From Patescibacteria group bacterium (GTDB lineage: Bacteria > Patescibacteriota > Minisyncoccia > Phycocordibacterales > WO2-35-19): 64,000 nt of DNA. A program made the position numbers and the translations under genes. Shown in pieces: positions 1 to 64,000 of the stretch. The notes under the pieces are model-generated. The model saw only the letters and a program-made list of their open reading frames with translations. It did no database searches and was not told the DNA's origin. Location: NCBI GenBank assembly GCA_038064735.1, contig JBBTSI010000011.1, forward strand, positions 1,768 to 65,767, written 5' to 3'. Position 1 is the first letter of the stretch; every line of letters starts with the position of its first letter.

Positions 1-1107
1 GACATCAGAGATATCTAGTCCTCTAGCGGCCACATCGGTAGCCACCAAAATCTGAACTTTATTTTCTTTGAAAAGTCCTAAAGCGCGCTGGCGTCCATTT
101 TGATTTTTATTACCGTGAATTGATTCTGCTTTGAAGCCTCTCTTCACCAAAGTAGTAGAGAGCTTTTCCACACCGTGTTTGGTACGGCCGAAAATTAAAA
201 CTTTGTTGAATTCTGCTTTATTAAGTAAGTCATGAAGTATGTCGAGTTTATCCGTACCTTTTTGTACTCGCACAACATCTTGATCAATATTTTTGGCTGT
301 ATCTCTAACTTTAACCGAAACAGTGACGGGTTCGTGTAAAAATTCTTTAACTAAACCCTCAATCTCTTTGGACAAAGTCGCTGAAAAGAAAAGTGTATGG
401 CGACCTACCGGCATTTTGGCCATCATGAATCTCATATCGTTTATGAAGCCCATATCAAGCATCCGATCAGCTTCGTCAAGAACCACTGTATTGAATTCAG
501 ACAAGTTTAAACATTTATTCTCAATCATATTTTTTATTCTCCCCGGAGTACCAATGATAAATTCGTTTCGGTATTTCAAATCTCGCATTTGTTTACCCAT
601 CGGTAGTCCGCCGACAAGCAACGCCGAATAGAGCTTCATACCGAGGGTGAAGTCTTTAAGTTCTTGTTCAATTTGAATCGCAAGTTCACGAGTAGGCACG
701 ACAATCAAAACATTTTCATTTTTGTTTGCCAAAACTTTATTGATAAGCGGTATAATGAACGCCGCCGTTTTGCCGGTACCGGTATTAGCGATACCAACGA
801 CATCACTACCATTTAAGACAAACGGAATAACCTTGTCCTGAATAGGAGTAGGGAGCTGATAACCTTTTTTTATAATGTTGGCTTTGAGCCGTTCGTCGAC
901 AGCAAAATCCGCAAAACAATGTACAGGAATAAATTTTTCAACTTTTTCCTCAACTATTGTTTTGTTAATGAATCTAGCATGATCAATCCTGTCTACTTTG
1001 CCACTACGAGAACTCCTCTGAAAATTTCTTCCAGAATTTTGAGAATTCCTTTGCGGAGGTTTTTGGCCAAATCGGCCACGACTAAAATTAGTCCTTCTTT
1101 TTTCCAT
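1..1107 (-). CDS. DEAD-box ATP-dependent RNA helicase, truncated at the window edge (N-terminus at 1107). Carries an N-terminal RG-rich tail.
   Basis: Reverse-strand translation shows the Q-motif region, GTGKTAAF (Walker A), VLDEADRMLDMGF (DEAD box), SAT, and the helicase-C motif VATDVAARGLDI. Start ATG is at 1105-1107. Confidence 0.85.
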   Translation of the reverse strand, partial: MEKRRTNFSRGRFGQKPPQRNSQNSGRNFQRSSRSGKVDRIDHARFINKTIVEEKVEKFIPVHCFADFAVDERLKANIIKKGYQLPTPIQDKVIPFVLNGSDVVGIANTGTGKTAAFIIPLINKVLANKNENVLIVVPTRELAIQIEQELKDFTLGMKLYSALLVGGLPMGKQMRDLKYRNEFIIGTPGRIKNMIENKCLNLSEFNTVVLDEADRMLDMGFINDMRFMMAKMPVGRHTLFFSATLSKEIEGLVKEFLHEPVTVSVKVRDTAKNIDQDVVRVQKGTDKLDILHDLLNKAEFNKVLIFGRTKHGVEKLSTTLVKRGFKAESIHGNKNQNGRQRALGLFKENKVQILVATDVAARGLDISDV

Positions 1108-1251
1108 AAATTTTAAATTGAGGCATATTACGTCTCCGAAGTTTCCAATAAAGACGTTTGCCTCTACAATCCTGAAATAATGCTCTGGACCGAAACTAGT
1201 GAGTTTGACTCAATTGATATCAGTATATACTAAACCGTCTTTTTTGTCAAA

Positions 1252-1280
1252 TTAAAACGTCCCCACCAAGAGGGAACGTT
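1252..1280 (-). terminator. Intrinsic terminator hairpin for the minus-strand gene 1312..2235.
   Basis: aaacgtcccc-accaa-gagggaacgttt forms an imperfect stem and is followed on the minus strand by a T-run. Confidence 0.4.
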
Positions 1281-1311
1281 TTAATTTGAGCATAGGTCTA
1301 ATAACTAGATG

Positions 1312-2235
1312 TTATATATTTGGGGAAGTAAAAGAACCCGAATAATAGCTTGTATTACCAGCAGCATCGCTACTTCCTACTGTGTAATAATACAAAGTAC
1401 TGGTAGCCAAACTGGGCAAACTTAATTGATGGAAAAACGAGAGAGTATCAACGCTAGCTATTGGAGCAGTGGTGGTAGAAACCGGAGAAACATTACCGAA
1501 CCAAATCTTACTGTTAGAAGCTTCGTTTGTAACCCAAATCACACTGACCGTGCTAGTACTTGAACCAATATTTGTAGCAAAAAGAATGTTTGGAAGAGTC
1601 ACATCCGCTGTTGGTTGCTTTTTTGTTACAAAAGAAAGTTCACTAGAGGTTGCGGCATTACCAGATGAATCAGTTGAAACTACTTTAAAATAATAAGTTT
1701 TATCTGGAATCAAATCAGTTAAGTTTATCTTGTGATTGAGCAATAAGGTGCCAGAACTTACGAATAATGTATCAGCTGCACCGATAGTCACAGGGCTGGT
1801 AGTACCATAATACACTTTGCTATCAGCCAATTTATTTGTGTTCCATCTTATAGCGGACGAAGAAGTTCCAATATCTATTGCGGCAACATTGGAGACAATA
1901 ATGCGAGCAGTGCTGGAAGACTGGTTGTTATTATTGTCATCTCTAGTGTTATTATAATTTTTGTTCCACCAAAACCAATTTAAAAACTTGTTTCCATCTC
2001 TATTGCTTCTCATGGCACTCATAAAAGCTCCCCAAGTACTGACTTTTTTCACCTCTTTTTTTATTTCTTTTTGTTCTTGCTTCACTTCTTTCTTGATTTC
2101 TTTTATTTCTTGGTTACTTTTGTTTTTATTGCCATTATCATTATCGGCAAAAGCCAAAGCCGGACTCAAAGAGAAAAATCCAGAAAAGGACATTATAACT
2201 GCCAAAAAGGCACTGCTTAATCTTTTGATATTCAT
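1312..2235 (-). CDS. Secreted protein with signal peptide, a Lys/Glu-rich repeat (KEIKKEVKQEQKEIKKEVKK) and a fibronectin-III-like beta-sandwich domain.
   Basis: N-terminal MNIKRLSSAFLAVIMSFSGFFSLSPALAFA is a signal peptide. The C-terminal segment IRWNTNKLADSKVYYGTTSP...YYFKVVSTDSSGN resembles an FN3/PKD fold. The gene is divergent from the ECF sigma gene. Confidence 0.55.
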   Translation of the reverse strand: MNIKRLSSAFLAVIMSFSGFFSLSPALAFADNDNGNKNKSNQEIKEIKKEVKQEQKEIKKEVKKVSTWGAFMSAMRSNRDGNKFLNWFWWNKNYNNTRDDNNNNQSSSTARIIVSNVAAIDIGTSSSAIRWNTNKLADSKVYYGTTSPVTIGAADTLFVSSGTLLLNHKINLTDLIPDKTYYFKVVSTDSSGNAATSSELSFVTKKQPTADVTLPNILFATNIGSSTSTVSVIWVTNEASNSKIWFGNVSPVSTTTAPIASVDTLSFFHQLSLPSLATSTLYYYTVGSSDAAGNTSYYSGSFTSPNI

Positions 2236-2343
2236 GTTTTTTTATTAGCTGTTAATTTAAATTTAAATTGCTTATAATTACGGCCTAACACTAATAATGA
2301 CGCTTGTGGCAGACGGATATTACACCGTAATAAAACCCTTAGT

Positions 2344-2883
2344 TTGCCGTCTATATATATGGAAATGCCTAAAGAAATATTCCTCAGGTCTTACAACCTT
2401 TACTCAGACGAAATATTCAGATTCGTCGTTTTCAAGCTGAGTGACAGAGAAAAAGCCAAAGATATCCTTCAGGATGTTTTCATGAGGACATGGATGTACA
2501 TTTCCAAAAATGGCAAAATTGACAACATCAGGGCCTTCTTATACAAAGCGGCTGGCAATGCAGTCATAGATGAATACAGAAGAAAAGACCGCAGGGACAA
2601 CAAACTTGATTCTCTTGAAACTATGGCCGAAGATGGATATGACCCTGGTTTTGACGATACTGACTCCCTGATTGAAAAGTTGGACGGAGAAGCTGCGATG
2701 AAGTTAATTCGAGAATTACCGGAAATTTATGCTGAAGTTTTGTTTCTCAGATATTCAGAAAACAAAGACATTTCCGAAATAGCTGAACTAACTGATAGAT
2801 CGAACAACACGGTTTCGGTCCAGATTAATAGAGGAATCAAACAGCTAAAAACAATCATCAATAAACATAAAAATAATTTATAA
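2344..2883 (+). CDS. RNA polymerase sigma-70 factor, ECF subfamily.
   Basis: Region 2 reads RTWMYISKNGKIDNIRAFLYKAAGNAVIDEYRRKDRR. Region 4 HTH reads EVLFLRYSENKDISEIAELTDRSNNTVSVQINRGIKQLK. Confidence 0.8.
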   Translation: MPSIYMEMPKEIFLRSYNLYSDEIFRFVVFKLSDREKAKDILQDVFMRTWMYISKNGKIDNIRAFLYKAAGNAVIDEYRRKDRRDNKLDSLETMAEDGYDPGFDDTDSLIEKLDGEAAMKLIRELPEIYAEVLFLRYSENKDISEIAELTDRSNNTVSVQINRGIKQLKTIINKHKNNL

Positions 2884-2887
2884 AAAT

Positions 2888-3562
2888 ATGGAAAAATTAT
2901 TCGCAAAAATAAAAAAAGAAAGACTTGGCGCTGATGAAAAAGCGGAAATTTTTTCCAATCTCAAAAATTTCGTAAACGAAAATCCTATCCAAAAAATCAA
3001 ATCACCATACTCCAACCCGTGGCAAATTTTTCTTGAACATAAAACTTTTGCTACAACAGTTGCTTCCGCCATCCTTATCGTATCTTTGACTGGAAGTACC
3101 GTTTTGGCTGCTAAAAATTCATTACCCGGTGACAAACTATATCCCATAAAAATGTTAGATGAAAAAGTACAATCATTCACCACTATAGGAGCCGAAGCTC
3201 AAGCAGAAATTCATGCCTCGCAAGCTATTTCCCGCCTGCAAGAAGTGGAACAGATGGTAACAAAAAAGATACCTCTCGATATAGAAACAAAAAAAGAAAT
3301 CCAAAATAATTTCGGTAATCAGACCAGAGAAATGGAAAATCATATTAATAAATTAAAAGATAGCGGAGACAATAAAAAAGCAGAAAAAATACAATCAGAT
3401 TTCGAATCATCAATTTCCGAACACAAAAAAGCCATTATTGAGCTATCAAATATCGAAGATAAAAAATCTGAAAATCACCAAGGAGAAGTGAAAGGGGCAC
3501 AAAATGCCAAAGAAAATAACTCGAAGAAAAATACTGAAAAAAATCAGAAAAATAACGACTAA
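2888..3562 (+). CDS. Putative anti-sigma factor: single-pass membrane protein with a charged coiled C-terminal region.
   Basis: Lies immediately downstream of the ECF sigma gene with a 4-nt gap. One TM helix (FATTVASAILIVSLTGSTVLAA) is followed by a K/E-rich ectodomain. Confidence 0.5.
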   Translation: MEKLFAKIKKERLGADEKAEIFSNLKNFVNENPIQKIKSPYSNPWQIFLEHKTFATTVASAILIVSLTGSTVLAAKNSLPGDKLYPIKMLDEKVQSFTTIGAEAQAEIHASQAISRLQEVEQMVTKKIPLDIETKKEIQNNFGNQTREMENHINKLKDSGDNKKAEKIQSDFESSISEHKKAIIELSNIEDKKSENHQGEVKGAQNAKENNSKKNTEKNQKNND

Positions 3563-3564
3563 AA

Positions 3565-4455
3565 TTATTTTGTCAAAGTTTTAGAAATCAGATGCGTTAG
3601 AAATTCTCTGATGTTTCCACCTGTGGCCTCCAAAGACTTCATGAAAGGAAAACTATGTGAAAGTTTTGGCAGAGTGTTAGTTTCCAATATAAAAAGGCCT
3701 CGTTTGGGATGCAAAATAAAATCAGATCCGGAATAATGTCTTAAACCCAAAATTTGGTGTGCTAAAATTGCCGTTTCTTGAATTTGTATCTTTTCTTCAT
3801 TACTAAAATTCCCAATCGGTAGAGGAGTATAATATTTTTGACCTCTAAAATCTTCGATAACTCCGCAAGCTACTTCCTTACCTTCGATATATTCTTCCAC
3901 CAAAAGCTCAGCTGAATGTTCAAAAGATTTTTCTAGAGCTTCTTTTATATCTAAAATTTTGCCAACAAAAGAAAAACCCAAAGAAGAACCTGAATTCAGC
4001 GGTTTGATAATAATAGGAAAAGGCAAACTCTCGTTAATTTTGCCAACTAAATTTTTTTCATCTCTATTTATGACAATATGATGCGGAGTTTTAAGACCTT
4101 GACGATTGAAAATTTCTTTCGTCATTTTTTTGTTCATACTGAGAGCCGAAGCTATGGAATTAGAGCCAGTATAAGGAACATGAAAATGCTCAAGGATTTT
4201 TTGAACTGTGCCATCTTCACCATAAGCGCCGTGCATAGCGTTTATCGCTACGTCAATAGTCTTCAAAATATCGTAAGGATTTTTTTGCAAACCTCTAGCG
4301 TGCCACTCACCATCTTTGGAAATAAAAATATCTAACGGCTCATATTCTTCTGGCAAATTGGCTAACACCGCCCCGCCGGTTTTTAAAGACACATCATATT
4401 CGGGTGATGGCCCGCCACGCAAAACTCCTACTCTGATTTTATGAGAAAACGACAT
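3565..4455 (-). CDS. ddl: D-alanine--D-alanine ligase.
   Basis: Matches are RVGVLRGGPSPEYDVSLKTG, HGAYGEDGTVQ, and an ATP-grasp region EYIEGKEVACGVIED ... LETNTLP. Confidence 0.85.
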   Translation of the reverse strand: MSFSHKIRVGVLRGGPSPEYDVSLKTGGAVLANLPEEYEPLDIFISKDGEWHARGLQKNPYDILKTIDVAINAMHGAYGEDGTVQKILEHFHVPYTGSNSIASALSMNKKMTKEIFNRQGLKTPHHIVINRDEKNLVGKINESLPFPIIIKPLNSGSSLGFSFVGKILDIKEALEKSFEHSAELLVEEYIEGKEVACGVIEDFRGQKYYTPLPIGNFSNEEKIQIQETAILAHQILGLRHYSGSDFILHPKRGLFILETNTLPKLSHSFPFMKSLEATGGNIREFLTHLISKTLTK

Positions 4456-4492
4456 GATTTTATTTTATCATATTTTGATATAGAATAACTAT

Positions 4493-5518
4493 ATGGAAAT
4501 CGCTTTATATAGGAAATATAGGCCTGATAATTTTAAAGAGGTTAAAGGCCAAGACCATATCGTTTCGGTTTTGGAACATGAAGCCAAAATGAGCAAAGTC
4601 TCACATGCTTATCTTTTTTCCGGTAGCCGTGGCACAGGCAAAACCTCCATCGCCCGCATTTTTGCCAAATCGCTTGGTGTAAACCCTGAAGACATTTATG
4701 AGATAGATGCCGCTTCCAACCGCGGTATCGATGAAATCAGGGCCATCCGCGATGCGGTGCACACTTACCCTTATTCTTCAAAATACAAAGTTTACATAGT
4801 TGACGAAGTTCATATGCTCACCCGCGAGGCTTGGAATGCTTTCCTCAAAACTTTGGAGGAACCGCCTGAGCACGTCATCTTCATCATGGCCACTACTGAA
4901 CAGCACAAATTGCCGGACACGGTAGTTTCGCGTTGTGAATGTTTCGCTTTCAAAAAACCTTCTCACCAAATTTTGGTTGAAGAAATTTTGAGAGTCGCCA
5001 AGGAAGAAAAATATGAAATTGAAAAAAAGTCAGCTTCGCTTATCGCGACGCTTGCCGACGGCTCTTTCCGCGATGCTCTTTCTATTTTGCAAAAAGCGAT
5101 GCATTCATCTAATGATACCAAACTAACACACACCGAAATAGAAAATGTTTTAGGTGCCCCAAAAGAATCTTTTATTTTGGAAGTATTGGAAGGTATCGCC
5201 GAACAAAATACAGAGAGAGGAATCGGGGCAGTGAGAAAAGCCAGTGAAGAAAATGCCGACATGGAAGTCTTCCTCAAAATGATTTTGCGCTCACTGCGAT
5301 TCGTTTTGCTTTTGCGTTTCGCTCCAGATATGAAAAATTTGGTCATAGACGAAACAGGGGAAGAAGAATTTGAAAAATTGGCCGAGCTTGCCAAAACTGC
5401 CAAAAACATCAACTCCAAAACTTTACTTGCCTTTTTAGAAGGCTATTCACGCCAAGCATATGCCTCAATCCCCGAACTGCCTATCGAACTTGCTATTATA
5501 GAATCTTGTGGAAATTAA
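4493..5518 (+). CDS. dnaX: DNA polymerase III subunit gamma/tau, short form (341 aa).
   Basis: Motifs YRKYRPDNFKEVKGQDHIV, Walker A GSRGTGKTS, IVDEVHML, and sensor TVVSRC are present. Confidence 0.85.
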   Translation: MEIALYRKYRPDNFKEVKGQDHIVSVLEHEAKMSKVSHAYLFSGSRGTGKTSIARIFAKSLGVNPEDIYEIDAASNRGIDEIRAIRDAVHTYPYSSKYKVYIVDEVHMLTREAWNAFLKTLEEPPEHVIFIMATTEQHKLPDTVVSRCECFAFKKPSHQILVEEILRVAKEEKYEIEKKSASLIATLADGSFRDALSILQKAMHSSNDTKLTHTEIENVLGAPKESFILEVLEGIAEQNTERGIGAVRKASEENADMEVFLKMILRSLRFVLLLRFAPDMKNLVIDETGEEEFEKLAELAKTAKNINSKTLLAFLEGYSRQAYASIPELPIELAIIESCGN

Positions 5519-5542
5519 AAATAAATTACATAATTAAATAAT

Positions 5543-6133
5543 ATGGAAGCTTGGATTATTTCAACATACGCTTCACATCACTATTTAATATACGCGCTTA
5601 TTTTAGTTGTTGGGTTCTTGGAAGGGCCTTATGTATCGATGGTTTGTGGAGCCATCCTCTCTTTAGGATTCTTAAATTTTTGGCCACTTTATATCGCTCT
5701 TATGATTGGCGACCTTATTGGTGACGTCATGTGGTATTTTATCGGTTACCGTTTCGGGGAAAGATTTGCACTAAAATATGGTAAATATTTCAAACTTAAT
5801 CAAGAACACATCACGAGAATCAAAACCATTTTTCACAAACATAAAAATCCTCTGCTTTTCCTTTCCAAAATAAGCAACGGCATGGGCTTTGCTTTGGCCG
5901 TGCTTTTCACTGCCGGTATGTCTAGGATTAATTTTTGGAAATTTATCGCTGTAAATGCCTTAGGACAACTCATGTGGTCTGGAATACTCATTGCTGTAGG
6001 TTTCTTTTTTGGTAATTTATATATGAGTATAAACAACGTGATGGGTAAGATTTCAATATTAGTAGTGTTTGCGATTTTCATTTTCGCAGTTATCAGATTT
6101 ATTAAATATCTTAGAGAAAAAGCTAACTTATAA
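5543..6133 (+). CDS. DedA/SNARE-associated family membrane protein.
   Basis: Multi-TM protein with DedA-type core LEGPYVSMVCGAILSLGF ... GYRFGERFALKYGKYF. Confidence 0.7.
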   Translation: MEAWIISTYASHHYLIYALILVVGFLEGPYVSMVCGAILSLGFLNFWPLYIALMIGDLIGDVMWYFIGYRFGERFALKYGKYFKLNQEHITRIKTIFHKHKNPLLFLSKISNGMGFALAVLFTAGMSRINFWKFIAVNALGQLMWSGILIAVGFFFGNLYMSINNVMGKISILVVFAIFIFAVIRFIKYLREKANL

Positions 6134-6138
6134 TTATT

Positions 6139-6861
6139 ATGAAATTAAGTATCATTGTTCCAACTCGCAACGAAGAAAAATATATTGAGAAGACTCTAGA
6201 TTGTTACTTGAGTATAAATCTAGACAAAGAAATAATCGTAACTGACGATGGTAGTACAGATAAAACTCTCGAAATACTGAAAAAATATGGAGATAAAATA
6301 AAAGTCTTGGATCACGAAAAAACCAAATCCATCGCAGCCAATCGTAATATTGGAGCAAGAGAAGCAAAGGGTGAATTTTTTGCATTTTTGGATGCCAGCA
6401 CTTTTGTAAAAGATCCGAATGATTTTTTTAACAAAGCTATTTCAATGTTTGAACAAGATAAAGATTTAATTGCACTCACAGGTAAACTCAGTGTAGTACC
6501 TGAACTTGAAACTTTTGGAGATAAATTAGTCCACTTCTTTTTTAATCTAGTTATAATGATTAGAGACAATTATCTTGGATCAGGAGAAGCTTCAGGAAAA
6601 TTCCAGATGATGAAGAGGGGGGCTTTTGAAAAAATGGTTGGATTTAATGAAGATCTAATCGCGGGAGAAGATTCAAATATGTTTTATAGATTATCTAAAA
6701 TTGGTAAGGTCCGTTATTTCAGTTTTCTTGAAGTCTTCCACACCAGCCGCAGATCTCACACTATTGGTTGGCCGAGACTTCTTCTTATGTGGATGATAAA
6801 TATTTTTTGGATAAATATTTTTGGTAAATCAAAATTAAAAGAGTGGTCAATCATAAGATAA
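6139..6861 (+). CDS. Family 2 glycosyltransferase.
   Basis: MKLSIIVPTRNEEKYIEKTLDCYL ... VTDDGSTDKT, plus DAS/DxD-region motifs. Confidence 0.75.
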   Translation: MKLSIIVPTRNEEKYIEKTLDCYLSINLDKEIIVTDDGSTDKTLEILKKYGDKIKVLDHEKTKSIAANRNIGAREAKGEFFAFLDASTFVKDPNDFFNKAISMFEQDKDLIALTGKLSVVPELETFGDKLVHFFFNLVIMIRDNYLGSGEASGKFQMMKRGAFEKMVGFNEDLIAGEDSNMFYRLSKIGKVRYFSFLEVFHTSRRSHTIGWPRLLLMWMINIFWINIFGKSKLKEWSIIR

Positions 6862-6866
6862 AAAAT

Positions 6867-7577
6867 ATGAAAATCAGTTTAGTTATGCCTGCTTATAATG
6901 AAGAAAAATACATAAAAGAAAGCCTTGAAAGTGTTTCAAAATACGGCCAAGATATTTTTGAAATTATTGTTATCAATAATGGAAGTACTGACCAAACATT
7001 TGAAGTTGCCCAAAAATTCCCAAATGTACGTGTTGTAAATGAACCCCAAAAAGGACTACCTCTTGCAAGAAATAGGGGATTACAAGAAGCCAGTGGTGAT
7101 GTCGTAGCTTTTGTAGATGCTGACACAAGAATTTCAAAAAAATGGGTCTCAGAAATAAAAAAAGAATTCCAAGGAAATCCAAATTTGGTTTCTTTAAGTG
7201 GCCCTTACAGATATTATGATGCCACCCTTATACAAAAAATATTGACTTGGGTTTATTGGAATTTTTTGGCTTATCCATCATATTTGTTGACCGGTTATCT
7301 TGGAATACTTGGCAATCTGGCGGCCAAAAAAGAAGCTCTGCAAAAAATAGGTGGATTTGATAAAAATATAAAATTTTATGGAGACGACACCGACATAACC
7401 AAAAGGCTTCATAAAATTGGCAAAGTAAAATTTTCATCAAACTTCTTTGTTTACTCATCAGCCAGAAGATTTAAAGGAGAAGGACTTTTGAAAACTGGCT
7501 ACAGATATGGTATAAATTTCTTGTCGATTGTCTTTCTAAATAAGCCATGGACTTCCACTAGTTCAGAAATAAGATAA
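6867..7577 (+). CDS. Family 2 glycosyltransferase, a paralog of the upstream gene.
   Basis: MKISLVMPAYNEEKYIKESLESV ... IVINNGSTDQT ... VDADT. The start was chosen at the internal ATG that follows an AAAAATATG context. Confidence 0.75.
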   Translation: MKISLVMPAYNEEKYIKESLESVSKYGQDIFEIIVINNGSTDQTFEVAQKFPNVRVVNEPQKGLPLARNRGLQEASGDVVAFVDADTRISKKWVSEIKKEFQGNPNLVSLSGPYRYYDATLIQKILTWVYWNFLAYPSYLLTGYLGILGNLAAKKEALQKIGGFDKNIKFYGDDTDITKRLHKIGKVKFSSNFFVYSSARRFKGEGLLKTGYRYGINFLSIVFLNKPWTSTSSEIR

Positions 7578-8206
7578 TGGAACAAATAAAAGCTCAATAC
7601 AAAAGTCATTTTACAAATAAAGAATTTTTGATGTCTTTGTTGTTTTCCTTTTTTATATTCGGATTAGCACTTGTTGCCAATTTTTATGCTGGCACTTATG
7701 CTACCAAGATTGCCAGCAATTCCGTTACCGACATTATACTTTCTAACATCAGAGCTTACGATTTGGATGGAGTTTTTGTTTACGGTTCTTTTGTATTTTT
7801 TATTTTTGGATTATTTCTTTGTATCATAAAACCACGGCAAACACCTTTCATTATTAAAAGCGTTGCTTTGTTTATTGTTATCAGGGCAATATTTATTACT
7901 TTGACTCATATCGGACCTTTCCCATCACAGATAACCATCAATTCCGATATTTTAAGCAAATTAACATTTGGAGCAGATTTATTTTTTTCTGGACACACCG
8001 GTTTACCATTCCTTCTGGCTCTTATTTTTTGGGAAGAAAAAATTATCCGATATATTTCTTTGTTTTTCTCTCTTAGTTTTGCTGTTGTAGTTTTGCTTTC
8101 TCATATGCATTACACCATCGATGTTCTTTCCGCTTTTTTTATTACTTACGGTATTTACCACATAGCTTCATTTATTTTTCACAAAGATAAAGCATGGGAT
8201 TTATAA
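7577..8206 (+). CDS. PAP2-family (phosphatidic acid phosphatase type 2-like) membrane protein.
   Basis: Multi-TM protein with PAP2 signature elements SGHTGLP and SHMHYTIDVL. Confidence 0.6.
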   Translation: MEQIKAQYKSHFTNKEFLMSLLFSFFIFGLALVANFYAGTYATKIASNSVTDIILSNIRAYDLDGVFVYGSFVFFIFGLFLCIIKPRQTPFIIKSVALFIVIRAIFITLTHIGPFPSQITINSDILSKLTFGADLFFSGHTGLPFLLALIFWEEKIIRYISLFFSLSFAVVVLLSHMHYTIDVLSAFFITYGIYHIASFIFHKDKAWDL

Positions 8207-8690
8207 TAACTATATTCCTAAAATTCAACACAAAATTGGCGTGATAATAATTAAGTAACAATAATCTTTCGATATCGGTCTGTACTGCTATAAGGTCGAA
8301 AATTATAAATAAACCGTTGTAAAAGAAGCTAAATATTTTAATCCAACGGGGAACGAAGTTTAATCAATTTTTAACGGCCCACCAAAGATGTTAGGCACCT
8401 CCAAGTTTGTCCTAGGATTACCCTAAGGCTCGCTTGATAGTTAGCCAAATCTTCGAGGCGATTATGTGTTCGTTAATCCCCGTAATTAATAGCGTAAAAA
8501 CAAATACTATGTGATTAAATCCATAAATTTGCAAAAGAAGCTTCTCCCGAGGCTTCTTTTCGCTGTATCACCCACGCCACCCCGCGAGCAATCAAGGGGA
8601 TTTTCTTTAGTCCCGAGAAGCTTTAGCGAAGTGGGATTTTTTACTAATTCACTGAAATATGTTAATCTAACTTCGTCCAATTAAGAATAT

Positions 8691-8761
8691 TGGGAGGTCG
8701 TCTAACGGCAGGACAGGTGCCTTTGAAGCACTCAATGAAGGTTCGATTCCTTCCCTCCCAG
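8691..8761 (+). tRNA. tRNA-Gln, anticodon UUG.
   Basis: Hand-folded cloverleaf. The acceptor stem is TGGGAGG/CCTCCCA with U1:A72, as is usual for tRNA-Gln. The D arm is gtct/ggac. The anticodon stem is ggtgc/gcact with loop cTTTGaa (U33, anticodon TTG, A37). The T arm is gaagg-TTCGATT-ccttc, and the discriminator is G. Confidence 0.8.
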
Positions 8762-8793
8762 CCCGAATAAAACTTGTTTGGTATAATATAGAT

Positions 8794-9240
8794 ATGAAAA
8801 AAGTTATTATATTTTTAGGGATTGTGGTTGTTTTTATCAGCATATTTTATGTTTTTAGTAACAACAAAAAAACTATAATTGGTGGAGATAAAGATATACA
8901 TGGATGTCTTGGTCCAGCCGGATATTCTTGGTGCGAAGCTAAGCAACTCTGTATAAGACCATGGGAAGAATATTGCACCGCAACTGTCGGCAAAACTGTC
9001 AGTTTCACTTGCGATGCCGCCAAATCTATTATTGCTACTTTTTATATAGGAGATGATAAATTAGTTGATTTAAAACTAAGCGATGGCAAGAATATTTCTG
9101 TTCCACGCGCTATTTCTGCTTCTGGGGCGCGGTATGCCAATCAAGATGAAAGTTTCGTGTTTTGGAACAAAGGTGACACAGCTTTTATAACCGAAGGTGC
9201 CAGTAGTACCATGACTTTTAGCAACTGTGTTTTAAAATAA
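8794..9240 (+). CDS. MliC/PliC-family lysozyme-inhibitor-like lipoprotein or secreted protein, with an extra N-terminal Cys-rich segment.
   Basis: There is a signal/TM segment. The C-terminal portion LSDGKNISVPRAISASGARYANQDESFVFWNKGDTAFI matches the MliC hallmark (SASGARY ... W.KG). Confidence 0.55.
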   Translation: MKKVIIFLGIVVVFISIFYVFSNNKKTIIGGDKDIHGCLGPAGYSWCEAKQLCIRPWEEYCTATVGKTVSFTCDAAKSIIATFYIGDDKLVDLKLSDGKNISVPRAISASGARYANQDESFVFWNKGDTAFITEGASSTMTFSNCVLK

Positions 9241-9268
9241 CCACAACTTCGTACCAGACGGCCAACTG

Positions 9269-9298
9269 TTGACTTTTAATATCGGTTGGGAATATAAT
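9269..9298 (+). promoter_or_regulatory. Sigma-70-like promoter: TTGACT, 18-nt spacer, TATAAT.
   Basis: TTGACT lies at 9269-9274 and TATAAT at 9293-9298. Confidence 0.45.
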
Positions 9299-9304
9299 GT
9301 TGGC

Positions 9305-9423
9305 TTCTATTGGGAGTAGGCCAAAAACCGAACAACGAGGCGTGAGAGCACGCCTACAATGAGTTTTCAACTCAAGAGACCCAATAGCGGCAGTCGGAAT
9401 TAACCCCGACTGTTTTCTTTTTA
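9305..9423 (+). ncRNA. Candidate small RNA of about 115 nt, lying between a consensus promoter and an intrinsic terminator, with no ORF.
   Basis: Internal hairpins are ttggc...gccaa and ggcgtg-agag-cacgcc. The terminator is cagtcgg-aattaacc-ccgactg followed by TTTTCTTTTT at 9391-9423. Confidence 0.3.
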
Positions 9424-9506
9424 TAAATTTTGTTTTAAACTGATTTTATGGAAAAAAGTGAATTTAAAGAAATAACTAAAAAATGGTTTGCCTATTTAAA
9501 ATAAAA

Positions 9507-9968
9507 ATGCACAGATTAGATAATGAAAAACAAATACTTTTTTATGAAAACGAATTTTATGTATTTTCTAATTACTCATCTTTCGCTTTAGAATGGAAAG
9601 ACAAACTTTATCCGACTTCGGAACACGCTTATCATTCTGAAAAATTTGAAGATGAAAATCTGAAAGAACAAATCAGAAATGCTCGTTCTGCTCATGATTC
9701 CCAAAAATTTTCAGAAGCGAATAAAGATAAATACAGGGAAGACTGGGGTGATGTCAGGGTGCAAATAATGAAAGAAATATTGCGGGCAAAAGTAGAACAG
9801 CACCCTTATGTCAAAAAGAAACTTTTGGAATCTGATGGCAAAGAACTTATTGAAGATTCTTGGCGGGATAATTTTTGGGGCTGGGGGCCAAATAAAGATG
9901 GGCAGAACCAACTTGGTAAACTTTGGATGGAAATCAGAGAGGAATTTATTAATGCTGATTTAAAATAA
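9507..9968 (+). CDS. NADAR-domain protein (YbiA/DUF1768 family, ADP-ribose or riboflavin-intermediate N-glycosidase-like).
   Basis: FYVFSNYSSFALEWKDKLYPTSEHAYHSEKF ... RDNFWGWGPNKDGQNQLGKLWMEIRE matches the NADAR consensus (F.NF, TSEH.YQ.KF, WG.G..G.N.LG..LM..R). Confidence 0.7.
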   Translation: MHRLDNEKQILFYENEFYVFSNYSSFALEWKDKLYPTSEHAYHSEKFEDENLKEQIRNARSAHDSQKFSEANKDKYREDWGDVRVQIMKEILRAKVEQHPYVKKKLLESDGKELIEDSWRDNFWGWGPNKDGQNQLGKLWMEIREEFINADLK

Positions 9969-10097
9969 TTTCAGTTTGGCGAATAAATAACACGCTATTG
10001 CAATTTTGGGGCGGATGATATTAAATAGATTGAAGAAGAATTTCGTCTATCTGATGTTCAACTTCAAAAACGCGGGAGGTTGGCTTGAGCAAAGGTA

Positions 10098-10274
10098 ATG
10101 GGAAATCGAATAGGAAATCGGCTTGGAAAAATCGGCAAAAGCGAAACAAGAGGATGGTCAGAGACCAAATCCGTGCGGGCAATTCAGGGCAAATGCATAC
10201 AAATTATGTGTGCGGGCCAGGGACCGGCAACACACCTGGGAGAAAAGTTGATTGTTAAGTCCTTCATGAGATAG
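10098..10274 (+). CDS. Possible 58-aa micro-ORF (MGNRIGNRLGKIGKSETRGWSETKSVRAIQGKCIQIMCAGQGPATHLGEKLIVKSFMR). It may instead be the body of an ncRNA.
   Basis: AAAGG lies 4 nt upstream of the ATG and a terminator follows at once. Local GC is higher than the flanks and codon use is atypical (cgg, ggc). Confidence 0.2.
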   Translation: MGNRIGNRLGKIGKSETRGWSETKSVRAIQGKCIQIMCAGQGPATHLGEKLIVKSFMR

Positions 10275-10280
10275 ACGAGT

Positions 10281-10319
10281 CCGTTCGGCACCCCCTGGTG
10301 CCGAACGGCTTTCTTTTTA
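10281..10319 (+). terminator. Intrinsic terminator.
   Basis: ccgttcggcacc-ccct-ggtgccgaacgg forms a 12-bp stem and is followed by CTTTCTTTTT. Confidence 0.55.
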
Positions 10320-10389
10320 CCTAAATTCATTTTAAACTGATTCTAATATTAACTCGAACAATCAACCTAAAATTTAATATAATAAAAAT

Positions 10390-10692
10390 ATGACTAAAAA
10401 TCCATATATTAACGCACTGGTCGCTGGTGTTTACATTATTTTTGTCGTACTTCTTATCACCTACGGCCCAACATACGTTAGAGATAAGCCAGACACCATC
10501 CTAGCTCCAATGGCAGTGCTTAGCTTGCTGGTTCTCTCGGTCGCCTTCATGGGCTACACTTTCGTTTTTCGACCGGCACTTATGTATATAGATGGGCAAA
10601 AACGCGAAGCTATAACACTCTTCACAAAGACCATTCTTACATTTGCTATTATAACCGGCATTATTGTCCTCATTACCTTTTTCCCCAAATAA
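10390..10692 (+). CDS. Small 3-TM membrane protein, hypothetical.
   Basis: 100-aa ORF with three hydrophobic helices. Confidence 0.45.
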   Translation: MTKNPYINALVAGVYIIFVVLLITYGPTYVRDKPDTILAPMAVLSLLVLSVAFMGYTFVFRPALMYIDGQKREAITLFTKTILTFAIITGIIVLITFFPK

Positions 10693-10697
10693 AAAAT

Positions 10698-10931
10698 TTA
10701 TGCAGGATTGGTGTTTCTAGGAAGCCAATCCATAACTTTTTTCCTGTGATTATCGAGCGACCAAGTATCGCCTTTTTTAAACAAGGCTTCATGTTCTTTT
10801 TTAAACATTAAAAGTTGCGCCTCGGATACTTGAGGAAAATTGGCAGGCATATTTTGATTGAATGATTTAAGAAAATCAAGAAGGGAAAGCTGTATTTCAT
10901 TCAGTTTGAGTTCTTGTGAGTTACTCTTCAT
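10698..10931 (-). CDS. Hypothetical 77-aa protein.
   Basis: Intact ORF, convergent with the upstream gene. No recognisable motif. Confidence 0.35.
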   Translation of the reverse strand: MKSNSQELKLNEIQLSLLDFLKSFNQNMPANFPQVSEAQLLMFKKEHEALFKKGDTWSLDNHRKKVMDWLPRNTNPA

Positions 10932-11020
10932 AACTTAAACAATATCATTATTTTATAAAATAATCAAGGTATTTATCAGACATCCAACCACTTCAAACTT
11001 TTTGATATACTAATACCAAC

Positions 11021-11917
11021 ATGTTGCAAATTCCCAATCTTCAACAAAATATAAAAATCGCCCCTTATACGACATATGAAATCGGCGGTCCAGCCGATTA
11101 TTTCGTGGTAGTAAAAAATAAAGATGAACTTATAAATGCCGTAACTCAAGCGAGAGAAAATAAAATCCCATATTTTATTTTAGGCATTGGAGCCAATATT
11201 CTTTTTGGAGACAAAGGATTTCGGGGTTTAGTTGTCAAAAATGAAGCCAACAAAATTTCTATTTTCGATAATTTAATAACAGCCGAAAGTGGCGCAACGA
11301 TTTCCGACCTTATTGAAATAACTACCGAACAAAATCTCTCTGGTTTTGAACATTTCGCCGGTATCCCCAGCACAGTCGGCGGCGCTCTTTGGCAGAATTT
11401 GCATTTTCTCTCGCCAGACCGAACAGAAACAGTGTATATTGATTCAATATTAGCATCAGCGGAAATTTTAGATGAATCAAACAATTTGCAAAAAGTGGCA
11501 AAAGATTTTTTTGAATTCGGATACGACACCAGTATTTTGCATAAAAAAGATTTGATAGTGACTGAAGCGACTTTTAAATTGGAATTCAAAGAAAAAACCA
11601 CTATTCAAAAACAAATAGCAGAAAATCTGAAGTGGCGAGCTGATAGACAGCCCGCTTTGGAAAAATTTCCATCATGTGGTTCGGTTTTTAAAAAAATAAA
11701 AAGTGTAGGGGCCGGAAGATTGATTGATCAAGCTGGACTTAAAGGGTACCGAGTAGGTGATGCCCAAGTGTCAGAAAAGCATGCCAACTTCATCATAAAC
11801 ACTGGTAATGCGACTGCGAAAGATGTGAGGGATTTAATTAAACTTATCCAAGAAAAAGTACTAAAAGAGACTGGCCATAAACTAGAGACAGAGATAAGTT
11901 TTGTGGGAGAATTTTAA
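11021..11917 (+). CDS. murB: UDP-N-acetylenolpyruvoylglucosamine reductase.
   Basis: FAD-binding N-terminus APYTTYEIGGPADYFVVVKN, plus C-terminal GSVFKKIKSVGAGRLIDQAGLKGYRVGDAQVSEKHANFIIN. Confidence 0.85.
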   Translation: MLQIPNLQQNIKIAPYTTYEIGGPADYFVVVKNKDELINAVTQARENKIPYFILGIGANILFGDKGFRGLVVKNEANKISIFDNLITAESGATISDLIEITTEQNLSGFEHFAGIPSTVGGALWQNLHFLSPDRTETVYIDSILASAEILDESNNLQKVAKDFFEFGYDTSILHKKDLIVTEATFKLEFKEKTTIQKQIAENLKWRADRQPALEKFPSCGSVFKKIKSVGAGRLIDQAGLKGYRVGDAQVSEKHANFIINTGNATAKDVRDLIKLIQEKVLKETGHKLETEISFVGEF

Positions 11918-11922
11918 TTTTT

Positions 11923-12183
11923 ATGCCATATTTCGTTTACATCTTGAAATGCTCTGACCAAACTCTTTATACCGGTTACACCAACAATTTAGAAAAAAGA
12001 TTGGAACATCACAACAATTCCAAACAAGGTGCCCATTATACGAAAATCCGCAGGCCGGTGAAGTTGTTGTATTCAGAAACTTTCCCCACTCTCAAAGAAG
12101 CCCTCCGCAGAGAATACGCCATCAAAAAATTGACAAGAGAAGAAAAGTTGAATTTGATTAAAAATAATTATAGACTGACTTAG
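11923..12183 (+). CDS. GIY-YIG nuclease-domain protein (UPF0213/YhbQ-like).
   Basis: YFVYILKCSDQTLYTGYTNNLEKRLEHHN ... REYAIKKLTREEK. Confidence 0.75.
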   Translation: MPYFVYILKCSDQTLYTGYTNNLEKRLEHHNNSKQGAHYTKIRRPVKLLYSETFPTLKEALRREYAIKKLTREEKLNLIKNNYRLT

Positions 12184-12193
12184 GAGGAAAATT

Positions 12194-12793
12194 ATGGAAA
12201 TCATTCTATCAACAAGAAACAGAAGTAAAATAGACCAGATTAAAGCGTTATTGAACGGACTTGATATTCAAGTATTGTCTCTTGATGAAGCAGGAATCGA
12301 AGGGGAAGCCGTAGAAGATGGTGCAACCTTGGAAGAAAATGCTTTCAAAAAAGCTTCATTCGCGAGCAAACAAACTGGCAAATGGGCTATAGCTGATGAT
12401 ACTGGTTTGTTTATTGATGCTCTTGATGGAAAACCTGGAATTCACGCGGCGAGGTGGGCAGGAGACGATCTCACTACAGGGCAAATAAGAGATTTCACTC
12501 TTGCACAACTCAAAGATGTGAAGGAAGAAAATCGCACAGCGACCTTTACAACAGTTGCTGTGATTGTTGCACCAACAGGAGAAAAAACTGTTTTTAGCGG
12601 ATCAGTAAAAGGAAAAATCCTTTCTGCTCCTAGAGCAGAATGCCAACCCAACATGCCCTACAGCGCTTTGTTTATTCCAGATGGACAAAGTAAAGTTTGG
12701 GCTGAAATGGATGTTAATGAGGAAAATCGAATCAGCCATCGTGGACAAGCATTCAGACAAGTTCGTGATTTTTTCCAATCAGTACTTTCGTAA
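12194..12793 (+). CDS. rdgB: Non-canonical purine NTP pyrophosphatase (RdgB/HAM1, dITP/XTP).
   Basis: ILSTRNRSK ... DDTGLFIDALDGKPGIHAARWAG ... ISHRGQAF. Confidence 0.8.
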   Translation: MEIILSTRNRSKIDQIKALLNGLDIQVLSLDEAGIEGEAVEDGATLEENAFKKASFASKQTGKWAIADDTGLFIDALDGKPGIHAARWAGDDLTTGQIRDFTLAQLKDVKEENRTATFTTVAVIVAPTGEKTVFSGSVKGKILSAPRAECQPNMPYSALFIPDGQSKVWAEMDVNEENRISHRGQAFRQVRDFFQSVLS

Positions 12794-12796
12794 AAA

Positions 12797-12830
12797 ATCA
12801 GGATGTGTTATACAACGCATCCTGATTTTA
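12797..12830 (+). terminator. Intrinsic terminator.
   Basis: atcaggatg-(loop)-catcctgat stem followed by TTTTAAT. Confidence 0.5.
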
Positions 12831-12859
12831 ATATAAATTAAAAAGAAAATAACAAAATT

Positions 12860-13273
12860 ATGAAAGTTGTCATAGCTGGAAGTGCAAGACTTCAAAACGA
12901 AATACAAAAATGGATTGAATATTGGAATAGTAAAGATGGTTATTCAGTCTCGAACTATCCTAGAGCGATACCACAAGACAATTTTGAAAAACTCTATTCT
13001 GATATTCATAAAGACTTTCTTAAAAATATAGTTGAAGCAGATGTGTTATTTATCGCCAATGAAAAGAAAAATGGAATCAATGGATATATTGGTGCTGAAA
13101 CTTTTGCTGAACTAGGATTTGGTTTAGCTCAAAATTTAATTAACGGAAAGAATATAAAACTTATACTTGCCAATATGCCGTCAGAGGAGGTAGCTTGTTA
13201 TGATGAAATAGTTTTGTGGCAAAAGTTGGGCTGGATATTTGTCTGGTTTTTAAATCCAAATATGGTAAAATAA
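12860..13273 (+). CDS. Nucleoside 2-deoxyribosyltransferase-like protein (Rossmann-like).
   Basis: MKVVIAGSAR ... LFIANEKKNGINGYIGAETFAELGFGLA resembles the NDT/YtoQ family core. The call is weak. Confidence 0.35.
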   Translation: MKVVIAGSARLQNEIQKWIEYWNSKDGYSVSNYPRAIPQDNFEKLYSDIHKDFLKNIVEADVLFIANEKKNGINGYIGAETFAELGFGLAQNLINGKNIKLILANMPSEEVACYDEIVLWQKLGWIFVWFLNPNMVK

Positions 13274-13279
13274 AGTATA

Positions 13280-13762
13280 ATGTCAATGGAATCATTTTCA
13301 GTTGCAAACACAAACGAAAGACCCGAGAATGAACTCGAGGCCGGGAAAAGCATTTCTCCAGAAGAAAAAAGTGTTGCCTGGTCGCAACAAGTTGATGAGA
13401 TTGTAAAAGCTGAAATAGAAAAGAAAAGACCAGAGATGATCCAACTCACAACCAAAGGATTAGGAGATCTATTTGAACTTTTACCAAAAGATCGGGAAAT
13501 AGCAAAAGAAGATATCGTAAGTTTGTTGGAACATACTGAGCTCAGAATTATGCTTCCCGGTATGCGTGATGAATTTGCTAAAGAAGCCATAAAAAGACAG
13601 ATTCATAATATCGCTGATAAAGCGCAATTTATTACTGAATCACTCGAGACCGACGCGATGAAGATGTTTATTCAAGCGGAAGCCCAAAAAGATTCAATTG
13701 ATGATTCTCTAAAAAGTATTAGAGAAGCAAGGGAAGGTACACGAGAGGAACAAACACAATAA
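13280..13762 (+). CDS. Acidic hypothetical protein, 160 aa.
   Basis: Intact ORF with a terminator hairpin just downstream (tgtcaaag...ctttgaca, 13775..13798). Confidence 0.4.
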   Translation: MSMESFSVANTNERPENELEAGKSISPEEKSVAWSQQVDEIVKAEIEKKRPEMIQLTTKGLGDLFELLPKDREIAKEDIVSLLEHTELRIMLPGMRDEFAKEAIKRQIHNIADKAQFITESLETDAMKMFIQAEAQKDSIDDSLKSIREAREGTREEQTQ

Positions 13763-13867
13763 AATAACACCGGGTGTCAAAGGGCATCTTTGACATTTTC
13801 TTCCAGTTATATATTCTAATTTCAGAATATAACGAAAAGATCATTCAAAACTTCAAAAGGAGAGGCT

Positions 13868-14437
13868 ATGATTCCAAATAAACTAGTAGAAGTCTCAAAT
13901 AGATTAACAAATCTAAATGAACGACCATTGGCTTTCACCGACTTGGAAACCAGCGGGGATATTTTTTGTGAACATGAAATCCTAGAAATAGGTCTCGTGG
14001 TTGCCGATCAGGGAACCCTCGAGATCATTGACACACTAAGTATAAAAATAAAGCCGGAACACATAGAGAACGCTTTCCCAGCAGCCCTAGAAAGAAATGG
14101 CTTCAAAGCCGAAAATTGGCTTCATGCCGTATCCCTAAATAAAGGCCTACAAAAATACGCTGAGAAAACGAAGGGAGCGATTTTCGTCGCTTATAATGTT
14201 GCTTTTGATTGGGGTTTTATGAGTGAAGGATTCAGGAAAACTGGAGTCAAAAACATTTTGGATTATCACCGGCTTGACGTGCTGACTCTCGCTTGGCAAA
14301 GAGGTCTGAAAGATAATCCAAGCTGGAAAATGGAAGCTGCCTGCAAAATGTTTGGGGTATCTCCGGAATCAGGAGCCCACGGTGCTTTGAGTGGTGCAAT
14401 GACTTGTTTCAAATTGTACAAAAAGTTAGTTAGCTGA
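13868..14437 (+). CDS. DEDD-family 3'-5' exonuclease (DnaQ/epsilon-like).
   Basis: Exo I LAFTDLETSG, Exo II VAYNVAFDWGF, Exo III HGALSGAM. Confidence 0.7.
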   Translation: MIPNKLVEVSNRLTNLNERPLAFTDLETSGDIFCEHEILEIGLVVADQGTLEIIDTLSIKIKPEHIENAFPAALERNGFKAENWLHAVSLNKGLQKYAEKTKGAIFVAYNVAFDWGFMSEGFRKTGVKNILDYHRLDVLTLAWQRGLKDNPSWKMEAACKMFGVSPESGAHGALSGAMTCFKLYKKLVS

Positions 14438-14438
14438 A

Positions 14439-14474
14439 AAACGGCTCAACGAGTAATCCCGTTGAGCCGTTTTA
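14439..14474 (+). terminator. Intrinsic terminator. Its stem is identical to the hairpin at 46102..46134.
   Basis: aacggctcaacg-agtaatc-cgttgagccgtt followed by TTTATT. Confidence 0.55.
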
Positions 14475-14492
14475 TTATATATAACTTTTAAA

Positions 14493-14517
14493 AAAGCCGC
14501 GGTATGAGCGCGGCTTT
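14493..14517 (-). terminator. Terminator for the minus-strand gene 14547..15116.
   Basis: agccgcg-gtatga-cgcggct with a T-run on the minus strand. Confidence 0.45.
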
Positions 14518-14546
14518 AATGAGTTGTAGCATTTAGGAATTGCTAT

Positions 14547-15116
14547 CTACTCGAGAATCCTAAACTCGCAATTTGAAAAAGATGTGAAATCAAATATGTG
14601 TTCATGACTCAAACCTTTGTGAACAGTCTCTAGAGCCCTGCTTATTGCTCCGTGAGATATAACAAGAACATCTTTTTGAATCTCGAGTTCCAGAATCTTG
14701 TTTTTTATCTCCCACAAAACCACATCAGCTCTCAAACATAGATCTTGATAATTTTCTCCTCCTTCCACTTCCAAAACGTAGGTAAAACCCCACATCTCTT
14801 TGTAAGATTTGGCCAATAGAGGAATATCAGAGTATGGATGACCTTCCAAAATACCATGACTTCTCTCTATCAAGCATTCCAATACGGTATGAGGAATTTT
14901 CAACACTTGAGAACAAATCTCTGCAGTTCTAGCAGCTCGCTGGTATGGAGAAGAGAATATGTGTCCAATATCCAGCTTCACTATTTTAAGTTCATCAGCT
15001 AATTCATAAGCTTGAGCCACTCCTATAGCTGTGAGTGGGGAATTTCGTCTCCCATTCAATATACCATTGGCATTATCTTCATCTTGTCCATGCCGAGCCA
15101 GAATGATTTTACCCAT
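14547..15116 (-). CDS. Histidine phosphatase family protein (phosphoglycerate-mutase-like).
   Basis: ILARHGQDEDN (RHG motif) ... SSPYQRAARTAEI ... VISHGAISRAL. Confidence 0.75.
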   Translation of the reverse strand: MGKIILARHGQDEDNANGILNGRRNSPLTAIGVAQAYELADELKIVKLDIGHIFSSPYQRAARTAEICSQVLKIPHTVLECLIERSHGILEGHPYSDIPLLAKSYKEMWGFTYVLEVEGGENYQDLCLRADVVLWEIKNKILELEIQKDVLVISHGAISRALETVHKGLSHEHIFDFTSFSNCEFRILE

Positions 15117-15241
15117 TTTAAGAGCTCCTTTCTGGGCTGATACTACACAATACTATATGCATATGCAACACGCACCGACGCTCCTTTCTTTTTATAAAAA
15201 TAATAGCTAGACTTAATCTGATTTAATTAAATAATAAAAAT

Positions 15242-16240
15242 ATGAATTACAAAGATAGAGTATATGGAAATGTAGAAATCACAGAACCAGTTATTCTGGA
15301 TATTATAAATTCCACACCTCTCCAGAGATTGAAAGAAATAGACCAAGCCGGGTTTCGTCCTCTTTGGGTAAAACCAGATGTAGAAACTGGAGAATGCGAC
15401 CATAGTCGTTTTGCTCATTCTATCGGGGTATATCTGTTGCTTCGCAAATATAGCACTTCACTTGAAGAACAAATTGCCGGATTAATTCACGATGTTTCTC
15501 ATTCAGCGTTTTCTCACTGCATAGACTATGTTTTGGAAGCTGGCTCAGAAAAAGAACACAATCATCAAGACAATATGTTTGATGAATTTGTCAGAAAATC
15601 AGAAATACCAAAAATTCTTAACAAATATAATTTAGATTTAGAATTTATTCTTAATGACGGAAATTTCCCGCTCAAGGAAAAAAATTTGCCAGATTTGTGT
15701 GCGGATAGGATTGATTATTCATTTAGAACTGCAGTTATTTTTGAGGAAATAACAACGGAAGAGGCTCAAAATCTTCTTGGCAATCTTACAGCAGAAAACG
15801 GTGAGTGGATTTTTAAAGATTTTAAAAGTGCTAAAAAATATGCAGAATTATTTTTGAAACTTAACACAGATTATTATGCAGGATTAACCTCTGCTGTTAT
15901 GTTTTGTGCCGTTGGAGATTGTCTGCGTTATGCTCTTTCAAAAGGTTATATATCCGAAGATGATTTATACACCACGGATAAAATAGTTATCGAAAAGATA
16001 AAACCCTATATAGTTGAAGATTCAAAATTAGGATTGCTTTGGGAAAAAATGAACAACAAAGTTGGCTCAAAAAATAACCCGGATGATTATGATAGGAAAG
16101 TATTTTGCAAATCACGGGTAGTTGACCCCCTTTGTTTTGATAATGGAAAAGTGAAAAGGGTTTCGGAAATAGAACAAGGTTGGGCTGATGTAATAAAAAA
16201 AGAATCAAAACCAAAAGAGTATTTTGTAAAATTTAAATAA
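15242..16240 (+). CDS. HD-domain phosphohydrolase.
   Basis: HSRFAHSIGVYLL ... GLIHDVSHSAFSH gives the H...HD motif. Confidence 0.65.
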   Translation: MNYKDRVYGNVEITEPVILDIINSTPLQRLKEIDQAGFRPLWVKPDVETGECDHSRFAHSIGVYLLLRKYSTSLEEQIAGLIHDVSHSAFSHCIDYVLEAGSEKEHNHQDNMFDEFVRKSEIPKILNKYNLDLEFILNDGNFPLKEKNLPDLCADRIDYSFRTAVIFEEITTEEAQNLLGNLTAENGEWIFKDFKSAKKYAELFLKLNTDYYAGLTSAVMFCAVGDCLRYALSKGYISEDDLYTTDKIVIEKIKPYIVEDSKLGLLWEKMNNKVGSKNNPDDYDRKVFCKSRVVDPLCFDNGKVKRVSEIEQGWADVIKKESKPKEYFVKFK

Positions 16241-16419
16241 ATACGGAAGGCTCAGAAAATTCACAACCCGTTCAGCAAGTTCCCGACTCTGCTCAGAACG
16301 GGCCAACCGAAATTCAAAATGATAAAATAAGAAAACAAATTAATATCAACCTCTTGAATTTTATATAATAAATGTTATTATTTTAATAGTAATGTTCCTT
16401 TTCCTATGGAGGTAGACTG

Positions 16420-16800
16420 ATGTCCGGAACCAAACTTGGACCCAAAAGATGCGTGTTTTGCAAAATACGAGATAAAAAACTTCCAGCAAATATTGTTTTC
16501 GAGAATGATGAATTTTTAGCATTCACGCCGATTGAACAGGTTTCAAAAGGACATACTCTTTTGATACCAAAAAAACATCGGGAGGGTTTGCTCGATGTAG
16601 ATGATAATTCTTTTGAAAGACTTTTTGGGGTTGCTCAAAAACTTTCCAGAGAACTCATCGATAAATATGAAGCCACAGGTATAAATCTGCTTTGTGCGAG
16701 CGGAAAAGACGCTCAACAATCAGTCATGCATTTCCATTTGCATATCGTCCCGAGATATCCAAATGATGGGTTGGGTCTTTGGTTCAAAAACAAACTTTGA
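16420..16800 (+). CDS. HIT-family (histidine triad) protein.
   Basis: CVFCKI ... SKGHTLLIPKKH ... HFHLHIVPR contains the HxHxHxx motif. Confidence 0.8.
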   Translation: MSGTKLGPKRCVFCKIRDKKLPANIVFENDEFLAFTPIEQVSKGHTLLIPKKHREGLLDVDDNSFERLFGVAQKLSRELIDKYEATGINLLCASGKDAQQSVMHFHLHIVPRYPNDGLGLWFKNKL

Positions 16801-16893
16801 TTGACTCAGGAGCGCCGCGTTGCAATACGCACCGGCGCTCTTTTTTTTAGCTATTATGCTATAATTGGCGATTATTATATAACTCCTAATTAT

Positions 16894-17790
16894 ATGAAAA
16901 AAACTATAGTCGCGGTCATTGTGGTAATAGCAATTGTCGGTGCCTATTTTTTGGTTAATAATTTATTAAGTAAAAATACTGTAACAACAAGTTTAACTCC
17001 ATCAACCAACGACCAAAATACAACAGCAACCACTACCGAAACTCAAAATCCAGCCCAGTCAGTCATCGGCAAATCCGTTGAAAACCGAGATATAATCGCT
17101 TACAACTATGGTACCGGTGAAAAGAAAATTTTGTTCGTTGGTGGCATCCATGGCGGTTATGAATGGAACACATCAAAAGTTGCTTATGAACTAATAAATT
17201 ATTTGGAAGCAAATCCATCTTTTGTTCCCAATAATATCAAGGTAACAGTTATCCCCGTTTTAAATCCTGACGGTCTTTATAAAATTGTCGGCACCACTAC
17301 TGGAAATTTCACTTCAGCAAACGTCTCATCCAATACAGTACCCGGCCGCTTTAACGCAAACAATGTCGACCTTAACCGCAACTTTGATTGCGATTGGCAA
17401 ACTAATGCTACTTGGCAAAATAAAACTGTCAGTGGAGGAGACTCGGTCTTTTCCGAACCGGAAAGTTTAGCTATAAAAAATTATATAGAAACAAACAAAC
17501 CAAGTGCAGTCGTCGTCTGGTATAGTTCAGCTGGTGGGGTTTACTCTTCAAGTTGTCACAACGGTGTCTCTCCGGAAACCAACACTCTTACCAAAACTTA
17601 TGCGAGTGCTTCTGGTTATCCTGCCTATCAAAGTTTTGATTTCTACGCCACAACAGGCGACATGGTAAACTGGCTAGCCAAAATCAATATCCCAGCGGTG
17701 AGTGTACTTTTGACTAATCATACCGATACTGAATGGACTAAAAACCAAAAAGGCGTCGAGGCCCTGATTAACTATTATTTCAACAAATAA
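16894..17790 (+). CDS. M14-family zinc carboxypeptidase (gamma-D-Glu-DAP peptidase-like), membrane-anchored.
   Basis: N-terminal TM segment, then VGGIHGGYEWNT ... RFNANNVDLNRNFDCDW ... FSEPES. Start was chosen at the internal MKKTIVAVIVV. Confidence 0.7.
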   Translation: MKKTIVAVIVVIAIVGAYFLVNNLLSKNTVTTSLTPSTNDQNTTATTTETQNPAQSVIGKSVENRDIIAYNYGTGEKKILFVGGIHGGYEWNTSKVAYELINYLEANPSFVPNNIKVTVIPVLNPDGLYKIVGTTTGNFTSANVSSNTVPGRFNANNVDLNRNFDCDWQTNATWQNKTVSGGDSVFSEPESLAIKNYIETNKPSAVVVWYSSAGGVYSSSCHNGVSPETNTLTKTYASASGYPAYQSFDFYATTGDMVNWLAKINIPAVSVLLTNHTDTEWTKNQKGVEALINYYFNK

Positions 17791-18665
17791 TGCAGCCTAA
17801 TTTCAAGAAGCCGGCGATAATAATTGCTGTGGTTATTGTTGTGTTTTTAGCATCTTTGTTTTGGGCTATAAGCCACAGACAACCAGAAACACCACCAGTA
17901 ATCGAAGCTCCGAAAGAAGTGGTTTATAAAGTCATCGGTAACTCTGTGGAAGGACGTAAAATTGAAAGTTACACTTATGGGGAAGGGCAGAAGCATCTGG
18001 TATTAGTCGGCGGTGTCCACGGAGGTTACGAATGGAACAGCATAATGCTCTCTTACCGAATGATGGATTACTTGAATAAAAATCAAGATACAATCCCGAA
18101 CAATCTGACAGTCACCATAATACCTAACGTCAATCCTGACGGCCTTTTCAAAGTAGTAGGTAAAGAAGGCCAGTTTGTCGTCGCCGATGTTTCTACTAGT
18201 ACCAAAATACTTTCAGCCGGCCGTTTCAATGCAAACGAGGTTGACCTCAACCGCAACTTTGATTGCAAATGGAAACCGAAAAGTACCTGGCAATCAAAAA
18301 CAGTGAGTGCCGGCTCAGAAGCTTTTTCCGAACCGGAAGCTCTGGCTTTTAAAAATTTTATTTCAGAAAACAATCCGACCGCTGTCATATTTTTCCACAG
18401 CCAGTCGGGCAGTGTTTACGCTTCACAATGCAAAGACGGCATCCTTCCGGAAACTCTGAGTATCATGGATGTTTATGCAAAAGCGGCAGGTTATAAACCA
18501 GTCAAAACATTTGATGCTTATGCCACTTCTGGTGCTGCTGATGACTGGTTAGCCTCCATCAAAATCCCCGCTATCACAGTAGAACTCAAAACTCACGAAA
18601 CCGTAGAGTGGGAACAAAACCTTACCGGTATCAAAGCTCTTTTTGCTTATTTCAACCAAAAATAA
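17790..18665 (+). CDS. M14-family zinc carboxypeptidase, a tandem paralog.
   Basis: VGGVHGGYEWNS ... RFNANEVDLNRNFDCKW ... FSEPEA. Overlaps the upstream gene by 1 nt (TAATG). Confidence 0.7.
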   Translation: MQPNFKKPAIIIAVVIVVFLASLFWAISHRQPETPPVIEAPKEVVYKVIGNSVEGRKIESYTYGEGQKHLVLVGGVHGGYEWNSIMLSYRMMDYLNKNQDTIPNNLTVTIIPNVNPDGLFKVVGKEGQFVVADVSTSTKILSAGRFNANEVDLNRNFDCKWKPKSTWQSKTVSAGSEAFSEPEALAFKNFISENNPTAVIFFHSQSGSVYASQCKDGILPETLSIMDVYAKAAGYKPVKTFDAYATSGAADDWLASIKIPAITVELKTHETVEWEQNLTGIKALFAYFNQK

Positions 18666-18677
18666 TATATTTACTAT

Positions 18678-19013
18678 ATGCAAAAAGCACTGAAAATTTT
18701 TTTGAACACAATTCCGGTCTTAATAATGATTGGACTTATTCCATTCGTACAAAATGATTATATTCTGACAGTATTTCATATAGCGATTATTTATATTTCT
18801 TTGCAATTCATAAAGTATGAAAGAAGTGATTCTACCGTTCTTGTTTTTGGTTTTTTTATTATGACTTTTTTCGAATACGTTTTCGTCACCACCGGTGTAG
18901 AATCTTTCACTAGAAATTCTCTTTTCGGTGTTATGCCTGTATGGCTACCATTCCTCTGGTCATATGGATTTTTGGCAATCAAAAAATCAGCGCAAATTTT
19001 GGATAGAAATTAA
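18678..19013 (+). CDS. Small membrane protein, hypothetical.
   Basis: 111-aa ORF with three hydrophobic segments. Confidence 0.4.
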   Translation: MQKALKIFLNTIPVLIMIGLIPFVQNDYILTVFHIAIIYISLQFIKYERSDSTVLVFGFFIMTFFEYVFVTTGVESFTRNSLFGVMPVWLPFLWSYGFLAIKKSAQILDRN

Positions 19014-19022
19014 TTACCGTAT

Positions 19023-19532
19023 ATGGACGGAACTGAAAAAAATGCGATAAAAAATTTGGGTAAATTGTTTGTTGCTATTTGTGCAACTGTTTATTTTTTA
19101 TATTATGCCAAAACCGCAACAGATTGGCACTTTATTGATAATTTCAATTTGATAATCCACGAGGCTGGGCATTCTATTTTATTTTTTCTTGGTGAATTTA
19201 TACAAGTTGCCGCAGGTTCATTATTTCAAATACTACTGCCTCTTATATTTGTTTTATATTTTTATTTACATAAAAACTATTTTTCCAGTTCTCTTCTCTT
19301 ATTTTGGGTAGGGCAAAACGTCATTAATGTTTCAGTTTATCTTTCGGACGCAATCATCACACAATTACCCTTACTTGGTGGCGATTCTTCTATTCACGAT
19401 TGGAATTATCTTTTGAATTCACTCGGAATACTCAAACATACTTCTACTATCGGTTCTTTAACTTTTGATGCCGGTGTTTTAATTATAATTTTAGCCGCTT
19501 ATTTTTCTACTGTAACATCCCAGAAAAAATAG
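19023..19532 (+). CDS. Membrane protein carrying a HEAGH motif, hypothetical.
   Basis: Multi-TM 169-aa ORF. The HExxH at IIHEAGHSILFF may be coincidental. Confidence 0.4.
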   Translation: MDGTEKNAIKNLGKLFVAICATVYFLYYAKTATDWHFIDNFNLIIHEAGHSILFFLGEFIQVAAGSLFQILLPLIFVLYFYLHKNYFSSSLLLFWVGQNVINVSVYLSDAIITQLPLLGGDSSIHDWNYLLNSLGILKHTSTIGSLTFDAGVLIIILAAYFSTVTSQKK

Positions 19533-19589
19533 AGACGTATCCACACTGATGTTTCTTTTTTATTTAAATTAGTATATAATTAGCATATT

Positions 19590-19700
19590 ATGGCAAAAAG
19601 AGAAGCAACAAATACAAAAAACAAAACCTCTCGTTCTAGAAAAACTAAGAAACGCTTGGAAATCAAAAGACAGAGACTTGCATCAAAGCGCAATAAATAA
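19590..19700 (+). CDS. 36-aa highly basic micro-ORF (MAKREATNTKNKTSRSRKTKKRLEIKRQRLASKRNK).
   Basis: Not in the supplied ORF track. Lies in a 330-bp gap and is followed at once by a second MAK-initiated micro-ORF. Confidence 0.2.
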   Translation: MAKREATNTKNKTSRSRKTKKRLEIKRQRLASKRNK

Positions 19701-19704
19701 TTAT

Positions 19705-19764
19705 ATGGCAAAAGGAGACGGACATAGAAAAGAGAAAAAGAAAGCTAAAAAAGTAAAAGCTTAA
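19705..19764 (+). CDS. 19-aa basic micro-ORF (MAKGDGHRKEKKKAKKVKA), loosely reminiscent of the ribosomal protein bTHX N-terminus.
   Basis: It starts MAKGD, like the bTHX family, but the similarity is too short to be firm. Confidence 0.15.
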   Translation: MAKGDGHRKEKKKAKKVKA

Positions 19765-19862
19765 CAAAGTTTGCTTTTGGGTTTATAAATCACAGGTATG
19801 TCCTTATATAAAAAGGGCATATGGTTTATAATATAAGTTATACAAAATTTTAATAAAAAACT

Positions 19863-21338
19863 ATGCCAACATTTATAAACAGAGAATCCGGTTCCTTCAA
19901 ATTCAAATGGTTGATTTGGACAGTTATTGTTATTGCGGTTTTAATAGGTGCATATTTCCTGTTTTTTAACAAAAAAACCCAATATCAGTTTATAACCGTT
20001 CAAAAAGGTTCAATTATTGAATCAGTTTCCGTGACTGGTAACACCATACCGACAAAAAGTGTATCCTTGGCTTTTGGTAGTAGTGGCATAATTTCAAATA
20101 CTTATTCGGATCTTGGTAAACAAGTCTCTGTGGGACAAGTCTTGGCAGAACTTAATATGAATGACCTCAATGCTTCGCTTCATCAAGCAGAAGCTAGTGT
20201 AAATCAACAGCAAGCAAGACTAAGAGCGTTGGAAAGTAGCTCCCAACCAGCAGATGCTTCGTTGGCTTTCATCACAGCTATGCGTGACTCATATCTTCAA
20301 TTGGAAACTGCTGTTTTGCGTTATTCCGATACTCTTTTTACTAATGCCATATCAGTCAATCCTTCCATACAAATAAGAACTCAGAGCCAAGAAGAAGAAA
20401 ATGCTATAGAAGCGGAACGTCTGATTGTTGGAGAAAAAATGGAAAAATGGAGAAACACTTTGGTAAATCTCAATACAACATCAGATAATCAAACAATAAA
20501 AAATGCCGAATCGATAGCAAGAGATACTATTGTTTACACTGGAAGCTTCATGAATCATCTGGGAAATATAACAAAAAATTTGACCCCAGAAAATTCTGGC
20601 TTACTACAAAGTGTAATAGACTCTAATCGTATAAATATAAACACTGCCGCTCAAGCTGTAAGTACAACAGATACAAACGAAAAAAACGCTTACGATACTT
20701 GGATTTCAGCACCTCAAAATATAGACGCTCAAAAAGCTTTGGTTAAAGCAGCAGAGGCAAGTGTTGAAAGTGCACAAGCTAAAATCCAAAATGCTCAAAT
20801 TATCGCTCCTATATCCGGCACAGTAACTCAGTTTGATGCCAAAATCGGCCAACTGGCTTCTCCAGGTACACCTTTAGTTTCCATAATGTCAGATACCGGT
20901 TATGAAGTAGACGCTGGTGTTTCCGAAATTGATGTCGGGAAAATTTCACTCGGAAACGAAGTTACTATGACTCTTGATGCTTTCCAGAACGAAACTTTTA
21001 TTGGAAAGGTATTTTATATAGCACCAGCCGAAACTAATAACCAAGGGGTTATTAGTTATCAAATTAAAATATCTTTTGATAAACCAGATATACGTTTAAA
21101 AAGCGGTCTGACTGCAAATATAGATATCCAAACTAGACAAAAAGAAAATGTACTCATTCTTCCCCAATACGCTATTTTACAAAATGACCAAGGTACTTTC
21201 GTAGAAACACTCGAAAATAAAGTGGTCAAACAAAACCCGGTAACTCTCGGACTTCAAGACCAAAAAGGTAATGTTGAAGTGATATCAGGAGTTGAGGAAG
21301 GCAAGCAAGTTCTCAATATCGGACTCAAAACCAAATAA
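19863..21338 (+). CDS. Efflux transporter periplasmic adaptor subunit (HlyD/MacA-like).
   Basis: N-terminal TM anchor and coiled-coil, then the beta-barrel region IIAPISGTVTQFDAKIGQLASPGTPLVSI. Confidence 0.75.
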   Translation: MPTFINRESGSFKFKWLIWTVIVIAVLIGAYFLFFNKKTQYQFITVQKGSIIESVSVTGNTIPTKSVSLAFGSSGIISNTYSDLGKQVSVGQVLAELNMNDLNASLHQAEASVNQQQARLRALESSSQPADASLAFITAMRDSYLQLETAVLRYSDTLFTNAISVNPSIQIRTQSQEEENAIEAERLIVGEKMEKWRNTLVNLNTTSDNQTIKNAESIARDTIVYTGSFMNHLGNITKNLTPENSGLLQSVIDSNRININTAAQAVSTTDTNEKNAYDTWISAPQNIDAQKALVKAAEASVESAQAKIQNAQIIAPISGTVTQFDAKIGQLASPGTPLVSIMSDTGYEVDAGVSEIDVGKISLGNEVTMTLDAFQNETFIGKVFYIAPAETNNQGVISYQIKISFDKPDIRLKSGLTANIDIQTRQKENVLILPQYAILQNDQGTFVETLENKVVKQNPVTLGLQDQKGNVEVISGVEEGKQVLNIGLKTK

Positions 21339-22048
21339 TGATAGAGGTCAATGATCTGAAAAAAGAATATATTGAAGAAGACACCACAACCAGAGCTCTA
21401 CGCGGAGTAACTTTTAAAATCGATAGAGGTGAGTTTGTCTCCATTATGGGCCCATCAGGCTCCGGTAAATCCACTTTGCTTCACATTTTAAGTTTCCTTG
21501 ATAGACCAACTGGTGGCTCTTACAAATTTTTAGGAAAAAGTATCGATGATATGAACGATAGGGAATTGGCTCATGTACGAAACAAAGATATGGGTTTCGT
21601 TTTCCAATCATTCAACCTTCTTTCTCGACTGACAGTTTATGACAATGTAGAAATTCCGCTTTTGTATTCCGATATTATCCCAAGAGAAAGAAAAAAACTC
21701 ATTGAAGATGCCGTCATTGCTGTCGGTCTTGAAGAAAAACTACATATTGAAACCGGTAAACTTTCCGGCGGACAAAAACAAAGAGTAGCCATAGCTCGCG
21801 CACTCGTAACTGACCCTAACATTATTTTTGCCGATGAACCAACTGGCAATCTTGATTCAGAATCAGGATTACAAGTCATGGAGATACTTGAATCTCTCCA
21901 CGACAAAGGCCGTACTGTAGTATTGGTCACCCACGAAACTCAAACTGCTGAATTTGCCAATCGTATTATTAAGATAAAAGATGGACTCATAGAAAGCGAC
22001 AAAACTATTACCACCAATCGTGATCATTGTAGTGGTCAATTAAAATAA
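21338..22048 (+). CDS. ABC transporter ATP-binding protein (MacB/LolD-type).
   Basis: [11 protein letters not shown] (Walker A), [15 protein letters not shown] (signature), [12 protein letters not shown] (Walker B). Confidence 0.85.
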
Positions 22049-22062
22049 TATGGCAAAAAAAT

Positions 22063-23298
22063 ATGACAAGTAAAGACGCATTCAAAACAGCCATCCGCAG
22101 TCTCTCACACAGTAAGATGCGCTCGATTCTAACCATGCTCGGCATCGTTACTGGCATAGCATCGGTAATCGTCATTATGTCACTCGGTGATTCAGCGAAG
22201 CAATATATCGTTGGCCAAATCCAATCAATGGCTCCCAACATGATCAACGTGCAACCTGGTGCTCCAGTCATGGGTGGAGCACCTTCGGCTGTGATGGGTC
22301 TCGTAATCAAAACTCTCAGGGCACGTGACGTAGAAGCGTTGGAAAGGGAGCCGTCTATAACGAATGTGTCACCAAATGTCACCGGAAGTTCTCGCATCGT
22401 TTATGGGAACAAAAGCAAGTCTACTCTCTGGGTTGCAACGACAGCGAATCTATTCAAGATGACGAACCTTAATTTTTCAAGCGGGTATGGCTTCACTGAG
22501 GCGGATGAGATTGGATACAAACACGTTGTCGTTCTTGGTTCTAAGTTGGCAGAAGATTTATTCGGAAGTGATACCGAACCTGTCGGGAAGACTGTTCGTT
22601 TTGAAGACATTACTTTCCGTGTTATTGGGGTTCTAGAACCGAAAGGTTCAGGAATGTTTAGCATGGATGGGTATGCACTGATTCCGCTTTCTGTCGGACA
22701 AAAACAAATTCGCGGTATTGATTATTATCAAGAACTGAATATCCAGATTGACCCCACATATGACACCTCATTCGTCAAAACCAGGATTGTCTCCATTCTC
22801 AGGACATCCCATCAAATTACGGATCCTACGAAAGACGACTTCATGGTTACTTCTATGGATGAGACGTTGAGTATGCTAGGTAATATAATGTCAATTCTCA
22901 CCATATTCCTAGCGGCAATCGCCTCAATTTCACTTGTGGTTGGTGGCATCGGCATTATGAATATTATGTTGGTATCTGTAACCGAGCGCACCAGAGAAAT
23001 AGGTTTGCGCAAAGCCGTCGGTGCAACTGATAAAGATATAATGATACAATTCCTTATAGAGTCTGTACTACTGACTCTCACTGGTGGCATAATCGGTATT
23101 TTGGTGGGCGCCGGTATTGTTGGCCTAATTTACTTCGTCCTAACAACTTTCTTTTCTATAGGTTGGATTTTCGCTTTTCCTCCTTTAGCGGTGGCGCTCG
23201 GGCTTTTGGTCTCTGGTATATCTGGCATTGCCTTTGGTATTTATCCAGCTCGCCAAGCTGCCCGCAAAAACCCTATTGATGCCTTGCGTTACGAATAG
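22063..23298 (+). CDS. ABC transporter permease, FtsX/MacB family.
   Basis: N-terminal TM, a large periplasmic domain, and a C-terminal FtsX-like 3-TM region. Confidence 0.8.
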   Translation: MTSKDAFKTAIRSLSHSKMRSILTMLGIVTGIASVIVIMSLGDSAKQYIVGQIQSMAPNMINVQPGAPVMGGAPSAVMGLVIKTLRARDVEALEREPSITNVSPNVTGSSRIVYGNKSKSTLWVATTANLFKMTNLNFSSGYGFTEADEIGYKHVVVLGSKLAEDLFGSDTEPVGKTVRFEDITFRVIGVLEPKGSGMFSMDGYALIPLSVGQKQIRGIDYYQELNIQIDPTYDTSFVKTRIVSILRTSHQITDPTKDDFMVTSMDETLSMLGNIMSILTIFLAAIASISLVVGGIGIMNIMLVSVTERTREIGLRKAVGATDKDIMIQFLIESVLLTLTGGIIGILVGAGIVGLIYFVLTTFFSIGWIFAFPPLAVALGLLVSGISGIAFGIYPARQAARKNPIDALRYE

Positions 23299-23397
23299 GT
23301 TGTTTTTTTAGTGTTTACAGCGTATAATTAGGGGGTATTAGAAGAAGACAAAAAAGAGTCGAGTTTCTATCTATACTATAATAAATAATAAAAAAAC

Positions 23398-23604
23398 ATG
23401 ACAGGAACAATCAAGAAGTTAAATGAAAGAGGATTTGGGTTTATCGAACAAGAAGGTCAAACCGGAGATCTTTTCTTTCACAAAAGTGCGCTTTCTGGCG
23501 TCACTTTTGAGGATTTGAAAGAAGGCGATAGCGTCTCTTTCGATGTTGAGCCAGCCAAAGAAGGAGGCAAAGGCCCTTCCGCTGCAAATGTAACTCGATC
23601 TTAA
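23398..23604 (+). CDS. Cold-shock protein, CspA family.
   Basis: GTIKKLNERGFGFIEQEGQTGDLFFHKSAL carries the RNP1/RNP2-like motifs. Confidence 0.85.
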   Translation: MTGTIKKLNERGFGFIEQEGQTGDLFFHKSALSGVTFEDLKEGDSVSFDVEPAKEGGKGPSAANVTRS

Positions 23605-23664
23605 TTTATTAATGGTCGCACTCCAAAATGGTATTGTGCGACATAATTTCACTAAATTAAAAAT

Positions 23665-23919
23665 ATGGCGAAAACAAATTCAGCATTTATGAAGCCGATG
23701 ACCATTAGCCCAGAATTGGCAGAGGTTGTAGGCAAAGGCCCTTTCCCAAGATCAGAAGTAGTTAAGAAACTTTGGGTTTATATCAAAGGTAAAGATCTTC
23801 AAGATCCTAAGAACAAAAGAAACATAAATGCCGACGAAAATTTGAAAAAAGTTTTTGGTGGCAAAGCTGTCGTCAACATGTTTGAAATGACCAAACTCGT
23901 TTCCAAACACCTATCTTAA
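23665..23919 (+). CDS. SWIB/MDM2-domain protein.
   Basis: MKPMTISPELAEVVGKGPFPRSEVVKKLWVYIKGKDLQDPKNKRNINADENLKKVFG matches the SWIB consensus. Confidence 0.7.
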   Translation: MAKTNSAFMKPMTISPELAEVVGKGPFPRSEVVKKLWVYIKGKDLQDPKNKRNINADENLKKVFGGKAVVNMFEMTKLVSKHLS

Positions 23920-24006
23920 GTTGGCAGTAAGGATTTAATTTGTTATAAATAAGCAAGGGGCAAACGTCCCTTGTTTATTTTATTAATGTTAAAAAAGAAA
24001 ATAAAA

Positions 24007-26685
24007 ATGGCAAAGAACAAAAAGTATGTCTATGCGTTTGAAGAAGGTGATAAGAGCATGAAAGAAATTTTGGGTGGTAAGGGCGCCAATCTGGCTGAAA
24101 TGAAAAACTTAGGAATAAACGTGCCTCCGGGATTTACTGTAAGCACCGAAGTTTGTGATATTTATTACAAAAATAAAAAAACTCTGCCAAACGAAATCAA
24201 AAAACAAATAGACACAAAACTTTTTGATTTACAAAAAAAGATGGACAAAAAATTGGGAGACGCTAGCGACCCACTCCTAGTCTCAGTCCGTTCCGGCGCC
24301 GCTTCCTCAATGCCAGGCATGATGGATACTATTTTAAACTTAGGCCTCAACGACAAATCTGTCGTAGGGCTCAGTCAAAAAACCGGTAACTCCCGATTTG
24401 CTTGGGATTCATACCGCCGTTTAATCCAAATGTTTGGTTCGGTAGTCATGGAAATGGAACACTCCGATTTTGAGCATATTCTTGAAAATGTGAAAGACAC
24501 TGTCGGGGCAAAATATGACACTGATCTGACCACTGAAAACTTGCAAGAAATCGTCACCAAATACAAAGAAAAAATAAAAAAAGTGAAAGGCATTGATTTC
24601 CCCCAAGACCCAATCAAACAACTATATGCAGCGATGAATGCAGTCTTTAATTCTTGGAATAATTACCGAGCCATAAGATACCGTGAAATAAATAATATCA
24701 AAGGCCTCATCGGCACGGCAGTCAACATCCAAGCGATGGTCTTCGGCAATTTGGGAGAGACTTCCGGCACGGGAGTTTGCTTCACTAGGAACCCTTCAAC
24801 CGGCGAAGCTAAATTTTACGGCGAATACCTCATGAATGCTCAAGGTGAAGATGTAGTCGCTGGTATTAGGACACCTCTACCAGTATCATCGCTTCAAAAA
24901 TCGAATCCAAAAATTTACAAAGAGTTAGTGACGATCTGCAACAAAGTCGAAAAGCATTATCGCGATATGCAAGATATGGAATTTACCATTCAAGACGGCA
25001 AGCTTTACATCTTACAAGCAAGATCCGGCAAAAGGACAGCGACAGCAGCCGTCAGAATCGCGGTGGAAATGGTAGCCGAAAAACTCATCACCAAAGAAGA
25101 AGCTATTTTGCGCATTGATCCAAATCAACTCAATCAACTTTTGCACAAACAATTTGACCTCATCGCTCTAAACCGAGCCGAAGTGGTCGCTTTGGGTTTA
25201 CCAGCTTCACCAGGAGCCGCTGTCGGAGAAATAGTTTTTACTGCCAGTGATGCCTTTGAAAAAACCAAAGCAGGTTTGGACGTCATTTTAGTCCGTACAG
25301 AGACTTCTCCGGAAGATATTGATGGTATGCACAGCGCTAAAGGAATACTCACCGCTAGAGGTGGTATGACGAGTCACGCCGCAGTGGTAGCAAGGGGTAT
25401 GGGTACATGTTGTGTAGCTGGATGTTCAGATTTGATTATTGATGAAAAAACAAAAAAATTAACTATCAAAGAAAAAGGTATTACTTTGAAAGAAGGGGAT
25501 TTTATTTCTCTTGATGGTTCTCTTGGAAAAGTTTATGTTGGAAAGATTGCGACCGTAGATCCGAAACTTTCAGGCAACTTCGGCAAACTAATGTCTTGGG
25601 CAGACAGTGTGAGAAAAATAGGGGTGAGGACCAACGCCGACACTCCGACTGATGCCAGTGTAGCCAGATCATTTGGCGCTGAGGGTATCGGACTTTGCCG
25701 AACTGAACATATGTTCTTTGAAGGCAATCGTATCAAAGCAGTGAGGGAAATGATTTTGGCAGGGGATTTGGAAAGCAGGAAAAAAGCGCTAAACAAACTT
25801 TTGCCTTATCAAAAAGAAGATTTCGTAGAACTATTCCGCACTATGGACGGATTCCCGGTGACAGTGCGTTTGCTCGATCCACCACTTCATGAATTTTTAC
25901 CAAAAGAGAAAAAAGATATTGAAGAACTCGCTCGTGAAATGAAAGTAGAAGTTAAAACTCTTACAGATAAAATTTCAGATTTGCACGAATTCAATCCGAT
26001 GCTCGGACACCGCGGTTGCAGACTCGCTATCACTTTCCCCGAGATTTACGATATGCAAGTGACTGCTATAGTTGAAGCTATTATAGAAGTCTATAAAGGT
26101 AAAAGTAAATCCTCCTCCGCTAAAGCTACGGCGGGACAAAGAAAAATTGCACCAGAAATAATGATTCCTCTCGTCGCTACCACCAAAGAATTTGAAATCA
26201 TTAAAAACCGAATTGTAGAAATCGTAGAGAGCAAATTGAAATCAGCCAAAATCAAAGTCGCTTACAAAGTCGGTACGATGATTGAAGTGCCAAGAGCAGC
26301 ACTCGTCGCTGACAAAATCGTAGAAGCTGGAGCAGAATTTTTCTCTTTCGGTACCAATGACCTTACTCAAATGGGTGTCGGACTCTCACGCGACGACTCT
26401 GGTAAATTCCTCAAAGAATATGTGAAGCAAAATATTTTCGACCAAGATCCTTTTGAAGTTTTGGACCAAGAAGGTGTAGGTGAACTCATCCGTATTGCTA
26501 TCAAAAAAGGTAGGGGAGTTAAAAAAGATTTGAAAGTAGGTATTTGTGGGGAACATGGAGGCGAACCCAAGACTGTGGAATTTTGCCACAACGAAGGGTT
26601 TAACTACGTTTCTTGCTCACCATTCCGAGTACCTATCGCCCGTCTAGCCGCCGCTCAAGCCGCCATCAAGAACAAGAAGAAATAA
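24007..26685 (+). CDS. ppdK: Pyruvate, phosphate dikinase.
   Basis: Full-length match including GGKGANLAEM, the phospho-His domain GGMTSHAAVVARGMG, and the PEP-utilising C-terminus GICGEHGGEP. Start set at MAKNKKYVY. Confidence 0.9.
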   Translation: MAKNKKYVYAFEEGDKSMKEILGGKGANLAEMKNLGINVPPGFTVSTEVCDIYYKNKKTLPNEIKKQIDTKLFDLQKKMDKKLGDASDPLLVSVRSGAASSMPGMMDTILNLGLNDKSVVGLSQKTGNSRFAWDSYRRLIQMFGSVVMEMEHSDFEHILENVKDTVGAKYDTDLTTENLQEIVTKYKEKIKKVKGIDFPQDPIKQLYAAMNAVFNSWNNYRAIRYREINNIKGLIGTAVNIQAMVFGNLGETSGTGVCFTRNPSTGEAKFYGEYLMNAQGEDVVAGIRTPLPVSSLQKSNPKIYKELVTICNKVEKHYRDMQDMEFTIQDGKLYILQARSGKRTATAAVRIAVEMVAEKLITKEEAILRIDPNQLNQLLHKQFDLIALNRAEVVALGLPASPGAAVGEIVFTASDAFEKTKAGLDVILVRTETSPEDIDGMHSAKGILTARGGMTSHAAVVARGMGTCCVAGCSDLIIDEKTKKLTIKEKGITLKEGDFISLDGSLGKVYVGKIATVDPKLSGNFGKLMSWADSVRKIGVRTNADTPTDASVARSFGAEGIGLCRTEHMFFEGNRIKAVREMILAGDLESRKKALNKLLPYQKEDFVELFRTMDGFPVTVRLLDPPLHEFLPKEKKDIEELAREMKVEVKTLTDKISDLHEFNPMLGHRGCRLAITFPEIYDMQVTAIVEAIIEVYKGKSKSSSAKATAGQRKIAPEIMIPLVATTKEFEIIKNRIVEIVESKLKSAKIKVAYKVGTMIEVPRAALVADKIVEAGAEFFSFGTNDLTQMGVGLSRDDSGKFLKEYVKQNIFDQDPFEVLDQEGVGELIRIAIKKGRGVKKDLKVGICGEHGGEPKTVEFCHNEGFNYVSCSPFRVPIARLAAAQAAIKNKKK

Positions 26686-26695
26686 ATTAATAAGC

Positions 26696-26729
26696 AAAAC
26701 AAACTCCCTTTCGAAAGGGAGTTTGTTTT
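26696..26729 (+). terminator. Intrinsic terminator.
   Basis: aaacaaactcccttt-cg-aaagggagtttgttt perfect hairpin followed by TA. Confidence 0.5.
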
Positions 26730-26797
26730 ATTACACTAAATAATGTATAGTGTAACCAATCCCTTGGGGGGATTTTTAATTATCAAATTTTACAGAA

Positions 26798-28594
26798 ATG
26801 GAAATACGAAACATAGCAATCATAGCTCACGTGGACCACGGTAAGACAGCGCTCACTGACGCTATTTTGAAGCAAACCGGTTTTGAAGAAGAGGGAGTTT
26901 CTATGGATTCAAACGCACTCGAAAAAGAACGCGGTATTACCATTTACTCCAAAAACGCTTCTATTGTATACAAAGACACCAAGATCAATTTAGTGGACAC
27001 TCCAGGACACGCCGACTTCGGTTCCGAAGTAGAGCGCATTCTCCGTTCTATAGATTCAGTTTTGTTAGTAGTCGATGCTCAAGAAGGACCAATGCCTCAA
27101 ACCCGTTTCGTCCTCAAAAAATCTCTGGAAATCGGTCACAAACCTATCGTGGTTTTAAACAAAATTGATAAAAAAGCCGCCGACCCCAAAAAAGCTCATG
27201 ATGAAATATTTGAATTATTTTTTGACCTTGGGGCTACTGAAGAGCAGTTAAATTTCACTACCATATACGCGATTGCTAAAAGTGGTATTGCAGTGAAAAA
27301 TTTGGCTGACATAAAAGACTTATCAAAACCGACAGGAGATATCAAACCTTTGCTCGATACTATTTTGGAAAAAGTGCCGCCAGCCAAAAATGATGTAAGT
27401 TTGCCTCTAAAAGCTCAACCATTCAATTTGGCTTACGACAACTTTTTAGGCCGTATGGCTATCGCTAGGATTTATGACGGTACTTTGAAATATGGTCAAA
27501 AAGTTTTCGTTAAAAAAACTGATGGAACTGTCGAAGAAGGCAAAATAACCAAAATATTTACTTTTGAAGGCATTAGTAGAAAAGATACAGAAGAAGCGGG
27601 AGCGGGAGATATCGTCATGATTGCCGGTTTGCCAAACATTTATATAGGCGACACCATCACTGACGACAAAGAAACTGCCAGTTTGCCAGCCATTAAAGTG
27701 GACGAGCCGACTATCGCTTTGAATTTTCTTGTTAACAATTCTCCATTCGGAGGCAGAGAAGGTAAATTCGTAACAGGCCGACAAATCAGAGAACGTTTGG
27801 AAAAAGAATTGGAAGTAAACGTCGGACTCAAAGTTGATTTGGAAGGAGACGAAATGAAAGTTTACGGCCGTGGCGAACTCCACATCGCAATCCTCCTTGA
27901 AAATATGCGCCGTGAAGGTTTTGAGATGCAAGTATCCCAACCACAAGTTATTATCAAAGATATAGAAGGAGTTAAAAGCGAACCTTTTGAAGAAATCACT
28001 ATTGACGTCCCCTCAGAAATGCAGGGTGTCGTTATAGAAAAATTAGGCCAACGAGGTGCTGTCATGGTCAATACAAAATCCCACAACAACCACTTAAGGC
28101 TTATTTTTGAAGGACCGACACGTGGACTTTTGGGTTATAGAAACCAATTTGTGATTGATACCAAAGGCGAAGGTATTTTTGGTAGCCGAGTTATCGGCTT
28201 CCGCCCTTACGCCGGTGAAATACAAAAAAAGCCTACCGGCTCTATGGTCTCGATGGTGAGTGGCAAAGTTTTGGCATTCTCACTCGACAACTTGCAAACT
28301 CGTGGCACTCTCTACATTGGTCCAACTACTGAAGTTTATGAAGGTATGGTCATCGGCAACACCTCCAAAGGCGACGAACTCTCAGTCAACCCGACCAAGG
28401 GCAAGCAGCTCACCAACATGCGAGCCTCCGGTTCTGACGACAAAATTTATTTGGCGCCTCCTGTGCCTATCAGTATTGAAAGTGGTCTCGAAATAATGGC
28501 CGAAGATGAATATCTAGAAATCACTCCAAAATCCGTCCGCCTCCGCAAAAAATTCCTCACTGAACTCGAGCGCGTCAAAGCAGGGAAGAAATAA
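26798..28594 (+). CDS. typA: Translational GTPase TypA/BipA.
   Basis: IRNIAIIAHVDHGKTAL, DTPGHADF, NKIDK, and the BipA-specific C-terminal domain. Confidence 0.9.
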   Translation: MEIRNIAIIAHVDHGKTALTDAILKQTGFEEEGVSMDSNALEKERGITIYSKNASIVYKDTKINLVDTPGHADFGSEVERILRSIDSVLLVVDAQEGPMPQTRFVLKKSLEIGHKPIVVLNKIDKKAADPKKAHDEIFELFFDLGATEEQLNFTTIYAIAKSGIAVKNLADIKDLSKPTGDIKPLLDTILEKVPPAKNDVSLPLKAQPFNLAYDNFLGRMAIARIYDGTLKYGQKVFVKKTDGTVEEGKITKIFTFEGISRKDTEEAGAGDIVMIAGLPNIYIGDTITDDKETASLPAIKVDEPTIALNFLVNNSPFGGREGKFVTGRQIRERLEKELEVNVGLKVDLEGDEMKVYGRGELHIAILLENMRREGFEMQVSQPQVIIKDIEGVKSEPFEEITIDVPSEMQGVVIEKLGQRGAVMVNTKSHNNHLRLIFEGPTRGLLGYRNQFVIDTKGEGIFGSRVIGFRPYAGEIQKKPTGSMVSMVSGKVLAFSLDNLQTRGTLYIGPTTEVYEGMVIGNTSKGDELSVNPTKGKQLTNMRASGSDDKIYLAPPVPISIESGLEIMAEDEYLEITPKSVRLRKKFLTELERVKAGKK

Positions 28595-28674
28595 GCCGCT
28601 ACGCGTCTTGTTCCAACTGCACTCAGACAAAATGAAAATGAATTTTCACTTTGATCTTCGTTTGTTGGAATAAA

Positions 28675-29427
28675 CTATTTCATCAAAGCTTGGACACCGT
28701 CCCAGAAGCCGTTGCTGTCGGTATCACGAAGGTTTGGATTGGTTTTGACACAAGTAGAAGATTCATAAGGAGCGAGGCATTGTTCTTCGTAGTTAGCGAT
28801 ACCATCTTTATCTGTATCTTCAGTATAGGTGGTCAGTTTGCTTATGAGTTCCTCTCTAGTTGTTGAAGCTTTTTCGAGGACAGACCCTTTGAAAGGACTG
28901 AAACTCAAAAGCACCGAATTGCCGGCGTTATTTTTCACGAAAAATAAAATAGCCCGATTCCTACCGATAGCGGTATCATCTTCTTGAATTTTAAAATCAG
29001 TTGCCAAAATAGTTTGCTTGCTATCGCTCCAGATATTTGTGAAATCTTCTTTTTTCAAAACACTGCCATAAGCATAGGCCATATCCATTCTGTTTTTGCA
29101 TTCATCAGTAGCTACAGCACTTTCGCAGACAACATTAACTTTATAAACGGTTTGTTTAACACCGTCCAAATTTTTGTCCAAGTTGTAACCCAAATATTTT
29201 TGAAAGACTGTCCAAGCAGTATCTTTTGAATCGTCGGAAAATGGCAAAGTTTGTTTAGGCAAAATAGAAGTATTTTCTATTTCTTTTTCAACAGTTGTAG
29301 TCGCTACGTTTTCTAGCGGAATTTCTAATTTTGGCGCAGAAGCAACATTTTTTAAAACAAAAAACAAAACTGCAAAAATTGCCAATACTACTGCGATTAT
29401 TAAAATTATTTTTCTGTTATTTTCCAT
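28675..29427 (-). CDS. Membrane-anchored secreted protein with thrombospondin-type-3-like Ca-binding repeats.
   Basis: N-terminal TM segment. C-terminal DTDKDGIANYEE and DTDSNGFWDG are DxDxDG motifs. Confidence 0.5.
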   Translation of the reverse strand: MENNRKIILIIAVVLAIFAVLFFVLKNVASAPKLEIPLENVATTTVEKEIENTSILPKQTLPFSDDSKDTAWTVFQKYLGYNLDKNLDGVKQTVYKVNVVCESAVATDECKNRMDMAYAYGSVLKKEDFTNIWSDSKQTILATDFKIQEDDTAIGRNRAILFFVKNNAGNSVLLSFSPFKGSVLEKASTTREELISKLTTYTEDTDKDGIANYEEQCLAPYESSTCVKTNPNLRDTDSNGFWDGVQALMK

Positions 29428-30469
29428 ATTTTTTATTATATTCTTTTGCTAATTCTTTTATAAATCCCGGGCCGTTGTAAATCATACCGGTTATAAGTTG
29501 TATCAAATCCGAACCAGCTTCAAATTTTGCTTTCATATCTTCTGCTGACATCACCCCACCACAGCCAATAATAGTAAATCTTTTGCCATAAGCTTCTCTA
29601 GTTTTTTTAATAAGTTCATTTGATATTTCAATACAAGGTTTGCCCGAAAGGCCCCCGCAATAATCTTCTGGGGCTTCATCCCTGTAATCCAAATCGGCAT
29701 AATTTTTATTTAAATTTCCGATAACGACACCTTTTATCATCTCAAATTTTTCAATAATCTTGAGAAGTTCGTCAAACTCTGGCCACTCCAGATTGATAGG
29801 CATCTTTATATAAACCGGCCTACTGCATTTTATTTCTGAAATTTTGGATAGCAATTTTTGAAGCAATTCCGTATTAGCAAAAGTTTCTCCACCAAAAGCG
29901 TTGGGACAAGAAATATTGAAAGTGTAATAATCACCGACATTTTCTTCATTCAATTTTTTGAAACTATAAAAATAATCTTCAATGCCCTCAAAATTATCCG
30001 AAGCCTTTTCATCATTGGTGCGAGCAATGGAAACACCCACTACAAAGCCGTCCTGTTTTTTATATTTTTTTAATCTATCAATCACTTTGTTCACCCCATC
30101 ATTACGCAAACCTTTGTTGACGATGAGACTCTGTGATTTCGACAACCTTCTCAAACGTGGTTTTTCATTACCTTCAGAAGGTCTCGCTGTAACAGAACCG
30201 ACTTCCACCCCGCCAAAAGAAATTTCGGGCAAAATATTCAAAAGCCGACCATTATAATCAAATCCAGCTGCGAGCAAAAAAGGGGATTTGAAAGTCAAAC
30301 CATCAACCGTCTTAGAAATATCCGAGCCTTTATAACCATAGGCGATAAATACGAGTTTTTTTAAAATATAACTCTTTCCGATAAATTCACCCAAGGAAAC
30401 GAACAAATTATGGACTTTTTCTGGGTCAAATTTGAAAAGTATGGGTTTTAAGATGTTTTTGTAGAACAT
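29417..30469 (-). CDS. pyrD: Dihydroorotate dehydrogenase (quinone), class 2.
   Basis: LAAGFDYNGRL, GGVEVGSVTARPSEGNEKPRLRRL, SCPNAFG, and GGLSGKPC ... IIGCGGVMSAEDMKAKFEAGSDLIQLITGMIYNGPGFIKEL. Confidence 0.85.
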   Translation of the reverse strand: MFYKNILKPILFKFDPEKVHNLFVSLGEFIGKSYILKKLVFIAYGYKGSDISKTVDGLTFKSPFLLAAGFDYNGRLLNILPEISFGGVEVGSVTARPSEGNEKPRLRRLSKSQSLIVNKGLRNDGVNKVIDRLKKYKKQDGFVVGVSIARTNDEKASDNFEGIEDYFYSFKKLNEENVGDYYTFNISCPNAFGGETFANTELLQKLLSKISEIKCSRPVYIKMPINLEWPEFDELLKIIEKFEMIKGVVIGNLNKNYADLDYRDEAPEDYCGGLSGKPCIEISNELIKKTREAYGKRFTIIGCGGVMSAEDMKAKFEAGSDLIQLITGMIYNGPGFIKELAKEYNKKYGK

Positions 30470-30488
30470 AACACCATAATATCATAAA

Positions 30489-30555
30489 ATAACTCACCCC
30501 CAATCTAGACAGAAAGATAACTCACCCCAACCCCTCTCTTACAACAAGAGAGGGG
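30489..30555. repeat. Leader hairpin repeat, copy A: two ATAACTCACCCC boxes plus a perfect 10-bp stem-loop cccctctctt-acaac-aagagagggg.
   Basis: Boxes at 30489-30501 and 30517-30529, hairpin at 30531-30555. Relative to minus-strand pyrD the unit reads hairpin, then GGGGTGAGTTAT, then 19 nt, then ATG. Confidence 0.7.
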
Positions 30556-30593
30556 CTTCCGCCATATACGAGTTTAAAGTTATAATAGAGCTA

Positions 30594-31007
30594 ATGCCAT
30601 TACATTTCTATAATAATCAAAACCAAAAAGAAAGAAGAAGAGAACTTCGAAAAAATCAAACTGAAGCAGAAAAACTCTTATGGCAAAAAATTCGTGGAAG
30701 AAAAATAAATAATTTAAAATTTCATCGTCAATTCAGCATTGGTCCATATATTGTAGATTTTTTCTGCCCACAAATTAGACTGGCCGTAGAATTAGATGGC
30801 GAGCAACATAAGGATTCTGTGGTTTACGACAAAGAAAGAGGAAGTTTTCTGAAAGATAAAGATATTGTGACTATAAGATTTTGGAATTATGAAGTGCTAA
30901 ATGATTTGGAAAAGGTTTTGGAAAGAATCAAAAAAGAAATCGAAAATAACCCCCTTAATCCCCCTTACAACAAAGGGGAAATCGGAGGAAACCCTCTCTT
31001 GTTGTAA
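30594..31007 (+). CDS. DUF559 (Vsr-like, very-short-patch-repair endonuclease fold) protein.
   Basis: ELRKNQTEAEKLLWQKIRGRK ... YIVDFFCPQIRLAVELDGEQH. The C-terminal 15 codons run into repeat copy B. Confidence 0.7.
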   Translation: MPLHFYNNQNQKERRRELRKNQTEAEKLLWQKIRGRKINNLKFHRQFSIGPYIVDFFCPQIRLAVELDGEQHKDSVVYDKERGSFLKDKDIVTIRFWNYEVLNDLEKVLERIKKEIENNPLNPPYNKGEIGGNPLLL

Positions 31008-31027
31008 GAGATGGTAGGGTGAGTTAT
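30958..31027. repeat. Leader hairpin repeat, copy B (inverted relative to A), plus a degenerate mini-hairpin ccccttacaacaaagggg.
   Basis: ccctctctt-gttgt-aagagatgg at 30992-31014, then TAGGGTGAGTTAT at 31015-31027, which is 9 nt before the S51 ATG. Confidence 0.7.
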
Positions 31028-31036
31028 TATAAGAAT

Positions 31037-31690
31037 ATGAAATTATTTCTAACATCAAGTGGTCTAACAAATAAATCAATAATAAAAGCACTTTTTGATT
31101 TAATTGGTAAGAAACCGGAAGATACTTCTTTGGTTTTTATTCCCACTGCTTCAAATGTAGAAACAGGAGATAAAGACTGGTTTATAAATGACTTGATAAA
31201 TATTAAAAAGCAAAACTTTAAAACTATAAGCATTGCGGATATTTCCGCTGTTTCGGAAGATATCTGGAAACCACAACTAGAAGAAGCTGATGTTTTGTTT
31301 TTTGAAGGAGGAAATACATATCACCTCATGAGATGGATAAACGAGTCTGGTCTCGCCAAACTTTTGCCGGAACTACTAAAGACAAAAGTGTACGTCGGAG
31401 TAAGTGCGGGGAGTATGGTAACTGGCCCGGATTTGGCTTTAAGATTGTCCCAAGTAATATATGGTGAGGATATGGAAGAGAAAAATATGGATGGATTAGG
31501 TTTTGTTAATTTTTATTTTTTACCACACTTAAACTCACCTTATTTCCCTGCCAGAATGGAAAAAAATGCAAAAAAAGTCGCAGATGAAATATCGAAAAAG
31601 ATTTATTTTCTTGACGACCAAAGTGCATTGAAAATTGAGAATAATAAAATTGAAGTTATAAGCGAAGGGAAGTATTTAGAATATAATTAA
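31037..31690 (+). CDS. Peptidase S51 family (dipeptidase E / cyanophycinase-like class I glutamine-amidotransferase fold).
   Basis: MKLFLTSSG ... VLFFEGGNTYHLM ... VYVGVSAGSM places the Ser nucleophile in the GxSxG context. Confidence 0.6.
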   Translation: MKLFLTSSGLTNKSIIKALFDLIGKKPEDTSLVFIPTASNVETGDKDWFINDLINIKKQNFKTISIADISAVSEDIWKPQLEEADVLFFEGGNTYHLMRWINESGLAKLLPELLKTKVYVGVSAGSMVTGPDLALRLSQVIYGEDMEEKNMDGLGFVNFYFLPHLNSPYFPARMEKNAKKVADEISKKIYFLDDQSALKIENNKIEVISEGKYLEYN

Positions 31691-31711
31691 AAAATCTAAA
31701 AGCTCAGCGCT

Positions 31712-31751
31712 CCCTTCTCTTGTTGTAAGAGAAGGGAAGGGGATGAGTTAT
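31712..31751. repeat. Leader hairpin repeat, copy C.
   Basis: cccttctctt-gttgt-aagagaaggg at 31712-31736, then GGGGATGAGTTAT at 31739-31751, which is 3 nt before the ATG at 31755. Confidence 0.7.
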
Positions 31752-31754
31752 TCC

Positions 31755-32354
31755 ATGAATAAAATAATTTCAAAACTAAATACCCCTCACAAAGTTCAGG
31801 ATTTTTTGGACACAATGCCTTTCAATTTTGAAAAAGAAGGTGAGACTTGCTGGCCACCTTTAAAGGTATTGAAAGAAAAAAGTGCCCACTGTTTCGAAGG
31901 GGCAGTTTTAGCTTGTTTTTGTTTAGAACAAAATGGTATTGAAAATTATCTGATGGATTTGAAAGTCAAAAGCATAAAGAAAGACAGCGACCACACACTT
32001 TGCCTTTTCAAAGTAAATAAACATTGGGGTGCTATTTCAAAAACCAATCATTCCGTTTTACGCTGGCGCGACCCAATTTATAAAACTCCCCGCGAACTAG
32101 CCATGTCTTTCTATCATGAATATTTTTTAGATAGTAACGGCGAAAAAACTTTAAAATCATTTTCCAAACCATTTGATATTTGGAAAAAATTTGGCAAAGC
32201 TTGGACCGACAAAGAGGATAATATATACAAAATGACAGTAGCTCTTGATAATTCACCACATATTGAATTTGTACCAAAAAATAATGCCAAATTTGTGAGA
32301 AATGCTGGTAAAACAGAAATCAGGGGAGCATCGATCACAGAGTGGAAAAAATAG
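31755..32354 (+). CDS. Hypothetical protein with a possible Cys-His papain- or transglutaminase-like core.
   Basis: SAHCFEGAVLAC ... DHTLCLFKVNKHWGAI. The fold assignment is tentative. Confidence 0.4.
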   Translation: MNKIISKLNTPHKVQDFLDTMPFNFEKEGETCWPPLKVLKEKSAHCFEGAVLACFCLEQNGIENYLMDLKVKSIKKDSDHTLCLFKVNKHWGAISKTNHSVLRWRDPIYKTPRELAMSFYHEYFLDSNGEKTLKSFSKPFDIWKKFGKAWTDKEDNIYKMTVALDNSPHIEFVPKNNAKFVRNAGKTEIRGASITEWKK

Positions 32355-32360
32355 AAATTT

Positions 32361-32888
32361 TTGCTATCATTAAATAGTATGAATATAAACAAAACTGTAA
32401 CTTGGGTAATCATAGTTGTACTTTTAGCTTTGGGTACCGGTATTTACATATATAGTAGCAGACCAATAACACCCATAGCCGGTGCTGATGGCACCATAAA
32501 AGGAAATTACTCTATAGAGAGTATTCGATTACTAGGTAATCCTTATGAATGTGCTTTCATAAAATCTGAAGGAGATTCCAAAATAGCAGGAACAGTGCGA
32601 ATAACTGCCGACCAATTGCGTGGCGATTTTGATATAAGTTTAATTAATAGCAATTTTGCCAGCCACCTTATAATAACCGGCGACACTGCTTACACTTGGA
32701 CATCACTTCAACCTATCGGAAACAAAGGTCCTATTGCAAAAAGCACCTCCCAAAATGCTTCGCCAATTGCCCAAGCTCAAATCATAGGTGAGAAAGACAA
32801 AATTGATTACACTTGTTCAATATGGAATGCTGACACTAAAGTATTTGAAATACCTACGGGCATTACTTTCGCAGAATTAAATAACTAA
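32361..32888 (+). CDS. Secreted or membrane-anchored hypothetical protein.
   Basis: Signal anchor VTWVIIVVLLALGTGIYIYS followed by a beta-rich ectodomain. Confidence 0.4.
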   Translation: MLSLNSMNINKTVTWVIIVVLLALGTGIYIYSSRPITPIAGADGTIKGNYSIESIRLLGNPYECAFIKSEGDSKIAGTVRITADQLRGDFDISLINSNFASHLIITGDTAYTWTSLQPIGNKGPIAKSTSQNASPIAQAQIIGEKDKIDYTCSIWNADTKVFEIPTGITFAELNN

Positions 32889-32889
32889 A

Positions 32890-33870
32890 ATGGAAAAATA
32901 TAAAAGTTCCAAATACATTTTCGTAGTCGGTATCGGTGGTTCGGATTTGGCAGCAAAAGCAGTCTGGAATGCTATGACTTTGCATAATACCGAATTCAAG
33001 AAAAAAGTTTTCTTCTTAGAATCGCCTGACTCACGCGAATACGAAGAGATACGAAACATTGTCCGTGATAGGATAGAGAGTACTGAAGAAATAACTCTTA
33101 TTGCTGTAAGCAAATCTGGAAAAACCACTGAAACCCTAGAAGTTTTCAACAAAACACTCAATATATTATCTTCAAAATTTGGAAATTCTATTGATGAAAG
33201 GATATTGGTTATATCCACCCCGGACTCTTTCCTTTGGAAGTTAGCGGAAGAAAAAAATATTGAATGTTTGGAATGGGAAGGTGATATAGGAGGACGTTTC
33301 AGCGCTTTCACCATTGCCCACACAACTGTACTTTCTATTGCTGGTTTAGACAGTAGAGCTTTCCTTTCTGGAAGCAAAGAAGCAAAAAGGGAGGATTTGG
33401 AACATTTGGCGAAAAATATTTTTGAAAAATACAAAAGCGGTTTTGATATTTTAGATTTCTTTATTTTCAATGACGAACTTGAGGATTTGGGCAAATGGTG
33501 CAGACAGCTCGTCGCTGAAAGTTTGTCAACCTTCACTCCCACGGTTTCTATTGGTCCGGTTGATTTACACTCAATGTTAGAACTTTATTTAGGTGGCCCT
33601 AAAAACAGATTTACTATCTTTATAAAATCCCTAAAAGAAATCGAAGGAAGTGTGAACAATAGCGCTTATGAAAATGTTTCCACAGCTTATAATGAAGCTG
33701 GATTGCCTTTCATGAAATATGAAATGGAAAAAATAAGCGAAAAAGAGTTGGGCAGCTTTATGGCTTTCATGATGGATATGGTTATAGAGCTGGCAAAACT
33801 TTTGGAAGTAAACCCGTACGATCAACCAGCAGTTGAAGAGTACAAAAAGCATTTAGCTGAAAATAATTAA
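32890..33870 (+). CDS. pgi: Glucose-6-phosphate isomerase, short SIS-type (326 aa).
   Basis: PGI signatures VVGIGGSDLAAK, SKSGKTTET, and GGRFSAFTIAH. Confidence 0.7.
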   Translation: MEKYKSSKYIFVVGIGGSDLAAKAVWNAMTLHNTEFKKKVFFLESPDSREYEEIRNIVRDRIESTEEITLIAVSKSGKTTETLEVFNKTLNILSSKFGNSIDERILVISTPDSFLWKLAEEKNIECLEWEGDIGGRFSAFTIAHTTVLSIAGLDSRAFLSGSKEAKREDLEHLAKNIFEKYKSGFDILDFFIFNDELEDLGKWCRQLVAESLSTFTPTVSIGPVDLHSMLELYLGGPKNRFTIFIKSLKEIEGSVNNSAYENVSTAYNEAGLPFMKYEMEKISEKELGSFMAFMMDMVIELAKLLEVNPYDQPAVEEYKKHLAENN

Positions 33871-33878
33871 ACTCAAAA

Positions 33879-34655
33879 ATGAACTCTATTTTATTTGATA
33901 TCGGTGCTACCAAAATAAGAATAGCGTATTCTCTGGACGGAGAAATATTTGAAGAACCCAAAGTTTTCAAAACTCCAGAAAACTACGAGGAAGGTTTAAA
34001 AAAATTTTCTGAAACAGCTAAAGAATTGGCAAAAGAAAGAGAAATAAAAATTATTGCTGGGGGTATGTCGAGAAGTGTTTGGGATGGACCAGAAAAATTA
34101 AAAATTGATTTGGAAAAAATTTTCGGAGCTAATGTTCTTATAGAAAATGATGCAGCCATCGTAGGACTTGGCGAAGCCTGTTGGGGAGCTGGCCGAGGAT
34201 TTAGTATAGTCGCTTATATAACTGTTTCTACCGGTGTTGGCGGGGTCAAAATTGAAAACGGTAAAATAGACCAACATGCTATTGGGTTTGAACCAGGCAA
34301 ACAAATCATTGAAGCAGAATCAAGGAAAACTTTGGAAGACATGATTTCGGGCAAAGCTTTGCAAGCAAAAACCGGCAAAAATCCAAAAGATATAACTGAC
34401 CAAGGCGTATGGGACAATCACGCTTGGCTCCTCGCTGTAGGACTCAACAACATAATAGTAGAATGGTCGCCTGATGTAGTGGTCCTCGGCGGTTCGATGA
34501 TCACTGGTAACCCTTCAATACCCATAGAAAAAACTGAAAATTTTCTTAAAGATATTTTGAAAATATTTCCAAAGTTACCGATTATCAAAAAATCCGAACT
34601 TGGCGACTTCGGCGGCCTTTATGGTGCTTTGGCTTTTATTAAAATAAAGAATTAA
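33879..34655 (+). CDS. ROK-family sugar kinase (glucokinase-like).
   Basis: ILFDIGATKIRIA, ENDAAIVGLGEA, and ITVSTGVGGV. Confidence 0.65.
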   Translation: MNSILFDIGATKIRIAYSLDGEIFEEPKVFKTPENYEEGLKKFSETAKELAKEREIKIIAGGMSRSVWDGPEKLKIDLEKIFGANVLIENDAAIVGLGEACWGAGRGFSIVAYITVSTGVGGVKIENGKIDQHAIGFEPGKQIIEAESRKTLEDMISGKALQAKTGKNPKDITDQGVWDNHAWLLAVGLNNIIVEWSPDVVVLGGSMITGNPSIPIEKTENFLKDILKIFPKLPIIKKSELGDFGGLYGALAFIKIKN

Positions 34656-34665
34656 TAATTTTAAA

Positions 34666-35295
34666 ATGTACTCAGAATTTTGCAAAGGTAATAATATGAG
34701 GAAAATACAAATTATTCTTCTGTCGCTCATAGTCATAGGACTGGGATTGCTTACTACCCAAAAATATTGGACAGAACCTTTTGCTAATTTTGTTTTACAA
34801 AACAACGGTGAAGGAGTTTATATTCCCACCAACGATCCGTTAAATATCACTTTCACAATAAGTGGAAAGAATTACACTTTAGTTGATGGTAAATATGAAA
34901 AAGAAATCGCAAGTTCAACATCAAAAGAAATAATAATGGTATTTGGCCAACCGATTTATGGCGACTTTAACAACGATGGGCTTTTTGATGTCGCAATGCT
35001 TATAACCCAAAACTCTGGTGGTAGTGGCACATTTTTCTACGTGGTGGAAGCAATAGATAATAACGGCACATTCAAAGGCACAAACGCCATGCTCCTAGGT
35101 GATAGGATTGCTCCCCAAAATATAAATGTTATAGATGGCCGAGCAGTGGTAAATTTCGCTGAAAGGAAACCGGCTGAACCTTTCACTACACCACCTTCAA
35201 TAGGTAAAAGTGTGTATGTCCAGTACGACAAAAATACCGGTGAAATAGGGGAATGGGTCAAAGATTTTGAAGGGGAAAGTGATTTGCCAAAATAA
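34666..35295 (+). CDS. Secreted hypothetical protein.
   Basis: Signal anchor KIQIILLSLIVIGLGLL followed by a beta-rich ectodomain. Confidence 0.4.
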   Translation: MYSEFCKGNNMRKIQIILLSLIVIGLGLLTTQKYWTEPFANFVLQNNGEGVYIPTNDPLNITFTISGKNYTLVDGKYEKEIASSTSKEIIMVFGQPIYGDFNNDGLFDVAMLITQNSGGSGTFFYVVEAIDNNGTFKGTNAMLLGDRIAPQNINVIDGRAVVNFAERKPAEPFTTPPSIGKSVYVQYDKNTGEIGEWVKDFEGESDLPK

Positions 35296-35384
35296 AAACG
35301 GGCGGAACTAATGAAAAAGCAACGTACTAGACGCTGAGCTTTTAGTATATATTTTTAACAATTTTATGTTATAATTTCGCAGTT

Positions 35385-37526
35385 ATGTTTAGCGATAGAA
35401 AATTTAAAATTAAAAGAGATTTTGAGCCAGCAGGCGACCAACCGCAAGCGATTGAAAAGCTTGTAAATGGTATCAAAACAGGTCTGAAACATCAGACTCT
35501 TTTAGGTGTAACTGGTTCTGGTAAAACCTTCACTGTCGCCAATGTCATAAATGAAATTCAAAAGCCGACTTTGGTCATTGCTCACAACAAAACTTTGGCT
35601 GCCCAGCTCGCCCAAGAGTACAGAGAGTTTTTTCCTCAAAATGCGGTTCATTATTTCGTCTCTTACTACGACTACTATCAACCAGAAGCTTATATGCCAA
35701 TTTCGGATACTTATATAGAGAAAGAAGCGATGATAAATGAAGAGATTGAAAGACTGCGTCATGCTTCCACTCAAGCACTACTTACCCGTAAAGATGTCAT
35801 TATTGTGGCTTCAGTTTCTTGTATTTATGGTCTAGGTTCTCCGATTGAATATGAAAAAGTAAATATGAAAATTGCAAAAGGTGAAAAAATCTCTCGAGCA
35901 GAATTCGTCCGCAAACTTATTGACATTCATTTTGAACGTACCATAGCCGACCTCTCTCCGGGGCAATTCAGAGCCATCGGCAATAAAGTTGAAATTATGC
36001 CCGTTTCGGAAAAAGCTATTTATGAAATCAGTATCGCAGACGGCAAAATTGAAAAAATATTGAAAATAGACGCGATTACCAGAAGTATTTTGGAAGAAGT
36101 GGAAGTATTTTTCCTTTTCCCCGCCAAACATTTCATTTCTACTAAAAAACAAAACGAAAAAGCTTTCAAAACTATCAAAGCCGAGCTCGCACTGCAACTG
36201 AAGAAATTTCAAAAAGAAGGCAAACTTTTGGAAGAAGAACGGCTCAAACGCCGTACCAGTTATGACTTGGCTCTCATCCGCGAGATAGGATATTGCAACG
36301 GTATTGAAAACTATTCCAGACATTTTTCGGGCAAAAAACCTGGTGAAGCACCTGATACTTTACTCTCATATTTTCCCAAAGATTTCTTGACTATCATAGA
36401 TGAGTCCCACGTTTCTGTACCACAAATCGGAGCGATGTATTCCGGAGACGCTTCGCGTAAACAAGCACTGGTAGATTATGGTTTTCGTTTACCAAGTGCC
36501 AAAGATAACCGGCCACTTAAATTTGAAGAATTTGAAGAAAGGGTTGGTCAAGTTATTTATACCAGCGCCACTCCAAGCCATTATGAAGCAGAACACAGTG
36601 AGCAAGTCGTGGAGCAAGTCATCAGACCAACTGGTTTAGTTGATCCAATTGTTGAAGTAAGACCTATTACGGAAAGGAAGATTAGTTCTTCTTCGGCACA
36701 TGTTTCTGAATGCACGGATATTTTCTTGCTAGAAAATTCCTCGTGCTCGGCTCAGTCAGCCTCGCAAGGCATTCATAAACATATACCCTCGAAGAACTTT
36801 TCTGGGCATTACCCTGGTCAAATCGCGGACTTCATAAACGAAGCGGAAAAAAATATAAAAGCTGGTGGCAGAGTCATCGCCACTACGCTGACTAAAAAAA
36901 TGGCCGAAGATTTGAGCGAATACTTGAAAGAAAAAGGTGTCAAAGCTGAATACTTGCACAGTGATATTAAAACCATTGAACGAATTGAAATTTTGACCAA
37001 CTTACGCAAAGGCGAGTTTGATTGTTTAGTTGGAGTCAACCTTTTGCGAGAAGGTCTAGACTTACCTGAAGTAACACTCATCGGGATTTTGGACGCTGAC
37101 AAAGAAGGCTTCCTACGAAGCGACACTTCGCTTATTCAAATCATCGGCCGTGCCGCGCGAAATGTAGATGGCAAAGTTATTTTGTACGCAGACCGGATGA
37201 CCGGTTCAATGGAAAGAGCAATAAGCGAAACTAGCCGCAGACGCGTCAAACAAATCGCTTACAATAAAAAGCACGGTATTACTCCCAAAACTATTATCAA
37301 AAAAATTCAAGACATCACTGACCAACTCAGAAGTGATCATGATAAAGCAGTAGGGGAACTTATCAAAATAGATAAGAATATTTTGATAAAAGAACCTAAA
37401 AAATTAAAGAAACTTATTTCTCAGAAAGAAAAACAAATGGAAGGTGCTGTCAAAATCCTCGACTTTGAAACCGCCGCTCTTTTGCGTGATGAAATTTTGG
37501 AATTACAGAAAATTGGGAAAGTGTGA
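35385..37526 (+). CDS. uvrB: Excinuclease ABC subunit B, carrying a 48-codon in-frame insertion.
   Basis: GDQPQAIEKL, GVTGSGKTFT, helicase motifs, beta-hairpin YYDYYQPEAY, and the C-terminal UVR domain. Confidence 0.9.
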   Translation: MFSDRKFKIKRDFEPAGDQPQAIEKLVNGIKTGLKHQTLLGVTGSGKTFTVANVINEIQKPTLVIAHNKTLAAQLAQEYREFFPQNAVHYFVSYYDYYQPEAYMPISDTYIEKEAMINEEIERLRHASTQALLTRKDVIIVASVSCIYGLGSPIEYEKVNMKIAKGEKISRAEFVRKLIDIHFERTIADLSPGQFRAIGNKVEIMPVSEKAIYEISIADGKIEKILKIDAITRSILEEVEVFFLFPAKHFISTKKQNEKAFKTIKAELALQLKKFQKEGKLLEEERLKRRTSYDLALIREIGYCNGIENYSRHFSGKKPGEAPDTLLSYFPKDFLTIIDESHVSVPQIGAMYSGDASRKQALVDYGFRLPSAKDNRPLKFEEFEERVGQVIYTSATPSHYEAEHSEQVVEQVIRPTGLVDPIVEVRPITERKISSSSAHVSECTDIFLLENSSCSAQSASQGIHKHIPSKNFSGHYPGQIADFINEAEKNIKAGGRVIATTLTKKMAEDLSEYLKEKGVKAEYLHSDIKTIERIEILTNLRKGEFDCLVGVNLLREGLDLPEVTLIGILDADKEGFLRSDTSLIQIIGRAARNVDGKVILYADRMTGSMERAISETSRRRVKQIAYNKKHGITPKTIIKKIQDITDQLRSDHDKAVGELIKIDKNILIKEPKKLKKLISQKEKQMEGAVKILDFETAALLRDEILELQKIGKV
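36672..36815. repeat. In-frame palindromic insertion element (144 nt) within uvrB.
   Basis: Positions 36712-36770 are identical to 40672-40730 in uvrC. The 3' end GAAGAACTTTTCTGGGCA matches the right inverted end of the mnmA element. Excising it restores the canonical UvrB spacing between VEVRPIT and GQIADF. Confidence 0.8.
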
Positions 37527-37603
37527 TATAATAGACAGGCAATAATTTAATACACACCCTATGGGCAAACCCTGGGTGCGTTTAGGTGTTTACGGCTTAA
37601 AAT

Positions 37604-40270
37604 ATGGTTAAAAAAGAAACAACAAAAGAAGATGGAAAATTAATCGTCCGAGGGGCGAGGACACACAACCTTAAGAATATTACAGTTGAGATGCCTCGCA
37701 ATAAGATGATTGCTTTCACGGGACTTTCCGGCTCAGGCAAGTCTTCTTTGGCATTTGATACTATTTTTGCCGAAGGGCAAAGGCGCTATGTGGAGTCGCT
37801 TTCATCTTATGCTCGCCAATTTTTGCGCCAAATGCAAAAACCCGATGTAGATGAAATCGTGGGGCTCAGTCCGGCCATTTCTATTGATCAAAAATCTCGC
37901 TCAAATAATCCACGTTCAACAGTAGCTACTATCACTGAAATATACGATTACCTACGTATACTTTATGCCAGAGTAGGCCACCCGCATTGTTTGGTTTGCG
38001 GTGATGAAATCAAAAAACTTTCAAACGAAGAGATCAAAAATTTTATTTCGGAAAGAATTTCCGAAATTAAAATAAAAAGCGGAAAAAATTCTAATAAAAT
38101 TCAATTGCCGGTTTATGTAGAAATTTTCGCGCCTATCGTGCGTGGCAGGAAAGGCGAATACTATCAATTACTTTATGATCTGCTCGGTAAGGGCTACACT
38201 CATGTTCTTATAGATGGGAAAAAGAAAGCTTTGCGCGAGCAAATTATTTTAACGAAAACCAAAAGACACAATATCGACGTCTTGGTAGACAGTATCAGTA
38301 TGCTCGACTTCATCGGGGATCAAAAAAGCGCCGAAGAAAGGTTGTCGGAAGATTTGGAAAAAGCGCTTGAAGAATCTGAAGGCATGGTCAAAATAATGTT
38401 TAGAGATATGGCGCTCGAAAAAAATAAAGATTATGTGCCAGAAGAAATTTTTATGTCCAATAAACTTTCCTGCCCGAAAGACGGCTATTCATATCCGGAA
38501 GTTGAACCGCGCCTTTTTTCTTTCAACTCACCATATGGCGCTTGCCCTGAATGTAACGGCCTTGGCACTCGCCATTTCTTCGGCGAGGAATCTTGTCCGG
38601 TCTGTAACGGCGCTAGACTCCGACCAGAAGCTTTGCATGTGACTCTTGGCAAGTCGCCTTCGTCAAAGACTTCGGCGGACCAAGGACAAAACATCGTAGA
38701 CCTCACATCAATGTCTATCAAAGACGTTTATGATTTCTTTATTGAACTCAAACTTACCGAAAGGGAAAAAAATATTTCCAAAGTGGTGATGAAAGAAATT
38801 GAATCAAGACTGGAGTTCATGATAAACGTCGGCATTGACTACCTCTCACTTGACCGCAGAGCCCACACTCTCTCGGGTGGTGAAGCTCAGCGCATCCGCC
38901 TAGCCAGCCAACTCGGCTCAGGACTAGTCGGCGCTCTTTATGTGCTTGATGAGCCAACCATCGGCCTCCATTCCCGTGACAATGACCGCTTGGTCAAAAC
39001 TTTGCTCACGCTCCGTGACCTCGGCAATACTATAATAGTGGTGGAACACGACGAAGATACTATCTTTGCTTCGGACTATATCGTTGATATTGGACCAAAG
39101 GCAGGCGTCCATGGCGGTGAAATCGTAGTCTCCGGATATTTGGATGAGCTTCTCACTGCTAAGCAAAACAAATCCGGTTCCGTAACTTTAGATTATTTGC
39201 GTGGAGACAATGTGATAGAAATTCCGGATAAAAGGAGAGGACAAGACAAAGGTTCGCTGCAAATCCGCGGAGGCAAAGTTTTCAATATTAAAAATATGAA
39301 TGTAGATGTACCGCTTGGCAAACTGGTAGCTGTAACCGGTGTTTCCGGTTCGGGCAAATCTTCTTTCGTTTACGAAATTTTGCACAAAAATTTGCAGGCG
39401 CGTTTTGAACGCAAATACCGCAGTGCACAAACTTTCAATTGTGCGTCTTTCACAGGTACAGAATATCTGGGCCGAGCCATTTTGATTGATCAGTCACCGA
39501 TAGGGCGTACGCCGAGGTCCAACCCCGCTACTTATACAGGAAGTTGGACTTTCATCCGCGAACTTTTCGCTGAGACAGCGGAAGCAAGAGCGCGTGGTTG
39601 GAAGGCCAGTCGATTTTCCTTCAACGTAGCAGGCGGGCGCTGTGAAGTTTGCGGTGGTAACGGCGAAATAGAAGTAGAAATGCATTTTTTACCGACCGTT
39701 TATGTGCCTTGCGATGTTTGCCGTGGCAAAAGATTTATGAAAGAAACTTTGGAAGTGAAATACAAAAAGAAAAATATTTACGAAATTTTGGAAATGACAG
39801 TTGAGGAAGCGCTAACCTTTTTTGAAGATATCCCTGCAGTTTATGACAGACTCAAGACGCTCAATGAAGTGGGTCTGGGTTATTTGAAACTCGGACAATC
39901 AGCCACCACCCTTTCCGGTGGGGAAGCACAAAGAGTGAAAATTTCATCGGAGCTTTATCGTCCGCACCTGCAAAAAACTATTTATCTACTTGATGAGCCG
40001 ACCATCGGTCTGCATTATGAAGATGTCAAAAAACTGATAGAAATTTTGCAAAAATTAGTAAACAAGGGAAACACAGTAGTGGTCATTGAACACAATATGG
40101 ATATCATCAAATCCTGCGATTATGTTTTGGATATTGGTCCCGAAGGCGGCGACCTTGGCGGTAACCTCGTCGCCAAAGGCACTCCCGAAGAAATCGCCAA
40201 CAACTCCAAATCTCACACCGGCAAGTATTTAAAGAAAGCATTGAAACAATATGCAGCACATAAAAAATAA
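37604..40270 (+). CDS. uvrA: Excinuclease ABC subunit A (888 aa); the insertion domain appears to be missing.
   Basis: Two ABC modules ([17 protein letters not shown] x2) and Zn modules. CPECNGLG and CPVCNG are only 9 residues apart, against about 125 in E. coli. Confidence 0.9.
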
Positions 40271-41585
40271 AATATCAAAATTGCCGGATGCGCCGGGGGT
40301 GTATTTTTTTCTTCGGGCGCCGAAGCCTAGCGAAGGAGGCAAACCTAAGATTCTTTATATTGGCAAAGCGACTTCGCTAAGAAGTAGGGTGAAGAGTTAT
40401 TTCAATGGAAGAATTGAAGAAACTCGAGGACCGCTGATTTCCAAAATGCTCAGCGAATTTACTGATATTAAATTCCAAAAAACCGATTCGGTTTTGGAAG
40501 CGCTCATTTTGGAAGCTAACCTCATCAAAAAGCACCAGCCCGAAGCCAACACTGACGAAAAAGACGACAAAAGTTTTAATTATGTAGTTATCACTAAAGA
40601 AGATTGGCCGAGAGTTTTAGTTATGCGAGAGAAAGAACTTCGAACTTTTTTTTCACCACATTCTTCGAAAAGCACGGATATTTTCTTGCTAGAAAATTCC
40701 TCGTGCTCGGCTCAGTCAGCCTCGCAAGGCTTTTCTCAGAACGATGGTTCAAAAAAGTTTTCAATCTCTAAAACTTTCGGACCATTTACAAACGGCGCAC
40801 AGCTCAAAGAAGCGATGAAAATCGTCCGCAAGATTTTCCCATTTAGGGATAAATGTGAAATAGGGCAAAAAAGAGCATGTTTCAATCGCCAAATCGGACT
40901 TTGTTCTGGAGTTTGTACTGGTGAAATATCCAAAAAAGATTACGGAAAGCAAATCAAAAATATTGTTTTGTTTTTTGAGGGTAAGAAAAAAGCTTTGATA
41001 AAAAATTTGGAAAAGCAGATGAAAGCATTCTCTAATTCGCGCGAATATGAGAATGCGGGAAAAATAAAAAGGCAGATTTTTGCCCTTTATCATATCCAAG
41101 ATGTCTCACTGATAAAAAGTGAAAATATAATAAATCTAAATTCAAACCAAACATTCAGAATTGAAAGCTACGATATAGCACACCTCTCGGGCACTAATGT
41201 AGTAGGAGCAATGACTGTGGTAGAAAATGGAGAAATTAAAAAAACAGATTACCGCAAATTCAAAATCAGAAGTGCGACAATCGACGACACCAAAGCCCTC
41301 TCTGAAGTTTTAGCTCGTAGATTAAATCATTCCGAATGGCCGATGCCTGATTTAATAGTAGTCGATGGGGGAGAAGCTCAAAAACGAGCCGTAGAAAAAG
41401 TTTTAAAAATCAATTCAAAAAACATTCCGGTCGTCTCTGTCGTTAAAGACGAAAGACATAAACCAAAAGATATTTTAGGAGATAAAAAATGGCTAAAGCA
41501 GGAAACCGAAATACTTCTAGCTAATGCCGAAGCCCACCGCTTTGCCATAAGCTTCCACAGGAATCTCCGTCGAAAGTTGTCTTAA
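40251..41585 (+). CDS. uvrC: Excinuclease ABC subunit C (444 aa), lacking the (HhH)2 tail and carrying an in-frame repeat insertion.
   Basis: GIY-YIG GVYFF ... ILYIGKA, the UVR domain, and an RNase-H-like endonuclease domain. Overlaps the uvrA end by 20 nt. Confidence 0.85.
   Translation: MQHIKNKISKLPDAPGVYFFLRAPKPSEGGKPKILYIGKATSLRSRVKSYFNGRIEETRGPLISKMLSEFTDIKFQKTDSVLEALILEANLIKKHQPEANTDEKDDKSFNYVVITKEDWPRVLVMREKELRTFFSPHSSKSTDIFLLENSSCSAQSASQGFSQNDGSKKFSISKTFGPFTNGAQLKEAMKIVRKIFPFRDKCEIGQKRACFNRQIGLCSGVCTGEISKKDYGKQIKNIVLFFEGKKKALIKNLEKQMKAFSNSREYENAGKIKRQIFALYHIQDVSLIKSENIINLNSNQTFRIESYDIAHLSGTNVVGAMTVVENGEIKKTDYRKFKIRSATIDDTKALSEVLARRLNHSEWPMPDLIVVDGGEAQKRAVEKVLKINSKNIPVVSVVKDERHKPKDILGDKKWLKQETEILLANAEAHRFAISFHRNLRRKLS
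40656..40740. repeat. In-frame palindromic insertion element within uvrC.
   Basis: A 59-nt core identical to the uvrB copy, with ends CGAAAAGC and GCTTTTCT. It encodes PHSSKSTDIFLLENSSCSAQSASQG in the variable linker after the GIY-YIG domain. Confidence 0.75.
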
Positions 41586-41606
41586 TTTGTGCTATAATGA
41601 AGTTGT

Positions 41607-42026
41607 ATGGAAAAATATAAATGGGTAGAAAAATATAGCGTCGGAGTGGAAGAATTGGATGCTCAACACCAACATTATTTTGAAATTGTCAGCGAAGTTA
41701 TCAAAATGACCGGTCAGGAAAAAATTGTTCTCAATGATCTTTTGGTTAAAATTGATGATTTAAATAATTATTCGATCTACCATTTCACCACCGAAGAAAA
41801 TTTATTCAAACACTACGCTTATCCAGACGCCGAAGAACATATTGCTGCCCATAATACTTACGAAGAAAAAATGGATACCTTCATTGCAGATGCAAACAGA
41901 GAAGGGGCCGATACAAAAAAAATTGTTCTAGAAATTGCTGAGTTTGCCGGTAGCTGGCTTGTGAATCACATCATGGTTATAGACCAAAAATATATCAAGT
42001 TTATGCATGAAAAAGGCATAAAATAA
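41607..42026 (+). CDS. Hemerythrin-like (bacteriohemerythrin) metal-binding protein.
   Basis: HHE cation-binding pattern: HQHYFEIV ... HFTTEENLFKHY ... HIAAHNTYEE ... WLVNHI. Confidence 0.7.
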   Translation: MEKYKWVEKYSVGVEELDAQHQHYFEIVSEVIKMTGQEKIVLNDLLVKIDDLNNYSIYHFTTEENLFKHYAYPDAEEHIAAHNTYEEKMDTFIADANREGADTKKIVLEIAEFAGSWLVNHIMVIDQKYIKFMHEKGIK

Positions 42027-43285
42027 TGAAAGAAAATCCAAACACTTTTGATGTTATTGTCGTCGGTGGCGGCCCTTCAGGAATGATGGCTGCCGGTTTT
42101 GCCGCTAAACGAGGTCTCAAAGTACTACTTCTAGAAAAGAACGCCCGTCTAGGCGACAAACTCATGGCAACCGGCGGTGGCCGTTGCAATATTACCAATG
42201 CCGAAGAAGACCGCGAAACCCTGCTCCGCAATTATGGCGAAGCCAAAGATTTCCTTTATTCGGCTTTTGCTCAATTTGGAGTCAAAGAGACAATTCATTT
42301 TTTTGAAGACCATGATTTACCTTTAAAAATTGAAGACAAAAAAAGAGTTTTTCCAAAAAGCGGACGGGCTACCGATGTCTTTCAAGTCTTGGAAAAATTT
42401 ATGAATAAAGGTGGTGTAGTCGTGAAGTCAGACCAAAGAGTTTTAAAAATTTTAACCAATGAAAATAAAATAATTGGCGTACTGGTAGGTAAAGAAAAGT
42501 TTTATGCAGATTCTTTAATTTTAGCAACAGGTGGTCTCTCTCGTCCAGAATTAGGAGCAAGTGGTGAAGGTTTTAGATGGTTGGAATCACTCGGGCACAA
42601 GGTTAAAAAACCTTCACCAGATATCGTACCACTGGCTGTAAGTGAAAATTGGGCCAAAGAGCTTTCGGGTATTTCTCTGCCACTTATGAAAATTACTTTT
42701 TTTGTTAATGGTCTGAAAAAGTTCAGCAAAAAAGGCTCGCTCCTCTTCACTCATTTCGGCATATCAGGACCACTTATTTTAAATAGTGCCAAGCTCGTTA
42801 AGCCTTTACTCAAAGAAGGCGCTGTCACCGCCCAAATTGACACTTATCCAGACAAAAATATTGGTGAACTGGAAAAAGAAATTATCAAAACTTTTGATGA
42901 AAATAAAAACAAGACTCTCAAAAATATTCTGACCGAAATAGTACCAAACGGCTTGGCCAAAATTTTGAAAACATTATTCTCCAATTTTGATATTGAAAAG
43001 AAAGTGCACAGCGTCACCAAAATTGAGCGCCGAGAAATTGTAGAATTACTCAAAGCTCTGCCTGTCACAGTGACCGGGCTTATGGGTTTTGATCGCGCCG
43101 TAGTCTCCGATGGGGGGCTCGAGCTTACCGAAATTGATATGAAAACTATGCGATCCAAGCTCCACCCCAATCTTTATGTCACCGGCGACCTACTCAACAT
43201 CACCCGCCCATCTGGCGGTTTCTCCCTCCAGCTCTGCTGGACCACCGGCGCTATCGCTGGTAAAAATGTCGGAAATTCCAACTAA
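42026..43285 (+). CDS. HI0933/BaiN-family NAD(P)/FAD-dependent flavoprotein.
   Basis: FDVIVVGGGPSGMMAA ... ATGGGRCNITN ... C-terminal VTGDLLNITRPSGGFSLQ. Confidence 0.75.
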   Translation: MKENPNTFDVIVVGGGPSGMMAAGFAAKRGLKVLLLEKNARLGDKLMATGGGRCNITNAEEDRETLLRNYGEAKDFLYSAFAQFGVKETIHFFEDHDLPLKIEDKKRVFPKSGRATDVFQVLEKFMNKGGVVVKSDQRVLKILTNENKIIGVLVGKEKFYADSLILATGGLSRPELGASGEGFRWLESLGHKVKKPSPDIVPLAVSENWAKELSGISLPLMKITFFVNGLKKFSKKGSLLFTHFGISGPLILNSAKLVKPLLKEGAVTAQIDTYPDKNIGELEKEIIKTFDENKNKTLKNILTEIVPNGLAKILKTLFSNFDIEKKVHSVTKIERREIVELLKALPVTVTGLMGFDRAVVSDGGLELTEIDMKTMRSKLHPNLYVTGDLLNITRPSGGFSLQLCWTTGAIAGKNVGNSN

Positions 43286-43965
43286 CCCTTAAGATATTCT
43301 TTCAGTTTTTCTTCTCCAAGGGGCTTGTCTCCTTTGGCTACTTTGAAACTTTCTTTGAATTCTTTCCAGTGATTTTTGTCAAAAATCCAGTTGATTATAA
43401 AAATAACAAGCATAGCCAAAATCGCTCCTATCATAGCCATACCCATATCTTTTTGGGCGTCCCAAATATCACCTTGGCTTCCGAGAAAAGCGAGGCCAGC
43501 GGCAGGGTCAACATTTCTGGCAACCAACCATTCTACAATTTCATAAAATGCCGAAAAAGCGGCGGTGAGGTCAAGCGGGAAATAATACCCCCAAAATCCT
43601 TTGACTTTGGACAACCTTATAAAAACTTCTCTTATCGGATATGCCAAAAGAAATCCGAAGCTGAAATGTACAAGACGGTCATACATATTTCGGTCTGAAT
43701 TAAACCAATCTTGAAGAACATTACCAAAAGGCACTTCGGCATAAGTATAGTGTGAACCGATGACATGCAGGATCATAAAAATAGTAATCAAAGTGTAGGA
43801 AACATTTGAGAGTTTGAGCCATCGTCCTGTGATAATAATTAGGGGAACAAATATAAAAACCAGATAATTTTCTAATAACCAATCGTGAGGAAAAAGGGGA
43901 TTGATCGCTGCCCAAACCCAAACCGCCACGAAAGCCAAAACAAGAAACAATTTGTATTTACTCAT
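43282..43965 (-). CDS. DUF2238/YjdF-like inner-membrane protein.
   Basis: Multi-TM protein with the conserved NMYDRLVHFSFGFLLAYP region. Confidence 0.5.
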   Translation of the reverse strand: MSKYKLFLVLAFVAVWVWAAINPLFPHDWLLENYLVFIFVPLIIITGRWLKLSNVSYTLITIFMILHVIGSHYTYAEVPFGNVLQDWFNSDRNMYDRLVHFSFGFLLAYPIREVFIRLSKVKGFWGYYFPLDLTAAFSAFYEIVEWLVARNVDPAAGLAFLGSQGDIWDAQKDMGMAMIGAILAMLVIFIINWIFDKNHWKEFKESFKVAKGDKPLGEEKLKEYLKG

Positions 43966-44040
43966 ATTTCATAATTATAAAACAAATGTTTTCATTTGAT
44001 AACAGTAGAAAAAGTGGATAAAATCTGTTAGTTTTAAACC

Positions 44041-45045
44041 ATGTCATTAAGTATAGGAATCGTCGGTTTGCCAAACGTGGGGAAATCCACACTCTTTAAC
44101 GCACTTACGAAAAAAAGCGTACCAGCGGAAAATTACCCATTTTGCACCATTGACCCATCAGTAGGTATTATCCCCGTGCCAGACGAAAGACTAGAACGGC
44201 TAAACGCGTTTAGCCGTTCGGCCAAAAAAATCCCCGCCGTAGTGGAATTCGTAGATATCGCCGGACTAGTGCGTGGCGCCTCAAAAGGGGAGGGTAAGGG
44301 CAACCAATTCCTCACAGCTATCAAAGAATGCGATGCTATCGCCGAGGTGGTGCGCGTTTTTGACGACCCGGAAGTTTTACATGTCGAAGGAAAAATTGAT
44401 CCGCTCTCGGATATTGAAACCATAAATCTTGAACTCATTTTGAAAGATATGGAGACGGTGACCAAGCGTCTCGGCAGTTTGGAAAAAGAAGTGAGGGCCG
44501 GAAAGAAAGAAGCTCTGCTTGAAAAAAGCGGTTTGGAGCAAATCTTCAAAGCTTTGGAAGCGGAAAAAATGGCCTCCTCTGTTTTCAACGAGCTGGACGA
44601 ATTCGAAAAACCTTTCGTGAAAAATTTGCAACTCCTGACTATGAAGCCGGTACTTTATGTTTTGAACACTTCCGAAGCTGGTGAAAACAAAGTTGATATA
44701 AAAGAAAGGATTCCTGGACCATACGTTGAAGTAGATCCCATTTTTGAAAAAGGCCTCACTGACCTCATCACCAAAGCTTACGAAACGCTCGACCTCATTA
44801 CTTACTTCACGACCGGCGAGGACGAAACTCGAGGTTGGACTATTCTGAGAGACTCCACTGCACCCGTCGCCGGCATGGCCATCCACACAGACTTCCGCGA
44901 CAAATTCATCCGCGCTGAAGTCATAGAATGGGACAAACTCCTATTAGCTGGCTCTTACGCCACCGCTCGTGAACGTGGCCTCCTCCGCACCGAAGGCAAA
45001 ACTTACATCGTCAAAGACGGGGATGTCATAGAATTCAAAATCTAA
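44041..45045 (+). CDS. ychF: Redox-regulated ATPase YchF (Obg-like).
   Basis: IGIVGLPNVGKSTLFNALT, and the C-terminal TGS domain TEGKTYIVKDGDVIEFKI. Confidence 0.85.
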   Translation: MSLSIGIVGLPNVGKSTLFNALTKKSVPAENYPFCTIDPSVGIIPVPDERLERLNAFSRSAKKIPAVVEFVDIAGLVRGASKGEGKGNQFLTAIKECDAIAEVVRVFDDPEVLHVEGKIDPLSDIETINLELILKDMETVTKRLGSLEKEVRAGKKEALLEKSGLEQIFKALEAEKMASSVFNELDEFEKPFVKNLQLLTMKPVLYVLNTSEAGENKVDIKERIPGPYVEVDPIFEKGLTDLITKAYETLDLITYFTTGEDETRGWTILRDSTAPVAGMAIHTDFRDKFIRAEVIEWDKLLLAGSYATARERGLLRTEGKTYIVKDGDVIEFKI

Positions 45046-45135
45046 CGGCTTCATATATATGAAGATAAAGTGGTATAATTAAGTTATTAACATTAACCTT
45101 CCGCCTTCGTTAAAACTTCGGCGGACAAGAATACT

Positions 45136-46071
45136 ATGGAAAATAAAGCATCAGCGAAAGACTTCTTCCTCCACCTTGGAGCTATCGTGGGACTTTACAC
45201 TGTCACGATAAGTTTTATAAATCTGCTTTTCAAAGTTATCAACAAAGCTTTCCCGGAAGTAACTTCAAATATTTATTCTTGGGGCGGAGGTTCGGAAATC
45301 AGTTTACCAATAGCCACCCTTATTATCTTTTTCCCTATTTTCGTTTTTCTTTCACAAATGGTCCACAAAATTTATATTGAAAATCCGGCGAAAAAAGATT
45401 TGGCTATCAGGAAGTGGCTGACTTATATCACGCTCTTCGTAGCCGGTATTGCTTTAGCGGCAGACTTGGTAACAGTTCTTTACAAATTTTTGGACGGCCA
45501 AGATTTGACCGCCGCATTTTTACTCAAAGCTCTCACGGTACTTTTGGTAGCTGGAATAATTTTTTGGTTTTACATTCAAGACATCCGCGATAAAGTTTCC
45601 GCCGGCAGTAGGAAAATTTGGAGTATGGGTGTCGGTCTAATAATTTTAGTTGCTATCATTTTAGGATTTTCCGTACTTGGTTCTCCTCAAAGCCAAAGAC
45701 TGGTCAGATATGATGCTCAAAAAATTACCGATCTCCAAAATATCCAATATCAAGTGATAAGCTACTGGCAAACAAACGGCAAATTGCCGACAAGTTTGAG
45801 TGATGTGGCCTCATCTGATCAATACAATATCATTCCCAAAGATCCCCAAACTCAAACCACTTACGAATATCAAAAAACTGATGTGATGACTTTCAACCTC
45901 TGTGCCGAATTCAATAAAGAAAATCTAAATGTTCAAAATTTTGGTGACTTTGGACCTGTTTATGGCAAAGGTGAAATAATTCAAAACACCAACTGGAACC
46001 ACAGTGCCGGTCGCCAATGCTTCACTCGTGTCATCGACCCAGTAGCTTATCCAACTCAGGTGAGGGGATAG
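45136..46071 (+). CDS. Membrane protein, hypothetical (4-5 TM plus a C-terminal soluble domain).
   Basis: 311-aa intact ORF with no identifiable catalytic motif. Confidence 0.45.
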   Translation: MENKASAKDFFLHLGAIVGLYTVTISFINLLFKVINKAFPEVTSNIYSWGGGSEISLPIATLIIFFPIFVFLSQMVHKIYIENPAKKDLAIRKWLTYITLFVAGIALAADLVTVLYKFLDGQDLTAAFLLKALTVLLVAGIIFWFYIQDIRDKVSAGSRKIWSMGVGLIILVAIILGFSVLGSPQSQRLVRYDAQKITDLQNIQYQVISYWQTNGKLPTSLSDVASSDQYNIIPKDPQTQTTYEYQKTDVMTFNLCAEFNKENLNVQNFGDFGPVYGKGEIIQNTNWNHSAGRQCFTRVIDPVAYPTQVRG

Positions 46072-46101
46072 TTTTAAATTTCTAATTGACCTAATTGCTC
46101 T

Positions 46102-46134
46102 AAACGGCTCAACGACAACTATCGTTGAGCCGTT
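46102..46134 (+). terminator. Terminator hairpin sharing an identical 12-bp stem with 14439..14474.
   Basis: aacggctcaacg-acaactat-cgttgagccgtt, then CGGGTTTTTGTTG. Confidence 0.5.
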
Positions 46135-46159
46135 CGGGTTTTTGTTGTATATTATATTT

Positions 46160-48496
46160 ATGCAACCATACGACCCAGCCAAAATTGAAAAAAAGTGGCA
46201 AGCAGTTTGGGAGAAGAAAAAAGTCTTTCAGGCGCAAGATAGTGGCAAAAAACCTAAATACTACATATTAGATATGTTTCCATATCCTTCAGGAGAAGGT
46301 CTCCATGTAGGCCACCCCAAAGGTTATATCGCGACAGATGTAATGTCTCGTGCCAAAAGAATGCAAGGATTCAACGTCCTACATCCGATGGGTTTTGACG
46401 CATTCGGTCTGCCTGCTGAAAATTATGCTATCGCAACTAAAACTAACCCGGATGTTGCTGTAAAAAAGAATGTTGCCAGATTTAAAAAACAACTCGAGAT
46501 TATCGGTCTTGATTATGATTGGTCGCGAGAAATAAATACTACTGACCCCAAATATTATAAATGGACTCAATGGATTTTCCTCAAACTTTTAGAAAAAGGT
46601 TTGGCATATGAATCAAACGAGCCTGTCAACTGGTGTCCTAAAGATAAAACTGTTTTATCTAACGAAGATGTAGAAAACGGCAAATGCGAAAGATGTGGCA
46701 CTGTCGTAGAAAAAAAACCAATGCGACAATGGGTTTTGAAAATTACAGCTTACGCCGACCAAATGTTAAAAGATCTTGATTTGCTCGATTGGCCAGAAGC
46801 TATCAAAGAAAGTCAGAGAAATTGGATAGGGAAGTCAGAAGGGGCGGAAGTAGATTTCAAAATGAAAAACAGAACTGAAGTAATAAAAGTATTCACAACC
46901 AGAATAGATACTTTAATGGGTGCTACTTATGTCGTACTGGCACCAGAACATGAATTGATTTCAAAATTAAAACCTCAGATTGAAAATTGGGAAGAGATAG
47001 AAAAATACAGACAAGAAGTAAAGAAAAAAACTGAAATAGAAAGAACTAACGAAGAAAAAGAAAAAACCGGAGCGAAAATCAAAGGAGTGAAAGCGGTCAA
47101 TCCTGCAAACGGAGAAGAAATCCCAATCTGGATAGCAGATTATGTCCTAAATAATTATGGAACGGGAGCTATAATGGCTGTACCATCACACGATGAGAGA
47201 GATTTGGCTTTTGCTAAAAAATACAATTTACCAATAAAAGAAATCACTCTTGATTGGAGCCTTTTAGAAAAATTTGGGAAAAAAGTAGTGAAATTTAAAT
47301 TGCGGGATTGGGTTTTTAGCAGACAGAGATACTGGGGCGAGCCAATACCAGTTTTACATGACGGCGAAAATATTGTGCCTTTATCAGAAAAAGATTTACC
47401 ACTTGAATTACCAAAAGTAAAATCATATGAACCATCTGGGACGGGAGAATCACCTCTCGCAAACATTTCAAAATGGGTCAATATTAAAATCGGCAAAGGT
47501 AAAAATGCAAAAATGATGAGGAGGGAAACAAACACCATGCCACAGTGGGCAGGATCTTCTTGGTATTACCTTCGTTATATGGACCCAAAAAACAATAAAG
47601 CATTGGTTGATTCAAAAAAAGAAAAATACTGGAACTCTGTTGATATGTATGTTGGTGGCGCAGAACATGCAACCAGACATCTTATATATGCAAGATTTTG
47701 GCATAAATTTCTTTTTGATATTGGAGTAGTTTCCACCAAAGAGCCTTTCAAAAAATTACAAAGTGTAGGGCTCATAATGGGAGCGGACGGAAGAAAGATG
47801 TCAAAAAGATTTGGTAACGTCATAAATCCTGACAACATCATTAAAACTTTTGGCGCCGACACTCTGCGTGTTTACGAAATGTTCATGGGACCGTTTGACC
47901 AGGCGATACCTTGGGGTGAAGACAATATTATTGGTGTCAGAAGATTCCTTGAGAGAGTTTGGAAATTGCAATTCAAGATTTCTAAAACTGCCAAAGCCAG
48001 TGAAAAGTTTGAAACTTTACTACATAAAACTATCAAAAAAGTTGGGGAAGATATTGAGTCTATGAGCTTCAACACGGCTATTTCTAGTATGATGATTTTG
48101 ACCAACGAAATGGATAAACAAAAAGAAATTTCCAAAGAAGATTTTGGAGCATTTTTGAAGATTCTCTCGCCATTTGCCCCTCATATCGCCGAAGAAATTT
48201 GGGCAAATTTAGGCAACCCCACTTCGCAAAAGCTTCGCGGGACAGGTAAAGCCCTCATTGCAACCGAAAGTTGGCCGGAGTTTGATAAAAACAAGATTAT
48301 TGAAGACAAAACAAATATCGTAGTTCAAATAAATGGAAAGGTCCGCGCCCAGTTTGAAGCTGAGATTGGTATTTCTGAATCGGAGGCTAAAAATAAAGCT
48401 ATTTCTATGCCAGAGGTTCAAAAATGGTTAGAAGGAAAGGAAGTAAAAAAGGTGATTTTCGTACCCAACAAAATCATTAATTTCGTGGTATTGTAA
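46160..48496 (+). CDS. leuS: Leucine--tRNA ligase.
   Basis: PYPSGEGLHVGHPKGY (HIGH), the CP1 editing domain, and KMSKRFGN (KMSKS). Confidence 0.9.
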   Translation: MQPYDPAKIEKKWQAVWEKKKVFQAQDSGKKPKYYILDMFPYPSGEGLHVGHPKGYIATDVMSRAKRMQGFNVLHPMGFDAFGLPAENYAIATKTNPDVAVKKNVARFKKQLEIIGLDYDWSREINTTDPKYYKWTQWIFLKLLEKGLAYESNEPVNWCPKDKTVLSNEDVENGKCERCGTVVEKKPMRQWVLKITAYADQMLKDLDLLDWPEAIKESQRNWIGKSEGAEVDFKMKNRTEVIKVFTTRIDTLMGATYVVLAPEHELISKLKPQIENWEEIEKYRQEVKKKTEIERTNEEKEKTGAKIKGVKAVNPANGEEIPIWIADYVLNNYGTGAIMAVPSHDERDLAFAKKYNLPIKEITLDWSLLEKFGKKVVKFKLRDWVFSRQRYWGEPIPVLHDGENIVPLSEKDLPLELPKVKSYEPSGTGESPLANISKWVNIKIGKGKNAKMMRRETNTMPQWAGSSWYYLRYMDPKNNKALVDSKKEKYWNSVDMYVGGAEHATRHLIYARFWHKFLFDIGVVSTKEPFKKLQSVGLIMGADGRKMSKRFGNVINPDNIIKTFGADTLRVYEMFMGPFDQAIPWGEDNIIGVRRFLERVWKLQFKISKTAKASEKFETLLHKTIKKVGEDIESMSFNTAISSMMILTNEMDKQKEISKEDFGAFLKILSPFAPHIAEEIWANLGNPTSQKLRGTGKALIATESWPEFDKNKIIEDKTNIVVQINGKVRAQFEAEIGISESEAKNKAISMPEVQKWLEGKEVKKVIFVPNKIINFVVL

Positions 48497-48578
48497 CAAA
48501 ATTTGACAAAAAATCGGTCTGTGATATTGTGGAATGTATCAAATATATAAAAATAGTCGTCACAATTAATTAATAATT

Positions 48579-49646
48579 TTGAATAATTACATGAAAAAAG
48601 AAGTCGCCAAAAATAAAATATTTACTCTTTCTTTCAACCCTAAACAAGTTGTCAAAAAGCTTTTGAGTTCTTTGCCTGACAGAGCACAAGATGTCATCGT
48701 TGGCAGATTTGGATTAAATGCAACTGGCGACGATATGACTTTGGAAGCTATCGGCAAAAAATATGGTATCACCCGCGAAAGAGTCAGGCAGATAGAGAAT
48801 TATGCTATCAATCATATCCGCAAAGCTGACACTTTTGAAAAAGAATCTGTCGTCTTTGATGAACTTAAAGCTACTGTGAGCAAAATGGGAGGAGTGGTTT
48901 CCGAAAACGATTTGCTAGAACATTTAGGTAAAGATACTGTCACTAAAAAATACATTCACTTCCTTTTGGTAGTTGGTGACGATTTTAATAAAATAAAAGA
49001 AGATGTAGAATTTAAACATCATTGGCATGTAGACAAAGAATTGGCTGAAAAAATCCACGGGGCACTTCGCGACCTTTATACCAAACTCGGTGATGATGAA
49101 ATTATTCCTGAATCAGAAATTGTAAATTCTTTCCTTGGTCATTTGAAAGAAATTTCTGAAGATTACAAACAAGACGAAATACTCACTCGCTGGCTTGCTA
49201 TTTCCAAAAACATCGCCAAAAATCCGCTCGGCGAATGGGGCAAATCCAAATCTTCAAACATCAAAACTAAAGGTGTACGCGATTATGCATACCTTATATT
49301 GCGCAGACATGGAAGCCCGATACATTTCCGTGAAGTTGCCAAACTTATAAGTGAAGTTTTTGATAAAAAAGCTCACGTCGCTACTACCCACAACGAACTC
49401 ATTAAAGATTCTCGTTTCGTACTAGTTGGCCGAGGTCTCTACGCTCTCAAAGAATGGGGTTACTCAACTGGTGTCGTCAGAGATGTCATCAGAGAAATCC
49501 TCAAGAAAAACAGCCCGCTTTCCAAAGAAGAAGTTTTGGAAAAAGTAATGAAAGAGCGCTATGTCAAACCCAACACTGTCATGGTCAACCTTCAAAACCC
49601 AAAATACTTCAAAAAGAATAAGCAAGGATTGTACACGGTAGTATAA
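48579..49646 (+). CDS. Sigma-70 region-4-type HTH protein with a C-terminal HARE-HTH-like winged helix; putative transcription factor.
   Basis: TLEAIGKKYGITRERVRQIENYAINHIRK. C-terminal HFREVAKLISEV ... FVLVGRGLYALKEWGY resembles the RNA polymerase delta / HARE-HTH fold. Confidence 0.5.
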   Translation: MNNYMKKEVAKNKIFTLSFNPKQVVKKLLSSLPDRAQDVIVGRFGLNATGDDMTLEAIGKKYGITRERVRQIENYAINHIRKADTFEKESVVFDELKATVSKMGGVVSENDLLEHLGKDTVTKKYIHFLLVVGDDFNKIKEDVEFKHHWHVDKELAEKIHGALRDLYTKLGDDEIIPESEIVNSFLGHLKEISEDYKQDEILTRWLAISKNIAKNPLGEWGKSKSSNIKTKGVRDYAYLILRRHGSPIHFREVAKLISEVFDKKAHVATTHNELIKDSRFVLVGRGLYALKEWGYSTGVVRDVIREILKKNSPLSKEEVLEKVMKERYVKPNTVMVNLQNPKYFKKNKQGLYTVV

Positions 49647-49681
49647 TTTTCAATTTTCAATTCATATAGTATAATTACTAT

Positions 49682-50926
49682 ATGTCTGGTTTTATACCCC
49701 CTGAAATTTGGAATGGATTTCTCTTGGCATTTAAATATGTTTATATAGGATTACCAATTTGGTTGCCGGCGATTTTTTTGATGATGCTGTTCAATGCTTT
49801 CCTATATTATAAAAGATTGAAATATTGGCAAAAAGAAGGTTCTGTTTTACTCGAAATAAAATTACCAAAAGAAATATCAAAATCACCAGCCGCTATGGAA
49901 GCGGTTTTAGGAGCTTTACATCAAACCGGAAAAGAAGGTACTTGGGTAGACAGGATTTGGAAAGGCCAAACTAGGCCTTGGTTTTCATTGGAAATAATTT
50001 CGGAAGGAGGTAACATCAGATTTTTCATTTGGACCAAACTTGCACACCGTAACCCCGTCGAAGCCCATATATATTCTCAATATCCCGGTGTAGAAATTTA
50101 CGAAGTAGAAGATTATTCCAAACCTTTTTATTACGACCCAGAAAAATTTTCAGCTTGGATTGGAGGTTTCGCCCTCACTACCAAAGATGCTTATCCTATA
50201 AAAACTTATATTGACTATGGACTAGAAAAAGATCCAAAAGAAGAATTCAAAGTTGACCCAATGACTCCCCTTATTGAATTTTTAGGATCAATCACTGCTG
50301 GACAAAATATTTGGATTCAAATATTAATACGTGGTCATAAAAAAAGAAGATTTTACGAAGTTTTTGGTGAAAAAGAAGACACATGGAAAGATGAGGCTAA
50401 AAATGAAATCAAGGAAATCATAGAGAAACTAAAAACCGAAGGTAGCAACTTCCCCAGAATCATGACCGAGGGAGAAAGGAACAAAGTAGCCGCCCTAGAG
50501 AGAAGTGTCGCCAAATTTCCTTTTGATTGTGGAATCAGAGCTATTTATCTAACCGAAAAAGACAAATTTAATCCAGCAAATATCGGCGGTATTATTGGTG
50601 TTTGGAAACAATTTAGCTCTCCTGAACTCAACGGCTTCAAGCCCAATGGTTGGCACGCTCTTTTTGATTACCCTTGGGAGGAGTGGTTTAATGCCAAAGA
50701 AAAACTTATTCCAAAATTCTTGGACGAATACAAATTGCGCAGATTTTTTCACTCTCCTTTGAAACATAAAAAAGTTTGGGGCAAAGATGTTTATAATAAA
50801 CAAATAATCTTAAACACCGAAGAACTAGCGACTATTTTCCACTTCCCAGGAGCCATTGCTAGTACCCCTACTCTTGAAAAAATCCCTTCACTCAAATCAA
50901 AAGCACCATCAAATCTGCCTATCTAA
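49682..50926 (+). CDS. Membrane-anchored hypothetical protein, 414 aa.
   Basis: N-terminal 2-TM region plus a large soluble domain. Function unknown. Confidence 0.45.
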   Translation: MSGFIPPEIWNGFLLAFKYVYIGLPIWLPAIFLMMLFNAFLYYKRLKYWQKEGSVLLEIKLPKEISKSPAAMEAVLGALHQTGKEGTWVDRIWKGQTRPWFSLEIISEGGNIRFFIWTKLAHRNPVEAHIYSQYPGVEIYEVEDYSKPFYYDPEKFSAWIGGFALTTKDAYPIKTYIDYGLEKDPKEEFKVDPMTPLIEFLGSITAGQNIWIQILIRGHKKRRFYEVFGEKEDTWKDEAKNEIKEIIEKLKTEGSNFPRIMTEGERNKVAALERSVAKFPFDCGIRAIYLTEKDKFNPANIGGIIGVWKQFSSPELNGFKPNGWHALFDYPWEEWFNAKEKLIPKFLDEYKLRRFFHSPLKHKKVWGKDVYNKQIILNTEELATIFHFPGAIASTPTLEKIPSLKSKAPSNLPI

Positions 50927-50933
50927 AATCGTT

Positions 50934-52007
50934 ATGAATTTTTGGTTAAAGTTAAAAGAAAAAGTGGCTGTTTTGCTTGAGCGTGAATCAAGCCATGTCC
51001 AGCTCATCGCTTGGCGAAATCGTGTCACCAAAATAGTAGTATTTTTTGATAAAAATATTCTAAAAATATTGGCTGGTGCTCTTTTGTTATTATTTTTTAT
51101 TTCCATATTTTATTTTTTGGCTTGGCGCGCACCAAGAGGTTTCCCTGATCAAGCTCTCGTCACAGTTGAAAAAGGTGAATCTCTTTCTCAGGTGGCCACT
51201 TCTTTTGAAGAAAAGAAAATTATCCGTTCCGATTTTTGGCTCAAAGCAATCATTTTCATTATGGGCGGTCAAAAAAGAGTAGTGGCTGGGGATTATTATT
51301 TCCCTTCATCAGTAAATGTTTTCAGAGTAGCAACCATGATCCACAACGGAAAATTTGGTCTAATTTCTATCAAAGTTACCATTCCCGAAGGATCTTCTTC
51401 TTATGAGATTGCTGAAATTTTAAAAAAAGAAATACCAAGTTTTGATTCCAAAGGATTCACCAGTGAAGTTACAGACAATAATTACGAAGGTTTCCTTTTT
51501 CCTGATACTTATTTCTTTACTCCCAATGTCAAAGCTCTCGACGTGATATTGATGATGCGGGAAAATTTCGCCAGACAAATAGATCCTTACAAAGAAGATA
51601 TTTTAAAATCTAAGAAATCGCTCAATGATATAGTTATCATGGCTTCGATTGTAGAAGATGAATCCAATAGTTCACAAGAAAACAAAAGAATTGTGGCAGG
51701 AATTTTGTGGGAAAGATTGCGTTTGAAGATGCCTCTCCAAGTTGATTCTGCTTTTCAATATTACAACGGTAAAAATTCTTACACTTTAACCAAAACAGAC
51801 TTAGCGGAAGATCACCCTTACAACACTTACGTCAACAAAGGCTTACCACCAACAGCAATCACTAACCCAGGAATTGAATCTATCAAGGCAGCTATTGCTC
51901 CAACTCAAACTAAATATTTATATTTCTTATCAGACAAAAAAGGCAATATGTACTATGCCAAAGATTTTGAAGAACATAAATTAAATAGAGAGCTTTATTT
52001 GAATTGA
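50934..52007 (+). CDS. mltG: Endolytic murein transglycosylase MltG (YceG-like).
   Basis: TM anchor, YceG core GILWERLRLKMPLQVDSAFQY ... DHPYNTYVNKGLPPTAI. Confidence 0.8.
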   Translation: MNFWLKLKEKVAVLLERESSHVQLIAWRNRVTKIVVFFDKNILKILAGALLLLFFISIFYFLAWRAPRGFPDQALVTVEKGESLSQVATSFEEKKIIRSDFWLKAIIFIMGGQKRVVAGDYYFPSSVNVFRVATMIHNGKFGLISIKVTIPEGSSSYEIAEILKKEIPSFDSKGFTSEVTDNNYEGFLFPDTYFFTPNVKALDVILMMRENFARQIDPYKEDILKSKKSLNDIVIMASIVEDESNSSQENKRIVAGILWERLRLKMPLQVDSAFQYYNGKNSYTLTKTDLAEDHPYNTYVNKGLPPTAITNPGIESIKAAIAPTQTKYLYFLSDKKGNMYYAKDFEEHKLNRELYLN

Positions 52008-52030
52008 TTTTTCTGATACATTGTGTGCCT

Positions 52031-53239
52031 ATGAAAAAAGTGAATATAATTCATCCTGAGAAAAGTCGAATGGTATTTGTGGGATTATCTGGAGGTGTAG
52101 ACAGCGCTGTAAGTGCCGCTTTACTCAAAAAAGACGGTTTCAATGTGACCGGAGTTTTTATCAAAGCTTGGACTCCCGAGGGTTATCCTTGCACTTGGAA
52201 AGAAGACAGGCGAAGCGCGATGAAAGTAGCGGCTATTTTGGATATTCCTTTTATCACACTTGATTTGGAAAAAGAATACAAAAAAGAAGTAGTGGACTAT
52301 ATGATCGCTGAATACAAAACCGGACGAACACCAAACCCCGATGTGATGTGTAACAAAGAAATCAAGTTTGGTCATTTCTTAAAATTCGCCCTAAAAAATG
52401 GTGCCAATTTCGTAGCCACGGGACACTACGCACAAATATCACACTCAAAGTTGCCCAGAAAAGTTCTCGAGAAAAGTCTGGCCTGTGCAACAAGGAGACC
52501 CGAGGACTTTTCAGAGAGAAGCTTTTCTGGGCAACTTTTAGAAGGAAAAGACAAAAATAAAGACCAGAGTTATTTTTTATGGACTCTTACTCAAGAACAA
52601 CTTAAACATATTTTATTTCCAATTGGTGGTTTACAAAAATCTGAAGTCAGAAAACTGGCAGACAAATTTGGTTTGCCTCAAGCTACTCGCAAAGATAGCC
52701 AAGGACTCTGTTTTCTCGGCAAAGTGGATATGAAAGAATTTTTGTCACGTTATATGCCACCCCAAAAAGGAAACGTAATAAACGAAAATGAGGAAATTAT
52801 CGGCACACATAACGGCGCTTTATTTTTTACTATCGGTGAACGCCATGGCTTCACCATCACCAAAAAATCTGAAAAAGAAGAACCTCTATATGTTACCGCT
52901 AAAAATATTGAAAAAAATACCATCATGGTTGCTTCCATCGCCAGAAAAAAATTGCCCCTGAAAAAGTCCTCGGGTCTCCTCGCTGAAGCTCGGCCAGACT
53001 TTTCCATTGACAATTTTCTTTCTGGCTGCAGTTCTGTGTTTTTAAAAGATATAAATATTACAGAGAAAATACCAAACAAAAACCTGACTTGCCGTATCAG
53101 ATACAGACAAGAAAAAATCGGATGTAAAATGGATAGAGATAAAGTAACTTTTAACAAATCCCAAATGGGAGTGGCTCCAGGCCAATCTCTAGTTTTATAT
53201 CAAGATGAAGTTTGTTTAGGTGGTGGTATAATAAAATAA
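52031..53239 (+). CDS. mnmA: tRNA-specific 2-thiouridylase MnmA, carrying two in-frame repeat insertions.
   Basis: PP-loop GLSGGVDSAV, TGRTPNPDVMCNKEIKF, KDQSYFLW, and C-terminal PGQSLVLYQDEVCLGGGII. Confidence 0.85.
   Translation: MKKVNIIHPEKSRMVFVGLSGGVDSAVSAALLKKDGFNVTGVFIKAWTPEGYPCTWKEDRRSAMKVAAILDIPFITLDLEKEYKKEVVDYMIAEYKTGRTPNPDVMCNKEIKFGHFLKFALKNGANFVATGHYAQISHSKLPRKVLEKSLACATRRPEDFSERSFSGQLLEGKDKNKDQSYFLWTLTQEQLKHILFPIGGLQKSEVRKLADKFGLPQATRKDSQGLCFLGKVDMKEFLSRYMPPQKGNVINENEEIIGTHNGALFFTIGERHGFTITKKSEKEEPLYVTAKNIEKNTIMVASIARKKLPLKKSSGLLAEARPDFSIDNFLSGCSSVFLKDINITEKIPNKNLTCRIRYRQEKIGCKMDRDKVTFNKSQMGVAPGQSLVLYQDEVCLGGGIIK
52451..52534. repeat. 84-nt palindromic element with 13-bp terminal inverted repeats, inserted in frame in mnmA.
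   Basis: TTGCCCAGAAAAG ... CTTTTCTGGGCAA flank a nested inner palindrome GAAAAGTC ... GACTTTTC. It encodes LPRKVLEKSLACATRRPEDFSERSFSGQ. Excision restores E. coli-like spacing between GHY and LLEGKDKNKDQSYF. Confidence 0.8.
52951..53004. repeat. 54-nt truncated copy of the same element in inverted orientation, also in frame in mnmA.
   Basis: Its reverse complement aligns with the inner part of 52451..52534, sharing GAAAAGTCTGGCC ... GGAGACCCGAGGACTTTT. Confidence 0.7.
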
Positions 53240-53242
53240 TGA

Positions 53243-53306
53243 ATCCCGTTAGAAATTTATGGGATTATAAAGTAAAAAGAAATATTAATAGTTATTTCTA
53301 ACGGGA
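53243..53306. promoter_or_regulatory. 14-bp inverted repeat whose right arm overlaps the RBS and start codon of the next gene.
   Basis: aatcccgttagaaat at 53243-53257 pairs with atttctaacgggat at 53290-53303. The ATG is at 53306. Confidence 0.35.
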
Positions 53307-54136
53307 TGAATAATAAATACATTATAAAAGCGACTGGTGAAAGAGAGGAATTTAATCCTCAAAAATTACAAGATTCTTTGATGCGAGCCGGAGCCAGCGA
53401 AGAAGAAGTTAATAGTATTGTTGAAAAAATAGAAAAAGAACTCCAAGACGGTGCCAGCACTAAAGATATTTATATACATGCCTTTAAACTTTTGAAAAAA
53501 GAAGGGAGTCAGGCAACACCAAGATATTCACTTCGCCGAGCAGTAATGGAACTTGGGCCAACTGGTTTTCCTTTTGAACAATTTGTTGCTGAAATATTCC
53601 GCACTAAAGGTTTTGAAACTCAAACTGACTTCATTGCTCAAGGTCAGTGTGCCGAACACGAAGTTGATATAGTCGCATGGAATAATGACAAACTTATAAT
53701 GGTAGAAGCTAAATTCCATAACGAACTCGGTATTAAATCCGATTTAAAAGTAGCGCTTTACGTCAATTCTCGTTGGGAAGATTTGGCAGAATCAACCTTC
53801 AATTTCGGTAAAGAAAGAAAATTAGATGAAGGTTGGCTTATCACCAATACCAAATTTTCCGAATCAGCTGTAAATTACGCCAAATGCAGAAATATGAAGT
53901 TAGTCGGCTGGAACTATCCAGAAAAGGGCAACCTGCAAGATTTAATAGAAGAAGCTAATTTGCACCCTATCACTTGCCTCAACTCAAGTACCCCTAGTGA
54001 TGAAAAGCTTTTGATGGAAGCCGGTATCGTACTTTGCAAACAAGCCCGCGACAATCCTGATATTTTAAAACAAGCTGGTCTCTCTCCAGAAAAAATTGCA
54101 AAAATGATGACAGAAATTGATTTGATACAAAAATAA
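53306..54136 (+). CDS. ATP-cone domain fused to a Mrr-like PD-(D/E)xK restriction-endonuclease-fold domain.
   Basis: The ATP-cone reads YIIKATGEREEFNPQKLQDSLMRAGA. The nuclease core reads FEQFVAEIFRTKGFE ... HEVDIVAW ... IMVEAKFH. Confidence 0.5.
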   Translation: MNNKYIIKATGEREEFNPQKLQDSLMRAGASEEEVNSIVEKIEKELQDGASTKDIYIHAFKLLKKEGSQATPRYSLRRAVMELGPTGFPFEQFVAEIFRTKGFETQTDFIAQGQCAEHEVDIVAWNNDKLIMVEAKFHNELGIKSDLKVALYVNSRWEDLAESTFNFGKERKLDEGWLITNTKFSESAVNYAKCRNMKLVGWNYPEKGNLQDLIEEANLHPITCLNSSTPSDEKLLMEAGIVLCKQARDNPDILKQAGLSPEKIAKMMTEIDLIQK

Positions 54137-54754
54137 ATGGAAGAAAAAAAAGAATTGATGCGACAAATCAAAGATGAAGTAGTGGATTTGAAAAAGTCGC
54201 CACTTTATAAATATCGCACTGAAAATAATTATTTACCAGTAATAGGCGAGGGGAGTCACAATGCCAAAATAATGTTTATCGGCGAAGCTCCGGGTCGCAA
54301 TGAAGCCAAAACTGGCCGGCCTTTCTGCGGTGCCGCTGGTAGAGTCTTGGACCAGCTTTTAGAAAACGCAGGAATCAAAAGAGAAGAAGTTTATATCACC
54401 AACATCGTCAAAGACCGCCCGCCCGAAAATCGCGACCCAAGTCCTGAAGAAATCAAAATTTACGGACCGTTTTTGGATAGGCAAATAGAAATCATCCAGC
54501 CCAAAATCATCGCCACCCTCGGCCGTTACGCGATGGGTTATGTCATGACCAAATTAAGCTTGGAAGATAAGCTTGAACCCATAGGTAAAATGCATGGCCG
54601 AGTTTTTGCTGTGCCAGAAGAAGCCTTAGCGAAGTTGGGATACAAAGGTTGTGAAGTCAAAGTCGTGCCTCTCTATCACCCTTGTGTCGCCGTCTACAAT
54701 CCACACAATCTCGATTCTCTCAAAAAAGAATTTGAAGTTTTGAAAGATTTGTAA
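54137..54754 (+). CDS. Uracil-DNA glycosylase, family 4.
   Basis: MFIGEAPGRNEAKTGRPFCGAAGRVLDQLL ... the C-terminus carries an HPC motif. Confidence 0.8.
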   Translation: MEEKKELMRQIKDEVVDLKKSPLYKYRTENNYLPVIGEGSHNAKIMFIGEAPGRNEAKTGRPFCGAAGRVLDQLLENAGIKREEVYITNIVKDRPPENRDPSPEEIKIYGPFLDRQIEIIQPKIIATLGRYAMGYVMTKLSLEDKLEPIGKMHGRVFAVPEEALAKLGYKGCEVKVVPLYHPCVAVYNPHNLDSLKKEFEVLKDL

Positions 54755-54756
54755 AT

Positions 54757-56073
54757 TTAGACTTTCAAAATATTTTTGAAGCGGGATTCGTCTTTGTATT
54801 TGCCGACAATAGCAAGATTGAGTTTTTTGTTTTGAATTATTTCTTTGGCGACTTTGGCGATATCGTTAGCTGTAATTTTCTCAATTTCTTTTTCAACATC
54901 TTTTGGGTTTTTAATTTTCTGTTTAAATATTTCTTGAGCACCATAAAAGTTGGCCAGAGAATCTGAAGATTCTAAACCTAAATACAAATTGCCCAACAAA
55001 TAATCTTTAGTTTTGCGAAGTTCTGCTTCCGAAACTTTTTCATCTCTGATTCTTACAAACTCTTCCAAAATACCTTTGATACCTTCTTCTACTCTACTAG
55101 AATCAACTCCAGCCGAAACAATAAATGAACCGTGGTCAGTCAAGTCATTCACCCCAGCTTTGACATAATAACAAATACCAAGCTGGTCTCTCATTTTTTG
55201 GAATAGGCGGGAGCTCATACCTTTACCGAGCATAGCAGACAAAACATTAAGTATTGGCATCCTTTTATCATAAAGATCAAAAGCCCTGAAACCGAGCACC
55301 AAATGGGTTTGATCGGTCTCTTTAAACTTCAATCCAACCGATGGTCCAGTTTGCTTTTCAACAACTTTCTTTTTGGTAGTTTTTTTGCCGATTGGTATCT
55401 CTCTAAAAGCTTTAGCGACTTTTTTGAAAATATCATTTGCATCCACATCACCAGCTACCACGATAGTCGTAGCTTTTGCTACATAATGTTGTTTACGATA
55501 ATTGACGAAATCTTTCCTAGTAAAGCCTCTTACATTTTCTCTAGTACCCGCCACACTCCATCCAGCCGGTTGGTCGCCATAAAGTAATCCATCAAAAACT
55601 TCGTGTACCATTATCTGAGGCAAATCTTCATACATATTTATTTCTTCCACAATCACCCCTTTTTCAATTTCCAAATCTTTTTCCGGAAAAGTCGGATTGA
55701 GATACATATCAGCAATGAGGTCTAGCATTTTTTCAGTGTGTTTCGGATGTGCTTTGCCCCAATAACCCGTCACTTCCTGAGAAGTGAAAGCGTTGTTTTG
55801 AGCACCCAGAGCATCAAACTCTTTGGCGATATCTCCAGCACTTGGTCTCTTGTTAGTACCTTTGAAACACATATGTTCCAGAAAGTGTGAGATGCCGTTG
55901 TTCTGTTTGTTTTCGTATTTGGAACCAGCTTCAATCAAAGACATGACAGTCACCGAAGGTGCACCCTTGATTGGCACCACCATTATCCGCAAACCATTAT
56001 TCAAAACTTTTTTCTTGTAATCCATGTCTTTAATATTAGATTGATAGTGGCGTAAATATAACCTTAAACTCAC
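54757..56073 (-). CDS. M16-family zinc peptidase (pitrilysin/insulinase-like).
   Basis: Inverted zinc motif HFLEHMCFKGT, and a downstream Glu in the EEI context. Confidence 0.8.
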   Translation of the reverse strand: MSLRLYLRHYQSNIKDMDYKKKVLNNGLRIMVVPIKGAPSVTVMSLIEAGSKYENKQNNGISHFLEHMCFKGTNKRPSAGDIAKEFDALGAQNNAFTSQEVTGYWGKAHPKHTEKMLDLIADMYLNPTFPEKDLEIEKGVIVEEINMYEDLPQIMVHEVFDGLLYGDQPAGWSVAGTRENVRGFTRKDFVNYRKQHYVAKATTIVVAGDVDANDIFKKVAKAFREIPIGKKTTKKKVVEKQTGPSVGLKFKETDQTHLVLGFRAFDLYDKRMPILNVLSAMLGKGMSSRLFQKMRDQLGICYYVKAGVNDLTDHGSFIVSAGVDSSRVEEGIKGILEEFVRIRDEKVSEAELRKTKDYLLGNLYLGLESSDSLANFYGAQEIFKQKIKNPKDVEKEIEKITANDIAKVAKEIIQNKKLNLAIVGKYKDESRFKNILKV

Positions 56074-56120
56074 CCAAAATCAAATTTGGTAATGTTATCT
56101 TTTTATTGTAAAATAGGGGT

Positions 56121-57746
56121 ATGACCTCAAACGAAATCAGAAAAAAATATTTGGAATTTTTTGAGAGCAAAGGACACAAAATAATCCCGAGCGCTTCCTT
56201 AATTCCTGAAAATGACCCAACGGTGCTTTTCACTACAGCCGGTATGCACCCGCTCGTGCCTTTTCTTTTGGGAGAAAAACATCCAGCAGGACAGAGACTG
56301 ACCAATATTCAAAAATGCATCCGCACTGGCGACATTGATGAAGTAGGGGATGACACTCACCTCACTTTTTTTGAAATGCTCGGTAATTGGTCACTAGGAG
56401 ATTATTGGAAAAAAGAATCGATAACTTGGAGTTTTGAATTTTTGACTCAAGAATTAAAGATAGATTTAGAAAGAATTTCTGTAACTTGTTTTGCAGGAGA
56501 TGAAACTGTACCGAGAGATAATGAATCTGCAGAAATTTGGAAATCACTTGGTATCTCAGAAGAAAAAATAAAATTTTTAGGCAGAGAAGACAACTGGTGG
56601 GGACCAGCAGGAGAAACAGGACCATGCGGACCGGACACCGAAATCTTCGTTGATGGTGTGGAAATTTGGAACAACGTCTTCATGGAATATAACAAAACCA
56701 AAGACGGTGCTTACGAACCACTCGTACAAAAAAATGTGGATACAGGCATGGGACTTGAAAGAACGCTGATGATTTTAAACGGTCAAAAAAATGTTTTCGA
56801 AACAGATTTGTTTGAAGGGTTACTTAAAGACAATAGTAGAGAATCAAAAATTGTTGCCGACCATATCAAAGCTGCTGTCTTCATTTTGTCTGAAGGAATT
56901 GAGCCATCCAACACAGGAGCTGGTTATGTTTTGCGCCGTCTGATTCGTCGCGCGGTCCGTTATAGTAAAGATTTGGATTTAACCAAACTTGCCGAAAAAA
57001 TTATTGAAATTTATAAAGATATTTATCCTGAACTTTTGAAAAATAAAGAAAAGATTTTGGATGAATTAAAAAAAGAAAAAGAAAAATTCGAAAAAACTTT
57101 GGAAAGCGGAATGAAAGAATTTGAAAAGGGGACTGATCCATTTGTTCTTTTCACTTCTTATGGTTTTCCTTTTGAACTTACAAAAGAGCTGGCAAAGGAA
57201 AAAGGAATAGAGATAGATGAAAATAAATTTAATGAAGAATTGAAGAAACACCAAGAACTCTCCCGCACTGCAAGCAGCGGGATGTTCAAAGGCGGGCTTT
57301 CGGATAGTGGGGAAGAGACCAAGAAACTGCACACAGCCACACACCTGCTCCGCAGAGCTCTCGAAGTTATACTTGGCGAATCGATAATGCAGAAGGGTAG
57401 TAATATCACAGCCGAAAGACTTAGGTTTGATTTCAATTGGTCAGAAAAAATCTCAGAAGAACAATTAAAAAAAGTTGAGGATTTGGTTAATGAAAAAATA
57501 AAAGAAGAAATTCCAGTAGAAATGCTTGAATTACCAAAAGAAGAAGCTCTGAAAGTTGTCGGCACACTCTCTTTTGATTTATCAAAATACGGAGATGTTG
57601 TAAAAGTTTATAAAATTGGGGATTTCAGTGCCGAATTTTGCGGAGGTCCGCACGTCACCAACACTTCCGAGCTCGGCAAATTCAAAATCATCAAAGAAGA
57701 AGCCGTCTCCGCCGGCGTCCGCCGAATAAAAGCAATATTGGAATAG
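56121..57746 (+). CDS. alaS: Alanine--tRNA ligase, compact form (541 aa: catalytic plus editing domains, no C-Ala domain).
   Basis: Class II core FTTAGMHPLVPF ... WWGPAGETGPCGPDTEIF, and editing-domain HTATHLL ... CGGPHV. Confidence 0.85.
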   Translation: MTSNEIRKKYLEFFESKGHKIIPSASLIPENDPTVLFTTAGMHPLVPFLLGEKHPAGQRLTNIQKCIRTGDIDEVGDDTHLTFFEMLGNWSLGDYWKKESITWSFEFLTQELKIDLERISVTCFAGDETVPRDNESAEIWKSLGISEEKIKFLGREDNWWGPAGETGPCGPDTEIFVDGVEIWNNVFMEYNKTKDGAYEPLVQKNVDTGMGLERTLMILNGQKNVFETDLFEGLLKDNSRESKIVADHIKAAVFILSEGIEPSNTGAGYVLRRLIRRAVRYSKDLDLTKLAEKIIEIYKDIYPELLKNKEKILDELKKEKEKFEKTLESGMKEFEKGTDPFVLFTSYGFPFELTKELAKEKGIEIDENKFNEELKKHQELSRTASSGMFKGGLSDSGEETKKLHTATHLLRRALEVILGESIMQKGSNITAERLRFDFNWSEKISEEQLKKVEDLVNEKIKEEIPVEMLELPKEEALKVVGTLSFDLSKYGDVVKVYKIGDFSAEFCGGPHVTNTSELGKFKIIKEEAVSAGVRRIKAILE

Positions 57747-57799
57747 GATTTTTCCACAATATTTATTGTGTATAAACAAAATAGGTTTATAATATAGAC

Positions 57800-59263
57800 A
57801 TGCCAAGAATTCAATTTAGTGATGTTACTCCACCAGAGCGAAGAAGTATTCGCGACATTCCTATACCAAGAGGCGGCAAAAGAAAAGTGCCGACCACAAT
57901 AATCAGACAAGAAGAACCCGCTCCAACAAGAAAAGAGGTTCCTTCTGAAAATTTTCCTATTTCCAATCCAGTCTCAAACTTTAATAAAAATCCTGTTTCA
58001 AACGTCAATATAAACAAGAAAATTTCGGATGTTACTGAAAAGAAAACCAACAGCGCTTACGAATATTATTATCCCAAAGAAAAAATCATTACCGAACAAT
58101 CTGTCCATGAATTTACCAAAAACAAAAAGAAAGCTTGGATATTTGGATCAATAACAGTCATAGTCATCGCTATTTTCATAGTAAGTATGATGACTGTATT
58201 TGCTTCAGCCACTATAGATATCACACCGAAAAACCAAGATATAAACGTAGATATGAAAATAGCCGGTTCTGTAGAAGCTGGATCTAATATAGTCAGATAT
58301 GAAATCATCAAACTTTCCAAATCCGATACAGCTTCAGTACCAGCTACAGGAGAACAAGCAGTGGAACTTAAAGCTTCAGGTAAAATCGTCATTTACAACA
58401 ACTTTTCTACAGAACCTCAAAGACTCATCGTCCGTACCAGGTTTGAAAATTCCGAAGGTCTTATATATAGAATACCAGAATCAGTCGTAGTCCCAGGTAA
58501 AACTGTCAAAGACGGAGTTGAAACACCCGGCAGTATAGAGACGACCGTTTTTGCTGACGAAGCCGGAGACAAATACAATATAAAAAAATCTGACTTCACT
58601 ATTCCCGGATTTAAAAACGACGCTAATCGTTACAAAAACTTTTATGCCAGATCATCCTCAAGTATGAGTGGCGGTTTTGTAGGAATGCAAAAAACTGTGC
58701 TCCCTGCCGACAAACAAACCGCTTTGCAAACTATCGAAACAGAAACAGATGCCAATCTTAAAAAAGAGTTAGAAACAAAAGTGCCGGAAGGTTTGGTTAT
58801 GTTGCCCGATTCAATAAAATTTAAATCTACTGAACTACCCATTAAAGATTCGGGGTCATCTGTGATTATAGGCAAAGAAATTACCGCTTATGCGGTCATG
58901 CTCAATGCGGAAGATTTATCAAAAGTGATAATTGAAGAATACATTTCAAAATTACCAGAATGGAATAATATCAAACCGACAATCAAAGACTTTTCTCTTT
59001 TAAATATGACAGGTTTACCGGAAAATTTGGAGACTAATGGCAAAATAAACTTACAAATAAAGGGTCTTGCCAAAATCTGGGCCGATATAGATGTGAATTC
59101 TATAAGCCAAAAGCTTCTAGGTGCTCCTAAACAAGATGCATCAAAACTACTAGATGAATTTGCTGGCATTTCAACAATAACCTCAACCATTAGACCTATC
59201 TGGAAGCAAACTTTCCCCAAAGATTCAGCGAAAATCCACGTAAAGACCACCTTAAACCAATAA
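57800..59263 (+). CDS. Membrane-anchored extracellular hypothetical protein, 487 aa.
   Basis: Basic, Pro-rich N-terminal tail, one TM segment (WIFGSITVIVIAIFIVSMMTVFA), and a large ectodomain. Confidence 0.45.
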   Translation: MPRIQFSDVTPPERRSIRDIPIPRGGKRKVPTTIIRQEEPAPTRKEVPSENFPISNPVSNFNKNPVSNVNINKKISDVTEKKTNSAYEYYYPKEKIITEQSVHEFTKNKKKAWIFGSITVIVIAIFIVSMMTVFASATIDITPKNQDINVDMKIAGSVEAGSNIVRYEIIKLSKSDTASVPATGEQAVELKASGKIVIYNNFSTEPQRLIVRTRFENSEGLIYRIPESVVVPGKTVKDGVETPGSIETTVFADEAGDKYNIKKSDFTIPGFKNDANRYKNFYARSSSSMSGGFVGMQKTVLPADKQTALQTIETETDANLKKELETKVPEGLVMLPDSIKFKSTELPIKDSGSSVIIGKEITAYAVMLNAEDLSKVIIEEYISKLPEWNNIKPTIKDFSLLNMTGLPENLETNGKINLQIKGLAKIWADIDVNSISQKLLGAPKQDASKLLDEFAGISTITSTIRPIWKQTFPKDSAKIHVKTTLNQ

Positions 59264-59319
59264 GCTTGACATGATAGAGGCTTATATGATAACCTTTTTT
59301 CGTTGTTGTTTCATTTCAA

Positions 59320-59550
59320 ATGGCAGATAAAGAAAGGCAGGAAACAGTAGTTGGCATAATAACGGAAGCGCTTCCGAACGCGCTTTTCCGCGTCAATTTA
59401 CAAGAGAAAGAAATCCTTGCGTACTTGTCTGGTAAAATGAGACTCAACAGAATAAAAGTTTTAATTGGAGATTCTGTGGAGATCGTCTTAGACCCTTACG
59501 GAGGGCGAGGGAGGATTGTGCGCAGACTCGACAATAGACGAGCCAGTTAG
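59320..59550 (+). CDS. infA: Translation initiation factor IF-1.
   Basis: S1-like VVGIITEALPNALFRVNLQEKEILAYLSGKMRLNRIKVLIGDSVEIVLDPY. Confidence 0.85.
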   Translation: MADKERQETVVGIITEALPNALFRVNLQEKEILAYLSGKMRLNRIKVLIGDSVEIVLDPYGGRGRIVRRLDNRRAS

Positions 59551-59565
59551 GCATTAAGGTAAAGT

Positions 59566-59685
59566 ATGAAAGTAAAATCTACAGTAAAAAAGATGTGCTC
59601 AAAATGTGAGTTAGTCCGCCGAGGTGGCGTTTTGTTTGTCGTTTGCAAAAGCAATCCAAAACACAAACAAAGACAAGGGGCATAA
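59566..59685 (+). CDS. rpmJ: 50S ribosomal protein L36 (bL36); not in the supplied ORF track.
   Basis: [39 protein letters not shown] matches the bL36 consensus with its Zn-ribbon C...C...C...H. Confidence 0.85.
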
Positions 59686-59717
59686 TAATTTTAAATATCA
59701 AATTTCAAATATAAAAA

Positions 59718-60098
59718 ATGAGAATTTTAGGCATTACAATACCAGAAACAAAGAGGCTTGAAATTGGGTTAACCACCCTTTTTGGAGTCGGCCGCTCAGA
59801 AGCCCAAAGAATTTTGGATAAAGCAAAAGTAGATTGGGGCACCACCGCCAAAGATTTAAGCCCAGAAAAAGAAAACGAAATCAGAAAAATCATTGAGAGT
59901 TTGAAAATAGAAGGAGATCTCAAAAGAGAAGTTTCCGGAAATATCAAAAGACTTAAAGATATCAAATGTTACCGTGGAGTCAGACATATGAGAGTTTTGC
60001 CAGTCAGAGGCCAGAGGACCAAGACCAATTCCCGTACTAGAAGAGGTAACACCAGGAAGACTATGGGTACCGGACGCAGAGCAGTTGAGAAGAAATAA
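59718..60098 (+). CDS. rpsM: 30S ribosomal protein S13.
   Basis: MRILGITIPETKRLEIGLTTLFGVGRSEA. Confidence 0.9.
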   Translation: MRILGITIPETKRLEIGLTTLFGVGRSEAQRILDKAKVDWGTTAKDLSPEKENEIRKIIESLKIEGDLKREVSGNIKRLKDIKCYRGVRHMRVLPVRGQRTKTNSRTRRGNTRKTMGTGRRAVEKK

Positions 60099-60110
60099 AA
60101 TACAAATAAC

Positions 60111-60542
60111 ATGGGTAAAAAAAGAATTGTAAAAACAGATACAGAATCAACAGAAAACAGCACCAAAACAGTGGCTGAAGTTTCTGGTAAAAAAAGAGTA
60201 GATGCCGGCATTCTTCATGTCAGATCAACTTACAACAACACCGAGTTAGTTTTGACAGATAAGAAAGGTAACGTCCTCGCTTTTGAATCAAGTGGCAAAC
60301 TTGGATTTAAAGGAGCTAAAAAAGGTACCCCGTTTGCAGCCGCCAAAGTCGGCGAAACCTTAGCTATAAAAGCCGCTACTTTGGGAGTAAAAGAAATATC
60401 AGTTGTGGTCAAAGGTGTTGGTTCAGGTAGAGAATCAGGTATTAGAGGATTTATTTCCAAAGGTATCGCTATCACTTCCATCAAAGATGCGACCCCAGTG
60501 CCTCACAACGGACCTAAACCTAAAAAACCAAGAAGAGTTTAA
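60111..60542 (+). CDS. rpsK: 30S ribosomal protein S11.
   Basis: HVRSTYNNTELVLTDKKGNVLAFESSGKLGFKGAKKGTPFAA. Confidence 0.9.
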   Translation: MGKKRIVKTDTESTENSTKTVAEVSGKKRVDAGILHVRSTYNNTELVLTDKKGNVLAFESSGKLGFKGAKKGTPFAAAKVGETLAIKAATLGVKEISVVVKGVGSGRESGIRGFISKGIAITSIKDATPVPHNGPKPKKPRRV

Positions 60543-60551
60543 TCAAAAAAT

Positions 60552-61169
60552 ATGAAAATCGGACCAAAATACAAAATAGCCCGCAGACTTAGATCTCCAA
60601 TTTTTGAGAAAACTCAAACTCAAAAATTCGTAATGAGAGAAGAGCGCAAAAGTGCTAAAAATAAAAAAAGATCTTTCAATAAACCAAAGACTGATTTCGG
60701 TGCTCAGATGAACGAAAAACAAAAAGCCCGTATGTTTTATTGCGTGACCGAAAAACAATTTGCCAAATACGTAAAACAGAGTTTGGAGAAAAAGACCAGC
60801 TCACCAGTAGTCAATCTTTTGAAGTCTCTCGAACACCGACTTGATAACATTGTTTGGAGAGCTGGCATTTTACCAACACATCTCTCTGCCAGACAAGCTG
60901 TCGCTCACGGACACTTCTTGGTAAACGGTAAAAAAGTTTATGTACCATCATTTTCCGTAAAAGAAGGTGATATCATCACTATCCGCGAGGGAAGCAAAGA
61001 TAGCAAACTTTTCAGTGAATTGGGTAACAAAGAAAAAGAAATCCAATCACCTGATTGGATGGTCTGGAACAAAGACAAAAAAGAACTTTCCATCAAGAGT
61101 GGTTCTTTCACTGAAAAATCTGATTTGATGTTTGATCTCGGCCAAGTCATTGAATATTATCAGAGATAA
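60552..61169 (+). CDS. rpsD: 30S ribosomal protein S4.
   Basis: GPKYKIARRL ... LEHRLDNIVWRAG ... SRQAVAHGHFLVNGKKV (S4 domain). Confidence 0.9.
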   Translation: MKIGPKYKIARRLRSPIFEKTQTQKFVMREERKSAKNKKRSFNKPKTDFGAQMNEKQKARMFYCVTEKQFAKYVKQSLEKKTSSPVVNLLKSLEHRLDNIVWRAGILPTHLSARQAVAHGHFLVNGKKVYVPSFSVKEGDIITIREGSKDSKLFSELGNKEKEIQSPDWMVWNKDKKELSIKSGSFTEKSDLMFDLGQVIEYYQR

Positions 61170-61215
61170 CAGTGTATAATAAATATTTGTTTAATTTTAA
61201 TTAATTTTTAATATT

Positions 61216-62208
61216 ATGATAATGGATAATTTTGATAAAGCTATAGTGTTGCCTTCAAAACCAAAAATTGTTTTGGAAGAAGGGAATAAGGGAGTTTATG
61301 AAATAGACGGATTTTACCCCGGCTATGGATTTACTGTTGGCAATAGTTTGCGTCGTATTATTCTTTCTTCTTTGCCAGGAGCCGCCATCACTTCCGTAAA
61401 AATAAATGGCATTGAGCACGAATTTTCTTCCATTAAAGGAATCAAAGAAGATGTGGTTATGATAATGCTAGGCATCAAGAGACTCCGTATCAAAATGCTT
61501 ACCGATGAACCTCAAATCTTAACTCTCAAAGCTAAAGGCGTCAAAACCGTCACTGCTGCCGATATCGAAACTCCCGGACAAGTGGAAATCATAAACCCAG
61601 AACTCGTCATCGCCACTCTCACCGACAAAGATTCAGTGTTGGATATAGAAATGACAGTTGAGAAAGGCCTTGGTTTCGTTGGTCGCGACAGCCTTGGTAA
61701 AAACAAAGTTGATATCGGCACTATCGTCCTCGATGCCAACTTTACTCCAATCAGAAGAGTCAGTTATGAAGTAGAAAATATGCGCGTTGGTGACCGTACT
61801 GATTTCAACCGTTTGCGCATCTCAATAGAAACTGACGGAAGTACTACCCCAAAAGAATCTCTTGAAAGATCTATCAATCTTATGATAGAACAACTCAAAG
61901 CTATCACCGGCTTTGAAGAAAAAGAGATTGAGTTAGATGAAGAATCTTCAGATGGCAGTTCCAAAAACACAGGCAAAGAAAATGAGGATGCCGAACAAAA
62001 ATTGGATCCTGAATTCCTCAAAACCCGCATCGAAAACCTAAACCTTTCAGCTAGGACACTCAATGCACTTTCCAGCGCCAACATCAGGACTATCGGAGGA
62101 CTCGCCAGAAAGAAAGAAAAAGATATTTTGGAAGTCGAGGGTCTTGGAGCCAAAGGAGTTGCCGAAATTAAAAGAGTTTTAGGTGAGCACGGCATAACAT
62201 TGAAATAA
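61216..62208 (+). CDS. rpoA: DNA-directed RNA polymerase subunit alpha.
   Basis: [30 protein letters not shown], plus a C-terminal alpha-CTD HhH region [22 protein letters not shown]. Confidence 0.9.
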   Translation: [330 protein letters not shown]

Positions 62209-62241
62209 TTTTCAGTTTTCAATTTACAATTTTCAAACAAC

Positions 62242-62589
62242 ATGAGACACCACAACGCAAACAGAAAATTCAGCAGAGTTCGCAAAGTTAGAGTAGCTTT
62301 GATTAATTCACTTGCTCGCTCTTTGATATTGCATCAAAAAATGGAAACCACCGAACCCAAAGCTAAGGAAATCAGACCTTTCGTTGAAAAACTCATAACC
62401 AAAGGCAAACTCCAGACTGTCGCCGCTAGGAGAGATATCAATATTAAAGTCGGACCAAAGGCTACCAAGATAGTGGTAGACGAACTTTCCAAAAAATATG
62501 AAGACCGCAAAGGTGGTTTCCTTAGAATTATAAAAACCAAGAGACGACCTTCAGATGGAAGCAAGATGGCAATAATCGAATTTGTATAA
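62242..62589 (+). CDS. rplQ: 50S ribosomal protein L17.
   Basis: MRHHNANRKFSRVRKVRVALINSLARSL ... TTEPKAKEIRPFVEKLIT. Confidence 0.9.
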   Translation: MRHHNANRKFSRVRKVRVALINSLARSLILHQKMETTEPKAKEIRPFVEKLITKGKLQTVAARRDINIKVGPKATKIVVDELSKKYEDRKGGFLRIIKTKRRPSDGSKMAIIEFV

Positions 62590-62593
62590 AAAC

Positions 62594-62938
62594 ATGGAAC
62601 ACACAATAGACGCACAAAATAAAAAGTTAGGCAGACTCGCAAGCGAAGTGGCTGTTATCTTGATGGGCAAAAATCGTGCCGATTTCGCTCGCAACACCAT
62701 CCCTGAAGTCAAAGTCAAAGTTTCAAACGCCGGCAAAATATTTGTCACTAACAAAAAACAAGAGAGCGAAACCTATATGAACTATTCCGGTTACCCAGGA
62801 GGTCTCAGAGAAAGAAGTATGAAAAAAGTCATCTCCGACAAAGGTATGAAAGAAGTCCTCCGGATTGCAGTCAGAGGTATGTTGCCAAAAAACAAACTCA
62901 GAGATAGGATGATGAAGAATTTAATAATTAGCGAATAA
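62594..62938 (+). CDS. rplM: 50S ribosomal protein L13.
   Basis: DAQNKKLGRLASEVAVILMGKNRADF ... MLPKNKL. Confidence 0.85.
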   Translation: MEHTIDAQNKKLGRLASEVAVILMGKNRADFARNTIPEVKVKVSNAGKIFVTNKKQESETYMNYSGYPGGLRERSMKKVISDKGMKEVLRIAVRGMLPKNKLRDRMMKNLIISE

Positions 62939-62939
62939 A

Positions 62940-63356
62940 ATGGCTACAGAAAAAACAGAAAAAAATAATGAGCGTTATGTTGAAGCTATCGGCAGAAGAA
63001 AGACCGCCGTTGCCAGAGTGCGTATCACTCCTGCTTCCAAAACCACTTTCAAAATAAATGACCGCGATTTGGCTTCATATTTTCCAACAGCAGAAATGTG
63101 CAAGATTGTAGAAGAAGCTTTGAAAACCGCTAAGGTTGGGACTTTCGCTGTTTCCGCTCACGCTAAAGGCGGTGGTATCCACTCTCAAGCTGAAGCAGTC
63201 AGACATGGACTTTCCAGAGCTATCATCAAAAACGACCTGACACTCCGTACCACCATGAAAGTCGCTGGTCTCTTAAAACGCGACCCTCGCGCCAAAGAAC
63301 GCCGCAAATTCGGCCTCAAAAAAGCCCGCAAAGCTCCACAATGGAGCAAGAGATAG
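62940..63356 (+). CDS. rpsI: 30S ribosomal protein S9.
   Basis: AIGRRKTAVARVRITPA, ending in the C-terminal KKARKAPQWSKR. Confidence 0.9.
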   Translation: MATEKTEKNNERYVEAIGRRKTAVARVRITPASKTTFKINDRDLASYFPTAEMCKIVEEALKTAKVGTFAVSAHAKGGGIHSQAEAVRHGLSRAIIKNDLTLRTTMKVAGLLKRDPRAKERRKFGLKKARKAPQWSKR

Positions 63357-63373
63357 GCTCTCAATCAACTTTA

Positions 63374-63402
63374 AAAAACCTCGGCTCAACCCGAGGTTTT
63401 TT
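63374..63402 (+). terminator. Intrinsic terminator after the ribosomal operon.
   Basis: cctcgg-ctcaac-ccgagg followed by TTTTTT. Confidence 0.55.
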
Positions 63403-63467
63403 AATATCAAAAAATGCAATTTTATGGTATAATAGACTTATAACTTTTATAAACTAACCCTAAAACC

Positions 63468-63872
63468 ATGCTCAAAGAATTTAAACAATTTTTGTTAAGA
63501 GGAAATGTGGTTGATTTGGCAGTCGGTGTCGTCATAGGTGCCGCGTTCGGTTCGGTGGTCACCGCTTTGGTTTCAGACCTTTTGACGCCATTTATTTCGG
63601 CCATTGCCAAAGTGCCAGATTTTGGTGGGCTTATTTTCACTTTAAACGACAGTGAATTTAAGTACGGTCATTTCATAAACGCTCTTATTTCATTTATTTT
63701 AGTAGCTATCGCTGTATTTTTCTTTGTAGTCAAACCTATGAACCTGCTCATCGCTCGTTCTCGCAAAGAACCACCAGCCGACCCAACTACCAAAAAGTGC
63801 CCGGAGTGCCTCTCCGAAATTCCTATCTCCGCCAAACGTTGCTCCCACTGTACTCAAGTTCAGATTATATAA
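63468..63872 (+). CDS. mscL: Large-conductance mechanosensitive channel MscL with a C-terminal CxxC...CxxC zinc-ribbon tail.
   Basis: FKQFLLRGNVVDLAVGVVIGAAFGSVVTALVSDLLTP, then a C-terminal KKCPECLSEIPISAKRCSHCTQ. Confidence 0.8.
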   Translation: MLKEFKQFLLRGNVVDLAVGVVIGAAFGSVVTALVSDLLTPFISAIAKVPDFGGLIFTLNDSEFKYGHFINALISFILVAIAVFFFVVKPMNLLIARSRKEPPADPTTKKCPECLSEIPISAKRCSHCTQVQII

Positions 63873-64000
63873 ATAATTTATGTCGAAGACCCTAGCCCCT
63901 CACCTTAGACAAGGTGAGGGGGGTTTCGCTTTAGCGAAACGGGGTGGGGTCTGAAATAAGGCTGGGTCTGACTTGATTTTCCCCCAAAAAAGAGTAAAAT

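What the first reader, a model, noticed from the sequence alone, without database searches (positions are those of the whole stretch)
52451..53004. mnmA carries two in-frame copies of a related palindromic element in opposite orientations
The 84-nt copy (52451-52534) has perfect 13-bp terminal inverted repeats (TTGCCCAGAAAAG / CTTTTCTGGGCAA) and a nested inner palindrome (GAAAAGTC ... GACTTTTC). It is exactly 28 codons, adding LPRKVLEKSLACATRRPEDFSERSFSGQ between the GHY motif and LLEGKDKNKDQSYF, and excising it restores E. coli-like spacing. A 54-nt truncated copy (52951-53004) in reverse orientation is inserted about 420 bp downstream. Its reverse complement aligns with the inner part of the first (GAAAAGTCTGGCC ... 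GGAGACCCGAGGACTTTT). The right TIR also appears at the 3' end of the uvrB insert (GAAGAACTTTTCTGGGCA). So three genes within 17 kb carry four in-frame members of one element family, all with lengths divisible by three. This suggests strong selection on insert length and that the proteins stay functional with the added loops.
Basis: seen in the sequence. Interest (0 to 1): 0.8.

Follow-up and report, generated by a model that had tools for sequence, protein, structure and literature searches.

The report
Protein-coding hairpin repeats in Patescibacteria genes
The tRNA-modification gene mnmA of this uncultured Patescibacteria (CPR) bacterium carries two full copies, in opposite orientations, of an ~87-base hairpin-forming repeat that is read through as extra protein loops, and the same repeat sits in frame in many housekeeping genes of related bacteria, much like the "selfish DNA in genes" of Rickettsia but built differently.

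Summary
Copy 1 (52451-52534) is as described. Copy 2 is not a 54-nt fragment but a full 87-nt hairpin (52940-53026, reverse strand). Both belong to one family, here called R1, with three parts:
- an invariant asymmetric core, GAAAAGTCTGG-CC[apical hairpin]GG-AGAY-CCGAG-GACTTTT;
- a covarying apical stem;
- a 13-20 bp outer stem that differs between copies but always pairs with itself.

A core pattern found 31 further copies in Paceibacteria-type genomes. About 20 lie in frame in polA, recG, uvrA, uvrB, pnp, ileS, rnr, recJ, tgt, rseP, prmC and mnmA, in both orientations and five reading phases. The rest lie between genes, and none splits a gene.

MnmA orthologues show presence, absence and inversion at both sites. 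The inserts are 90-94% identical between species whose mnmA is about 74% identical.

The uvrB and uvrC inserts have a different core (family D2). The uvrB insert is nested inside an R1-type outer stem.

Best reading: an RPE-like selfish hairpin repeat that survives only where it stays translatable. The way it moves is unknown. I found no description of this for CPR bacteria. It is a new variant of a known kind.

The parts
52031..53239 (+). mnmA (tRNA 2-thiouridine(34) synthase), 402 aa, the host gene of both copies
   Evidence: It is 100% identical to P0001, named 'MAG: tRNA 2-thiouridine(34) synthase MnmA [Patescibacteria group bacterium]'. Pfam domains: HUP 14-231, PRC barrel 235-301, C-terminal barrel 346-401. 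PDB MnmA hits reach E = 2e-80. The AF2 model matches 2hma/2deu with TM 0.77-0.82.
52447..52538 (+). R1 copy 1, forward orientation. It is the 84-nt element 52451-52534 with a 13-bp perfect outer stem; the palindrome extends to 17 bp. It encodes LPRKVLEKSLACATRRPEDFSERSFSGQ inside the HUP domain.
   Evidence: (-46.4 kcal/mol, z = -6.3), and 50 (68 bits; the copy was in the model's seed).
52471..52511 (+). Conserved core of copy 1: GAAAAGTCTGGCC-[apical loop]-GGAGACCCGAGGACTTTT
52940..53026 (-). R1 copy 2, reverse orientation, full length at 87 nt (29 codons). It encodes ARKKLPLKKSSGLLAEARPDFSIDNFLSG at the junction of the PRC barrel and the C-terminal barrel.
   Evidence: (element strand -40.5 kcal/mol, z = -4.5; mRNA strand -31.2), and (77.1 bits; the copy was in the model's seed).
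52962..53004 (-). Conserved core of copy 2
   Evidence: reverse-strand coordinates converted to plus-strand.
36684..36809 (+). Composite insert in uvrB (CDS 35385-37526). A degenerate R1-type outer stem (36684-36696 and 36785-36809) encloses a D2 element: D2 outer stem 36697-36713 and 36769-36784, D2 core 36714-36768.
   Evidence: (z = -5.3). A relative (L011) has an R1 copy at the same uvrB position.
40645..40757 (+). D2 element in uvrC (CDS 40251-41585), with core at 40674-40728

Best explanation
The two mnmA inserts are copies of a non-autonomous, hairpin-shaped DNA repeat family (R1, about 77-91 nt). The family is dispersed in the genomes of Paceibacteria-type Patescibacteria.

Anatomy (shown):
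- P1 is an outer stem of 13-20 bp. Its sequence is copy-specific but always self-complementary.
- A small internal loop follows.
- P2 is an invariant stem, GAAAAGUCU/GGACUUUUY plus GG/CC. It has two bulges (GA and AGAY) on the 3' strand and an invariant G.U (G.T) wobble.
- P3 is CC..GG plus a covarying apical stem-loop.

Fate of copies:
- Copies land, or are created, throughout the genome (inferred).
- Purifying selection leaves only two kinds. One kind lies in intergenic spacers. The other keeps the reading frame, has no stop codon, and falls in permissive loops or domain linkers of proteins (shown as a pattern).
- In mnmA the hairpins are therefore transcribed and translated (inferred, not shown). 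That adds a loop of about 28 aa inside the HUP domain and a loop of about 29 aa between the PRC barrel and the C-terminal barrel, leaving the catalytic motifs intact.

How copies change afterwards (shown by comparison):
- compensatory change in the stems;
- inversion in place or re-insertion in the other orientation;
- partial deletion;
- nested insertion of other hairpins;
- patchwise replacement of the core.

Mobility (inferred): the invariant asymmetric core is most likely the recognition module of a trans-acting, structure-specific DNA enzyme that acts on the folded strand. That enzyme has not been identified.

In kind this is the Rickettsia palindromic element (RPE) phenomenon in a second, unrelated reduced-genome lineage. 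The architecture is different.
For: Family and structure:
- A core pattern taken from the two window copies found 31 true copies in other genomes, nearly all Adlerbacteria, Ryanbacteria, Zambryskibacteria or Parcubacteria MAGs, with up to 4 per genome.
- Flanks pair within a copy but not between copies: duplex energy -26.7 kcal/mol for own flanks against -12.6 +/- 4.9 for flanks of other copies.
- On 21 copies, 86.3% of cells are paired against 71.4% in shuffles. There are 115 double-change cells against 38.6, with 0 of 500 shuffles reaching either value. Slid controls give 34-60%.

Coding context:
- In-frame hosts are PolA (3 genomes), RecG (3), UvrB, UvrA, Tgt, RNase R, RseP, PNPase, IleRS, RecJ, PrmC and MnmA. 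Both orientations occur (about 6 forward and 8 reverse loci) and five of six phases are used.
- The remaining copies lie between complete genes, and no copy splits a gene.
- Clean hairpin lengths that I read off the folds for clearly intergenic copies are 77, 82 and 89 nt, none a multiple of three. So the element itself carries no multiple-of-three rule. Many spans overshoot the hairpin.
- Stop codons are depleted. Copy 1 has 5 of 6 frames open (P = 0.002), copy 2 has 4 of 6 (P = 0.015), and the core has 6 of 6 (P = 0.037).

mnmA orthologues:
- Site 1 is occupied in the window, L001, L003 and L006 and empty in L002 and L004. Site 2 is occupied in reverse orientation in the window and L004, forward in L005, and empty elsewhere.
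- Copy 2 is 90% identical to the reverse complement of the L005 copy and 46% identical when compared directly.
- P0004 keeps only 'NFSG' at site 1, which looks like a deletion remnant.
- L003 has a 30-nt GC hairpin nested in the core.
- Among 120 homologues, R1 occurs in 9 at site 1. At site 2 it occurs in three different configurations, scattered over the tree.

The gene stays functional:
- The PP-loop and both catalytic Cys motifs are invariant.
- The AF2 model is MnmA-like. Insert 1 is modelled as an extended beta-arm (pLDDT 61-69) and insert 2 as a low-confidence loop.

Other:
- Two copies in one genome (L013 and L024) share P1 with one compensatory pair, so whole elements are duplicated.
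- No Rfam family matches.
Against: - No transposase or other partner enzyme was identified.
- No target-site duplication is seen in the one young pair.
- Copy number per genome appears low: 2 in 64 kb here, and at most 4 exact-core copies per representative genome.
- After insertion a purely selfish element should decay at the neutral rate. Yet orthologous inserts are much better conserved than the host gene. Site 1 is 92-94% identical (third codon positions 86-93%) against 74-76% (third positions 50-53%). Site 2 is 90% against 71%. The change is sharp at the element ends.
- The uvrA and uvrB copies of L011 share core and apical loop but have unrelated P1 stems. L042 and L056 share P1 but carry different D2 core variants. 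So the core and the outer stem do not always travel together. Simple cut-or-copy transposition of the whole element does not explain that.
- Translation of the inserts is inferred only from frame and stop-codon statistics.
Confidence: 0.6

Rival explanations
1. Host-selected nucleic-acid signal. Under this reading the hairpins are kept because the folded DNA or RNA does something for the cell. It could be a binding or processing site for a conserved protein, a translation-pausing structure at domain boundaries, an mRNA stabiliser or terminator when intergenic, or a recombination or uptake signal. The protein loops would then be a tolerated by-product.
For: - Nucleotide conservation of orthologous inserts far exceeds that of the host gene, including third codon positions (86-93% against about 50%). 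The boundaries are sharp.
- The bulges and a G.U wobble are invariant in 21 of 21 copies.
- Strong covariation keeps P1 and P3 paired.
- Intergenic copies sit directly after stop codons or between convergent genes.
- Many genic copies lie at domain junctions, for example between the MnmA PRC barrel and C-terminal barrel.
Against: - Both orientations occur in coding strands about equally, and opposite orientations occur at the same mnmA site. A strand-specific mRNA signal is therefore unlikely.
- The mRNA-sense fold of copy 2 is clearly weaker than that of its complement (-31.2 against -40.5 kcal/mol).
- Presence is patchy among close orthologues, and many lack any insert. It is therefore not needed for the gene.
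- Different unrelated hairpin families occupy the same loops.
Confidence: 0.2
2. Homing-like or site-directed spread. Under this reading the same hairpin is repeatedly delivered to the same positions of orthologous genes in different species, or into pre-existing hairpins. The route could be structure- or sequence-directed insertion, or short-patch gene conversion after DNA uptake. Occupied sites would then be younger than the species split.
For: - Inserts are 90-94% identical in genes whose synonymous sites are saturated, with sharp boundaries.
- The apical loop at site 1 is identical in three species.
- L001 and L003 come from the same metagenome.
- Site 2 carries the element in forward orientation, reverse orientation and reverse in another phase in different lineages.
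- Hairpins are nested in hairpins: L003, and uvrB with D2 inside an R1 stem.
- Cores are shared between neighbouring copies whose P1 stems are unrelated (L011 uvrA/uvrB). Cores are also swapped at one locus (L042/L056).
- 'Empty' site-2 alleles in L001, L002 and L006 are themselves perfect 8-12 bp hairpins.
Against: - No endonuclease or recombinase has been linked to the elements.
- The outermost 13 bp of P1 at site 1 differ between species about as much as the host gene does, with compensatory pairs. That fits vertical descent.
- In RecG orthologues P1 has diverged about as much as the gene.
- Selection for permissive loops alone predicts recurrent use of the same sites.
Confidence: 0.12
3. 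RNA-level removal. Under this reading the hairpins are intron-like and are cut out of the transcript, for example by a helix-specific endonuclease plus a ligase. The protein would then be unaffected.
For: - The elements form very stable, well-defined helices with conserved bulges.
- From my own knowledge, CPR bacteria are known for insertions in rRNA genes that are absent from the mature rRNA.
Against: - All of about 20 genic copies keep the frame and lack stops in the frame used. No genic copy breaks an ORF.
- If the elements were spliced out there would be no such constraint. By my rough estimate, about 1 in 4 copies would pass by chance.
- Both orientations occur in mRNA.
- Both bulges lie on the same strand, so there is no bulge-helix-bulge motif.
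- No intron or ribozyme family matches in Rfam.
Confidence: 0.04
4. Local origin. Under this reading the palindromes arose on the spot by template-switch (quasi-palindrome) mutation and are not related by transposition.
For: - Outer stems are copy-specific and perfectly compensated.
- Small perfect hairpins occur at 'empty' sites.
- Palindromes are known to be created and corrected by template switching (established knowledge).
Against: - A core of 40-odd nt with invariant unpaired bases is shared by more than 30 loci in unrelated genes and different candidate orders. It cannot arise independently each time.
- Template switching may still shape the outer stems.
Confidence: 0.04

Closest known systems
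Rickettsia palindromic elements (RPE; Ogata et al. 2000 Science, 2002 Genome Res; summarised in PMC10969869)
   Same: Both are dispersed palindromic repeats in a reduced genome. Many copies are inserted in frame in unrelated housekeeping genes without destroying them. Both also occur between genes, encode an extra peptide segment, and have no known transposase.
   Different: - The host phylum is unrelated (Patescibacteria/CPR, not Rickettsiales).
- R1 is shorter: about 77-91 nt against about 100-150 nt.
- In R1 the conserved part is an inner asymmetric core, and the outer stems are copy-specific and covary.
- Five reading phases are used, so there is no single conserved peptide.
- Orthologous copies are better conserved than the host gene.
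- No sequence comparison with RPE consensus sequences was possible here.
MITEs with intragenic in-frame copies (ERIC, Correia, BOX, cyanobacterial MITEs; review PMC10969869)
   Same: They are small, non-coding, hairpin-forming, dispersed, and occasionally fused in frame to host ORFs.
   Different: MITEs are defined by conserved terminal inverted repeats and target-site duplications inherited from a parent IS. R1 and D2 have variable termini, no duplication in the one informative pair, and no identified parent IS.
REP/BIME elements and their RAYT (Y1/HUH) transposases; hairpin ends of IS200/IS605
   Same: Recognition is presumed to be of a folded single-strand hairpin with unpaired or bulged bases rather than of terminal repeats. 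No target duplication is made. Stems covary.
   Different: REPs are 20-40 nt, carry a conserved GTAG or CGTC head, are extragenic almost by definition, and occur in hundreds of copies (PMC3733652). R1 is about 87 nt, mostly genic in this sample, and low in copy number. No RAYT or TnpA was looked for or found.
Mobile GC clusters and coding palindromes of organelle genomes (yeast mitochondrial GC clusters; Volvox organelle palindromes PMC2670323; Nematomorpha coding palindromes PMC6649704)
   Same: These are GC-richer palindromic elements that invade AT-rich compact genomes, including protein-coding sequence, with hairpins nested in hairpins.
   Different: They occur in organelles rather than free bacterial genomes and have different sequences. 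In Nematomorpha the palindrome arms encode conserved parts of the protein itself rather than an added loop.

Membership tests
Rickettsia palindromic elements (RPE) | Dispersed repeat family with palindromic (hairpin-forming) sequence | tested here: met
   There are 2 copies in the window and 31 in other genomes. Fold z-scores are -3.6 to -6.9 and covariation is strong.
Rickettsia palindromic elements (RPE) | Frequent in-frame insertion in unrelated protein-coding genes that stay intact | tested here: met
   About 20 in-frame genic copies lie in 12 or more different housekeeping genes, and none splits a gene.
Rickettsia palindromic elements (RPE) | Sequence homology to RPE-1 to RPE-10 consensus; host in Rickettsia | tested here: not met
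   The host is a Patescibacteria MAG and all hits are Patescibacteria. So R1 is an analogue of RPEs and not a member of the family.
Rickettsia palindromic elements (RPE) | Insert retained in mRNA and protein | not testable with these tools
   There is only indirect support from frame and stop-codon statistics.
MITE | Conserved terminal inverted repeats shared by all copies (matching a parent IS) | tested here: not met
   Outer stems are copy-specific. Mean gapless identity of left flanks is 0.39, and cross-copy duplex energy is -12.6 against -26.7 kcal/mol for a copy's own flanks. The conserved part is internal.
MITE | Target-site duplication flanking the element | tested here: inconclusive
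   The one young paralogous pair (L013/L024) has no direct repeat at its ends. Filled and empty orthologues are too diverged to read the junctions.
MITE | Small (50-500 nt), no ORF of its own, multiple copies | tested here: met
   Elements are 77-91 nt with several copies per genome.
REP / BIME (RAYT-associated) | 20-40 nt imperfect palindrome with a conserved GTAG or CGTC head, extragenic location | tested here: not met
   R1 is about 87 nt. No conserved tetranucleotide lies at the foot of P1. About two thirds of copies are intragenic.
REP / BIME (RAYT-associated) | Cognate RAYT / Y1 transposase gene in the genome | not tested
   Only 8-kb loci and one 64-kb window were available, and no scan for Y1/HUH genes was made.
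Intein | Hint-domain splicing blocks, at least about 130 aa, nucleophile at both junctions | tested here: not met
   The inserts are 28-29 aa, are read in different phases in different genes, and show no Pfam hit beyond the MnmA domains.
Self-splicing or endonuclease-spliced intron (group I/II, bulge-helix-bulge) | Ribozyme core or bulge-helix-bulge motif, and no requirement for an open frame | tested here: not met
   No Rfam match. Both bulges lie on one strand. All genic copies are open and in frame.
MnmA (host gene) | PP-loop SGGxDS, catalytic Cys pair, and HUP + PRC-barrel + C-terminal barrel architecture | tested here: met
   The motifs are invariant across 26 and 92 orthologues. The Pfam architecture is as expected. 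PDB hits reach E = 2e-80 and Foldseek gives TM 0.77-0.82 to 2hma/2deu.

The most novel reading that the evidence does not exclude
The hairpins may not be passive junk. They could be a previously unrecognised kind of structure-defined genetic element in CPR bacteria. In this reading a short invariant core with fixed bulges is actively maintained or repeatedly re-delivered to the same loops of orthologous housekeeping genes. The route would be homing-like insertion, or insertion into the apex of existing hairpins, by an unknown structure-specific enzyme. That would explain four things: the conservation far above the synonymous background, the flips in orientation at one site, the nesting, and the independent turnover of core and outer stem.
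Probability: 0.25. Interest if true: 0.85.

Novelty: new variant of a known kind. Interest (0 to 1): 0.7.

Why it matters
[quoted passage not shown] This result shows the same outcome in an unrelated, very large and uncultured radiation. At least two element families are involved, in core genes of DNA repair, replication and translation.

Practical consequences:
- It explains many of the odd length differences and low-complexity loops in CPR proteins.
- It affects gene calling, orthology, alignment and structure prediction for these genomes.
- It provides natural maps of insertion-tolerant loops in enzymes such as MnmA, UvrB, PolA and RecG.

Open questions it raises:
- The elements have an invariant bulged core with freely covarying stems.
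- Their conservation exceeds that of the host genes.
- Either an unknown structure-specific DNA enzyme or a host function remains to be found.
- The elements offer a tractable case for how palindromes persist and evolve inside coding sequence.

Tried and rejected
- Rfam. The mnmA region at E <= 10, the whole window at gathering thresholds, and the uvrB insert at E <= 10 gave only sub-threshold generic hairpin or microRNA hits and one tRNA at 8691-8761.
- Split genes. Split leuS and ATP-cone/Mrr genes in L003 and L004 were checked as possible frame-breaking inserts. They are an assembly gap (a run of N) and ordinary frameshifts or stops, not hairpins.
- First AF2 model, from 26 sequences. It was too poor to use (pLDDT 53). 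The second, from 92 sequences, was usable.
- P0004, the best candidate for a near-empty site 1. Its DNA could not be fetched.
- One hit from each collection scan set was chance. L019 (Acidobacteriales) has no flank pairing. L053 and L055 are GC-rich genes.
- Viral contigs. There were no matches for either core.
- Pre-existing hairpin at the empty uvrA site. The window's uvrA site that corresponds to the L011 uvrA insert shows only a weak, non-significant fold (z = -1.9).
- Hammerhead or kink-turn reading of the cores, by eye. The consensus nucleotides are absent.
- Literature. Five searches found no description of in-frame palindromic repeats in CPR, Patescibacteria or Parcubacteria.
- Replication-strand bias. 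The two window copies lie 500 bp apart in opposite orientations, so there is no strict bias.
Full report
**Source and gene**

The window is from a Patescibacteria (CPR) metagenome-assembled genome. The ORF 52031-53239 is 100% identical to a protein that NCBI names MnmA of a 'Patescibacteria group bacterium'. It has the MnmA Pfam architecture: HUP domain 14-231, PRC barrel 235-301 and C-terminal barrel 346-401. It matches solved MnmA structures at E = 2e-80. In that comparison the protein falls into three aligned blocks.

**Checking the observation**

- The sequence at 52451-52534 is as described: 84 nt, perfect 13-nt terminal inverted repeats, an inner GAAAAGTC/GACTTTTC palindrome, and 28 codons in frame.
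- The palindrome actually extends to 17 bp (52447-52538).
- It folds at -46.4 kcal/mol, z = -6.3.
- The second copy was under-called. Aligning its reverse complement with copy 1 and folding it shows a complete 87-nt hairpin at 52940-53026 with its own outer stem. It is 29 codons long.

**Anatomy of the family (R1)**

I took the two blocks shared by both copies as a pattern (GAAAAGTCTGGCC, a gap of 10-40 nt, GAGGACTTTT) and scanned one genome per bacterial species. This gave 32 loci, of which 31 are real. Nearly all are in Adlerbacteria, Ryanbacteria, Zambryskibacteria, Parcubacteria or Paceibacterota MAGs, with up to four per genome.

In every copy the conserved part is the inside:
- P2 is GAAAAGUCU/GGACUUUUY plus GG/CC. 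It has two bulges, GA and AGAY, on the 3' strand and an invariant U.G wobble.
- P3 is CC..GG plus an apical stem-loop that covaries.
- P1 is the outer stem of 13-20 bp. It differs from copy to copy but is complementary within each copy.

Evidence for the pairing:
- Own flanks pair at -26.7 kcal/mol on average. Flanks taken from different copies pair at -12.6 +/- 4.9.
- On 21 aligned copies, 86.3% of cells are paired against 71.4% in shuffles. There are 115 double-sided changes against 38.6. No shuffle in 500 reaches either value. Sliding the partner by 1-3 columns drops pairing to 34-60%.

This is the reverse of a MITE, where the termini are conserved.

A covariance model built from these copies hits only the two mnmA copies in the 64-kb window, at 77 and 68 bits. 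Both copies were in the model's seed, so these scores are partly by construction. Nothing else scores above generic terminator hairpins. Rfam has no matching family.

**Coding context**

About 20 of the copies lie inside long ORFs of recognisable housekeeping proteins and keep the frame. The hosts are:
- PolA in three genomes and RecG in three genomes, at the same position in each;
- UvrB, at the same position as the window's uvrB insert;
- UvrA, Tgt, RNase R, RseP, PNPase, IleRS, RecJ, PrmC and MnmA.

Both orientations occur about equally, and five of the six reading phases are used in real genes.

The remaining copies lie between complete genes. Examples are scpA|scpB, ruvX|next gene, upstream of pth, and between convergent genes. 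No copy splits a gene.

Intergenic copies whose folds give a clean hairpin (77, 82 and 89 nt, read off) are not multiples of three. So the in-frame property of genic copies comes from survival and is not built into the element.

R1 is depleted in stop codons in all frames. Copy 1 has 5 of 6 frames open (P = 0.002), copy 2 has 4 of 6 (P = 0.015), and the core has 6 of 6 (P = 0.037).

**Orthologue comparison in mnmA**

Syntenic loci (yceG-mnmA-ATP-cone/Mrr) from six relatives were fetched and aligned by codons.

| Site | Occupied | Empty or other | Length, occupied vs empty |
|---|---|---|---|
| 1 | window, L001, L003, L006 (same position, orientation and phase) | empty in L002 and L004; an unrelated insert in L005 | 135 vs 63 nt |
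| 2 | reverse in window and L004; forward in L005 | L001, L002, L003, L006 | 141 vs 75-81 nt |

- The window copy at site 2 is 90% identical to the reverse complement of the L005 copy and 46% identical when compared directly.
- Net gains are 24 and 20 codons, not 28 and 29. Part of each ancestral loop is therefore gone. 'Excision restores the spacing' holds only approximately.
- Among orthologous site-1 copies the outer stem shows compensatory pairs: T-A to C-G, G-C to A-T, C-G to A-T.
- L003 carries a 30-nt GC-rich hairpin nested in the core.
- P0004 keeps only 'NFSG' at site 1, which looks like a deletion remnant.
- Three of the four 'empty' site-2 alleles are themselves perfect 8-12 bp hairpins of unrelated sequence.
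- In a survey of 120 homologues, the site-1 linker ranges from 8 to 56 aa. R1 is present in 9, the ancestral length of 12-13 aa in 21, and other inserts in about 63.
- At site 2, R1 occurs forward (6), reverse (4) and reverse in another phase (4). These are scattered over a neighbour-joining tree.
- Both positions are therefore hot spots that have been hit, lost and re-hit many times.

**An unexpected result**

Orthologous inserts are much better conserved at the DNA level than the gene around them.

| Comparison | Insert identity | Insert, 3rd positions | Rest of gene | Rest, 3rd positions |
|---|---|---|---|---|
| Site 1: window vs L001, L003 | 92-93% | 86-93% | 74-76% | 50-53% |
| Site 2: window vs L004 | 90% | 93% | 71% | 53% |

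- The drop at the element ends is sharp.
- RecG and PolA sets show the same trend, 85-86% against 65-70%. There the core is biased by the way the copies were found.
- Within site 1, the outermost 13 bp differ about as much as the host gene. The inner 58 nt or so are almost invariant.
- A purely selfish insert should decay after fixation. So one of three things holds: the folded sequence is under selection, the inner part is repeatedly renewed by conversion or re-insertion, or the copies are younger than the species split.
- The core and the outer stem can turn over separately. The uvrA and uvrB copies of L011 share core and apical loop but have unrelated P1. L042 and L056 share P1 but carry different D2 core variants. 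In contrast, L013 and L024, from one genome, share the whole element with one compensatory pair and no target duplication.

**The uvrB and uvrC inserts**

- They share a different core of about 55 nt. It is 100% identical between the two and folds as a three-way junction. The R1 model does not detect it.
- A metagenome scan found 23 true copies of this family (D2). The build is the same as for R1: a conserved core with private outer stems, -23.0 kcal/mol for own flanks against -7.3 +/- 4.3 across copies.
- Its genic copies all use one orientation and phase (..TDIFLLENSSCSAQSASQG..).
- The window's uvrB insert is a composite. A D2 element with its own stem sits inside a degenerate R1-type outer stem. 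The right arm of that stem, CTCGAAGAACTTTTCTGGGCA, nearly equals the complement of the left arm of mnmA copy 1.
- A relative (L011) has an intact R1 at exactly that uvrB position.

**Effect on the protein**

- The PP-loop and both catalytic cysteine motifs are invariant across orthologues with and without inserts.
- An AlphaFold model from 92 sequences (pLDDT 71.6) matches MnmA crystal structures with TM 0.77-0.82.
- Insert 1 is modelled as a lengthened two-stranded beta-arm in the HUP domain (pLDDT 61-69).
- Insert 2 is a low-confidence loop at the junction of the PRC barrel and the C-terminal barrel (pLDDT about 48-57).
- Distance to the tRNA-binding surface was not measured.

**Interpretation**

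The best-supported explanation is an RPE-like, non-autonomous hairpin repeat that is tolerated only between genes or as an in-frame, stop-free loop in permissive parts of proteins. The inserts are read through.

Shown:
- the dispersed family;
- the structure and its covariation;
- the frame pattern;
- presence, absence and inversion among orthologues;
- nesting;
- the intact host gene.

Inferred:
- translation of the inserts;
- DNA-level mobility;
- a trans-acting enzyme that recognises the bulged core.

Rivals:
- A host-selected DNA or RNA signal. This is favoured by the conservation. It is disfavoured by the lack of orientation preference and by the patchy presence.
- Homing-like re-delivery. 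This is favoured by the conservation, the orientation flips and the nesting. No enzyme is known.
- RNA-level excision. This is disfavoured by the universal open frame.
- Purely local template-switch origin. This is excluded as the sole cause by the shared core.

**Comparison with what is known**

- The closest analogue is the Rickettsia palindromic element (Ogata et al. 2000 and 2002; review PMC10969869).
- R1 and D2 are not members of that family. The host is different and no homology was shown.
- They fail the MITE definition, because the termini are variable and no duplication was seen.
- They fail the REP definition on size, on the lack of a GTAG head, and on being mostly genic.
- Organelle GC clusters and coding palindromes (PMC2670323, PMC6649704) are more distant analogues.
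- Five full-text searches found no report of such elements in CPR, Patescibacteria or Parcubacteria. This is absence of evidence within the searchable library only.

**Verdict**

This is a real feature and not an artefact. It is a new variant of a known kind. Interest is 0.7.

Noticed in passing
window 36684-36809 (uvrB) and 40645-40757 (uvrC); loci L039-L063: A second family of in-frame hairpin repeats (D2). It has a conserved core of about 55 nt that folds as a three-way junction, with copy-specific outer stems. Its genic copies all read ..TDIFLLENSSCSAQSASQG... I found 23 copies in metagenomes. One of them (L058, in a 546-aa ORF from an assembly labelled Hain-H43, possibly the window's own sample) repeats the nested composite seen in uvrB.
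   Followed up: partly
window 26107-26145 (in ORF 23953-26682), 48215-48243 (in ORF 46064-48493), 8601-8639 (next to tRNA 8691-8761): A third, short GC-rich repeat, roughly CTTCGC(A/T)AAAGCT(T/A)CG(C/G)GGGACA. It lies in frame in two large ORFs, read as ..SSSAKATAGQ.. and ..NPTSQKLRGTG... Similar peptides (LRQSFAGQ, FDSAQGKP) appear as small inserts in MnmA orthologues P0022 and P0009.
   Followed up: no
MnmA orthologues P0001-P0120, site 1 (after GHYA) and site 2 (after NTITVA): Both loops are insertion hot spots across the family. The site-1 linker ranges from 8 to 56 aa with many unrelated inserts (for example P0007/P0033, P0027, P0046, P0023/P0044). Further small inserts occur at other positions (P0008/P0044 LLAPYSFSGAG; P0027; P0033/P0023 LPAGKAGD).
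   Followed up: partly
L001 10881-10908, L002 5851-5875, L006 10983-11001 (mnmA site 2, 'empty' alleles): Three of the four orthologues that lack R1 at site 2 carry their own perfect 8-12 bp hairpin of unrelated sequence at the same spot (z = -2.2 to -3.0). These could be remnants of older elements or locally generated palindromes.
   Followed up: partly
L011 2452-2549 (uvrA) and 3812-3909 (uvrB): Adjacent genes of one relative each carry an in-frame R1 copy. The two copies have nearly the same core and apical loop but unrelated outer stems. The window's uvrA (37604-40270) is empty at that position.
   Followed up: partly
L003 6386-6504: A 30-nt GC-rich mini-hairpin (CCCGCCCGCCTTGACGGCATGTCGGGCAGG) is nested inside the R1 core of mnmA site 1, still in frame (PPALTACRAG).
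   Followed up: no
window 14438-14473, 44194-44219, 46103-46134: A small family of terminator-like perfect hairpins sharing AACGGCTCAACG...CGTTGAGCCGTT. Other strong intergenic hairpins lie at 10281-10308, 26696-26729, 63371-63404, 30531-30555 and 31711-31737.
   Followed up: no
L042 and L056: These are apparently orthologous intergenic D2 copies with the same outer stem. They carry two different variants of the inner sub-hairpin, GGATAAAATTCTGCTGAATTTTTCC and GGATATTTTCTTGCTAGAAAATTCC. This suggests patchwise replacement of the core rather than point mutation.
   Followed up: no
L003 1720-1730 and 7540-7560; L004 5419-5477: Apparent split leuS and ATP-cone/Mrr genes in relatives are due to an assembly gap (a run of N) and simple frameshifts or stops. 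They are not caused by hairpin inserts.
   Followed up: yes
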